Assembly: GCA_000934665.2 (NCBI GenBank)
Contig: JYFJ02000470.1
Coordinates: forward strand, 62,001-126,000
Direction of reading: 5' to 3'
From: Catajapyx aquilonaris
Lineage: Eukaryota
Length of the DNA: 64,000 bases
Positions 1-64,000 of this stretch are shown here, piece by piece (within the stretch, counting starts at the first letter, position 1; each line of letters starts with the position of its first letter). The position numbers and the translations under genes were made by a program. The notes beneath the pieces are model-generated. The model was not told where the DNA came from, did no database searches, and saw only the letters and a program-made list of their open reading frames with translations.

Positions 1-842
1 CTTTCTTTACATTGATTTTTAAGGCCCCCATGATACGCTCCAGTCTTGTTTGTGTCTTGATGCATGCCCAGATACAGCACTAATCAGTACCATCATACAC
101 TAGATTGTCACCCGAGAAATTGTAACCTTATTAATCTTGTGCCAGCCTTATCATACATCACCTTATAATGAATACTAATTATTAGTGCACACAGTAATCA
201 GTGTCTAATAGAAGCGACTAGTAGACTTTTGAACAAAAGCTCATTTTGGCCATTAAATTTTTGATGGTCAGGAATTTAGTCGGGTGTCATGCAGGCATAA
301 TTTTAAAAAAATGACACTTGCGCATGAATTTATTTTTCAATGGGCACCACAAGCACTTTTGCCCTTCTCTGCCTCATTTTCATGCATGAAATTTGAGGGG
401 CATTTTGGACATGTTGCTTATTGTTTGTGTCTCGTGTGTGTCTTTAGGTAACTGGTGATTGTCCTCTTTTTGTAATGAACTGAGGGACCTTTTTTTAAAT
501 CCTGTTGTCAACCAACTACTACACCCAAAGACCCTTCCCTACCCCTTTTTTGCTCTTAGAACTTGTAGAGATAGTATTGATCCTCGCAAGCGAACGGTTG
601 GAAGTGTTGGGAGCAAACCGACGTTTGTTCGGACAGTAAAAATCTATGCAGTTTTGTAGTTGCTAAAATAGAGAGAAATAAGTGCTGGGTCCCACCCCAT
701 GGATGGGACTTGAAGAGACAGTCAAGTGGCCTAGTGAGAGGGAGAGAAACAGACTCGTTGTCACCAGTCGAGAAAAGGCCCCAGGGAATCTTCCCATAAC
801 TCCACTTCATGGTATTGAATGCTTTTGTGTTGGGTCTTTCAG

Positions 843-3439
843 GGAGTTCTGATGCTCCAAGACCAGTATCGAGCCATAATGCAGTACAGCATCCCGAAGG
901 ACGGTGTTGGGGACAGGGGAGCTGGCAAGATTGCACAAGACTGGTATTGCATCAAGGTATGCCAAGTGGATGATTAATCCATGTCTTGCAATTATAATAA
1001 GAGTGATATGCTTTCTGGGCTGATGACTCTTTTTTTTTTAGTGTGGTGCACATAACTTCAAGCGCCGTGACAGTTGCTTCAAGTGTAATGCTTCCAAGCA
1101 AGAGTCGGAGCAAGGAGGAGAGGGCAGCGATGAAGTTAGTCCTCATCCAACACACAGTAAGTAATGTGTCTCCTTCAAGTTTCAGGGAATGCACAGCACA
1201 CGCCCATCTCATCTGAATTTTATTTCAGCTGTCCTTCTGCGCAACCTGGACGTTCTGTCGACAGAGGACTCGATTCTGCAGGTGATCCAGAACCTTTGCA
1301 CGCTCCCAATTCGTAGTGTCCGGATAGGGCGTGATTCCCTAACCAACACCTCTCGAGGAGTGTGCTACCTGGAGATGAATAGTGTCGTGGATGCTATGTA
1401 CCTCCACAATGCCCTGGCAGGAGATCCTCCTACTATAGATGGGAAGAAGGCACATGTGTCTTACTGCAAACTTCCCCAGCTTGTGTCCAACGTCTCATCT
1501 GCAGTTGCATCTACAGCCCTTGCGGCTGCACAGTGGAGTAACAGTGGCAATGACTCTCAGACCTACACACCTGAGGAAGTGGCTAGGATGGCTGAGTACA
1601 GTGCCTCTCTCTATGCCACTACACCTGAAGAACATGCAAGCTACTTGCGTTATTATCAGCAATATTACCAGGCTGGAGGTGGTGCATCTTCTGTAGCATC
1701 TTCACAGGCTGACTCAGTCAATGCAGCAGCAGCTGTGGCACAGCAAGCTCTAAGACAGCTTCAGGCCAACAAAGAGTTCAAGAAGCAGGCACAGGTTGGT
1801 ATTTGCTTTGCATCATTGATGAAACAGAAAGATGAGACCCATTGTGTTTTTTAGGATGACTTGCACAGGAAGGATGATAAGTTGGCTGCTGCTGCAGAGG
1901 CTGCAGCCCTGGCTGTTGCAAGTGGGCCGGGCAGTAGGGGGAGCAAGTCGGAAGAGAGTACAGCTGGCACAGCATCTGTTGCAAATGCCGCACAAGTACT
2001 GCCATATGTACAATCACTTGGATCAAAGGCTGACTACCCCAAATACGGTACGTAAGAAAAAATACCGCTATCTTGTAATTTGGCAGTATTCAGGTATCCA
2101 ATGCGTTGTGGCATCATTTAATACCTTGATATCTGATCGTTACAGCCTGTCCTGATGTAAGCACCTACCAGTATGATGAAAGCTCTGGCTACTATTATGA
2201 TGCACGAGTGGGCTTGTATTATGATGCCAATTCCCAGTACTACTACAATCCCCAAACCCAGCAGTTTCTGTACTGGGACACAGAGCGACAGACTTACCTC
2301 CCTGCACCCACCACTGGATCTGCAGATGATGCCACCAACAATGGCAATGGTGCGGCGGGCATGGGCAAGGATGATGGTACACCAGGGGGAGACAAGAAGA
2401 GCAAGGACAAACAGGACAAGGTAAAAGTGGCCAAGAAGATTGCCAAAGACATGGAACGCTGGGCCAAGACACTCAACCAAAAGAAGGAGATGGCACGGCA
2501 AAACATGGCCATGGCACAGGGGATGGCCACCATCACTGCTTCCCCAGCTGCTGTGGCTGGGCCACCACTGTGCTTGTCACCTCGTCCTAGTGGGGCTGCC
2601 GATGCTGGCTACGCTGTATTGGAGCGAAAAGAGAAGGCAGCCATGGCAGAACGCGGACCAACCCGTGAGGACAAACTAGCTGCTCTGAAATCTGCAGCTA
2701 AGTCGGCATTGGTAGCAGCCTATGGCAGTGATTCGGATGATGATGAAGATGAGCCATCACAGGACCGTCACACAGACTGGTCAAAGATGGCTTGCTTGTT
2801 GTGTAAGAGGCAGTTTCCAAGTAAGGAAGCACTGGTTCGGCATCAGCAGCTGTCAGATCTACACAAGCAGAACATCGAGGCTTGGAGGAAATCAAGGGCA
2901 TCCTCAGCTCAACATGCTGATGGAGCCAAGTACAGAGACAGGGCAAAAGAGAGGCGAATAAAGTACGGTGAACCAGAGCCACCCCACCCTAACCGTCTGA
3001 AAGAGAAATACCTGAAGGCCAGGGAGGAGGCCGCAGCTACTTCTTACGAAGAGCCAACCAAGCAGGGAATTGGTTCTGACAACATTGGGAATCGCTTGCT
3101 CCAAAAGATGGGATGGCAAGAGGGGATGGGATTAGGAAAGGCCAATCAAGGTCGCACCACCATAATCGAGGTACAGTCATTGCACTGCGACAAGACGTCC
3201 ACAAGTCTTCCTTTGCCCTCATAAAAATTATTTGTTTCTCGTGTGTAACGACCATGTTATTTTGCTTTCAGGCGGAACGGAGAGCCTCAACTGCTGGTCT
3301 AGGAATGAAGCAATCAACGTATGGGGTAGTTCCTGGAGATACATACAAGGATTGCGTTAAGAAAATGATGTTTGCGCGTTATCAGGAATTGGCCACGGAT
3401 CAAGGGGGTGAGGAAGAGGAGGATGATCATGGGAGCTGA
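843..3439 (+). CDS. RBM5: RNA-binding protein RBM5/RBM10 family, 5' part outside window (exons 843-956, 1042-1156, 1229-1794, 1855-2047, 2146-3170, 3272-3439)
   Basis: Spliced translation gives RanBP2 zinc finger (DWYCIKCGAHNFKRRDSCFKC), RRM2 (VLLRNL...SRGVCYLEM), OCRE domain (PDVSTYQYDESSGYYYD), KVKVAKKIAKDMERWAKTLN, C2H2 finger (CLLCKRQFPSKEALVRHQQLSDLH) and G-patch (SDNIGNRLLQKMGWQEGMGLGK). All introns GT-AG; AATAAA near 4002. Confidence 0.95.
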
Positions 3440-4947
3440 AACGCAGTAAGGACGCAATTGATCAAGTTGTATTTGGAGTTGTTGTTGCTTTAACGTAATT
3501 TTTCTTCTTCTCCAGGATTGATTCTTCCGTGAGAGGCACAATTTGGAATGAACTTCCCAGTATTTGTTGTGGGATAGTTGTCGGAAGAAGGGGGTTGTCA
3601 TGTCAGTTGTTGACATTTTCTTGACATTCACTAGTGTTAAGCGTGGCAAAGGAAATGTTTCTTTCATTTTTTTTACCAGTGACATATACGGAGACTGACA
3701 CACATGAATGTGTGCGTGAGGCATGATTATTGTTGAGTGAGTGTACAGGGATGCTATGTGGTCATTAATAATATGTAAATATAGGTGACTATTTGGAAAA
3801 TGAATGAATTTCTTGATTTCTGTAATGTTATTAAAAGTGAGATTTACAGCAATTTCGACCATTTTTTTCCACTGTGCCCGTCCTTATAATGCATTTATTT
3901 TGAAATTGCGTTTGGCAAGTAGGGAATGTGTGAGGTGGAGCAAGAGCCTGAGGCACATGTCACGTTTATTTTTTTTTATTTTGTGCATTTTTTTTGCTTC
4001 AAATAAATAAACAAATTGTACTGTGGTCTGTTCGGTGTTCACAGGTGGCAGCACTGAAGAAGTGGTAGCAAGAGAGATGCTGCCATCTGACGCTCATCAC
4101 AAGCACGACCTTAGGAGGAGCGGGAAAATTGACACACGTTTTACTGTACATGAATTATTTATTATTGCGGATTTCAGGCTAATGTCGAGGCTAATGTGCA
4201 TTATAAATAGATAATGAAACCGTTCCCTCAACCCACACTCATCACGTGCATATTTTGTACCTGGTCCCAATCCCTTAATTTCCGAAGTGTCGCGGCGCCG
4301 CATCGGCAGGGGGGAAACCTGCTGGTCATGAATTGCAGATGGGTATAGGGTGTCGCTATATGGCACCATCATCCATCAGCTTTTCTTCTCTTTACTGCCC
4401 TCCCTGTCTGCTGTCACGGTCGTGAACGGAGTAATAACACTGCCCAAGTCTCCCCTTTTTCCGGAAATCCCCCCTGCTGTGCTGTTGTGGTCCCGTGAGA
4501 AGCGTCAATGAAATCGGGGCCCCTACACTCCGTGGCCAATAGGCAATAGGGGTCTGTGGGAGCGAAGGTCGCAAAATGCCTTGGTTGATGCAAATGAGTG
4601 AGGACGGGACGGCATGAGGGTAAAAAGGTGTGTGTATAGTGAACAGTGGTGTGCGCATGGGTTGAGCACTCCTCCAATCAGCGCAGTCCTCCTACAGGCT
4701 TCTCTCTTCTCAGCACTCTTTATTTTTTTGTTGTTGTGCTGCTGCTGCTCCCACCCTCCTCTCCCTGCTTTTCCCCCCGCGGTGGTGGTGGTGCCAGTCG
4801 GGAGAAGTGGAGGACAAGTGGAAGGCCGCTCTAGGTTATTTCTCTTGCAGCACCACCACCATTGCCCAACAGCAACAGGGAACCATCCATGTGGACCTCA
4901 ACACTGCTGGCCTACTCTGAAGGCACTTCTTTGCTGCTGCTGCTGCC

Positions 4948-7900
4948 ATGGCCTCACGTCACCTACCCGCTCTCATTCTGCTCAGATTCCTGCTGGTAAG
5001 TAGATCCAGCCAAGGACAACAACAGTGGTCATTGCCATAATGCACATTGGGCATGTTCACTGAATTCTTTTTTTCTCTCTGGAGCTGAAGAGAGGGTTTG
5101 CTGGTGGTGGGGGTGCCTGAAAACGGGTTTTCCTCGGGGCGTTGGCAAGCCTACTGCCAGCCAGTGGGGGATGGAGAGAGAGAGCGAGTGACAAATGTGG
5201 CCACGATCGATGTGGACCGTTTGTTACTTCACTTATTCTCCCCACCACCCAAACTCACTCACTTCATTCCCCTCCAACACTGGCGCCTCCATCTAACTCA
5301 ATCAGCTTTTCCCCATCTGAAAGCCTGAAGTCTGCGCCACCATAATATTATTCCTACCAGCAGAGTCGAAGAAAGGAAAAAGAAACGAAACATTTGTGGG
5401 GACTAACATTCCTCCGTTCCTTAGGGAGGGTCAAGGAACTTTAGGACCCATTTTCATTCCTCCCATCAGCAGAGAGTGGAGGCTGTTATTTTTACGCCAT
5501 CCTTTTACCTCATTCCGATAGTAATGCGGATGTTTTGAACGGGGAGACTTGTGAATGGAAATGCTCATTCCAGATCCTGCTATGCTGTGAGCGACATGTG
5601 GCGAAGAAGTACAAGCGACCGGACTTTTGCGAGGACCCTGAGGTTAGCCCGCAATATTGTGCTTCAAGCTGTCAAAAAAAAATGGCGAAACTTTTTTTTT
5701 GTTGACATGTTGAAATTACTCCAATGTATCTGCAGGAAACGGACAAACCGATGTCATTCCTATGGGCCCTGAAGCGTCAGCCGCCGTCGTACTTCTTCGG
5801 TACTATTCACGTCCCGTACACGCGGGTCTGGGATTTTGTACCGGACAACGTGAAGATGGCTTTCGAGGCCGCGGACAGTGTCTTCTTCGAGCTGGACCTG
5901 ACCCAACCTCGCACCATCGCGGCCCTGACCCGCTGCCAGCTTCTACCACCCGGAGAGAACCTGGCAGACGTTTTGCCTCGAGACATCTTCAGGAGGCTGA
6001 AGAGGCATCTGGAGTACGTCAAAGTGATGCTGCCGTCCTGGATGACGGCGGACCAAAGAGGAAGAGGCCTGTACGCCGATTACCTCTTCAACGCCATCAC
6101 CGGCAACTGGGAGAGGAAGAGGCCCGTCTGGGTCATGCTGATGGTCAACTCGCTGACCGAGAGCGACATCAAGTCTAGAGGTGTACCGGTGCTGGACCTG
6201 TACCTGGCCCAAAGGGCTGAAAAGGAGGGCAAACGGACAGGGGCTGTCGAAAAAGTGGATGAACAGTGTGTGCCACTCAATGGACTCAACTTTTCACAGG
6301 TCAGTCATACATATGTGCATTATCAGTCATGAATGTACAGCATTGCTCAACATAGTGGTTTGAACCCATTTTGCAGAGTATAGTCGTCGGGGATCCAAAT
6401 AGCATGGCGGCATGCCTTTGTGCTCCGGGAAACTCGTAAATTGCTGAGATAAAAGACCTGTTAGGCCGCGTTATTAACAAAGGAAACCGCTCCCTGTGTT
6501 TGTGTCATTTTGCGCTGATCAAAGCCGAACCGAGTAAATAGGGTTGAGAGATGTGCACCCCTCCTACTCTGCACTCTGTCAAGTCAAGAGGGTGCATTAA
6601 ATTAGACCGGTTCTTTATTTACCCAAAGACATTCTGACTCTCAATTGAAGGCCACATGGCGATGAACTTACAAGAAAATCAGACCTTGGCCGCAAATTGG
6701 ACGGCCTTCTTTGTACTCTTGTGACCAGAAAATATCGATGGGGCTGGGCATATCGTAAATCATGGACCCATTTCCGTCTAGTGTCCCCCCAGGGGATTAT
6801 TTGCCCAACCCTGCGCATTTGCATGGGGATGATAGGTAGATGGATGCGCTTCCGGGGCTGGGGGGGGCTGCACAAAGCCGGACTGTCCCCCCTTGTGTAC
6901 AATACAGCTCAGAGACCCATCAAACGGCCGCCGAAATGGATGGCAGGGGAAAACAATGGGACCAGGATAAGGATAATTACCAGATTCGCGCTTCCAACAT
7001 TATGGTGCAAGTGTGCATGAAATTGGCTTCTACTCGATCAATACCTGGCCAAAAAAATCGGACAATGCAAAATAGGGATCCTTTGAATGGACAAAAAGGC
7101 GCCGGTGCATGAATGAATAATGTGGTCTACTGCACGTGCTTGTGGGACCCAGTCTGGAATGAGACCACTGGCGCCTAAATTCTGAGCCAAAAAAAAATCG
7201 GGGTGCTCGTACTATTTTTTAAAGCACTATTTCTCCCGCACTTATCGACCAGGAGACAGATCGATCGTCAGGCGCCGCGATTATCGAGGGGAGAGCCTGG
7301 TGGGGAGGAAAACTCAGTCAAATGGGACACAATCCCCTCTGCTAAATCCCCTTGGAGCCAGAAGGATGGATGGGGACACACCGGAAGAGAACCCAAACGA
7401 AGGACACCATTCCTCAGCTTTTGTCAGCTGGATTGGATGGGAGGGGGGGGGGGNTGGGGGGGGGGGGGGGGAACCTAGGACATTGGCCTCTTGCATGCTC
7501 CCCCAAAAAACTGGTCGCCCACATAATGCTAATGACAGTGCTTAGGATGACAGCGGTGTCCATTTCTTATAGGAGCCAAATAGTGCTAATGAGCATTAGA
7601 AATGAATGCGGGGGATGTGGGTTATTCTCGGGGCATGACGTCTTCATTACCTTCATATCCAATTAGTGCGTCTAGGAATACCATCACGAAAGTGGAGGAT
7701 AAATCGCTTCTCAGCACGCACTGTTCGCACTTTTTCGCTTGCGTCTATATACTGGGAGGTCTGCTTTTTGGGGATGCCGACGTCGAAAAAACAAGCCAGT
7801 CGTACTTTATTAGACCGGTGGAGAAACTGCAGGTGACTTGCTGGTAAACCTGGCTTCATTTTTATGGGAGGACATTTATAAATGCGTTTCCAGGTCTCAG

Positions 7901-10510
7901 GTAGTACGATACTAGCACGCAGCACGGTTCCTGTCATGCACCGAGATCGTTTCCCTCTGGGCTCTCAGGAAGTACCCGGAGTTGACGAGGGTTAAACTTT
8001 TTATCTAGCAGGCATGCGAGAACTTGTGTTATCACACCGGCAAAAGCGTTTCATGTGATGCGACAACTACCCTCTCATATGGGGATAATAACAGAGCGTA
8101 CAGCACTTGCTATATGCCTAAGGGGCTACTATATAGGCCACAATGTGAAGGCTATAAGTGGATCTGTCGATATTTCTAAGGACACCATAAGTGTTTGGCT
8201 TGGGTTTTGGCGACTACCGCCATATGCTACAACGCACCACAGTCGAACAATAAATGAATGGTTTATCTCAGAATATGACCCCGATTGTTTCTTCCATAGT
8301 TTGTTCCAGTTTGTTGATGTAAACAATCTGAAGTTTCGTACCTAAAACCTCCCTTTGAAATGAGGCAGTGCTGAACTAGGCTGGCCTTATCGAGAATATT
8401 GCTGGCGGACCCCTTTATTGGCTGGCATCACATAGCATATAGGCCGCGAACGATAACTTATTAATGGGGGGTAGTAAAATTCTGAGTATTATTAGGAGGG
8501 GGTGTAAACGGAAATGGAAGAGGATCGAGCTCTTGTTGATCAACCCAGTCTTCGTCGGTCCGAAAGCGCGTGGATGAAATCGATAATGCCTCTCTGCATG
8601 TGCGAAAATGCCGCTCTCATTATGTGCATTTTTATAACGCAATCAGTGCAAAGTGCTGTCGCGTAATGTAGTTTCGCCTGGCCAGTAGACATTAGCGCAA
8701 CACAGAAGAGGAGCCATGGTTGCGTAACGATCAGGATGAAAGGCCAAAACCTACTATTATTTTGAATTTTTATTAGAGTTATAGTGGTGCTGTTTATTGG
8801 GGATAGCCATAAAGCGTGGATTTAGTCTATTGAAATTGTGATGGACCTTTATAGGCCCTAGCTTTATGTAGTACTTCCTTATTTTTTTATTCCCTGGTTG
8901 ATAACCTGGGAGTGCGAAAGTTCGTGCGAACTTCGTCGTGTTTTGTGTGAAACTCGTGCAGCATTGAAAGACAATTTGGCCTTTTTATATGTCGGAAAAG
9001 AGGGTCGTTCACGAAGTTCAAAGCCCAACCAACAAAAGAGATAAGTAGGCTATGGGAACTATTTATTACATTTGGATGCTCGTGCACTTGATCCTGAGTT
9101 TACCGTACAGATACAAAAATTGTGCAATTGTACGCCTGTTGTGTTACTTCAATATATATATTTTTTACAGGTGCTGTTTGCATTGAACCAGACTTTGTGC
9201 CAGCAAGAGAGCCTGCGTGAAGGAGAAGCGCGTGTTCCTTATTCGACGGATGACCTGATCAAGCACTATAGCTGTGGAGACCTGGATGCTGTTGTCTTCA
9301 GCCAAGACTCCACACAAGTACTTAAGGTTGCACAACTTGGGGAGGACATGACTGCTTCCCTGAGTAAAGGTCCAACCATATGTAAGAAATGTGCTCTCAC
9401 TGGTCCTACAGGTTCCCACACTGGCCAATGGATCCCTGGCCCCTCCAGACCAGCAGACAGCAAGGCGAATTGATGAATACTTCCGGGAGGAACTGATATA
9501 CAAGCGGAATCAACGCATGGGAGAAAGAGTAATGGAGCTTCTTGGAGCTCACCCACAACGTAGCTTCTTCTTTGCGTTTGGGGCTGGCCACTTCCTAGGG
9601 AATCACACTGTGCTGGATGTTGTGTCTGAAGCTGGGATGGCAGTTGAGCATGTTTCTCCTGACCGGAGGCTTAAAGGGTAATTATTGCAAATTATTGCAT
9701 GTGTGAGAATGCTAGTCTAACATGACCAAATTGCAATTTAAAGGCACCGACGTAAGCATCGCCACCGAGTGGTACTGCCAAAGTTTGGCCTGCTGAGAGA
9801 CTTTGGTCCAGCACCCAATGCAGTGGAAGAGGCGGATGCAGGAATGGAGCAGCAACTTCGAGCACAGGAGAGGAAGGCACCGAAGAGCAGGGGTGGAGGA
9901 GGGGCAAGCCCCGGTGGGGGAGGAGGAGGGATGTCCTCAGATACACCCTCCAAAAATAAACACCGCAATTTCAATGACCTCTGGGTGCGGCTTGATCCTC
10001 AGTCACATGGGTAAGACAATTTGTTTGGTTTGCTCGATTCACATTAATAGGCCACTTCGCATTACATTATGGCTTAATCCTGAGTGCTAACTTAGGGCCA
10101 GTTGTTTAAAGGCAAATAAAGGAGAAAATGTCTGATTATTTCAGATCATACATTGTGAATACCCCAGGGTGCAAACTAAAAAGTAGGCAGACATAGGACT
10201 GAAGTGTAATTTTGTAAAAGTTTTTGATCTTTTCATACCTGAGATAGTTTTGAAAATGAAGCCCTTTAGTTCCTACTATCTACCCAAATGCAAGTGAGAG
10301 GTCATATTAGCACTCTGGCACTTCGTATTTCCCATTTTCAGGAGTCGGGAGTCCCTGAGTGCAGAAGCCAGAGCAGTGCAGCAGTCCCTTCGCCTCTGGT
10401 ACGGTCTTCCAGCCACTACTTCATCAGGGAGTCCTCCTTCAAGTTCAATTTTTGTGCCAGGGTATCTCTGGCTCCTCTTGATCTCCATAGTAGTACAGCT
10501 GCCCAGCTGA
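4948..10510 (+). CDS. TRABD2: Metalloprotease TIKI (TraB/PrgY family) (exons 4948-4995, 5574-5642, 5736-6299, 9171-9317, 9412-9677, 9744-10010, 10342-10510)
   Basis: Signal peptide [21 protein letters not shown]; motifs [74 protein letters not shown]; hydrophobic C-terminus [15 protein letters not shown]. Exon phases are consistent. Confidence 0.93.
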
Positions 10511-13371
10511 CTCTCCCATTTCTGCTGTATCCAAGACATATACAGACCTAAATGCCCAAGAACAATGCCAAGGCTCTACTCAGTGCCATATTAATGGCTG
10601 TCATTTGCTTCCACCACACTGGACTCTGAAGGACCACTGAGTGTGAATGTGGGTGCATGTGAGTGAAAATGTATGCATGCATGAGATGTCATATGTCTCT
10701 GAATCAGATCTACAGTGGCACTCGATATGTTTTTCCCTTCCAATGTGCTTCCTTTACGGTGACGCACATAACCAGAAATGGTGTCAACTGGTACAGTACA
10801 TGTGGATTTTTTTATTACAGGTTCGCCTACTTTGGGTAATTCGAGTTCAAACAATACTCTCTGTTCTGGTTTGCATACTCAGAATTCATACAAAATGTCT
10901 ACCTCTTGGGCTTGAAACGCTACTGTAGTGACCTCACAAGTCTGCGGTAGATGAAATTGACCAGATCAGTCCTGCCAATAATAATATAATATAGGAGACT
11001 CTTTGCTCTCTACTGTGCAGTACAAGTGGATTGTTTTGTCAAGTTGTCCAATGATTAGTGGACGAACGTTATAGAAGCAGTTGGTGTGTAGTTACCAACT
11101 AAAGAAGTGTCCCTCATTGTGGAAGGTGCAGTGTTGGCTGATAAAAATGAAATAATTTATTGCTTTACATATTATGACTGTGTCGATCTGGTGACATTGC
11201 TGTAACAAGAAAAAAAAAACATCGTTTGTTAAAACTGGTAAGTTGTGCAGTTTCATTTCTCAAAAAAAATATCCCACATGACAGAATTTTGGCCCTAATT
11301 CTACACTTCCCCATCATTTTCGCGTGCCTGGAAAAACTCGGGTTGCCTGGATCGCCTATTTTTGCTGCTCTTTATGTAATTAAGCAGCTACAAGAGCGAT
11401 CATGCGACCTACGGTTGTAATTAGCAGCAATTTATCTGATCGCGTGCCCGCCCAAGACCCGGTTACGCCAGCATTTGTAGCTTTGTTTTCGAGGATCCAG
11501 TTTCGTGCTTTAGCTCAGATTTTGTGGCCTAGGAATGACTATTTTCTGCCTTTTACGACTGCGGGTAAATGTGATTCGCCTCGAGCCCATAAGCATTACT
11601 TCGAGTGTAACACTAACCACTACAACTCATATCCTCATCCCCTGCATTCTGTTGTTGCTATCAGGTTTCTGCAAAAGGATTCGAAACCTTCGGTTACATG
11701 TAGACATGTAATTCGGACACTTCTATAGATAGCAGAGGTAAGCATTTGCCGATGTTTTTAAGGCATAAAATATGACTAGGTCATAAAAACGTGAGTTATA
11801 TGGAAAGGACCTGATTTATCTTCGCAGCTGCGGAAAATTAATACGTCGTACTTACAATACGTGTATCCTTCTTTCCGGCCTTTTCGAGGAATTCCTCAAG
11901 CATATAGTGAAGAATGAAACGTCATGTATCTTGCAATTGCGATAGTAGTCCCGGTACAGTATTTTCGATAAGACGGCTATGATGTCATAGCAAAGATCCG
12001 GACCTACGCTACCACATACACGCAATGATTTCAAGAGGTGATTAGACTGATTACTCACCTCGAGCGTAATAAAACTCGTGATATCGTGATCATCTCATTG
12101 AAAGTGGAGATCAGAAGCGGAGTTGCGATAGGAATAGCGGTACTTAGTTTCGCAATACAAAGTTTTTGTAACCCATTCATAAAGCAGAAATGTATGTCAA
12201 ATGCTACTCAGCATTTCAAAAGTAAAATTAATGACGTAAAATTTTCTCCTGTTTCCTTCAGGCAGGAAGCAGTATTTAGTCAGGACGTTAAGGGACTAAA
12301 CTGTGCATTTGGTGAAAAAAAGCATGAAATTTGGTGCGAATGTCCCTGAGGCCATTCTCTTCAAATTCAGATATGGCGCCACGCCCGTTTCTGCTCCGGA
12401 GGCCCGTAATTGCGAGTTGGCTACCTTTAAGCCACTGAAAAGTATTTTTCTGAGCGAACTATGCTTCTCAGGAGGATATGTGCCAAACAAAGGTTGTAGA
12501 GATATGTGTATTCTACAACAAGTATAAAGTACTTTTCCACGGACGTATTGCGTAATTAATTGGCCGATCTCTTCCGTCTGTGGTCTCCAATAATATTGCG
12601 CATGGCCAGGCGCAGAGAGACAGGCAAGCAGACAGTCACTCACACTATTACCGACTTACCCTATTACTACTATTAGATTATCTTTATGCAATTAGCGTTA
12701 AAATGATTTCATCGGTTTATAACCGGCACATATCCCTGCCAACGACAACTCACAGCAAGGCTTGAAATCTTTCTTCAACAATAGAACTTGAGCACGAATA
12801 ATTTTTAATTTACTGGAATAGACCTATGTAATAAAGCAAAAAAAAAAATCGCTAGTTACTTTCCACGTTAATGGTGATATATTGTCAGCAATAAATATAA
12901 AGGCTATATATAAGTTCTGTAGGGAATAAAAGTTGCGCGAATGCATTAGGAGGGAGCTTTTGTAAGATTTATTACCAAACTGGCGCAAAACTTTGTAAAC
13001 AGCATTTCCGCTGCATTTTATGCAGTCTCTTTCAGTCCCGGAAAGGATTTCGGTATACGAATTGATCACCATGCTGTTGCAGCAGTTCAAATCTATCATA
13101 AACCTGTCGCCAAAAAAAAGGGGGGGGGGGGAGGGGGGAAGCGAAAAAAAAGTTGGCATTGGAGGCACTTTTCGACACGAACAAAATGTGCTAATTTTTT
13201 GATCACTGTGTTTAAACTAGGTTCCTCCTTCAACCTCCCGACAGTATTGCTGATCATCAGAGACAAGTTCATTCAAGTCCTCAATTTCCGTGAAATCCAC
13301 AGCGACGTTTCAATGTCCCACTTCAATTCCTTTCATGAAGATGATGAAGATGATGGGATCTTCTCTGGGAT

Positions 13372-13382
13372 CATCATCATCA

Positions 13383-13428
<46 letters not shown>
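13372..13428. repeat. Compound (ATC)n(GTC)n microsatellite upstream of UGCG exon 1A
   Basis: Directly visible trinucleotide tracts. Confidence 0.95.
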
Positions 13429-13815
13429 AACTGAATATTCCCGCCTTCTGCCGGCCGGCCAGTCGTTCTTCTCCTTCCCACCAGATGTCTCGAGTGTGGA
13501 GTTCCGCCGCTTGGTCCGTCCCGTGACGTCACCCGATCATTTTCTCGTTGTCCGCCAAATGGAGTGGTCGCCCTGCTAGGTCCGTCCGGTCCTCCTCACA
13601 CACGACGGGAGACGAGGGGAGACAGTCTGGTTGAGAGAGAGAGAGAGAGCAGGCGCCTCTTGGTGTGTGTGTGTGGACAGTTTGGTGGCAGTGTGTGTGG
13701 CCCTGGCGGGGAAGGGTCTGGTGCACGGGGCAGAGAAGGAGTCGGCGGCTGTGGCGGCGGCGGCGGCAGAAGGAGCGGAGGAGGAGGTGGAGGAGAGGGA
13801 GGAGGAGGGGCAAAG

Positions 13816-16800
13816 ATGGCGCTCCTCATCTACACCCTCTACGGGTTCGCGATCTTCTTCTTCACCTTCTGGTCCGGGATGTGGGTCGTCCATCTAGCCG
13901 CTCTCTTCTCTGGGTGAGTGTCCCCCACGTATGGGATGAGAAGATGCAGGGGGAAATCCAGGTGTGACACTGCCGGGAGGGGAAAACCGTGTGAGGGTGA
14001 CTCACGCCTTGTGTCTTGGGATCATGTGCGTTTGGTTCATGCAGGAAAGTATGATCCAAAGTAATGGCAGTGTGAAGCGTCCCACTTAATGTCTACCGCA
14101 GCTGGTGTCACATATGTATAAATCAGTGAAGTACAGTACAACAAAACCCATCTGTTGTTCCGTTCCAAATAAATATCCACGGGAAGGTTCAGCTAAATGC
14201 GACTCGTTCGTGGAACATCGGGCATAGGGACCAACCAAAGGTTTTTAATAGGCAAGGTGTATCCTGAAACATTTATAAACAAGTTTAACTGTATTATTAT
14301 TGGCTCAATTCCATCCTTGCCAGATGCAAACTGCAACCATTTTCACATCCACACATGAGGATCTTGTTATACATCTGTAGCGGTATCTAATCAATGTATC
14401 TAAACAAAAACGGAAGACAAATTTGAATTTAACCTCTCGGGTACAACCTTTGGGCACATTGAAAAGATTTGCGCTGGTGTCAGTGATGTCAAAATTCAGG
14501 AGAGATTATTCTCCCACAGGTTGATGGGATTTCTTGTACTGAACAGTTCTGATTGTTGTGGGTAAATGTTAATAATAATTAACGTCTGCCGAACAACAGT
14601 TGTGCTTACTCCTCACTGGAACGCATCTCCACCTGAATGAAACCTTAGTAAATATTACTGAGTACAACATGAAGCGTACTGTCTGTTTTTTAACAAATGA
14701 TCTAAAGAGAAAGAGTGATGTCTTGATAATGGTCATATCAGTCCAGTGATAATCCAAGCTTTATGTTGACCTACTGGCTATTATTTGACAAGAATGGTTT
14801 AAATTAGTATTAAACATTTGTAGGTACTACTGCGTATTATTGTTACTTTCAATCATATGTTATCCTCAGTTCACCAAGAGCTGTTGTTGCAAGTAGCTTT
14901 TGCAAATTTTTGTGATTATCAGAAATGGGAGTCAGAATACGTCTTTTGCCTCCAAATGCTGTTGCTGTTGGGTATTATTTCCATGTCATTTCAACCAGAT
15001 ATGAAAACCTGATAATATTATCTCACTTTGTACATTTAAAAAGGGTCATACAAGACAGTTGCAAAATATTTGCACAACGTGTTGAGAGTGAAACAGTACA
15101 TTTTGATAATGTAAGTACAGGGGCCCCTTTTAAATCTGGCAATAAAAATTCCACAATCTGCATAATCTAATTTTCTGCGGGACCTTCACTTTCATGGTTG
15201 GTGGTGCTAATAATATAATCATTGTCTCACACCACAACCAAACTCTGGAAAGTAGAAGTCATTAGGGATGTTACTATTGGAGCTAATTTTGGAGGTAATG
15301 CCCCAAGGATGTGTGCTGGAGAATATCTTATTATCTTAATAAAATAAACTTTATGCAAGAAGACAAAGCTACCAAGTAAGGCAGGGAATCCATTGGGCAA
15401 CCAAAGGGAGGAACTGCCTGAAGAGACCTGAAATGTCATGCCATATGGATTTTCTGTCATATTACAATCCCTATTCCCGCATTTTCTGGCGTGGACATCA
15501 CCACCCATTCAGACTGTGAGAAAAAAACTCAGTTGGCTCTGCAAACCGTCAACAAATTCTTTCATGCTTTCATAAATACTTGCCTTTGGTGACATAAGGT
15601 TCTTTAGAATACTACCCTCTGTGCTTATTTACCCTGTGGTTGTGGCAGTGACTTTCAAGTTAATATTTACACAATTTTTTAGGTCATTCCGGAGCAGCTT
15701 GATGACTGATTTGAAACTATATTCTCCTACATTAAGATATGGAGGATGTGGTTTCAAGTCCCAGACAATAGCATAGTCGACTATTAATATACATGCAATT
15801 ATTGTAAAGCCTACCCGAAAGGCTTGTGGCATAAAGGAATTCGATAAACAAAACTGTTAACATACTACAGTTGAATCCGTATATAACAGTCGCGGCTATA
15901 ACAGAATTTCGGTTATACCATACTCTAAAGGCCGGTCCCTCCATAGTCTGGTATATCCAAAAGTCTGTTATAGCTGAGGCTGTTATATACGGATTCAACT
16001 GCAGTATGTTATAATAACCCTTTGGAACATTATGGTCACTGCTTCAATTCATACCAAAGCCACACCGTGTCTTCTATAAGCAGCTGGTGTCTGTTGGCAA
16101 TGATGAGATGGAAGACGACATTATTGTGAATTCATCTGATGATGAGCAGTTGTACAGTATAATGACAATTGAATACTGAGAAATATGGCCTGTGTATTTG
16201 GCTATAACAGACCTTGGTTATAACAGACTGATTTCCACGGTCCCTTGAAGTCTGTTATATCCGGATTCAACTGTATTATCAAAGCAATTATTGGGCGTGC
16301 TGGGCATTGGAGGGATCTAGAAGTGTACATAATCCCAACAAACGACCATACCAGAAGAAAGTGATAAGCGAGAGATTAATATTCAATGAACCAGATGCCA
16401 CATCCATCAGTTCGTGACCTATGGGATGACATATGACTCATGGCATGCCATGATAAAAGCCAGAGGCAATCAGCAGTCATACGGTTTGTCCAGTTCACTT
16501 TAGGCTACGAGGACACATCCATGATTTATGGCTCACGTAACTCACGAATTATGCTGAAATATATGCTTTGAATCGCGTGAAACTTATAGTAGGACCGTAG
16601 TTGTCGTGTCACACAAGTGGCACCGCAAGTTATGGCGGAATCTTCTGGAAAATGACCTTCGAAGGGGGGCGAGAAATGTCCTTAGCCAGAGGAATGTGGG
16701 TACTAATGAGCTGATCAAAAGCAAGGCGTCAGAGATATTTGCATGTCTTGGAGCCCATCTAATACGGCACCACTTGCCCATCCCCGGATGCCAGATCGTA

Positions 16801-18336
16801 GTCACAAGGGACGTCAACTTAGAAGAAAGTGAACATATCATATGACGCCCCCCACTAAAATTCAGGATATTGAACCTTATTTGTAAAGGTAGAGAAAGTT
16901 TCATATACAGTGCAGGTTACATTGTAATTCTGTAGGACAAGCATTTGGGTGCAACCCTCCCAATCCAATATTGGATAAGTCAACTGGATGAAATAGTAAT
17001 CGCATTGCTTTAGCCTGCCCTCAAAACGAGGCTATGAAATGTTTAGCAAGCGAATCCGAAATTCTGAATGGACGCGTGCGGAAGGCATGTTTAGAGAAGG
17101 CAAGACCTTGGCCCCGTCGGCACGGAATGAGGGCATCAACTGTATTGAACTGGGGGAATCAAAGGGAGCAATCCCTGTATCGGCCTGTATGCTGTGCTGG
17201 GCTCAAGACAAAAAAATCGAACCCAGGACAATCGATGTTGCCATGGAGGAAAGACCCTCCTCACCCTTCACGTGTACACAGCACCCGGTAATCGCCTCTA
17301 AAAAACCACATGACAACCGCACCTAATTCTAAACAGCACCCTTGGGACATGCATCACGAAAAGACAAGGCACACGTGCTTTTAAATTTCCGGCCCCCACT
17401 CTGCAGGCGCTCACTAGATGTTCCTAGAAATAGTTGCGCTCTCTGCGGATCTTTTGGGGATCAAGGTTGCCCTCCCCATGTTGCATGCCGCTGTTAATTA
17501 CCTTTTGTTTGCAACCAACCCGCACTGTCGGCCATGACCAACTTTTTTTTTCTTCTTTTTTATCGTCAATTTCAGCGTCTTTTTTTTTTGCGCCGTCTTA
17601 GTGCTGCGGGTCACAGGCAATCGACATATCAATAAGTGATGTGACGGATAAATTGCTGGGGGGCATTAGGTATAGTTACGGGAATAATGGGAAATAAATA
17701 GAAAAATTCGGGCGCTGATAGGCTGAAGTAAGATGTTACAATATACTCAATGAGATGCCTGAAATATTTATTTGTACGGTATTGCGTACCTGTGCAAACT
17801 TCGTCGCCTTTAGTGCCGATATTATTATGGATTAGTATTGATAACAGTTTAAAATATTAGATTATACAGTATGCATGTGCATAACCTAGTGTTTTGTATT
17901 TTCTGAATGAGATGCCTGCTGCAGTATTTATGGTAACTTATCAAGTGTAGGCGTCGTATTTTCGGTTACTGCTCGATCGGACTTGTTTACGTGGCTTTTG
18001 ACCTCGTCTTTTTTGTATGTGTTACGATGGGATGAATTTTTTGGGGGGCGATCCTCTCTTCAGACTCGGTGTTTTTTTTTCCGGGTGCAGTGTAGCGTTA
18101 GAGTGCGATAAGATGTCAGTGTGATGAACCGTTGGGAAATGTGGAAAACAACTTTTCATGCGGGAAATGCACTTTACTGGTCCTGCGAATTCACACCTCT
18201 GGGGCCAGACTCTACATAATTCAGCACTGTATTTTCCAAGTTATCTACTGTACATTCTGCCTTGCCTCGAACTGGTACGAAATATTGGCGGTAACCGATG
18301 CCTGGGATGATGATGACGACGACGACGACGACGACA

Positions 18337-18399
<63 letters not shown>

Positions 18400-21300
18400 C
18401 ATTAATACTACTAATAATGGTGGGTTGAGACTGAGGACTCGCAATATGGGTTATGTCGATTACTATCTGTCGTAATCATACTGTACTGTTTCGTTTTGTA
18501 ATGGGTTACGAGTCTAGGCACTATCAATAAATTATTCATCGTCTAGGTTGTGTGCACGACAAAACCTCTAGTACCTTGTGCAATGTACTGGCATATTTAT
18601 TTACCTACAATTCCCATATGCTGCCTGATGCGCATTGTTTCCAGCACGTGACACACAGTATACGTGGCCACCACTGCATCGACGTAAAGCAAAGAACCAG
18701 GAATCAATTTTTTTTTGTTTCGAAGCCTCTTTGTGTTACCGAAATTGTTGGCAACACCATGCTCACACGGTTATTCTGGTGCATAAATTCTTAGCTGTAC
18801 TACAGTGACGCAACTTGCACAGAGAAAGTGCTCTTCAATCTCAGTTCTTATTTGAATTTGTAATGCATTCGAGGCAGAAGCCTCGTCGACGGCTTGGCTT
18901 TACGTTGTCTACCTTGGGTAATTTTTTATTCTGAACCCAATGCTCGAGCAGATCGAAGTGGGGGGGGGGGGGGGGGGGNNGGGGGGGGGGGCTTACCTGG
19001 CTCGATTTCCATACAGGCTAACATCTCCTCCCTAAGAAAAGGGGGGGAAAAGGTTGCGTGTTTGGATTCCTGGATTTCCCACTGAGTTGTTTCACTCAAC
19101 AAATTATGCAGGTGGAATGGGGCTTTAATTTTATTGTCTGTCCGTCCGCCTCATCGTTAATTCATTATAAACGATTCCCTTTTCATTAGGTGCACATTGG
19201 TATATACGTATGGCAAAAAAATATGAGAACAGTGATGCAGTGATGAAATTCCATAGTGTCAGTGGGCGGGATGGAACTTTGCCAATCTCCCTAGCTCGTC
19301 CTTCTTTGATTGCGAAATGTCATCTGACAGCTTGTCTGCTTTTCCTCCCCGATAATTTGTCTGAAAACAAATCGGGACATTTTTGACAGGCGATAATACG
19401 GGCCTTGGGGCGCGTTTTTAAAATAGTTTCCGGCCGGGACTATGGCCTCGTGGGAATATAAATGTATCCACATATTAGAACAAAAGCGCAGCACCTCCCA
19501 TACATGGGAGGTGCTGCGCTTGTTATCTCTCATCTGGGAAGAGAACTATTTGCGGCCTGTTAGAGCGTAGGTGCGACCTCCTGTTCGTTATCTACATCTA
19601 CACCTACCTGAGGGGCTATATTCTTCACATCGGGTCTAACGCATGCCAATTAGCAGCATACCACTTTTGTGGAGAGCTTTTTAGGGAGATTTTCTGGGGC
19701 AATGCATTGTCTATCACAAGTGGTGCAACTAGGGTGAGAAGTAAACCGTGTCACTAGATGATACGTGCCTGAAGATTCAAGGTGATTAGTTGGGAAGAAA
19801 TATGCGCACGTTAATTGGCAAAGACAATTTGGCAGTCACTCGGTGCTTATTTCTAGAGTTGGCGAGATGGATATGCAAAAAGGGTCTATGGCCTTTCCAA
19901 ACTGTGGAACGCGACTAAATCTGGTGATTGTATATAGATAGGGCGGATCGTAAATTCGGTGTATGTAGCTTGCAACATTGGTGTTGTGAAACTCGTAAGG
20001 GTATCATAGGCGGCGAGATTAATAGTTTTATCGCTGTCGGATTTAGAACCACGTTAAATGTAGTATACGATAATAACTTATCACGGGTTAACTCGTGACC
20101 TTCATGCAGAAGGTATTGCGTGACGATTGACGGTTAAGGTTACCAGAGGAGTCTCAAATGGGTACAGATTACCACAACACCCAATAGGATACATTGAAAG
20201 TTCATTGATGGCTATTCAACCTCTGTGAATTATGATAATGGTCAGCTGATCAAGTAGTTTGTATAGTACAGTACCAGCAATGGCTTTGTACATTTTTTTT
20301 TCTTCCTTTTGTTTGAGTCAGATGTTCGATATGCTGTGGTTCCGATAATAGCAGTGTAGTATGTATATTTTGGTTATCAATGACTAATCGTTGCGATGCA
20401 CATGGTCGCCCATATTTACTGACTTGAAACGAAGTAAAAACCTTGATGTTTGGAAAAGAAAATTGAAGAAAAATGTGATCGTGAGGGACGGGGCCCGTAA
20501 GTCGGTTAGTATTTATTTACTACTCGTTTCCGGTTCATGCGTTTCTGACTGTCGAGCGTGCTTTATCATTACGCTCAATTATTTACGCACAGCTGTCCTA
20601 ACCGTTTATTAGAAGCCTGAAAGACGTCTCAGTGTAGGGCACCAGTAGTCAATAATGTTTCGGCGATAACCTACCTATTTCGACTGATATAACAAAAATG
20701 TAGGTTGTCCGTTAAATTTGATTCATGTTGTGGACATACCATTAGACCTAAACAGTGTATGGTACTGCACTCTGCGATTCAGAAATTAATATGAGAAGTG
20801 GAGGTCGTAGGAAGGGCACTTTGTGACCCTTGCATGTCACCGCGAATCTATTTATTGATGTGGAAAAATTAAGCAAAAGCTCCAGTTTTGTATGAATGAA
20901 TTAGTACAGTAGTTCAGCGTGCACGACAGCTGCATTGTTTAGGTAGCAGCCAGGTTTTTCTCAAAAATCAATTAACGAATAAGTGTGTCCAGTCAGTAAT
21001 AAATCCGAAAAATTCGAGGCATGTTATCCAATTATTGGATTTAATTCGTGTGAGAAGGACAGTTGCGCATCATTAAGTCATCCGTACATGCCCAGCATTA
21101 TGAATGCGTCTCTGGCCGTACATTTTAAAACACATCGTCAGTCTAGTGTAATTGCCAAACTACACCAAGGACAGAGACACAAAAGTGACTCATTATGGTC
21201 TAACAATGCGTGCATTCATGCGGATTAAATGGACCTTTTTGGAGATTCGGCTGTGTGTATACGTAAGCAGTGGGGTGGGAGACTGAGAGTACGTGAACCT

Positions 21301-24300
21301 CAGATGACGCGAGACTATTGACCCTAGACAAATGGATGCCGCCCCAATGTCCGCGTTATACTACTGCACTTTCAGGCTTGGGGTCAATATCGGAACGGGG
21401 TGGGATTACATAGAGGGGGGGATGGGGGTTGCCAGATATTAATTTTGTATCGGTTCAGTCCAGCACGCTTGGGAGTTTGAAAAATATTGTGGGGATCGAT
21501 ATGCGTCATAATGAGCTGCTAATGTAATGACAGGGTAAGGTGTTGGATAGACGATGGCCTTTTTCTGTGAAGGCCATGCAGGCTTTTGGAGCCATATCGA
21601 TCCAGCTAAACCGTATTATGGTCCGACCTTTCTGCAATGGCCTCTCTCTCTCCCTCATACATTGGCGAAAATGCACAGTACCTGACACCGCCAATTCGCG
21701 AAATGATGGGACCGATGCATGCTGGCATCCCCCAGTCGATAATATATTCGCGGGTTTGTGTGGCCTTGGCACGGTTACCTAACGATGCACTGGAGAATCT
21801 CGGATGTGCTTGATAGAGCAGGTAATGGATTGGTCAGGTAGTTGTCAACTGTTGCTCTCATTTAGGAAAGAGTGTCATGTGCAGGCGCGTCATCAAGAGT
21901 GATGCAACATGCACTTCACACCCGGGGGAGGTCTGCAATCAGGTTGACAACATTCGTGCTTTCCAATCATGACTCATTGCAGGAGACAGCAATGTAATGT
22001 AGGTATCATCTGGGTGGGATGCACGGGCTCGTTAAAACTTCCGGATGTTGAGGATGATTGGGATGCAGTTGGGAAACTCACAGGTTTCCATAGGGGGTTT
22101 CATAATGAGTTGGACGAACTTCTGGGCTGCTATTGGATCATTTTGTGGGGACATATTCTGAGCAGCATTTTCAACGAAGCAACTGGCTTTCGACACAAGA
22201 TGTAAAAGATTATTTAATTATTTGCTTATCTGATTGAAAATGCCCTGTACTGTACTTGTATCCGTAGCATTACAGTGAGACACTGAATAAAGGGCAAAGA
22301 ACATAATTATTGTGTACACATACAATGTATTATGAAGTGTTATTAAAATATATCCTGGCAGATATGCCTCCCTCCACGAGGCCTTACATTTTAAAATATA
22401 AAATGTATGCTCTCTTGAAGTTGTTAAACATCATCATCATCATCATCATCACGGCGTTTCCCAAAGATATGGGGTTGCCAGCGAATATTAAGGAGGTCCT
22501 TAATATCCTCATATGACCAAATATGTATACAAAAAAAAAAATCTGAAGCCTGGTCAGGTACTTGCAGATAATGGGGGAGGGGAGGGCTACAACATATTGC
22601 CGAATGAACAGGCTTGTTAAACATGACAAACACAATTGGCCAACAAGTGGTCAGGTTACGCCCTGACATGATATATGGTGGTATTTGCCAGAATATGTGG
22701 TTTTGGAGTGGTGAGAATGACCACATATGGTAAAAAGCCCAGAGGACACTTAGGGAGTGGGCAGGGTGAGGCCCTCTTACAAAATTCACATGTGTGTGAC
22801 ATCACTGACATCATCAGTGAGCTGGACTGGATAGCCCCATTGGGCATTCCCGTGCTGGCCATGCTGCTGTTAAACATGGTGGTCGTGATACTGGCTGGAG
22901 TGATCATCGGGTTTTGGTGTTTTGTTTGGATGGTTCATTTCATGGCGCTGTGCTACGGGTGTGTGAATGAGAGGTGTTGTCGGAGTGTCATTTTTTTGGA
23001 CAGTTAGTACATTTTCCCTGTTGTTTCATTTCAGAAAGTGGAAGCTGCATAACAAGACGGTGCAGACACCCAGAGAGACGCCTTATCCTGGAGTTTCCAT
23101 AATCAAGCCATTGGTTGGTGTGGACCAGTACTTGTTTAGTAACATAGAAACATTTTTCACAATGACGTACCCTTTGGTGAGTAATTCTTATTGGTTCAGG
23201 AGCTTGGGTGCAATTACATTGTAAATGAGATTGCTGACTTTCAACTTTACAACCATGCACAAAAAACAAAACAACAAACGCTAACCTTGTGAACAATCAT
23301 GTCAGTTTTAGTTTGCTTAATTAGTTACGTAAAATATTGGGAAACATGCAGAAATATAAGATTTTGCTTTCATTCTAATGTTTCTCAGTAATCATTATGC
23401 AAACAAAAACGGGTGTTCACAATTGCAGCCAAGCTCCTACAGTTATTTTGTATTACAAATGCGCAGTAAAGCAAAAATATACATTTGCATTTTCAGTACG
23501 AGCTTCTATTTTGCATTCATGATGAAAGTGATCCTTCCATTATGATAGTCAAGCAGTTGATGGAGAAATATCCTCACGTTGATGCCAAAGTTTTTGTAGG
23601 TAAGTGGTAATAGATGCGGTTGTGTTGTAAGGTGGGGTTTTTGATAGTAAATGATCCAAGTAACACAGTATGTTTTTTTTCTTTCAGGTGGAGAGAAAGT
23701 GGGAGTGAATCCTAAGATTAACAACATGCAACCTGGGTATGCAGCTGGAAAGTATGAACTGCTGATGATATCAGACAGTGGGATTCGAAGTAAGCTGTCA
23801 CCATATATTTAGGATATGTCACTTAGATTTATCATGCTCCTGTGATCAAAACCAGTGACGAATCAAAGCAGCAATCTGTTTCATGCTACTACATCATGAC
23901 AATGACAGGTGCACATGTGGCACATCAACTGCTGCATTCAAACAAAAATTGTCTCCCTGTAGCAGGGGGAAAATTGTTGCTTTTGGTTTAGAATATGCGT
24001 ATGCAGAATGGAATTTTGGTTTGAATGGAACAGATGATCAGCCACATGTGTCACTGGAGTTGTCATGCTATAGTAGGGAAGGGATCACTGATTTTGAAAG
24101 GGCCTCAAACAATGTACTTTACCACACTCGCATGCAACAAATTTTTTAAAAATATTAATATCGTAAGCGTCCTAAGCTTGATTATAGCTTCAGGTCATCT
24201 TTCTAGATCTGAACTTGAAATATGGTGCGGAAGTGTTAAGCGTAATATTAATTTTATAGGCCTGGTGAAGAAACTTCAGTGTTGATATTGGGACATTTGT

Positions 24301-26250
24301 ACCCAAGATGTGATGCCAGACTTAGAAATTTTCATTTTGCTGAGCTTAAGAATATCAAAATAAAATAGCACCTTCCAGGAACCTATATTTTATCATGCTT
24401 TCTCAATGTCACCCATCTGAAATTCATCAAAATACTCCCTGCATTATGGAATTCTGTAGAAGTCGACAAGAAGTAGAAGTACCATAGTAGTAACTTACAG
24501 CATACTGTAATAACCTTCAGAAGTTAAGTGTAAAAGGAAAGTGTGGGTTGAGTGAAACTCGGGAGTGAGAAATTATGTTCTCTACAAGAAGTTACCATTT
24601 TTGCGATAGATTCCAAAGATTCTCGCTAATTTGACTTTTCTCTCCAAATGTGGCTGTCAAAGTACTTGCTCATAATGAAAAATAAATTTGCAGCTCTACG
24701 TTATGCAACAATTGAAATTGCTCATTCTTATTTTGCCCTTGCAGTGAAGGAAGACACCCTGCTGGATATGGTGAACCACATGCGTGACGATGTGGGACTG
24801 GTCCACCAGATACCCTTCACATGTGATCGAGAAGGGTTTGCAGCCATCCTGGAGAAGATCTACTTTGGAACAGCTCATGCTCGCATCTACCTGGCAGCAG
24901 ACTGTGCACGGGTCAACTGTGTTACAGGCATGTCCTCTTTGATGAGGCGAAAACTGTTGGATGAAGTTGGGGGGCTCAAGGCATTTGCGTGCTACCTGGC
25001 GGAGGACTTCTTCATGGCGAAGGCAGTCACAGACCAAGGGTGGCGGATCTCCATCAGCAGCCAGCCTGCCTGGCAGAACGCTGGCCTCCCAGACGTGTCC
25101 TATCTGCAGTCACGCATCCAGAGATGGGCCAAGCTCAGGATAGCCATGGTTCCTTACACCATACTTTTTGAGCCACTCAGTGAGTGTGTGCTGCTGGGAG
25201 GATGTACTGCGTGGGCAGTCAGATTGCTGTTCGGGTGGGATCCCATCGTGTTCTATTTGGTGCATGTGCTTCTCTGGTTTCTCCTCGACTGGCTCCTGCT
25301 CTCCGTTCTACAGGTTGGTGTGGTTTAACTGTACCTTATCCAAGTCCGATTTCATGTGTGTGAAATCATAAACCTGTCTTGGGTGGAATGCCGGGCACCA
25401 CTCAGTAAATAGTTTTCATGAAAGCAAGAATAGACAGGTCTGACCGTGGGTGTGACAGATTCTACTCCCAGCAGGAACCAACGAAGATGTATGGCCAGGC
25501 TACTGTGGCCCTGTGGGGCAATCCATAAATTTAATGGGCTCTTTCCAGGGTGTGTAGGATGTTAGTGTGTATTACCAGAGGGATGAAATTAATCTTGTGG
25601 TATTTACAATTGGATGTGAGGGTGTTGCGTAATTTCTCAGGACCTAATCACGTTGCCTGTTTTGGTGCAATGTGAGCAGAAGGTATTCTAAGGGCACATG
25701 AGAAGGAGGAAATTTTATGTACGGAGCATATCTATTGGCCAGTAAACATACTTTCATGTAGTTGAAACTGTGACTTATGAGATTCAATACTTATTACCTT
25801 TGGAAAAAGATCTAGATTAATTTTTGTACTTAATTACATTACCTTGTACAGTACATAATTCAGCTGCTGGATATAACTTGTTGCATTATTTTTTTAGTGA
25901 AATTGAGGACTGGTATGGATGTCAAGAGTTTAGTTCAGGGTCACATTTCTCATTTACAAGCCATGTGTTATGTTACGTATGAACTTAAATTTCAAGTCCC
26001 AGCTTTTCTGTTTGCCACTTGATAATTTGCCCTTATGTCGTGCACTAAATGCCACTTCTTTCTTTTCCAGAATGGATCAGTGCCATTCAACAAGTTTGAG
26101 TTTGTGGTGGGATGGCTGTTCCGTGAGACCATGGCGCCATACTTGTTCTTACATGCACTGTGTACACCTGCGATCAGGTGGAGGACAGGTACTTACTACT
26201 TGCGTTGGGGAGGGCATGTGGAGGAAGTGCAACCAAAAGTCAAGCTGTGA
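13816..26250 (+). CDS. UGCG: Ceramide glucosyltransferase, isoform A (exons 13816-13913, 23035-23176, 23497-23599, 23688-23789, 24745-25313, 26071-26250)
   Basis: N-terminal TM anchor [19 protein letters not shown], then [70 protein letters not shown]21/UGCG family motifs with in-phase GT-AG introns. Confidence 0.95.
15868..16273. mobile_element. Tc1/pogo (Tigger-like) MITE
   Basis: TA|CAGTTGAATCCGTATATAACAG ... CTGTTATATCCGGATTCAACTG|TA; internal TATAACAG repeats; an extra right TIR ends at 16001. Confidence 0.85.
18307..18398. repeat. Compound (GAT)n(GAC)n(AAT)n microsatellite
   Basis: Directly visible. Confidence 0.95.
22861..22958 (+). CDS. UGCG: Alternative first coding exon 1B of ceramide glucosyltransferase (start could lie further upstream in the same open frame, e.g. 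22675 or 22717, or at 22876)
   Basis: [33 protein letters not shown] is homologous to exon 1A, ends in the same phase (GG|gtgtgt) and can splice over a 76-nt intron to the acceptor at 23034. Confidence 0.8.
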
Positions 26251-26976
26251 TGTGCTACTCTACAAAGAGTTGGTAGGAACACAAGGAAAGAGTGAAGCTG
26301 CAAGTGCGCGGGTCCGTCGGCTCCAAGTCGGGAACACAAGTGCTGGATAGTGCAGACCTGAAACTTTCGAGTGAATGCATCATCTCTCCTTCCCCCTCAA
26401 CCCCCCAGTTCATCCTTCATATTTTTTTTATTGATTTTGTTTGTTTTCACCTTGTCTGTGATGCTAATCATTGCCGTTGGGAATATTTCCTTTTCCAACT
26501 CAAGAAACAATCGGTAGCTGTTTACTACCAGACTGATCACACCAAAAAGTTAAGAACAAAGGGCATATATGTTGCGAGTCACTTGGAAGAAGAGCTTTAA
26601 GAGGATTAAAGGTAAAGAAAAAAGAAAAAGAAGAAAAAATAAAGAGGAGAAAGGGTTTGTGAACCATTCTCATTGTCTTGCAGACTGAATAAAGAAGAAC
26701 TTGTGTATCTGTGTGTACTGTCAATGAGTTCAGTGTGACTGAAACCTTCAACGCATAATACTCCATACATTAAAATGGCTTTCTCCGACCATGCTACTTG
26801 CTCTCCATATTCTAAGGACGTCTTTCTTGTTTGCGACTGATGGAGTATTTTCAGTTCATCCTGCAGGTGTAAAGCAGTAAGGAAAAATCATCAAAATGTA
26901 CAAAATTCTAAATGGATACAGTAATATCACAAGTACATATTCGTATGAACCAGCAAAGTCTTGGTGACAAAAAAAA

Positions 26977-27675
26977 AGTGTTTCGCAATAATTTTTATTG
27001 GACGTTGTTCCTCATAATGTTAGATGAAAAAGTGGAACTCAGTTTGTAAATATCTGTCCCCTGAGTAGTAAAAACCAAGGCTCAAAAGTTGAGAATTTGC
27101 AATTTTTTGCACTTGAAATGGCCAGCAGGCACTAAGAAGCTTCCGGAATTTTAAAATAAATTTTTGAGACACTAGTTGATGATGGCTGATTTTTTGAGTC
27201 GCATATTGTTCAAGAAGGATAATTTTATTAAAATTTTAACTGCACGCAAGCATGATTGCACTGCGTAATATCCCATTTGCAGTGTTGCCTCATTGTGCAA
27301 CTAGCATTTATTTTATTAAATCATTTTATGTGAACAATATGTGACTCGAAAATTGGCCGCCATCAGCTGCGTCTGAAAAATTAACATTCAAATTCTGGAA
27401 GCTTTTAAGTGCCTGCTGTGGCCATTTCAAGTGCAAAAAATTGCAAATTCTCAACTTTTGAGCCTTGGGCGCTTGGGGGTCGAATTTTTGTCCCACTGCT
27501 AGTTACTGCTAACTAAGCAGTGCCAGTGTTGGAACTGGTACTGATAAGTTAGCAGTGGGACGAAAATTCAACCCTATGTTTTCATTACTCAGGGGACAGC
27601 TATTTAAAAACTGAGTTTCAATTTTTCATCTAATATTATAAGGAACAATTTCCAATGAAATTATTGCAAAACACT
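26977..27675. mobile_element. Long palindromic (foldback/MITE-type) element
   Basis: Left arm AGTGTTTCGCAATAAT...CAAGGCTCAAAAGTTGAGAATTTGCAATTTTTTGCACTTGAAATGGCCA mirrors right arm TGGCCATTTCAAGTGCAAAAAATTGCAAATTCTCAACTTTTGAGCCTTG...ATTATTGCAAAACACT; centre about 27270; no TSD identified. Confidence 0.85.
27477..27574. mobile_element. Small MITE (about 100 bp), copy 1, inserted in the right arm of the palindromic element
   Basis: TIRs GGGTCGAATTTTTGTCCCACTGCTA / TAGCAGTGGGACGAAAATTCAACCC; second copy at 45873-45977. Confidence 0.85.
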
Positions 27676-28364
27676 GCAAAATCAATCCTGGAAGGGATCC
27701 AAGGCATTGTTGTAGTCAAGGGCAGGTAGTCAAGTGAACTATTTTTTTGAAAAAATGTCAGGTTATTCGGGGCTTTACGGAGCACAGTTTGGGAACTTCT
27801 GTGCTAGAGAATTAAACCCTAACTCACATGATTACATTGTCATCACTTCATCCACATATGAGGGAAATATTACTGCTGCCCAACTGTACACCTCCAGCAG
27901 AATGGATGGTGAAAATGTAATTGATGACTCATCTGCATTGAGCATTGTGTAACTGGTAATAATACACATGAAGATTATGATGAACCTTACTGTGCAGTAC
28001 ATTTGCATTGGAGCATATAATTATGCATTGCAGGTATTACAGGGAACTTGGGAGAACCAAACCAAGTCCTCTTACTAGTCTTACATCATAAATGCCCATG
28101 TGTCATTTCATTTTGAACATCTTATGACCACAGGCATTTCAAGGTTGTCAGGTAATACAGTCCATCAACATGTTTGGGCTACACGGTAGTGTAGTGGTTC
28201 AGTCAATTCCGTACCACCTCTGAGGTGCAGATAATTTTCGTATCATATGGAAGGGCTGTGCTGTAAATACTAAATACATTACATCTGAATGCCCTCCAGG
28301 CTCCAGTGAAATATTACAGTTTCTTGATATCATTAAATCTTGGCTAAATGTATTCATATTATTT

Positions 28365-28630
28365 ACCGAAGCAGTGGTGGTGGAGGGGATATGGTATCTG
28401 ACTGCTAATCGGGAGGTCCTGGTTTCAATCTCCGGGGCCGGCAACCCTAACCGTGGTTTTCTGTGGTTTCCCATGGTCCCTCCAGGTAAATGCCAGGGTT
28501 GTTTCCTAAAATAATAGGCCACAGCCTCTTCCTTCCTTCCCTATCTTATCCCCAAAAGCGAAGTAAAAATGCAAAGAAAGAGTTCGTCAAAGCAAAACTC
28601 CCCCCTAAAGAGCCGCCGGCTGATAATGAG

Positions 28631-28695
<65 letters not shown>

Positions 28696-28712
28696 AATAA
28701 TATTATTATTAT
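28365..28712 (+). mobile_element. tRNA-derived SINE with (TTA)n tail
   Basis: Degenerate A box (about 28375-28386), B box GGTTTCAATC (28421-28430), central CCGTGGTTTTCTGTGGTTTCCC...CCAGGTAAATGCCAGGG...AGGCCACAGCCTCTTCCTTCC resembling the conserved body of SINEs from hemimetabolous insects, and a long TTA tail at 28632-28712. Confidence 0.8.
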
Positions 28713-29174
28713 TTTAGCAGGAATATATACTTAATAATAATAATTGAGAGGGTGTACTAGTACAGTACCTCCAGTAGGCGTCACAGTAGCCTGAGTGGAA
28801 AACCACTTATTTCAGCTGTAAATGTTCAACCGTAAGTGCTCAAATTAGGGCCATAAATTATACATTATCCGGTCATGAGCATAAAGGGTAATGAATTATT
28901 TTCCACGTGAAGTAGGATGCTGTACTAGTATCTCTGTCCCTGAATATGCATGTTCAATGTATATTGCAGGCTGTATCAAACCTATTAATATGAACTTTCT
29001 CTGCAGTTTCTAGAGCAGACATAATTATGCCTTATCGGTCATCAATAATATTGTCTGGGTAGCCTTATCAGATAAAGGATGTGACCTGAATGTGTCCCCG
29101 ATAGTTCTGAAGGTGACTTCAGGTGGAACAGCTGCATACAAGAGGGCTTCGAGTCTGCTAGAAAATAATTAGCA

Positions 29175-30129
29175 ATGCCGATTGACATTTACCTGGCTCT
29201 ACCCAGCTCGCCATGCAGGGGAGCTTTGTTAACTGCAAGAGCGCTTGGACTTGACGTTAATGTGCGTCACATGAACTTGTTCAACAAGGAACAGCTCAAA
29301 CCAGAGTACTTGAAGGTATGTCAGCAAACACAGCGATGGTGTCTTTTTCATCAATGAATGCATTATTTGGTTTCAGATCAATCCTCAACATTGTGCTCCG
29401 ACAATGGTTGATGGTGATTACATTCTCTGGGAAAGGTGAGTGGATGTAGGAGGGATTACATGATTATCCTGATAATGGTAATTATAATAATATAATATTT
29501 CAGTCGTGCAATCGCAGGATACTTGGTTGGACAGTATGGCAAAAACGATTCCTTGTATCCTAATGATCCCAAAAAACGAGCTGTTATCAACCGACTCCAG
29601 TACTTTGACTTTGGAACCTTGTATCAGCGAGCCAGAGATGCTTATGTAGGTCTACCATTTGTCAAGCAATAATATACGTGAAAGAAAAGTTGTCCCTACA
29701 AATATAAATAACATTTCAGCGTGGGGTAATATTTGATGGTGCTAAAACAGTGGATCCTGCTAAGGAAGAAAAACTCGCTGAAGCTTTTGGCTACTTGGAT
29801 GGTTTCATAGGCTCCAATAAATGGGCAGCTGGCGATCAAGAAACCATTGCTGATCACGCACTTGCTGCAACAGTTTGCACTGTCCAGGTAAATACTTCAG
29901 GTCATATTTTTTGGGATCATAATAAATTATCCGCACTCTCTGACGACAAAATGCCTGACTTATATTTCAGCATCTGGCTGTCAACTTGAAGCTAAGCGAC
30001 TATCCCAATGTATGCCGTTGGCTGAATCAATGCAAGAAGGAACTGGCAGGATACAAGGAAAACGAAGAAGGATCCAAGCAATACTCCGAGATATTCCGAA
30101 CCTGCCTGGCCAAGAACCAAAAGGCATGA
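29175..30129 (+). CDS. GstD: Glutathione S-transferase, delta/epsilon-like class (exons 29175-29315, 29377-29435, 29504-29645, 29720-29887, 29971-30129)
   Basis: [90 protein letters not shown]. Symbol is class-level only. Confidence 0.93.
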
Positions 30130-30705
30130 TTATTATCACGATGAACAATGTTTCTGTCCATATAAGGCAATAAAAGAAAGCAAACAAATGTTCGTCATAA
30201 CTCAGGGTGACCTTCCTCGGTGATAACACTCTTCCTATCGCAAGATTACAGGATTTTTCCAATATTTTCCAACGTCCATCTGATGTTCATCAAAAAAATA
30301 AGCGTAAAATCGCAGAATCCGGACCAAAGATGGCGGCCAATAAGCCAAACCCTAAATAGATCAATAACGTCAACCAACTGGGGCGAACGATGAAGTGGCC
30401 AATGACCTCTACAGAACAATGCACAATTACAATCAGTACAATAAGCTGGTATTGCTCTGTATTTAAACCTGTAATGAGATTGAATAATGAGACGTGGCTT
30501 GTACTGCCGGGTGAGGGGTGTGGAAGAGGGGAGGGGCAGGGGGACCGGGTGCAAATTAAGCGCGATTTAAACCGCGACTTTCGATAACAGTGACACACTA
30601 GGAGCATCCCGCTATTTGAGCGTATCGCAGCGATTTGTATTTGTCAAGTAGCAGCGACGTGATTCGGTGCCCAACCCCAAAATCCAGACGGGTGAAAAAA
30701 GAAAG

Positions 30706-33700
30706 ATGGCGGCCGACGGCGAAGATCAGGTCATCTCGGATCAAGAAAAGGTATCGGGGGAATGGGCACTGGGGAGGGTGACCCGGTGTGGGTGGATGCG
30801 GGGTCGGGATGGGAAGGGTCGAGGGTCATGCCCAATGGTGAGGTGGAGTGGGATGGAACGATAGGGAGGAGAGGGGTCAGATTGGAAATGGGCGTGAAGA
30901 AAAAAAAAAGAAAAAAAGAGAGGGAGGAGCCGCCCATATTTGCTGTAAGGTGGGACTGCAGACGTCATGCTTTTGAGGTTTTGGGAGATATGTACGGCTC
31001 GTGGTCGAGCACACTGGGAGGAAGATGGGACCCGGTGACAGGCGAAGAGTCACGCTGAACTCAGAGGGCAGCGACACCACTTTGGGTTCAAGCTCTTAAG
31101 TTGGGCAGCCGTAAAGGTGTAAAAGTTTGACTATGGCTTTAGGCAGTCAGGAGAGTACCGACATTGGAATGCAGGTCAGCTCATGAGTTTGACAGTACTG
31201 GCACGTAAGCCATGCACTTGATCATGATCATGGTGTAATGACATTCAGTGGGAAGAAACATATTCAATGGAAAAAGTACCAGTTTTGTTATGCACTTTAA
31301 TATGGTTTAAAAACAATGTAAAAGAAGTTCGTTGATGTATTGTCATATGCTACTGGTGGAAGTGAACTGTCGTGAAAGAGTTTAATTTTAAAAAGTTGGA
31401 TTTTTGGTGCATAGTGTTACCTTCATGGAGCCAGATCAGTTTGTCGTGTGTGCAGTATTATCCATCGCCCCCTGTCAGTGTCGCTGCTCCAGAGTATTTC
31501 AGGATTAGTCCCTCAGACTCCCATTGGCACTGTCAGTGGCACAGAGCCAACGGAGGTCTGAAGAAATGCTCTTGAAGCAGTTTGTTCGAAAATACCATTT
31601 AAAACATTCCATGGACTTCCATTGCACTTCAGGTTTGATGAGTCATGGAATTGGGTTTTTCCATCCTGTCACCCACTCTGCTAATGATTTTATCCCTTTG
31701 CGCAGGTCCGGATTGTGTCAGACTTCATCTTGCACTCTCCGCCAGGGGAATTCAATGAAGTTTTCAATGGTAAGTAATAGCAGTATCACGATATGGGTTG
31801 GATCTAATGGCACTGCATCATATTTTCATTGGAAACTGGATGTGGACAAGAGTGGTAATGACAAGGTGTTACATGCCATGTCAAAGTATTCATGTCCTTA
31901 ATTATACTGCCCATCTTGGGTTCTTCATGAAACAGAAGGAGTGGGCATTTAGGGATTAATAATTATTGCAACTCCCATTAGTAATAATAGTCACTCACAC
32001 TATAAACTGTGATGTCACAAATTCAGTGACTGACAAGATTTTTACGATGTAGTAGAGTAACTTGAAATGATATTTATTTTGTCCACAGATGTTCGGGTAT
32101 TGCTGAACAATGATAACCTTTTGAAAGATGGAGCATCTGGGTGAGTACCAATTCTGCCGACATAGGCAGCCACATACACTTGCACTCGTCCGGTCCTGGG
32201 ACACCCATTTACGTTTTAATCAGCCATGTGATCTGTTATAGCGCATTTGCCCAGTACAACAAGGACCAGCTGACCCCTGCGCGAGTTGAGGGGACTGAGC
32301 AGCAGGCACTCATCACTGAGCACAATGACCTGGGAGGGAGCCGATTCTTCGACCCCAGGTCCAAGCAGAGCTTCCGATATGACCACCTGAGGAAAGAAGC
32401 AAGCGACTACCAAGTGTGTCTCTGATTCCAATTTGGAGCGGGGCTATGCACATGCTTATTAAATGCTTTTCTTTCATGTGTCACAGAAAGTTGCTGCATT
32501 AGAAAAGGATAGTGGTGTCATAAGACTTGTACTTGCATAGTAGAAATTGTGAGTAGTTACTAATGACATTGGGACATCAGTATCATTCTCTTGTTGCAGC
32601 AACTTTTTGTTGTACTCCTGCTATCATTCTTATCTCTGTGGTTCACCTTTTTTGCTATGGTGGAGTGAGTCATGACTGCTTGCAGTGCATTGCTATTAGG
32701 ATACATTCATACTTGCATAAAGAAAATTTAGCAAACTTTAACAACTCAAAAGTTATGGTAGTTTTTTTTTTTTACATTACTGACTTTTACTGTGTCCAGC
32801 ACTAATTCTAATTAAAACTAAAAACTGACTGGTTTTTGATAAGTATGGACAGTTTGAAAATTGAGTATTAGTATTGTTGATTTACTGCTGCATTATTCTG
32901 CACTGCAGTCTTACCACTGCAAATACCTGTGCTTTAATTACTAATGTCTGGCAATTATTATCTACCAGAATTTTCTTGCAGCTTCTTTGGTGGCAGGTAC
33001 TAAAATAACACTTGGGTGACATGGTGAAGGTGATTGTGGCTTGACATGCGCATTATTTATTATGTTTCTGCTGACCCCACATATATTTATTTGGGAAGTC
33101 ATGTGAAGTTGGTGAGGAAGTTTGTCTTGATTTGATATATTAGGCGTTATTAGGAGTATGCTCTGGAACTGATGTTGATTAGGAGAGCAGATGTGCGAGT
33201 TTTCTTTGGGAGAATTGATGTTTTATGACAAGACATATAAGCTGCCCTTCTTCACAACATAATTTTGTTTCTTATTGGAACATAAAAATCCAACAAAATC
33301 ACAGCATATTTGATGATTTGTTTAGACTAAATTAGTTGCCTGGAGTAATTGAGTCATGTAAGGTACTGTAGATGAGTGACACTGGAGGGGTACTACATTT
33401 TGCATGCAAAATTCATTGTGCCAAGGGAAGTTTTGGCAGGTGGAGGAGTGAATCTGCTGCTGCAGGGGATTCTTACATCTCTGTTAAACGTGTGCAAGGG
33501 ATTTTCAAGCTACTATTATTTGTAACCTTCCAGCCATGGGATTGTGACCACAAAGCAGAGCCATGGAGATCCGCCTTGGAGGCAGAGTTTGTGTCCTACA
33601 CTACTGACCACTACAAACACGGGGCATGCAGTGTTTTTGCACACACCCAGGGGGCAAGTGTAACACTAATTGCCTGCATTGAGGACCACCAATTCCAACC

Positions 33701-35029
33701 AAAGAACTACTGGTAAGTTTTTGGATTGGCTAATCCTATAACTGCTGACCTTTTTTATTTTGCCAATTACAGGAATGGACGATGGAGGTCTCAATGGTCC
33801 ATCACATTCACACCATCGGAAACAGCAGAGCTCAGGGGTATTCTCAAAGTGCAGGTGCACTACTATGAGGATGGAAATGTTCAACTTGTGAGCTCAAAAG
33901 AAGTTAAGGAGAGCCTGACCATATCGGTAAGGCTAGTTGATTGCTGTCACTTGGGTAAAATTCTGAAATTTGTGGAAGGCATTGCACTAACAAATCCCTC
34001 CCCAAGAATATGTGCAAATACTCGTGATTTTTTTTTTACGTAAGTGATGATTATAGGAGAGAAATTAATGCAGGAAGAGGTAATATGTTGCATAAGCCGG
34101 TACCACAGTGTCTCGCTTTATTTTAAAATGATTTTGGTGTATTGATATATGTTGTGTCACCCTCAATCAATTTTATTTCAATTTATTGAATTCAATTAAT
34201 TCAATTTTATGTCAGCTCCTGGTAGCTCAGTGGTTAGAGCACCCGATTCGAAATGGTAATACAACACCCTCAATCAAGCACCTCAAACTGAAAACGTCTT
34301 TAGACTTGTCCAAGTGACTTAGAAGCTCTATAGTGCTGACGCCCCAAGCAAAAACTACGTATGTGCAAAAACCATGTATGTTCAGCTAAGCATGACCACT
34401 GAAATCCCCTTTATGCTGCCTACGTAATGGTACGTAATGGTACAAACCTTGTTTCTCTACGAGTCTCCATTGCAACGTAAAACCATGTATGCATATCCTT
34501 TTCAACAGAAAGTGAAAACTTCAAATGCGCTTATCTCGAAATGATAAAAACCACACATACTGGGTTTTTGCTTGGGGCGTCAGAGTGTAATAAGGGCATG
34601 ATGACAGTACTTCGGCTTTATAATTAGACCTTATCATGTGACACTGCACTAGTTAGTGATTTTATTGACTTATTGTACATGGACGTGGGTGCAACCACAG
34701 TTTATTGGTAATAATGCTAACTACAAATAGAACAGGAGTTGTGTTAAAATAGGCTTCTTTTTATTTTACATTTATATGATGCATTTATATTTGTTTCGAA
34801 ACAATTCCTTTTTATTACGTTACAGAATGAGCAACAAATGGCAAAGGACTTTGTGAGGCTGGTTGAAGAGGCGGAAAACAACTATCAGACAGCGATCTCA
34901 GAGAACTACCAGACCATGTCTGACACCACCTTCAAAGCCCTGCGACGTCAGTTACCGGTCACCCGGACCAAAATAGACTGGAACAAGATTGTTTCCTACA
35001 GCATCGGCAAGGAACTCAAGAACCAATGA
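30706..35029 (+). CDS. cpa: F-actin capping protein subunit alpha (exons 30706-30750, 31706-31769, 32089-32140, 32242-32413, 33534-33712, 33773-33926, 34826-35029)
   Basis: [86 protein letters not shown]. Confidence 0.97.
34215..34254 (+). pseudogene. 5' half of a tRNA-like sequence (truncated SINE head or tRNA fragment) in a cpa intron
   Basis: GCTCCTGG TA GCTC AGTGGTTA GAGC A CCCGA TTCGAAA T: intact A box/D-arm and 5' anticodon arm; no T-arm, B box or 3' acceptor strand follows. Confidence 0.65.
34336..34583. mobile_element. MITE with 20-bp TIRs and apparent 4-bp TSD
   Basis: AGTG|CTGACGCCCCAAGCAAAAAC ... GTTTTTGCTTGGGGCGTCAG|AGTG; internal AAAACCATGTATG repeats. Confidence 0.85.
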
Positions 35030-36940
35030 TAATGCTACCACTACCTTATCCCTACCCCCCACAGCCTAAGCCCCAACCCAGCTTCACCTCAGCCCTCCCT
35101 GTCCACCCACATCCAGATCATCCCTCAGCGCCATTTATTATTAAACCGTATATTTTTCTTCCTCCTACCTCTTTGTCTTGGTTATCATCATTATTATATT
35201 CTGCGCAAGATGGAGAAAAATAATTGGAATAGAATGCGCATTGTAATCAACATTGGGGGTTAAGTTCTTTGTCTGTTGTCCACTGAAGGAATGTTTGTAC
35301 ATATGAACAAAGTGGTAAGAGAAGCATATGAAAATGCTTTTGTTATGCAGGATAATTAATTGAAGGAGATAAGGGGAGAGTGAGAGCGAGAAAGAGAGAG
35401 AGAGAGAAAGAGTGCGTGTAATGAAGCGTGACGTATCAGAGAAATCACGGGAAATTTGTTTTTGTTTTCTCTTTGCAATGGACCAAAATATCATCTGTAC
35501 CCGAGAATCTTGCGACTTTAGTGCTACGTTGTGTTTACAAACTGACCTGAACAGTTTCTGCATCCTACGTTGGTAATTGTCAATTAAAAGGTGGAAAAAC
35601 AAAAGGGAAGGTTTAAATAGCATGAAGCTTTGGATACACGTTTAAAGGGACAGCAAAAGCAAGTCAGTATATTCCAAATAACCATGCATTTTTTCCAAAG
35701 TATTTTCAGAGTGCTTTTTTGTGCATTGCGGTTGTTGGCCTGAAGCTAAGAATAAAAGAAGATGGAGGCAAGTGTGCCACAATTAACAAGTTCTTGCTTT
35801 TAGTGGAAGAAGTAATTTACACATAAAACTACCAGATGAGAACTTCATAAATACCACTGTGTACAAGACCTAGAACAGAGTCTTAGTAAAGTGCCTTGTT
35901 TGTATTTCCCAGTATCATTTCTTAGGACTCTAGTTTTCTTTCACTACATTTCCTTTCCACCCCCAATCTCATCCCAACCATTCTTTGTAGTTTTTTTTGG
36001 TGGCAAGTTGCCAAAGTGCTAGGTCCTGATTTTTTCTTTTTAGAAGATTAACAATAGGGTGTCTTCGGGCAAAAAAAAAAAAAACAACAGCAAAAACGTA
36101 TGCAAGAGAATCGTGGCGCCAACTTATGCAGATTTCAAGTATAGTTTCATTATTTGCCTTCTTTTTCCTTACATAAACGCCAGTAAATGTCGGGTCGAGA
36201 GCATAAAAAGGAAAAAAATAGAAAACTGATATACATATTGTAATATTGTATCTAGCCTACTGACTGCTAATCCTGCAGCACGAGTTGAAGCGAGGGGTTG
36301 ATCAAATGTTTCTTCCTTGGGACAAGAGAAAAGAGACCCGTTTTCCACAGGATAAAATAAAATAAAAAACTATGATTTGGCTGATCTTGTTGTAATTTGT
36401 TGTTGAGGACCAGGCGTTGCGAAGAGTGATCCCCCTTGGTCCTGTATTTAATAAATGTTAGTTTTTCATGCAATAAAAAACATTGTTTCTCCTTGAAGTT
36501 ATTGGCTTGTTTTCTTGCTTATTGTGCTACTTGGAGAATGGGCGGGCTGGTCTTTAACTATGGGACGAGGCCACTGAATGATTCAAATGTCCCGCTTTGT
36601 GCGACACTGTGGCCATCTGGTGTCGATGGTGTGCAACTTCCGGTTGAACCTGTGGCAAGTAAGCGACATCTCTGCGTGTCCGTGGTCTGTGTGTCGGAAG
36701 AAGGACGGGCTGTGCGTCGACTGCTGTGTCTCCACACCTGATTTGACCGCTGCCAACTCAGCTCCTTGGGACTGATGCAACAGGGACAGACTCGGACACC
36801 ACCCATGCCCTGCACACCCCTGATGGCATGACTTCCTAGTCCAAGCAGAGGTAATTAAGCAGAATGTACAGAAGAATTTTCATGTAATGTTCTGAAGTAA
36901 CACTTATTCTTATTCGTACTTAGCGTTACGTTATTAAGAC

Positions 36941-39900
36941 ATGGCAGCGGTGCAGTCTGCGAGAAGCCAGCCACAGATGGGGAGTGACAGCAATCAAAAA
37001 TTCCTTGAAGCTGTTCAGAGCGACCTGAAGAACCTGTCCTTGGAGTCGAGAAAGAAATACACATTTGTCAAAGAGGTGAGCATGCGGAATTTAAAATGTG
37101 TCCATTTTTACTCAATTTGCTCTGAATACTCAATAGAAGCTGCAATATGAGCAAATTCGTACATTATTACGAGCGAAATTTAAGTAACTCGTATGAATTC
37201 TTTTCAATGTACAGTCGGCAGAAGAGGCCATTATCAAAGTGAGGAATGCGTCTGCTAACCCCCAAGCTATGTTGTACCACATGACAAACCAGATACTTTA
37301 CCCTCTGGTGCAAGGATGTGAGACCAAGGATCTCAAGATTGTCAGGGTAAATTACATATGAGTGCTGTGCGCCTGCAGTGTCTTTATTGAAAGGATGATT
37401 TATATTCTTGTAGATGTGTATAAGTACAATACAAAGACTCATTACTCAACAAGTGGTGGACCAAAAGGGCGCAAGATACATCACAGACACCCTGTGGATG
37501 CTGATGGAGGCCAGCATGGAGGAGGTCAAGGTGTTGCAAACTGTGGCTTTGTTGCTCACCACCAATTCTGTTGCACAAAGCGATGTTTTAGCAAAGGTAT
37601 GGTGTCATTTCTTGTGGGATTAATCTTCTATAAGGGCCATGCATTGCATTTAAGCCAAACATAAATATTATCAGAATTTTGTTAAATTTGTTTGAACCCT
37701 TGGACATGGATGTCTTTTTCCCCCCTGCTAATGAGGATATTATTCACATGATGATTGTTGTTGTTAATCTTTCAAATAACATTTTGCAGAATCTGGTGTT
37801 GTGTTTCCGGCTGTACTTTGTGAAGGACCCAACCATCACCAACACAGCTGGTGCCACAATCCGCCAGCTGGTGTCACTAATTTTTGAACGTGTGATGGCT
37901 GAAGACACGGACCTCCAGTCGTCAGTGTCACAGTCTCAGAGGGAACCTAACCTAGAAGAACTGAAGACACCAAGTAACCTGCCTCCCAAGGGACTGAAAC
38001 CATGTGCTGGAGATGCATACCTAATGTTCCAGGATTTGGTCCAGCTGGTCAATGCTGACCAACCATATTGGTTAATAGGGATGACAGAAATGACTAGAAC
38101 TTTTGGCCTGGAGCTGCTTGAGTCAGTTCTGTCATCATTTCCATCAGTTTTTTATAGGGTACGATATGCCAGTCTACTAGTATGAGTAATGTTTTGACAA
38201 AATTAGTGGAGGTAATTTCAGTATATTGCTTCATTTAAAACATTATCTGAAGCAATATCCACTAGAAAATGTAAAGAATTCTCTTGTGAAATGTGTCTCT
38301 TAATTTTCTTACCTGATATTGCAATTGGTGATTTGAAGTATAAAATTTGTGCAATTAATTGTTTGATTTTTTTTCCAGCATCCAGAATTTAGCTTTCTGC
38401 TGAAAGAACGAGTGTGCGCTTTAGTAATCAAGTTGTTCTCACCTAACATCAAGTACAGAAGCAACATGCCAGCTAGTGTCCAGCAAGCAGCTGCATTGGA
38501 CAAACCGTATTTCCCAATCAGTACTCGGTTGCTGAGAGTTGTGTCTATATTGGTGCAGAAGTACTACATGTTACTCGTAAGTTTACCGCTTGTACTAAGA
38601 TATTAGTTGACTCTAAAGTTTACAACAATTGTTTTCTCCACAGATAACTGAATGTGAAATATTTTTGTCTCTGATTGTGAAATTTCTGGATCCAGACAAG
38701 CCCACATGGCAGCGAGCCTTGGCTTTGGAAGTGGTTCACAAAATGACTGTCCAGCCTGACCTTCTTCAATCATTCTGCGAGTGCTACGACATGAAGCCAC
38801 ATGCTACCAATATATTCCAGGACATTGTGAACTCCCTCGGTGCTTTTGTTCAGTCCTTGTTTGTGAATCCACAGATGATGGGACAAGGGACTGGTGTGGC
38901 TGCCCCTAGTGTTTTAACTCAGGGTCAACCTCCAGCATTATTGGCAGGAATGGCTGTTGGGCCTGGGATATCTCCTCAGCCTGGATTCTGCTATCGTGGA
39001 GTGTGGCTGCCAATAGTTGTCAACCTGCCCAGTGGACAAGCCAAGCCTATCTAGTAAGATCTTGTATTTATGTAGACTTGTGGCTGAAATAATAACAACT
39101 TTCTTTCATGTCTGTACAGCTTGGAGATGCTGGACAAAGTGGAGCCTCCTACCATTCCAGATGGGTATGGTGCCTCTATGGCTTTTGCATGTCTGATGGA
39201 CATAATTCGGTCCATATCCCTGATTGTGGAGGGAATATACCCTGGAGGCAGTGGCGAGGGCTCTAGCAATGTCTCTGATACTTCATCTTCGCTTGAACCA
39301 ACCTTTGGGACCGCCCATGGGCCAACCCGGGATTTGCATGTGCAGCTGATAAGTTCCAGCTGGTGTGGCCTTCTTGCTGCACTGACCTTGCTCCTGGAAG
39401 CCAGCACAGATGAATCGGCATCAGAAAACATTCTCAAGTCTATTCAGACATATGCAAGCTTGTGTGGGCGACTTGACATGGGAACTGCTCGAGATGCATT
39501 TATTACTGGAGTCTGCAAGGCATCTCTTCCACCTCACTACGCACTGACAGTGCTCAACACTGCATCTCAGACCAACACATTGTCTGCTAGAACACATTCC
39601 AGAGGCCTCAGCCAAGACCTAAGTGGACAGTACAACTCTCAGTTCATAGAAGAGTTCAAGCATGTGGTTGTGGTTGGAACCCCACTGCCAACTGCATCCT
39701 TGCCTGTGGGTGCCCAGCAAGGCCCAGTCATGCTCACGTCAAAAAATCTGCAGTGCATGAGAGCACTTCTGAGTATAGCTCATTGCCATGGGAGCATTTT
39801 AGGGTCCAGTTGGCATCTTGTTCTCACCACTTTGCAGGTATGGTGTGGGACTTAACATTAAGTGCTTGCAATAGAATCACCAAGGATCTATCAAGGAGTG

Positions 39901-42900
39901 TTGCATTGCAAAATATCAAGGAACAAGTGGGTACTTCATGGGATCTGCAGTATGCTATTCTTTCTCCCTCTTTGACTTTTCAATTTCCCTTCTCTTCTTT
40001 TCATTCAGGGTGAGAATGCAGTTTGTCTAGTTCAATAATTAGAAAGTGTAAATCCACTCCATTGCTTGATGATTCAAATCAAGACACTTACATTGAGAAG
40101 GGTACCATTTGTCAGTGCTTATTTTAATTGTGAAATATTCTGCAGCATCTGGTGTGGATCTTGGGCTTGAAGCCATCTACAGGAGGCAGCCTGAAGGCGA
40201 GCCGAACTACTGCAGATTCAAACGCAGTGATCACAAATGCAGTGATGGCTGACCTGCCTGTCCTCTCTGTGATGTTGAGTCGCCTATTTGAATCCAGCCA
40301 GTACCTGGACGATGTTGCATTGCACCATCTAATCGATGCACTTTGCAAACTTTCTCATGAGGCTATGGAAATGGCATATTCCAATAGGGTTTGTATTTAC
40401 CTTAGTCATTTGCATCTGGAATTCTCTTCCTAGAGCTTGTTTCTCAAAAATGAAATGCTTGGAGATGAGTGTCAGATTCATGAGATTTCCCATTTGGCAA
40501 TTGTAGAGCATGTAACGATGTGATAATAGTAGTAAGATTACCCCATTTCACAGGAGCCATCCCTCTTTGCTGTGGCCAAACTTCTGGAGACTGGATTGGT
40601 CAACTTACCCCGTGTTGAGGTGCTCTGGCGCCCTGTCACTAACCATCTGCTTGAAGTGTGCCAGCACCCACACATCCGCATGAGGGAGTGGGGAGTGGAA
40701 GCAATAACATATTTAGTCAAGGCAGCCCTCCAGCACAAGTATGACTCACCACTGAAGGACAACCAGAAACTTCAGACGCTGCTGCTCAGCCCTTTAGTGG
40801 AGCTGTCCTCCATCCCACACAATGATATACGGCAAAAGCAGCTTGAATGTGTGCTTCAGGTGCTACACAGTTCTGGAGAAACGCTGTCTCATGGGTGGCC
40901 TTTTGTGCTGAACATTGTTGGCGCCTTTTCTGACACTCAGGGGTAACCAGTTTTCCTTATAACAATTTAATGTTTGCGGGGAATATGCTAAAGAATAGTT
41001 TAAGGATTGATGGTATTGCAACTTGTAAAACTAATTGCTTATTTCTGATTTTCAGTGAGAACTTGATTCGACTGGCTTTCCAGTGCCTTCAGTTAGTGGT
41101 GACTGATTTCCTACCGGTGATGCCTTGGCATTGCCTTCCATTGTGTGTGGACACTGCTGCCAAGTTTGGGTCCCAGACCTTGGAAATGAACATATCCTTG
41201 ACTGCAGTAGGACTTGTGTGGAACATCTCTGATTACTTTTTCCAGAACCAAGAGAAACTGAAGCTGTCCTTGTCTGGGGACTATAAAGTGTTCCCTGACT
41301 TTCCAGGAATCCCAGATATGCCCCCTTTCGACAAGATGTGGATGTGTCTTTATGCTAGGCTAGGTGCGTGTGATCATGGGAATTAATTTATTGGAATGAT
41401 TTAACTCGACACTTTTGACAAGCAGCATGTTTTTGATGTTTCGTTATGACCAATAAGTTTCATTTTGCAGGAGACTTGTGCGTGGATTCAAGGCCAGCTG
41501 TAAGAAAATCAGCAGGACAAACTATGTTTTCAACCATAACAGCCCATGGGTCATTACTTCAACAAACAACATGGCAGGTGGTGTTGTGGCAAGTTTTGTT
41601 CCCACTCTTAGATAAAGTTCGCAGCTCTTCAGACACAGCTAGCAGCAAGAAGGTGGACACAGAGGGAAACTTGCTCATTCATCACTCCCGAAACACTGCT
41701 CAGAAGCAATGGGCGGAAACTCAAGTAAATAGCCACTTTTGAAAAATAATATTAGAAATAAAGTGCGAGGTGGTTAAGACACATTATAATATTCTTTCAG
41801 GTCTTGACTCTGTCAGGTGTGGCGAAGGTATTTAACACCAAAAGAAAATTGCTGGAAACACTGGGAGATTTTCCAAGAGCGTGGGCCCTCTTGTTGGAAT
41901 TTATAGAAAGTGCAGCTCTCAACAAAAACAATGAAGTATGTATTGGAGTAGGCTGCTTTGCTAGTTAATTTTGCATCTAATTAATTTACATCATGATATA
42001 ATCTGGAACAGAGAGGGAGAGAGAGAGAGAGAGAGAGAGAAGAATAAACAGGCAAGACCTAGCATTTCTGCCAATATGATTACAATATGATATGATTATT
42101 TACCCTATTAACCACGAAACTTGTTAATTTAAAAATTATACTCTACATGTAATGTTGGATGCTTCACAACAGAAATTGTCATGAACTTACTAGCAAACAG
42201 GCATTTCATTTTCATATGATAATCGATTAGCTGCTGTTATGGGATTTGTTATTAAAATTTCACTTTTCTTGTAGGTGTCACTGGCAGCATTAAAGGCATT
42301 TCAAGAAATACTGTACATGCATAAGGGCAGCTGTCCCGATCAAAATGGTCCTAACCAGTCTGACGCAAGTTGTGGTGACATTGAAGTAAGAGATGAAAGT
42401 GATGGAGTTTGTGTGTGGAATGTAGCATGGAAGGTTTGGTGCAATATTGGAATGGAGAGCACCCTTCCACCTGCAAAAGGTGTCAGGGTGGAAGAGCTAT
42501 ACATCCCATGCCAGCCCTTTCTCACAGCATTGGTGCAGATCTTTCCCAGTCTCTTTCAGCACATGCAAGAAAGGTTTGTCTTTGGCACCATTTGTAGGTC
42601 ATTGGGCACCATTTTTTAAAGGAGAAATTTTATGTGAAGTTGGCACTGTTTCAGATTTGTTGCTGCTGATCTGCAGAAACTTTGCACTATTTTCCAAAAT
42701 GCGATTGCAGTGCCAGTCCATGGAGAAGTGTCACCGTTCATCCTACCCACACTGACAGAAGTGGTCTTAACACCCCTCCAAGAACGTGTGCTGCTCTGCT
42801 TCGAAATTTTGCATAAGGTCAGACTCTCTGTTGTAACAGTTGTTATTTTACACTCAAGAGTATCTTTTTCTCAAGTAGGAAGCCTTGTCAGGCAACAAGA

Positions 42901-44722
42901 GCCTCCAGTCCATGGTTCCTGCCATTTTCAAGCAACTTCTGACCTTCAGTAAATATGCTTGCCAAGCACCAATGTATGGAGCATTAGAAACGAAGGTGTC
43001 ACCACAGGTTAGTGATTTTGTCTAACTGAATTTTTTACTGCAGGTTTAAGTAAACTCTAATGGATCTCCTTTCAGGCTGACTGGGTTACTCTGAGCTATG
43101 TCCCATTTGGAGAGAAGGCACTGAGCATGGTGGTGTTCCTGTACCAAAAGACTGCCAGCGATCCAAATGTCCTTCAGGCTTACATATTAGAGAACATCAT
43201 CAAGGTACTTTTCTCAGCACGACATTTGGAGTGTTACTTCACTGCTGTCACTTGTTTCTAGACCTTGAGAGTGCCACTAAGCCTGAAGTACAGCTGTTTG
43301 TCTCAGACAACATGGAAACTTGCCATTGAAAGTCTCTTAAAAGTGCTCCAAGTGGGGCTCCCTCTGTTTAGGCAGCAGCCGACACAGTTTAGAGGAGTCT
43401 GGTCTGAACTGTACCTCACTCTAGATGAGTTTCTCTTTTCCAAAAGGTACTGTATATTGCCTTTATGCTAAGCATGAAATCATTTTTGATATCGATGTCT
43501 TTTGCAGCATACCACCAAACACACAAACACCAGAAGAGAGCCAAGCAGATGAAGCTGTGGATTGCCAAGTGATAGAACTTTTGAGGGAAGATGTGTTGCC
43601 TTACTCAGCTACTCTTCCCAAGGAGTTTGTGCTCAAAGTAATGGTCTTGCTCAACAAGGGTTCCATCCATTCAGCCACTTCTACCATGCCATCAGGTGAG
43701 TTACAAGATCCTAATTGACCTCATAGGACTCAAGATGACGATGTCCCTCACTAGAGGGCGTTGGCGCATGCGGGCTATGGTTGATTGATTGATTGATTTA
43801 GTGATGGTTTTTTGGCACAACAGCAGGCTATGGACCTGGGGGAAGCTCTTGTCCAGTGAGTCATGATACAGTCTGGTTCCAGACTAGTTTAATAAATGGG
43901 TAGCTCCGTACTTATTGTAGTATTGGACCACGACCTGAGTTCCTTGCAGGGTAGGAGGGATGACCTGAGGAGGTCAACAACATTGAGATTGGAAATGGTT
44001 ATTTTCTACCATGAAAAATTGTGCTTAGTAAATAGTGACAAACATTTCTTAAGCTTCATTAAGATTTCATCTCCAGCCGATGGTGAGAACACCAAATTAC
44101 GAGAAGACTTCGCCAAGACTTGCTTTGAAACCCTTCTCCAATTTGCCTTGTGCAACCAAATGAGTGCTGGTGAGGCCTCCTTGATCAACTGTGGTGATGA
44201 GCTTGAGAAGGAAGAAGCAGGGTCCCTTTCTAACAAGCTAGCTGTGACCTCTCTATTGCAAAGATTCCAAGAAGTCTTGCAGAAGTATGTGGAGGATGAG
44301 AAACTGAGTGGAAAATGTCCCCTACCAAGGCACAGGTTGTCTGAAATTTCATTTGTGCTTAAGGCCATAGCAACATTGATTTCATCTCTCAAGAAAGCGC
44401 CTGAAAAAGGTAAATATTCTTGCACACTTGAGAATATTGTAGCTCAATGTAATTCATGTAGTTTCTTGGTGTCATTTAAAATGGACAATGCTGATATCAT
44501 TTAAGTACTTGAGCAGAAATATTTAAATATGTAGTGACTAATTATTTTCATATCTTTTTCTCAGTGGACCTGACGACATGGGAGCAGTTGATCAGCCTGT
44601 ACCCACACTTGGTGAACTGCACCACAGCCAATGCTGCTCAAGTGAATCGCTCCCTGAGGGAGGTTCTTCACGAGTACAAGGATCTTTTACAACCGCCAAA
44701 GTCTTGCAGCAACGGAGTTTGA
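36941..44722 (+). CDS. MON2: Protein MON2 homolog (about 20 coding exons; first 36941-37075, last 44565-44722)
   Basis: [173 protein letters not shown] introns. Confidence 0.97.
43781..43990 (-). mobile_element. Possible 3' remnant of a non-LTR retroelement in a MON2 intron
   Basis: (GATT)4 tract followed by TAGTGATGGTTTTTTGGCACAACAG, resembling the reverse of an (AATC)n-tailed LINE end; boundaries uncertain. Confidence 0.3.
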
Positions 44723-45872
44723 TGGGGGGGAATAAAGAGTCCTCTGTGAGGGAAAACCATAGTGACCCTGTACTGTGTATAGGTAAAAAACAATTTAGTG
44801 GGTAATATGCTATGATCAGAACTGTGCATTAGTCACAGTAGGCAATGAGGTAGTTATTTGTAACCTCATACCTTTGGTGTAAAATTCCATATGCATGGTC
44901 ATGCTGCGAGGTTTGATAACTGCCAATCACAAGTGCTGTAAGGCAGAAATTTGATGCCACTAGCATTTAAGTAGAAGTGGGCTGCAGGAAAACACGGCTT
45001 TAGAAGGGAGAAAAGACAGCTTGCTTCTTTTGTGATAATAACTGATATTTGGCTTACGTCACCAGACACTTGCTTGAAGCCAAAGTTGTGACTTTCAATT
45101 AGGCACTCCATCTCCTTCACATTATGAGTGTTAAATATTCTGGTCAAGTTTGACTTGACCTGAGGCCTTCAGGTTATTATATCTGGAAATTTATTTGCTT
45201 GCATATTTATATATATTGACAGACGATGCAAAATATCTTTATGCGGTTTGTGCGGATATTTTGCCAAGAACACTGATCATCACATCCCGGTTCTATATTA
45301 TATGCTGTATATGTAGTGAATAATTATGGACAAGACAGTATTGAGTACTTTTAGAAACTTAGTATTTTCTGCGCTTCAGTGAAATCAACAGTACATTATA
45401 GTTTAGCTCTCTGTTCTATCACGTCTACATCACATATAAGCTAATTGCGACTTTATGGCATGATACCTACGTGGTGTACCAATGTTATTAATACACTGCA
45501 ATAAATTTTGACACATTGGAGAATTCAATCTGCACAGGAATCTACACAATAAATGATAAAAGTTAATACTTCATGTTATGTACATAATGTCTCTAAATAA
45601 TAAAAATTATTGTATTTCTATTGCATATTTACATCTGTTTAATAATTATTTTGCTGTTGAATAAAGGGCCTAATGAAAAAGGAAACTTTTTCAATGTAAT
45701 GTCCAATGCAAGCAGCCTAGACATAGAAAAAGTGTTGTTTGAAAGTCTTGAATGGCTGGTAGCCTACTGTCCTAAATAGTAGTGGCAGACCTGCTTTGAA
45801 TCACTGCCTGGCATGTAAACAGACATTATTTCCAAGCCACCTTCATTGTGCATGTGCAGAGTAGAAGACAAT

Positions 45873-45977
45873 GGGTAGAATTTTCGTCCCACTCCTAGTT
45901 ACAACTTCGCAGTACCAGTGTTGGGGATGGTTACTGCTAAGTTAACAGTAACTAGCAGTGGGACGAAAATTCCACCC
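45873..45977. mobile_element. Small MITE, copy 2 (same family as 27477-27574)
   Basis: GGGTAGAATTTTCGTCCCACT ... AGTGGGACGAAAATTCCACCC with shared central CCAGTGTTGG. Confidence 0.85.
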
Positions 45978-46238
45978 ATTGCAATATTTACCTATACGCA
46001 GGGATGGGCAGTATTTAAATACAAATGTATTTATAACTACATTGATTTTCCTGTATTTAAATACTGTATTTCAATACATTTCTGAGTATTTAAATACAGA
46101 AGTATTTAAATACATATCGTAAATACTTTCCCTAATTCCCTTTTAATATTATTTGCATAATTCTTAATTCTGATTCCTATAATGAAATAAAAGCAGCTAA
46201 TTGGCAGCTTTTTCTCCAAGGCAGCTTGCAGCATGATA

Positions 46239-47484
46239 CGAGGCGCATCCAGAAAGTAAGTTCCGTTTTTTAAATTAGACAAATCCCAATGCACCCCCAG
46301 AATTTTTATTTTTACACATCTGAAATCGACAACTGTCTACATTTTTGCAAAATAGTTTCCAGCCAAATCGAGGCATTTTCATTGAGTTACACACGATTTT
46401 GTATGTCTTCTTCTTCTACCCTGTGATAGAGCCAGTGGTTTTTTTAGGGGAGGTGGGATACCACCATATTTTCGTAATTATTTTCGGATTTTATTCAACT
46501 CCGGTGCAGGGAAATCAAGGACATTGGGTAAGGGTAGGGATTTTTGGGGAGGGAACGTAGGTGCAGGTGCAATGTCTCAAGTTTGAGCCATGGGCATGTC
46601 CCCCAGGAGGTTAGGTTGCCAGACACCTTCAAGGTACAGGTCAGAGACCCTCCCGACGCAGGTGAAAGGAAACTCCCAGGCGGGGGTCGAACCTGGGACC
46701 TTTCACACAGCAAGCCATCTCTGCCACCGCACCTCCCCAATATTTTGTATGTTTATGTCATAGAAGTAATTTTCGCGACCCCTGAACGTTGGAATGCAAT
46801 TCCTCGTCATCGTCAACATTCTGCTTTGCAAGCCATTTCTTCCTGTCCATTTACAGGTGGTTATTATTGCTAGGCTCTAAATCCCGGGTGCAACCTTGCC
46901 CGGGTGATCTAACAATTCACATTTGAATATATTGTTGGGCATGGTTCCAGTATACGCAAGGCACTAGGCAGACAGGCACTGTCGCGCAAGAAAACACCAC
47001 GAAACTCAACGCTACGTTTGATCAATCCAAAAGGGGTACAGAAGATAAGGATGGCCATTAATAAGGAACGTATCGGTATAATATTGCCGACAGACCCTCG
47101 GACAATGCCCGTCTGCCTACTGTCTTTACGTGCTGGAACCCTGCTGCAACAATTCAAGTGAGAATTGTTTGATCACTTGTGATTTGGAGCCTAGCGATTA
47201 CTACCTGTCCATTGACAGAAAGAAATGGCTTGCAAAGCATAATGTTGACAATGAAGAAGAATTGCAATCCAGCGTTCAGGGGTCGCGGAAATAGCTTGCG
47301 GCAGACTTCTATGACATAGGCATACAAAATCGTGTGTAACTCAATGAAAAATGCCTCGATTTGGCTGGAAACTAATTTTGAAAAAAGTAGACAGTTGCCT
47401 ATTTCAGATGTGTAAATAAAAATTCTGGGGTGCATTGTGGTTTTTCTAATTAAAAAATGGACCTTACTTTCTGGATGCGCCTCG
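46239..47484. mobile_element. Palindromic mariner derivative
   Basis: TA|CGAGGCGCATCCAGAAAGTAAG ... CTTACTTTCTGGATGCGCCTCG|TA; right arm translates to a decayed mariner C-terminus (DLEPSDYYL...KKWL...NEEELQSSV...ADFYDIGI...EKCLDLAGN*FEK); the left arm is its reverse complement. Confidence 0.92.
46407..46741 (-). mobile_element. tRNA-derived SINE inserted in the left arm of the mariner derivative
   Basis: 11-bp TSD ATTTTGTATGT (46396-46406, 46742-46752); minus-strand A box TGGCAGAGATGG (46726-46715), B box GGTTCGACCC (46693-46684), (GAA)n tail. Confidence 0.88.
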
Positions 47485-48164
47485 TAATAATAGAAATATG
47501 CTATGTTTTCATTTTTTATCCAAATAATGATGGCAAGAAATAGTTCACATTAACAAAAAATGTATTTGAAATGTATTTACGAAAGTATTTAAATACTTTT
47601 GATGTATTTAGTATTTAGTATCTAATTACTTTCTTGTGTAGTATTTAGTATTTAGCATTTAATTACATTTTTTTGCAGTAGTTAGTATTAAGTATTTAAT
47701 TACATTCAAGTATTTAGTGCCCATCCCTGCCTATACGTATCTTCCAGTGGGAAATAATTCGCACTTACGCAATGAGACGAAAAAAACCATCAACTGCCAA
47801 TCTTCGCGCCATTTCGAAAGTGGCGCCACCATTGCTGCCAACAGTACAATGCACCCAACAATCTTCTGTACTTTTTTTAAAAACCCCACAAAAACCTGTT
47901 ACTTTTAGCACGTGCTAGAATTGAACGGCCAGGTAATCCTCTTCTGCAAAAATCCGCAGATATTTTCGCGTGTCAATTCGGCAGGAAGTGACGTCCGGCA
48001 GTGTAGTGGTGAGGACGGAAGGAGAGAGCGACGTGCTTCCTGTTGTGTGAGACACTACCACTTCTTCACACTTCTTGCAAACTACACCGCCACACTATTT
48101 CCTCCCTGCCCACACACACACACCTGCCCGACGAAGCATTTGTCCAGCGCACTCCAGAGTGGAA

Positions 48165-50140
48165 ATGGGCACCGAGCAGACCAAGAAGGTAAAGGAAATA
48201 TGGTCTCTCCCTCCCCCCACACCCCTCACCCACCATTGTTGCGTCCATCAATATTTTGCTGCATTGACCATGAGGGACAAAGTTATAAGGAAAAGCTGGG
48301 GACTCAAGGTCGAGAACAATGGACATGGCCATTGGAGCAGATAGTGATGATCGCATTGTCATGTTCATGGTGCAGGTGGACACTAGTATCATGTCCAATG
48401 AATGGTTGTGGTGCGTTGGCCATGCTCATTACTTATGTTGCGGGCAGTGTCAATCAATGACATGCTCTCGAGTCGAGAGGCTGGTGCAGAGTATGACCCT
48501 TTTCATACATAATTATACGTATTAGTACATATTGTTTATAGCCAAATGACTACATTATGCGACAGTCGCAGTGCTCTCAGTAGGCAAAAAAAAAAATGGG
48601 AATTATACGTATTAGTACATATTGTTTATAGCCAAATGACTCCATTATGCGACAGTCGCAGTGCTCTCAGTAGGCAAAAAAAAAAGGGAAATTTCACCCC
48701 ATTGTTGGCGACAATAACCAAGGATAAATGCGCCATTTTTTATATTGCGAACTGTGCGCAGGGATCATGTTACGTAACACAAAGAGGTTTAATCATAATG
48801 AGTATGCACATTCAGCTCTTAAACGATGCCAACACCTTGGAACCACACAATGAGTTGCGATACGTAGTAGTGCGTTTGATTATTTTGTTGCTATTTTTGT
48901 CTAATGTGTGTGACTCTTTTCAGGTTCAAGAGTATAAGGAGAAAGTAAAGAAACAGGTACTGTGTACATTTTATCCACCCTACTGTAGCAAATGACCTCT
49001 AGGTTTCGCAACTGATGCTATTTTTTACTCACAGTTTATTGCACTGCGACATGTGTTTGCTAAGAGTGTTTGGAAAATTGGCATGCATAGCTGCTTCATT
49101 TCTTCCCTTGCTCTCCTGTGTAGAGGCAGAAGTCATGGCCCCCCTCTCTTCTTCCTTTTTTGAACAGGCAGAAGACTTGGTCCTCAAGACATTCCCTCAG
49201 AAGATACTTGACCTGAACACCTTGCTGGAGACTGAGCAATTCAACAGGGCGGAACTTTCCACAATTCACCAGTCACTGAACATACCCATTCCTGATCCAG
49301 TTGTGTTCAACAGGTTAGTAATTGAAATTAAGAAATTACGCAAGTGAAATTAGCATGTACGCTTCAACACAATGGTGTTATTCGCATGAATGTATACATA
49401 CAGTGAATTGAATGTGCTTGACCTGACTAATTGTTTTTTTTTACCCGTTTATCTTGCAGCCATGATGACCAACCTACACCCAAGAAGCGGAAGGTGACAA
49501 ACTGTGATGATGTCACTGGTACGAAAGTAATGGCCCTACTGTCTGGAGGAGTTGGGTGCAACAAGAAGATCTCCGACTTGCTTCTGCTGGTCAAGCCTTA
49601 CATACGACAGCTGGTTGAGGACACTAATGTGGTTAGAAAACAGTTTTCTTTGTTGGCCAAGTAACATGCCAATACCATCTTTTACGTGGATCGTATGTCT
49701 TCACAGCTCAAGATGTGGGTGTCTTACCTCATTCCCAAAATTGAAGACGGCAACAACTTTGGAGTATCAATCCAAGAGGACACCCTGGCGGAAATCCGCA
49801 CTGTGGAAGCTGAAGCTGCAGCCTTCTTTGATCAGATCTCTCGGTACTTCATTACTCGTGGGAAGATCATTTCTAAGGTAGTTTTCCACCAAGTGGTAAC
49901 AGCCAGTTTCTAATTTACATGTCTCTTTAATTTTGTTGTTTTTCTTGCCAGGTGGCCAAGTACCCTCACATTGATGATTACCGCAGGACTGTTGAAGAGC
50001 TGGATGAGAAGGAGTACATGAGTTTGAAACTAGTTGTGTGCGAGATTCGCAATCACTACTCAACTTTGCACGACATAATCACCAAAAACCTCGAGAAGAT
50101 CAAGCGGCCTCGCTCGTCCAATACTGAAAATCTCTACTGA
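48165..50140 (+). CDS. PSME3: Proteasome activator complex subunit 3 (PA28gamma/REG) (exons 48165-48188, 48924-48956, 49168-49313, 49460-49631, 49707-49877, 49952-50140)
   Basis: AEDLVLKTFPQKI, LNIPIPDP, NLS PKKRK, LKMWVSYLIPKIEDGNNFGVSIQEDTLAE, KYPHIDDYRR, C-terminal EKIKRPRSSNTENLY. Confidence 0.97.
48511..48690. repeat. Direct tandem duplication, 2 x 90 bp, in PSME3 intron 1
   Basis: AATTATACGTATTAGTACATATTG...TAGGC(A)n(T)GGG occurs at 48511 and 48601; one substitution (48552 A vs 48642 C) plus differences at the poly-A end. Confidence 0.95.
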
Positions 50141-50898
50141 ACACACCCCATTTAAACTTATTATTTTGTCTGGTCGTCTCCCATCTTCCCACAAAAACAC
50201 CACATGAACTTATTGTTTGTTTTTTCTCCCGCCGCAAGTTTCTGAAATGCTGAAATGAATGTTTGCATAATATGTTTAATTTATGAAGATTCTTTTTTTT
50301 GGTATTTGATTAGTTTGACATTCATCGGTTCTGATCACCTATAAATCCAACAGGACAGTTACTGAAACTGATGTGATCCCAAGGAATGATGAACAAGGAT
50401 GGGAAACATTGACTGAGTTGTTTTTTAAAAGCCACCATTTAATTACTGTAATATTAACTGTGCAGACTGCCAATTTTTGTGTTTGGTGTCTGTATAATAA
50501 TCATTTGTGTGATAAACCGCAAGGATTCCAAGGAGACCCCCCTGCTATGACAAATGCACTTCCCAAAAGTGACTCGTCCCTTCTATGTTGAAAACAAAAA
50601 TATTTGTGACTATTTCCGTTGTAACAATGATGCATTTTGTCCCTTTATTGATGCAGGTTCAAGTCCACTCTTTTGTGTTGTTGTTTTTCTAGACGTGTAT
50701 GCAGGAAAGTGTGGAAGTGAAGCTCACGAAGTAAAATGTGTTTAGAGAATTTGCATGTTGTTTTTTTTAATATACTTGGCTCCTACTAGGGTGTTTTTCA
50801 TGCAAATGAAAAATGGTGTGTCGTATCGATCGGGTACTACCCGTATCTCTGTGCGATACCTGAGTTGACTATTTCCAATCGCTGGAGGAGTAAGCAAG

Positions 50899-52401
50899 AT
50901 GGCGGATTCTGAGCGGACGACGATGTCTGCGTCGTCGTCGTCGTCTTCGTCGTCTCAGGAGCCCACGACGACGGGCGACGCTGGTTGCCAGCAGCAGCAG
51001 CAGCAGGGGCAGACCCCGCTGCGATCCCTGCACATGGCCACTGAGGAATCCAACAAGGCCCCTCCACTGCGGGACAGGACGTACACCATGGACATGGAGG
51101 ATGACAGGGTAATAATTGCATTTGCGCACAATATGCCGAGTGATTGCCATCGAAAGGGGACCTTTAATACCGGCTTGAAATTGGAAGCCTAACTATAATA
51201 AAAATAACTAGTGAAAATAACCACAATAAAAATAACCAGTGAAAATAACCGTAATAAAAATAATTAGTGAAAACAGGTGAAAATAACTAGCCTATAATAA
51301 CATTACTGCTGAAATAACTAATAAAAATGACTACAAGAAAATAACTATAATAAAAGTAACCTTTTTTTTCTAGATGCAAGTGATGACTGGCTCCTATTCA
51401 GAAATTTTTGAGTCGGACTCCTCTTCATCACACAATCCTTTTCTGCCGTGTGATGCATGCCATATCCCAGGACCAAAGAAGACTACAGCGGGCATTAAAG
51501 GGCAGGTGTCCAAAAGACCGGACACGCTCCCCTTGGATGAGGAATCGGAGGAGTCGCGGATCCATCGCTCTTTCGGGGCGTTGGGATTAGAAGGGACGGT
51601 CTCGCAAGAGGGGGATATGGTTGTGTTTGTGGCGGAGGATTTGGAGAATAAGATCCGACTGTCCAGTCCAGATTCGTCGACTGCTGGAAAAGCAGTTCTT
51701 GGATCAGGAGTGAAGACGAGCTCAACAGCCAGTCTGTACAGACAGGCCTTGCAGCCCAGCCTGCCCTCACTTGATCCAAATGTGCTCAATGATCTGGAAA
51801 TGGAGGCCAGGAGGGTAGCAACCTCGGTGGACACGCTTATTGAAAACCTGTCTGGAATACTGCATAGCGTGAGTTGAGAGTTGGAAAGCACAAAGAACAA
51901 GTGTTTCTTGTGGTGGGGGTTTATTGCTCATAATTCTGATGTATTTTCAGGTGTCAGCATTGACAGTGGATTGCTTGGAAGCATACCGTGATGCAGTTTG
52001 CAAGACATGTGACTCGGTTGACTCAAACATTAAAGCCATGTACCAACTGATGGCCAAATGTGAAGAGCTGAGCAAGACTATGAAACCTGTCTACAAGGTC
52101 TCGGAACAAATGTATCCTTTTCTAAAGCCTGATTTTGAAAGAGTGTATTATTAGTGTTAGTTTTTTGGCTTGTTTTTGGCAAACATGCAGCAGGCATCAT
52201 GATTCTGGTAATATATGGCAGTTATTCTAGATTTATCATTATGAATCGAAATTTTAAAATGGTTTTCATAAGATGGTTATAAAACGCTGAGGATGAATAT
52301 ATATTTAAAGTTATGACATTTGGTTCCAGTAATATTTGTTCCTTAATTTTCTTCCCAGAAAAGAAATCAAGAGGCTTCTGGATCTTCTAGAAAATATGTG
52401 A
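50899..52401 (+). CDS. BORCS6: BLOC-1-related complex subunit 6 (lyspersin/C17orf59-like) (exons 50899-51108, 51374-51868, 51951-52111, 52359-52401)
   Basis: Low-complexity N-terminus, FVAEDLENKIRLS, and C-terminal helical domain LNDLEMEARRVATSVD...SALTVDCLEAYRDAVCKTCDSVDSNIKAMYQLMAKCEEL...QIKEIKRLLDLLE. Confidence 0.88.
51191..51360. repeat. AT-rich degenerate minisatellite (AAAATAACY units) in BORCS6 intron 1
   Basis: Repeated AAAATAACTA / GTGAAAATAACC motifs. Confidence 0.8.
52112..52358 (+). other. U12-type (minor spliceosome) GT-AG intron
   Basis: 5' site GTATCCTTTT; branch site TTCCTTAAT at 52339-52347, about 12 nt before the AG at 52357-52358; removal restores the frame (EQI-KEIKRLL). 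Confidence 0.9.
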
Positions 52402-53049
52402 AGACTAGTCCATGCACACTGTATAAATAATTCCAAAGTGCTCATGTCTGTATCTCCATAATTATGTGTTTATGTGATTGACTGTTGTATATAGTGTCCT
52501 TGTGCAGTGGTGAAGCACACCTTCTGCCAGGGAAGGCAGAATCAATTGAGAGTGCTTGCTCATTGCTCTGGAGAGCAACGATCTCGATATCACCTGTGCA
52601 TCCACATTGCTTTGCTTATCGGCTATCATTGGAACATATCTTACTTTTGAGCAGCTCCTTCATTGTAATCTTATAACAATGTATCTATGCAGAATCAGGT
52701 CCACAGACCAGTCTTCTTATAAGCATACAGTGCCATAGAGAGCGGCTCGGCTGTAAGAAGTTGCATGAGTATACCGGGACAATACTTCTCCCACTTATTC
52801 CTACAACCCAATAAGCTCTTCCCAATCTTCCCTCATGTAACTACTTATTCAACAGCTCTCTATTTTTTCAAGGATCAGTTTGTAGTGTCCCCTCATGTAA
52901 TCCTGCCTTACCTTGGAAGAAGGTCCACTCCCCCACTATGCCCTTGTAATGCCTCATGTATAGTACGGGATTTATTTTGCACTGTGATAAAAGCATTATT
53001 GTTGATACATGACCGCTGGACTTTTCATTTTAAAAGGAATAACCCATAA

Positions 53050-53282
53050 TAATTGAATTTACAGTCCCAACGCCTACATCGTAAACCGCAAAACATTAAA
53101 AGAGCATCATTGGAGAGTGTCCCATGGAACATCAATTTTTAATGCTCTTGTGATGTTTCTTTGTTGCTAAAAAGCATCACAAGAGCATTGAAAATTGATG
53201 TTCCATGGGAGAGACTCACCATTGATGCTCTTTTAATGTTTTGCGGATTACAGTGTAAGCGTTGAGACTGTAAATTCAATTA
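53050..53282. mobile_element. Hairpin-type MITE (almost fully palindromic)
   Basis: TAATTGAATTTACAGTC...CCCATGGAACATCAATTTTTAATGCTCTTGTGATG mirrored by CATCACAAGAGCATTGAAAATTGATGTTCCATGGG...GACTGTAAATTCAATTA. Confidence 0.85.
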
Positions 53283-54923
53283 AATCCACCCCCTACCGGC
53301 CAACCAATCAGGATTCAATTTCAAAGGAGATGGACGTGATGTTCTAAAATCTCAAGAATGATATGAGTTTGTTTACACTTATGCAATTGGTAACCCAGCA
53401 GATGGGAAATATTTATTTCCCCTCCAATCATTCTAAATTCCCTACAAAAAAAACTCAGCAGGGGGCAGGGCTAATTATGGTGGCCAAGGACACAAGCCAC
53501 CTCCCAAAACGCATAAGTTATCTTACCCCTACTGTAGTGAACTCGTCTCTAAAACTTGGCAACACTGCCCAGCCCACTTCCCACTAGTAGACATCGTACA
53601 ATATACCACAACCAGAAGGCACGCATACGTCTCTCTGTGTGGTAACTACATGCACCTAGGTGATGAGTCACCGCATGTGGGGACAAAGTCATGCATAGCC
53701 AATTCTATACGGTGGACAACAATAATATTATTCCAATCCCCGCCGTTGACGTCATCGGCTAATCCCCGCCCTTTCTTAATAAGCCCCGCCCCCTCAGTCC
53801 CCCCCCCCCTTTCCGCCCCGTCCCCCACACAATCTGGCAACGTCGCCACTGTTCTACGAGAGAGAGAGAACGTCGTCAGCAGCATACTTGTCGAGCTGTT
53901 TTGCATCGGACGGAACGAATGTCGTCTGGCTGACTAGGACTGGAAGGAGGACCAAGTAGGGATACACGCAGCTGCTGAACTCTGACCCGGCTGGAGGCGT
54001 AAAGAGGTGAGGTTGGGTGCGTGCGTGCGTGTGTGGCAGACGATAACACAACCACCGCCTTGCGTAAATAGGTCGGAACATTCCATGGGCTCAGAAAGGG
54101 AGGAAAAGGACACTGCAGGAAGTGGTGTCACCTGATTTTTATGACGTGTTGCTAATAATTGGCATTGCCGTACTTTGGATTGTCTATTGGTGGCTGCGGA
54201 ACATGGAAGTTGCAGCGGCATATGCCCGTACTGGTCGCTTCATGACACCTGCTAACAGCGTGCGGATGATCAGTCACCTCACATATTGCGTTAAGAAAAT
54301 GTATGTTTTATCGGTGACATTCAGTCAATCTTAACAATGAGCTGTAAAAGTAGGTTCATTGCGTCGTGAACTGGAATGGGGCCTTCTGAGGTGACCAAAT
54401 GCAATTAACCATTAAAAAAAAAACCTTTTCAAGAGGGTGTGGGCCACATTTTTTAAGCTTATTATTCTCGTGATCATACATATCAGTTAAAAAGCATATT
54501 TACTCGTGATTCAGTTGATACACGCAGACAAGATCGTAACAGTGATTATTTTTTTCATTCAGTCAACCAACCGGCACAAGGAATGGGTGTTGCATGGCGT
54601 CTAACAAGTAGTGACATATGGCTCTGAGATTACAGCCAAGGTGAAATAAATAACATTTCACTTGAAAAATTGCACAATTATGTCAGTTTATTGAAATGCA
54701 GAATCAAATGATATGTGAACCATTTTAGTGTTGCTAAATATCCTTGCAGAGAATGCTTATGAATTGACAACCAGTGTTATAATAATTTTATGATTGGTCG
54801 TTATTCTTAGTGCGACAAATGTCCATTTTGTGAAGAGCTAAACCTCACCAAAGAGTTGCATTACACTGACTTGTCATCATTCGAGACTACTGATTAACCC
54901 AACATTTTCCAGGCTGACCAAAA

Positions 54924-56714
54924 ATGGCCTCTGCACCACTAATGTCATTTCCCGGTGATGTGGAGAGCGAGCAGTCACTTGAAGATGACTTCTGCTACAA
55001 GAACAATGTTGCCCAAGCCCACATCTACATACGTATGGGTGAGTAAGTAACAAGCGTCCGTGCATAGGGCAATGTAAATGAAGCTGCTTTTTATGCGTTG
55101 CAGGATTCCTGAGGAAAGTGTATGGGCTATTGTCTGTTCAGCTGGCATTTACTTGCATCATTGCAGCTGTTGGATTGTTCATACCAGAGGTTCGCCTGTT
55201 TGTTCACAACAAGTAAGTTGTAAGCCATTGTAAGCATCTCAAATAAAATTGCTGTGCTTAGATTGCTCCTACGTCTCTGGCTGCCTCCTGCTCTCTGAAA
55301 TAGAACGGTCAGTCTAAGGTGTGGGAGGTGATGAACTAAATGATGAGAATTTTCCGGTTCCTAAATTCTTCCATGTGCTGCCCATGATAAACACCTAGGC
55401 CAGTTTTACAACTGGATTCTCCTGGATTGGTTGCATTGTTTTTCATGATATAATCAAGTCTATCTCTTGTGCACCAATGATTTGTAATTTACAAGCAGCT
55501 GTGGATTATGTGGCTATAAATTAATGCTGACACCTTGTTTCAGTGACTGGATGATATCGGTAGCATTTGTGCTATCAATTGTCATCTTGCTTGCCCTCCA
55601 TGTGAAGCGTAGGGAAACTCCTACGAACTTCATTCTTCTAGCAGCTTTTGTGAGTATTAATATTAGCGGCTGTTTGGTCTATCAAGAACTTGGAAACATT
55701 TTTATGCATTGGTTTTATTGACTTTTTCAGACGGTGGTTCAAGCATATTCTGTTGCTGTGATAGCCACTTACTATGACCAGCTCACAGTTCTGCAAGCAT
55801 TCGTCCTCACTTTTGCTGTCACTGCTGGACTCACAGCATACACATTTCAGACCAAACGGGACTTCAGCACCATGGGCGCCTCGTACGTATACATTTAAGT
55901 CCGAGACATGCTTATAAGTCCCTATGTTAAGTTGTTGTTTGTGATTTTAACGATCATGAGAACAGTCGAGGTTGATATTAAAGGTGCGTTTTCATGTGAA
56001 CGATTTGATATGCGAAATCTTCGCAGAGGCTGAGTAACCCAAGTAACCAATATTGTTTGAGGTGAAAATCAATTGTTAATTTCAGCCTCGGGGAAGATGT
56101 TGCTCCGCTTCACTCGTCAAATCGCTCACATGTAAACGCACCTTAAATGTTGAAAAGTTGTACAATAGGTAGCAATCATTCTGTTTAAAATAATGCATTT
56201 AAAGATGTGTAACACGTGCGAACATCACAAGGGGCAACACTAGCTTGAAACATTACCATTCCTGGGCTGAGTGCATTATACCTAAGAATTCCCAGTAGGG
56301 AAATTCAGTATTTTTTAAAGGAATGCAAGAGAAGGATGCGTATGAGTGAGTATGCCTGTAATGAGTCACTGAAATTTATATGGTTTTCAGGTTGTTTGCG
56401 ATGGTGCTCATGCTGCTTGTTGCCGGTGTGCTGCAAGTTTTCATCGCCAGTACTGCACTGGAAATCCTTATTTCACTGGGAGGCGCAGCAGTGTTTTCAT
56501 TGTTCATCATTTTTGATACACAGGTAGGTTGGCATAGGCTGCAACAGGTACTATTACATGATCGGTGCAATTACTCAACATTCTTCCCTTGCAGATGATA
56601 ATGAAGCACATATCTCCTGAGGAGTACATCTTGGCAACCATCAACCTGTACTTGGATATTCTCAATCTGTTCCTCTACATTCTGAGGGCACTGGAAGCAG
56701 TCCGCTCTCACTAA
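54924..56714 (+). CDS. TMBIM4: Protein lifeguard 4 / GAAP (Bax inhibitor-1 family) (exons 54924-55038, 55104-55212, 55544-55649, 55731-55882, 56391-56523, 56595-56714; probable non-coding first exon ending about 54006)
   Basis: [92 protein letters not shown]. Confidence 0.95.
55982..56143. mobile_element. PIF/Harbinger-type MITE in a TMBIM4 intron
   Basis: TAA|AGGTGCGTTTTCATGTGAACGATTTGA ... TCAAATCGCTCACATGTAAACGCACCT|TAA (3-bp TAA TSD). Confidence 0.85.
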
Positions 56715-57355
56715 TACACATGTAACCACCCTATTGCGTTTGCACACTTCACCTATCCTGCTCTAGCCTTCCTCACATGCTTTCATCAGATGACAAAACA
56801 TATATGCACAAATGCCGTGCACCCTGAAAAAAACTATGGCAGAGTACATTATATCCATTTTGCTGACTGCGGCCACACCATTTTCAAGTCACTGTGGCAG
56901 TATGAAGATACTACCTGTTATTAGCGACATGTATAGCATTTATAATACATCGCCAATGAAAATAAATCTGTAAAGTACCACACCCACTTTCTTTATTTGG
57001 ATTTCAATTGGTTTGGTTCATTTGGACCAATTCGGACATTTTTGGAGGAGCTTAAGGTTCTTAACTATAGGTATATAAAAAAAGTTTGTGGATAGTGGGA
57101 ATAAAATAGGGGAGGAAAATATCTGTGAATTTTACTGTGTACTTGGGAGCATGCTTGGGAGGGGGGAAAATCGCCTTTTCCCATTCTCACTCCATTCAAA
57201 TAGATTCAAATGCTGATGATAGTATCGACAAACGATGCGGCTTTGTACTACCAGCATCTTCCACCGGCGCCGATCGTTGAAGCGACGTCTCTCTCTCAAC
57301 AAAACATCGGGCGTCCCTCTCGGTGCATCGGCGTCGTTGCAAGTACTGCGGAAAG

Positions 57356-57945
57356 ATGGTAACGCTCCTTACCCTTACCATGTACTGCATATGCTCACTC
57401 TCTCTTCCTCATTGCAGTTGCCCCTGTCGCTGTTGTGCACCGCTCAAAACCATCCAATGGTACGTACTCTGGAGTAATTATTATGTGGCGTTGTTTCTTA
57501 CTTGTTGCAATTTCCAGCTGGTTGAGCTCAAGAATGGGGAGACGTACAATGGTCATCTGGTGAGTTGCGACACCTGGATGAACATTAACCTGCGGGAGGT
57601 GATATGTACGTCGCGGGATGGAGACAAATTCTGGCGCATGCCTGAGTGCTACATAAGGGGAAGCACTATCAAGTACCTGCGCATACCGGATGAGGTGATC
57701 GACATGGTTAAGGAGGACGTGGCCTCCAAGGGGAGGGGAAGGGGAGACGCGAAGGGGAGGGGAGGCGGACGAGGCAGGGGAGGCGGACGAGGTAGGTACA
57801 TCAGGAAGTACGATTGGTCTTGTAGTGTTCAACATTTCTTTCCCGATAAACAGGGATGTTTGGCAACCGTGGTCGTGGACCTCAGTCAGGCCGTGGAGGT
57901 GGTGGACCAGGACGAGGCGGAGGTATGGGGAAGCCGAAGAAGTAA
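57356..57945 (+). CDS. LSM4: U6 snRNA-associated Sm-like protein LSm4 (exons 57356-57358 [ATG only], 57418-57459, 57518-57791, 57854-57945)
   Basis: [77 protein letters not shown] plus RGG-rich tail. Confidence 0.97.
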
Positions 57946-58890
57946 ATTTGTTACACCGCTCTATTTTGTGTCTGTCCAATTGCTTTCCGTTAAAAACACT
58001 GCAGTTAGTTGCCAGTAACTGTAACACACTTATGCAGAATTTGAGATATTAATTTTTTAAGTGAATATGTATGCAGAGCCTATGAGTGATAGGTAGGCTG
58101 TAAAATTATGCCCCATTTGGAACCAGCAGATTCATTTGATAAAGAATCCTGTACAAAAAGGGAAATAAACATGACAGTATGGTTGCCTGTAATGAAGATA
58201 ACAACTTTAATTTTATGTGTAGCATTATGCAACATTTTTGCACAGGATATGACAGCATCAGAAGTATTTACATGTAATAAATCAGAAGTGATCAGTGATC
58301 ACAGCTGCAGAGGACATACTTAAGTGAATGTATTTACAAGTCATATTGGAAACCTGACATGAGTTGCCCAAGTGGCTGTTTGGTTGATATCAAATAATGT
58401 GATCACTGGTGCATCATTGGTGGAAGACAAAAAAGGTCAGATAATATTTAATCCGAGGAGCAAAAAACAATACAAAGAAACAAAAAAATATGTAAAAGCG
58501 ATTAATATCGTATTATGGTTTTCCAAGAAATAGTGAAGTGTTTGTCTTTTACATACACAGTCAAGTGTACTGTACGTATTTACCATTTAACTAATGAAAC
58601 ACAAAACAAAATACAAGTACACATAGGTAGTTCTCTGACCCTAGAGCATTTGACAAGAAAACATCAGATTCATTACCGATTTAAAAAGTATGTTATATTT
58701 TTCTGTTTTAACAGCAAACTGGTTGCATCAAACATCCTCTTAAAAGTTCTCTTCCGCACCAGCATGTTAGGCTCCATGTTAAGACACCAGAGGAGGATCC
58801 CATGCACAATCATTTTGTTCGTGTGCAAAGGGGAATTCTTAGGATGTGACTGCCACGGACGCGTCCAACTGGTGGCTTGAATTATGGAAA

Positions 58891-59625
58891 TTAGAAAATT
58901 TGAAGGGTGCTGCTTGCAGTTTGGAATTGAGCCAGGGCCTCCGAGCTCCAGTCCAGCTTGCTACACCAGATGAGCTCAAGGTGCTGGAGGTTGTGGCATC
59001 TCCTCACCAGGTCTAGGAGCGCATTGTTGGTGACCTTGTGGGATCTCACCAAGCATAAATGAGTCAGGAGAGGGCAGTTTGCAGCAATAGCTGATACGCA
59101 ACCGTCGTCCAGTAACAAAATATCCAAGGGATGCTTCGAGTAATCGTCATACTGGTTGAACTCTCTCAGGTAGATGCCCCTCAGTGCACTGCACCTGCGT
59201 CATAAACACAAATAATGAACTGGCTGTAAGTGACAGGTTAGCCATTTACTTACTCCTGTGCGATCAGTTCCAGCATATTCTGTGACAGCGAGGTGTCATA
59301 AACATTGAGGTGCTCAAGGTGAGGAAGATTCTCCACTACTACATTCAGCAGCGAATCAGTCTTCTCTCTATACCAGTTCATCAAGGTAAGTGACTCCAGA
59401 TAGGTCATGTTGTCCGTGATCACCTGCACACTGCACTGATTCCTCCAGAGTCAAACACTGGCTGTCCAAGACCATCTTCTTCCTGAGACCCAGCCACTCC
59501 TTGGCCACCTTGCACCAATCTTTGCACACCAGTGTGAGGATCATATGGATGATTTTATCATCCAGACATGAAAACACCTTTGCCTTCATCTCGTCGGGCA
59601 GGCTGGAAAAGGTCTTGATGCTATC
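58891..59625 (-). pseudogene. F-box/LRR-repeat protein, frameshifted in this sequence (exons 59625-59254 and 59194-58891; first exon/start uncertain, about 59750-59900)
   Basis: F-box-like FSSLPDEMKAKVFSCLDDKIIHMILTLVCKDWCKVA; LRRs MTYLESLTL, LPHLEHLNV, CSALRGIYL, CPLLTHLCLVRSHKVTNNALLDLVRRCHNLQHLELIWC. F-box and LRRs are in different frames across a 7-bp duplication at 59424-59436. Confidence 0.75.
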
Positions 59626-60178
59626 CTGCAAATTGTCAAGAAAATGCTTAAGTATGCAAACAAGTAATGCATACACACTGATCATTTTTAAGTACACGTC
59701 TCTGTAGCCCAATTACTGAGATAATTAGCTCATAAGATAGCGACAAACGGTTTTCGGATTCGGATTCAGCTGGCCCTACAGCTCCCATCATCATCCAGTG
59801 CGTATGTGCATTCCTCCTGGTCTTCCCTATACTCCTGTGCGGTCCTGTGGGTCCGGATTGACCTGCGTCCACCAACAATCAAGCCCCAATCGAACTACAG
59901 CTCGCAACAATCACCCGAGACCCGATAAAAGGGAAATAAAAATAAAAATGAAATTATTCGAACCTTCCATTGCGTCTGCCGCCAAAGCGATGCTGGCGCC
60001 ACACGTCGCGTCGGCAGCTGATGCAAAGTACTTCCGGCTTCCTCTAGAGTTGGTTCTGGCCAAGGATTTTGCTTGCGATTGTTGTTCGGCGACATTTCAA
60101 CGAACCGATCGACGTATTTTTTTTGCATCGTTCGGCGTCGTATTTGGAGCCTACGAGCCAGTCACAGGAGGCTGAAGG

Positions 60179-60812
60179 ATGGCGGAAGAAGGAGACCAAG
60201 TAACTATCAGTGTTGAACACGTACTTCACAGGGGAAGGCATGAAATAGCGAAACATTGATGCATCATTCATTGCCTCATTCATGAACAATGTAGAATTAA
60301 CAGAAATAATAACCTGGAACGTATCATTGCTGCAGTAATTGTAAGATGCAGCAAGCCTAACTGTAATGATACATTTGACAAGTCCTCGTTGTGCGGTTAC
60401 CTTCCATTCGCGGCCTATGACTCATGGAATGGTGCGGTACATTATTGCTTGAATTGTTTTCCGCAGGTTCCTGATGTTGCAGTGAAGGAGCCTCTTGACC
60501 TTATCCTGTTGAGTGTTGATGAGCGAATTTATGTCAAGATGAGGAACGAACGTGAACTGCGTGGACGGCTTAACGTAAGGGCTTATTTTTCATTGCAAGG
60601 CCCACCATAACGCTATGTATTGTCATCCTAAGGCGTTCGACCAGCATCTCAACATGGTTTTGGGCGACGTGGAAGAAACAGTGACCACTGTAGAAATAGA
60701 TGAAGAAACCTATGAGGAAGTGTACAAGACCACCAAAAGGACCATTCCCATGCTGTTTGTGAGGGGTGATGGGGTCATCCTGGTTTCGCCACCTATGAGG
60801 GGAAGCATCTAA
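60179..60812 (+). CDS. LSM3: U6 snRNA-associated Sm-like protein LSm3 (exons 60179-60199, 60467-60574, 60633-60812)
   Basis: [60 protein letters not shown]...[16 protein letters not shown]. Confidence 0.97.
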
Positions 60813-61171
60813 CTTGTTGTTTTCCCATTTCCTCCCCCCTTTTTGCATAAAAAATTCAGTGGTAGATACAATGGGATGATTTATTTGACGTATGAAACTT
60901 TACAGCGATTTGTGTGCTACTACTTTTTAGATAATGATACCATGTGTCCCAGGAGACATTTTAATCGACACATTTGCAATGGTTGCCCAGTACAACATAG
61001 TTGGAAAAACACAGTAGAACCACCTTAGAATGTCGGTATGTGCCTGCAGCATGTCACAACGTGCCTCCCCATACTTGAGACAGAAAGAGCCGTTTCATTT
61101 GATGCAGCACCATAACTTCAAAAAATGATGATGGTACAGTATTGAAGCAAGTTTGTAAGATGGTGTGTACA

Positions 61172-62801
61172 TTAATTTTCCTCATCCTCCTCATTTGGCA
61201 TGGCCTGATACTCGACTGAACGTGATGGGGCAGTGGGAAAGAATTGCTGGCATTTTGTCATCAGGCGCTTTAGTGCCTGTATGTACTTCCGCTGAGTCTC
61301 ATCGTTCATGACATGTGCCACGTTCTTTGAAAAGATTTTCTCCCGCCCTGTCCTAGCATGGATTCCGACCATGGTTACCCCTATGGGCCATGGAGCATTG
61401 CCAATGGCCATCTGAAGATAGGCGTCATTGGCCTTGATGTAGTCCCGATCCAACAAAAACTTGAGTATCTCCGTCAAGCTGTCAAGGATGTCATCTGGTA
61501 AGGTACGTGTTTTAAGCTTCCTTAGGAGTGGTCTCAAGTAGACCTGGGTCTGATTGTAAGTAGCAGATGCCAGCTTTCCCCGAACACTGATCTTCACCGC
61601 CTCAGTTCGGCTGTTCAAGTATTGGCCCCACGACTTCAGAAGAAACTTCAGGAATTCCATTATGACCTTTGAGTCTAGTTCTGAATTCCCATGTGCCAGA
61701 TCGACTGCCAGGGCCTGTATCTCCTCATATGTGAGGCCATCATCCTGGACCTTAACGTCGTTTGAAGGCTTGCTATTACCATCCTTGTCCTGAGAAGTTA
61801 AGATCTCATCCAAGTACGCCTGGTCAACCTTGTCCATAGCTTCCTGGAAGTCATTACGTAAACCCTGAAAAGGTAGAAAAATTATAAGTAAGCATGTCTA
61901 TGTCCATTATTCAGTCATCTTGAATAACAAAATATTAGCTTAGGACACATTGTCATTGTGAATGGATCGTGAATGGAAGAGGTGTAGGGTGTAATAATTT
62001 GGCACAATAATAACAATTAGTTTTGTCCTGCATACGAGTCCTAAAGAAGCCAGAAACTACAGTTGACTCTGGATGTAACACCCCCGGTAAACTTCCATAA
62101 GGCTATGTGTATTTTTATTCCTGATGTAACACTCATTTTCACCTCACTTTGTCTATAAAAGTCACAATTTCGATATAATGAGAACAAACCTTGTTCACTT
62201 CAGGTTCAAGAATTTCGAGCCGCCGCAACCTTTTGAATGCATCCAATTCGCTTTCACCATACAAAAAAATTGGTTCGCCTCGCTCCCGTAGTCTCCGGGT
62301 GACTTCTTTGCGGGTGAGGGCTGGATATTCTGCTGCATTGATATCCTCAACTTGTTCTGCAAAATAATAATCCATATTTAGATACGGGAGGAAAATTATC
62401 CTGATGTAAGGAAGTCCACAATGTCGCTGTCGCACAAAACAAAATGTGGACATTTCTTCCTTTTTAATTGGAGTTGGCTGCATTACCTGAGTTGGACTTG
62501 TGGTTGGAATGTGCCGTGTACTCTTCCAATTTGTTCCCATATTTCTTGCGATACTCTTCCTCTTGCAGCGCTGCAAGGTCGGCCACCTTGAAGTACTTCT
62601 TCCCTGGTTGCTGCATTGTAAGAAGAATTGATTAAAGACACTGCGCCATAAATATACAATATGAATTTTATAAAGTGCTGCAACGACGAACGTTTCATAA
62701 CCTGCCTAGCATACATAAATAGTATATTTTCTGCTCACCAGCACTTTGCTCTCCTCCAGCTGCCGCTTTTTGCGCTCGATCTCTTTCTTCAAGAAGTCCA
62801 T
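61172..62801 (-). CDS. PRPF18: Pre-mRNA-splicing factor 18 (exons 62801-62739, 62610-62487, 62356-62190, 61864-61172)
   Basis: [22 protein letters not shown]4 motif [45 protein letters not shown], Prp18 domain [33 protein letters not shown]...[16 protein letters not shown]. Confidence 0.97.
62060..62135. mobile_element. Single Tigger/pogo-like MITE end in a Prp18 intron
   Basis: TA|CAGTTGACTCTGGATGTAACAC with a second GATGTAACAC; no matching right TIR found. Confidence 0.4.
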
Positions 62802-63540
62802 CGCCTCGTGCTCTTGTCACCAACCAGCAGGAGTTAGAACTAATTGTTCAAGTGTCTGGGAAAGCAACGCAAAACTTCGGAAAATTTACATGACGACAAC
62901 CGCCATCTTGAGAAACTACAGTCAGAGACGGAGTATGTTGCTGGTGTTGATGTTTAAATAAAATAATTTATCATAAATGATACACAGTTGTCTGATATAA
63001 TTTGTGGTTTAGCTAAATGTAATATTTATATTGACATTAAGTGTCGTGGTTTGCGGATCTTAATCAAATATGGCGTCATAAAGTGATGCAGGATTTCCCG
63101 CCATTTTCGATTTTTCTGCCATGCTTTACTGCATCCTTGGCGGCTGGAGTACGTGTGAACGGTGAAGAAACGTGTTCGCAAATTGGCGTGCAAAACGGGT
63201 CAAACACAGGTGATTTACTCTTCCTTGCATGGCCTAAACATGTGTAAGTGTTGTACTGATCCAGAGACACAATGTCGGGATCATGGCATACTAATATGGT
63301 GCAGCAATGTGTGAAGGGATCATTATATTTACACCTATTTACACTCACCAAGAGCTGGACCTGGCCCACTATTTGGTTGCAAATGCAGGAGGCACTTACT
63401 GACTGATTGTGGTCATATTGATTTATTAGTTCTTGCAATTAGTTTCTTTAAAAAGTAGCCCTAAGTTGTAATATTAAGGGAAAGAGCAAGGCAAACATGT
63501 TATAATAATTTTTCTTTCTTTTGCAGAGCTCCATTCCAGT

Positions 63541-63633
63541 ATGGTTGTGTATGATGTTGATAAATTCAGGAAACTGGAAGCGTCTTTAGCAGTGCACACG
63601 AAAGCACTTGGTTTGGAATTACATCCATTTAAG
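63541..63633 (+). CDS. MMACHC: Probable first coding exon of cyanocobalamin reductase / alkylcobalamin dealkylase (cblC); remainder beyond window
   Basis: Strong acceptor at 63526, MVVYDVDKFRKLEASLAVHTKALGLELHPFK, then a phase-0 donor. Resembles recalled human exon 1 (...LCPFGFEVYPFQ|), including intron position. Only 31 aa are visible. Confidence 0.55.
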
Positions 63634-63972
63634 GTACTACATATAAGCAAGAGCTATATAAGTAGAGTCAATTTTATTGCGTTGTCCATGTGTTAGCAAA
63701 TCGTCGTTAATATGACAAAATGATGAATTCGACATTTTTGATAAAATCGGATTATGGCCTTTATTGCCAGCACCATCAAGTGTTGGGTCTCATTCTGACA
63801 AAATGGGGAACATGTGGGACAAGTGGCGTCAGAGTTATAACAGAAAATTAAAAGGCCGTCCTGTGTATTTGTATAGCGATTTGCAGGTTTCTTTTGGCTC
63901 TCCTGTAAAATTGGGAAAATGTTGAATTCGTCCTTTTGTCAGATTAACGACGAAATATAACACAATTATGTA

Positions 63973-64000
63973 CAGGTAGTCCCTGGTTTACGAACGACCT
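63973..64000. mobile_element. Start of a Tigger/pogo-like element truncated by the window edge
   Basis: TA|CAGGTAGTCCCTGGTTTACGAACGAC resembles Tigger-type TIRs; the other end is not visible. Confidence 0.45.

Follow-up and report, generated by a model that had tools for sequence, protein, structure and literature searches.

The gene for UDP-glucose:ceramide glucosyltransferase (glucosylceramide synthase) of Catajapyx aquilonaris has two copies of its first coding exon upstream of one common set of exons. The distal copy, exon 1A, is used as exon 1. The proximal copy, exon 1B, lies only 76 nt upstream of exon 2 and, judged by its sequence, is on balance probably an alternative first coding exon that would give the enzyme a first membrane helix with a different luminal half.

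Organization of the gene

The window analyzed was a stretch of 64,000 nt (assembly GCA_000934665.2, contig JYFJ02000470.1, positions 62,001-126,000, forward strand), and all coordinates below are positions in this window. By sequence comparison, the locus is an apparently single-copy UDP-glucose:ceramide glucosyltransferase gene of the arthropod type, with six coding exons and a product of 397 amino acids. The following features were assigned, all on the + strand:

13686-13815, +: 5' UTR of exon 1A, as far as RNA-derived contigs reach; GC-rich promoter region resembling a CpG island
13816-13913, +: exon 1A, coding part, 33 residues, counting the Gly whose codon is split; donor tgg/GTGAGT
13914-23034, +: intron 1 (9121 nt, GT..AG) of transcripts with 1A, contains exon 1B; from a spliced contig
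22861-22958, +: exon 1B, candidate alternative first coding exon, 98 nt, phase 2; donor cgg/GTGTGT
22959-23034, +: putative intron of the 1B transcript, 76 nt; the exon 2 acceptor and its pyrimidine tract lie here
23035-23176, +: exon 2, common to both forms; acceptor ttcag/AAAGTGG
23497-23599, +: exon 3; homology, contig cover, open frame
23688-23789, +: exon 4; homology, contig cover, open frame
24745-25313, +: exon 5, bulk of the GT21 catalytic domain; PF13506; donor cag/GTTGGT
26071-26604, +: exon 6, with the stop codon at 26248-26250 and then 3' UTR to at least 26604; a contig covers 26068-26604

A protein library search gave 316 matches of the gene to ceramide glucosyltransferase family proteins, the best of them 65% identical, in exon 5. 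All six exons were collinear with arthropod ceramide glucosyltransferases, at 54-83% identity per exon. The exon 5 frame matched Pfam family PF13506 (E=1.1e-40; 139.4 bits against a cut-off of 21.7), and its RIQRWAKLR aligned opposite RLTRWAKLR of insects, so that a motif of the Q/RxxRW type, the mark of processive-type GT2-like transferases, is present. In GT21 enzymes a hydrophobic signal-anchor helix at the N-terminus precedes the catalytic domain; an N-terminal anchor was found with either first exon, at a mean hydropathy of 1.59 for 1A and 2.16 for 1B, besides the matches to the family profile given below. Activity on ceramide and UDP-glucose is predicted for the gene product. A search with one family member (P0003) against solved ceramide glucosyltransferase chains gave E=2.8e-137; these chains include 26qf_A.

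Intron 1 was also searched for other content. None of the 27 open reading frames of at least 70 amino acids that lie wholly within it, the one bearing 1B included, had a Pfam match, and a self-comparison found no repeat shared between the intron and the rest of the window.

Exon 1A and its expression

By its likeness to other arthropod sequences, exon 1A is the canonical exon and 1B the divergent copy. Up to 25 of the 33 residues of 1A are identical to those of insect proteins, and 1A matched the N-terminal profile of the family with E=1.4e-15 in the six-frame window. The region around it (13316-14016) has a GC content of 0.60 and a CpG observed/expected ratio of 0.90.

The use of 1A could be followed in public contigs, since the contig run that contains the gene behaves like RNA: exons are covered with no differences and introns are uncovered. 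One contig of 185 nt covers 13686-13870 without a break or a difference, from the leader of 1A into its coding part. Another is spliced and has 44 nt on the 1A side; it joins 13913 to 23035, skipping 9121 nt, at a word depth of 31. This is a junction that a preliminary description of the locus had anticipated. The shortest intron proven in the gene by such contigs is 88 nt. Exon 1B had no cover in the contigs of this one run, which cannot show absence.

Homology and age of the exon pair

A profile was built from 87 arthropod N-termini, all from other species, and searched against the six-frame translation of the window. It matched in exactly two places, 1A and 1B. The match to 1B (28.5 bits, E=9.7e-8) was followed by a next-best match of 7.8 bits (E=0.29). 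The alignment of 1B spanned the whole profile, from position 1, where the ATG falls, to position 33, which the donor follows; the boundary between exons 1 and 2 thus falls at the very residue where the profile ends. When the residues of 1B were shuffled at constant composition, none of 5000 sequences reached 27.7 bits, and the highest score was 12.8. The profile search and the shuffles refute the reading of 1B as a hydrophobic intronic frame that resembles exon 1 by chance; next to no probability is given to it, even though an open frame of about 100 codons is not unusual in intron 1.

Exon 1B has an ATG at 22861, 32 sense codons, phase 2 and a GT donor after 22958, all intact. Both copies are 98 nt long and end in phase 2, and each gives with exons 2-6 an open frame of 397 amino acids, identical to the other after residue 33. 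Without gaps, the two peptides share 12 of 33 residues, unevenly distributed: the N-terminal half contributes 4 of its 17 positions, the C-terminal half 8 of its 16. Exon 1A encodes ten aromatic residues and no Cys, 1B six aromatic residues, 18 Ile/Leu/Val/Met and two Cys. The preliminary description had already reported equal length and phase, joining in frame to exon 2, the 12/33 identity, an aromatic-rich 1A beside an aliphatic 1B with two Cys, and a separation of 9 kb; these were borne out by the ATGs, the donors, the exon 2 acceptor and the residue counts, and the two ATGs lie 9045 nt apart. Its claim that the catalytic domains would be identical agrees with the two open frames.

At the nucleotide level the copies agree at 45 of 98 positions; in the third position of the codon, 10 of 32 are identical. 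The proportion of synonymous differences (pS) is 0.82, which is saturated, and that of nonsynonymous differences (pN) is 0.48; these figures rest on 32 codons, and a shift in GC3 (0.875 against 0.69) inflates the synonymous difference. Exon 1B nonetheless retains all five of the positions conserved in at least 94% of the 87 family members, and three of these, together with A12, also match a solved ceramide glucosyltransferase chain in the alignment. When 1A was made to decay neutrally in simulations until its identity had fallen to that observed, none of 5000 sequences scored 27.7 bits or more; when only 30% change was simulated, just 35 of 5000 still had the ATG, the open frame, the GT and the score all at once. 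By these comparisons, 1A and 1B are true homologues that descend from an old duplication, as had been proposed from the preliminary description: the profile matches, saturated synonymous sites and simulations all agree with it. Selection appears to have kept 1B as an exon with start codon, correct phase and donor, past and present constraint being taken together.

The surroundings of 1B differ from those of 1A. Their GC content is 0.44 and their CpG observed/expected ratio 0.39, and they look like a methylated gene body rather than a promoter. Upstream of the 1B ATG the frame stays open for 63 codons, beginning at 22672 behind a TGA, one codon more than the 62 given in the preliminary description, and no ATG occurs from 22793 to the start of 1B. 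The donor GTGTGT is less consensus-like than the GTGAGT of 1A; however, the gene has an 88-nt intron and a GTTGGT donor elsewhere, so that an intron of 76 nt with a GTGTGT donor is within its range. An initiator-like word, TCAGT, at 22814-22818 was considered as promoter evidence and rejected, since such a 5-mer is expected by chance. A scan for promoters of the bacterial type found no more sites near 1B than in shuffled sequence and is inapplicable to an animal.

Exon 1 in related genes

No orthologue of 1B was found in the protein libraries or at five distant genomic loci. Among 173 family proteins none had an N-terminus of the 1B type, the best agreeing at 16 of 33 residues. A search of the 32-residue 1B with phmmer against 1.84 billion representatives gave no match at E<=0.001, as is expected of so short a query, and a comparison of the 1B frame with longer proteins in the library gave no candidate sharing three words. 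These blanks weigh little, because the query is short and the libraries hold no close relative of the species. Similarly, phmmer searches of 1A alone and 1B alone against the solved chains found no glucosyltransferase chain with either and were uninformative.

The five invertebrate genomic loci with exon 1 in view (L003, L004, L006, L009 and L015) had one copy each, which implies that the pair is not a general feature of the gene. In RefSeq-named isoforms of horseshoe crab and tick, alternative first exons start just before the exon 2 sequence; starts inside intron 1 therefore occur in this gene family.

Alternative explanations for exon 1B

The most substantial alternative is that 1B is a relic that was long used and has been silenced so recently that disabling mutations have yet to come. 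It may have served as an alternative first exon or have headed a tandem copy of the gene, the upstream partner of which lost exons 2-6. This is possible, if somewhat doubtful. A silent 1B would be consistent with its want of RNA support in contigs that show the 1A junction at a word depth of 31, with the composition around it, which is not promoter-like, with the absence of its N-terminal type from the 173 family proteins and with the single copies at other invertebrate loci. It must, however, be reconciled with an ATG, 32 sense codons, exact phase, GT donor and five near-invariant residues that are all intact, and the divergence from 1A implies that any silent period was short relative to the constrained one. 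The composition would also be explained if 1B were an internal exon that bears the ATG, spliced at an acceptor before that ATG to a non-coding leader transcribed from the promoter of 1A or from some other start upstream. An AG that lies 40 nt upstream of the ATG, at about 22818-22820, follows a CTGAC-like branch motif, and no ATG lies between it and the start of 1B. Its pyrimidine tract is poor, though, the leader contig of 1A (13686-13870) continues directly into the coding sequence of 1A and shows no other donor, and a junction from leader to 1B was not seen in the contigs; this arrangement is improbable.

More improbable still is an artefact of assembly, in which 1B came from a paralogue or another haplotype and was falsely joined 76 nt upstream of exon 2. 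No N occurs near 1B, those of the window being at 7454 and 18979-18980, and with a nucleotide identity of 46% the two exons cannot be alleles. The breakpoint of a false join would need to lie within the 76-nt interval and yet leave an exactly in-phase donor, and no other glucosyltransferase exon fragments were found in the 64-kb window. The reading preferred here, somewhat guardedly, is that of an alternative first coding exon.

A possible promoter-set exchange of the membrane helix

The homology, age and intactness of the pair and the use of 1A rest on observation; the use of 1B is probable, and a promoter for it and any effect on the enzyme are putative. The preliminary description had proposed isoforms from alternative promoters that differ in localization, partners or ceramide access, and of this proposal the old duplication, the splicing of 1A to exon 2 and the intact exon features of 1B are supported. 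The exon for the N-terminal membrane helix was duplicated long ago. The distal 1A lies in the CpG-island-like promoter and is spliced across the 9121-nt intron to exon 2. In the proposed mechanism, the proximal 1B would be transcribed from a start inside intron 1, near 1B, and spliced across the 76-nt mini-intron. Both proteins would then have 397 residues and the same sequence beyond residue 33. Exon 1B retains the deeply conserved helix half next to the catalytic domain (A12, W19, W23, H26 and A29), and the bulky aromatic N-terminal half on the luminal side, with its six aromatic residues, is replaced in it by a smaller, purely aliphatic one. Such a change of half a helix could affect which membrane thickness the enzyme prefers, how it is sorted or how it reaches its lipid.

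Comparison with known exon arrangements

Arthropod UGCG/GlcT-1 genes (CAZy GT21; P0003 of Hetaerina americana and the P0001 cluster of Chrysoperla carnea) have the same collinear exons; the Catajapyx gene differs from them in a second, diverged copy of the first exon 76 nt upstream of exon 2. Tandem alternative exon pairs are recognized by equal length, equal phase and detectable homology. With such pairs, and with mutually exclusive ones, 1A and 1B share these properties as well as a position in the same intron and a common downstream exon. They differ in being first coding exons with their own ATGs, of which only 1A was seen in RNA, and the choice between them would therefore be made by transcription start and not by an internal-exon splice decision. 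They also resemble the UGT1A and clustered-protocadherin genes, in which duplicated first coding exons are joined to one set of shared constant exons. There are only two copies here, however, the variable part is a membrane helix of 33 residues rather than a whole domain, and the 1B promoter is putative.

The only two-copy form among the 173 family proteins was a spider gene model (P0166, hypothetical protein JTE90_013897, Oedothorax gibbosus), which has two tandem helix copies upstream of the exon 2 sequence. Against the profile these scored 34.0 and 52.6 bits, one being canonical and one divergent. Unlike the arrangement in Catajapyx, both copies are fused into one protein, with the divergent copy upstream; this fusion is probably an artefact of prediction. 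The divergent spider copy is no closer to 1B (14 of 33 residues) than canonical forms are, and the duplication was thus probably independent. A library search with residues 1-40 of the model gave no candidate. A full-text search of the literature found no description of a glucosylceramide synthase with a duplicated alternative first exon, and the statement in the preliminary description that none was known holds as far as such searches go.

Significance

Glucosylceramide synthase is the sole entry point to most glycosphingolipids, and its position in the Golgi decides which ceramide pool is used. Were 1B silent, it would be merely another preserved exon duplicate. If both exons are used, the swap would mainly affect the N-terminal, luminal half of the helix and keep the conserved half next to the catalytic domain. 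The half common to both copies also marks the indispensable residues of the helix, A12, W19, W23, H26 and A29, which can be read against the solved structures. In its widest and rather unlikely form, the proposal is that two enzyme forms have long been maintained, distinguished only by a luminal helix half that is bulky and aromatic in one and small and aliphatic in the other, a promoter-set helix swap directing them to membranes that differ in thickness or order or to separate pools of ceramide, and that, as the spider model suggests, such swaps arose more than once in arthropods. A pair of isoforms that differ in the membrane helix only would provide a clean test of the role of that helix in sorting, in the choice of partners and in access to substrate.

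The two first exons and their gene

Both copies of the first coding exon of the glucosylceramide synthase gene, 1A and 1B, were found on re-reading the sequence to lie where the preliminary description had placed them. Each is 98 nt long, its last two bases opening a Gly codon that is finished in exon 2, and a scripted join of either copy to exons 2-6 gave a single open frame of 397 codons with one terminal stop. The two predicted proteins do not differ beyond residue 33. Aligned without gaps, the peptides share the reported 12/33 identities, 4/17 in the first half and 8/16 in the second. Ahead of its ATG, the frame of 1B stays open for 63 codons rather than the 62 that had been given; such a length is unremarkable at the local base composition, as intron 1 holds several frames of ~100 codons.

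Exons and introns of the gene (a slash marks the exon end; introns from the spliced X1 contig, all GT..AG)
13816-13913, +, exon 1A, ATG to donor tgg/GTGAGT
13914-23034, +, intron 1
22861-22958, +, exon 1B, ATG to donor cgg/GTGTGT
23035, +, start of exon 2, preceded by ttcag
23177-23496, +, intron 2
23600-23687, +, intron 3
23790-24744, +, intron 4
25314-26070, +, intron 5

The gene was identified through the 232-codon frame around exon 5, which gave 316 matches in a protein library search, the best 120 being all arthropod ceramide glucosyltransferases or unnamed contigs. The top identity among library proteins was only 65%, indicating that the library lacks a close relative of Catajapyx aquilonaris. 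The gene also matches Pfam PF13506 (GT21; E=1.1e-40), and six coding exons were mapped in order by tblastn with three of the protein matches. A spliced contig of 1576 nt from the public sequencing run X1 matches the window with 0 differences; X1, whose kind is not on record, behaves like RNA, since its contigs span the exons and skip the introns. The exon 5 donor (25311-25321) is cag/GTTGGT, non-consensus at +3 and +4, yet used in the spliced contig.

By Pfam, the 64-kb window holds about ten neighbouring genes. Single Ns occur within G runs at 7454 and 18979-18980, and long simple repeats lie near them (a Ser-coding run before 13430 and an Asp/Asn-coding run at about 18300-18400).

Neighbouring genes (Pfam)
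2130-3221, +, OCRE/G-patch RNA-binding protein
5706-6329, +, TraB/TIKI-type protein
33372-33713, +, F-actin capping alpha
37634-44501, +, MON2
49003-49344, +, PA28 proteasome activator
51374-51874, +, BORCS6
57281-58015, +, LSM protein
59371-59712, -, F-box protein
61175-61897, -, PRP18
62142-62705, -, PRP4-like piece

1A as the canonical exon

1A is the canonical first exon. Up to 25/33 of its residues are identical to insect N-termini, the figure for 1B being only 6 to 16/33. In the spliced X1 contig 1A (44 nt on that side) is joined directly to exon 2; the junction 13913>23035, which had been proposed as a check, is thus observed. The 1A region is GC-rich with undepleted CpG (GC 0.60, CpG o/e 0.90), and the 1B neighbourhood (GC 0.44, CpG o/e 0.39) resembles CpG-depleted gene body. 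CpG o/e falls from 0.90 at the 1A promoter (13316-14016) to 0.40 in the gene body (23035-26247), consistent with methylation of the latter in the germline of this arthropod.

Homology and constraint of 1B

N-termini from other species, 87 distinct sequences in all, were combined into a profile, with which the window was searched in six-frame translation (2112 frames). The profile matched 1A with 53.7 bits (E=1.4e-15) and 1B with 28.5 bits (E=9.7e-8), the third-best match having E=0.29. The 1B alignment covers all 33 profile positions, so that its ATG and donor fall exactly at the family's places. When the residues of 1B were shuffled, 0/5000 sequences reached 27.7 bits (maximum 12.8); chance resemblance is excluded, its probability being negligible, and the supposed duplicates are true homologues.

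The two exons are identical at 45/98 nucleotides (14/32, 19/32 and 10/32 at codon positions 1, 2 and 3). Over only 32 codons, synonymous sites are saturated, at a difference of 0.82 that is inflated by unequal GC3 (0.875 vs 0.69 in the two copies), and the non-synonymous difference is 0.48. All five family positions with a conservation of 94% or more (A12, W19, W23, H26 and A29) are intact in 1B, and a solved ceramide glucosyltransferase chain, when aligned with an insect protein of the family, agrees at four of them (A12, W23, H26, A29). The aromatic YTLYG stretch of the first half, moderately conserved in the family, is gone from 1B, and what 1B carries there at positions 6, 9 and 10 is seen in 0/87 family members. 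In simulations of neutral decay from 1A to the observed divergence, 0/5000 copies still scored 27.7 bits against the profile; with 30% change, only 35/5000 combined an intact ATG, open frame and GT with that score. The conserved positions and the simulations indicate that 1B spent most of its history evolving as coding sequence, past and present constraint being indistinguishable.

Relatives and parallel cases

A scan of metagenome contigs yielded 17 loci encoding relatives, 44-74% identical. The five genomic loci with exon 1 in view (L003, L004, L006, L009 and L015) gave a single profile match each, and no second copy was found in L004, whose 5.6-kb first intron was included in the search; the gene therefore does not generally carry a 1A/1B pair. 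L003, L004, L006 and L009, environmental loci with invertebrate glucosyltransferase genes, have first exons of a different WIGYW- or GWSFVW-type. Their exon 1/exon 2 boundary is at the same residue as in Catajapyx aquilonaris.

Two tandem copies of the helix were seen in a single one of the 173 family proteins retrieved, the spider gene model P0166 (hypothetical protein JTE90_013897, source name Oedothorax gibbosus). The copies score 34.0 and 52.6 bits and occupy residues 1-33 and 41-73, ahead of the exon 2 sequence; gene prediction has probably merged two alternative first exons here. Its divergent copy matches 1B at 14/33, no closer than canonical forms do, so that the duplication was probably independent. 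In horseshoe crabs and a tick, isoforms carrying RefSeq names (P0123, P0125, P0129 and P0152) have other short first exons, which lack a membrane helix, directly before the exon 2 sequence; these would be anchor-less forms or non-coding leaders, and they indicate that starts inside intron 1 occur in this gene family.

Possible roles of 1B

The explanation favoured here, with modest confidence, is that the gene has two transcription starts giving a 1A form and a 1B form with exchanged first membrane helices. The canonical form would come from an island-type start; transcripts beginning near 1B would encode a protein that differs from it in that helix alone. 1B and exon 2 are 76 nt apart; with an 88-nt intron and a GTTGGT donor both proven in this gene, neither this length nor GTGTGT is out of range. 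There is no ATG between 22793 and the 1B start, and an ATG at 22790 opens, as read by eye, a short out-of-frame reading that ends before 1B. The main rival, that 1B is a recently silenced relic, is a real but lesser possibility. No 1B-containing RNA was seen in the contigs of the single run X1, although contig data cannot show absence. Searches with 1B (two protein libraries) and with the divergent spider N-terminus (one) gave no match, which carries little weight for such short queries and an unsampled lineage. Within intron 1, several X1 contigs match 16183-16270 at 90-95% and then diverge; this looks like a transcribed dispersed repeat.

Use of 1B as an internal, ATG-bearing exon is improbable. 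A false join in the assembly at 1B is more improbable still, since only 76 nt are available for it and the donor would have to end up in phase all the same.

With two starts, the helix half adjoining the catalytic domain would be kept in both forms and the opposite half, luminal in the N-out topology of this enzyme, would change. That N-terminal half has 6 aromatic residues in 1A and 0 in 1B, mean residue volumes of 153 and 138, and mean hydropathies of 1.92 and 2.81, respectively. Golgi sorting is influenced by transmembrane composition, and the helix exchange may affect sorting. Full-text searches of literature outside subscription journals turned up no publication describing alternative or duplicated first exons for this enzyme. 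Tandem exon duplicates used as alternative exons, and variable first exons with a constant body, are a well-known kind, to which the glucosylceramide synthase pair would add, with the 1B form as a candidate second form.
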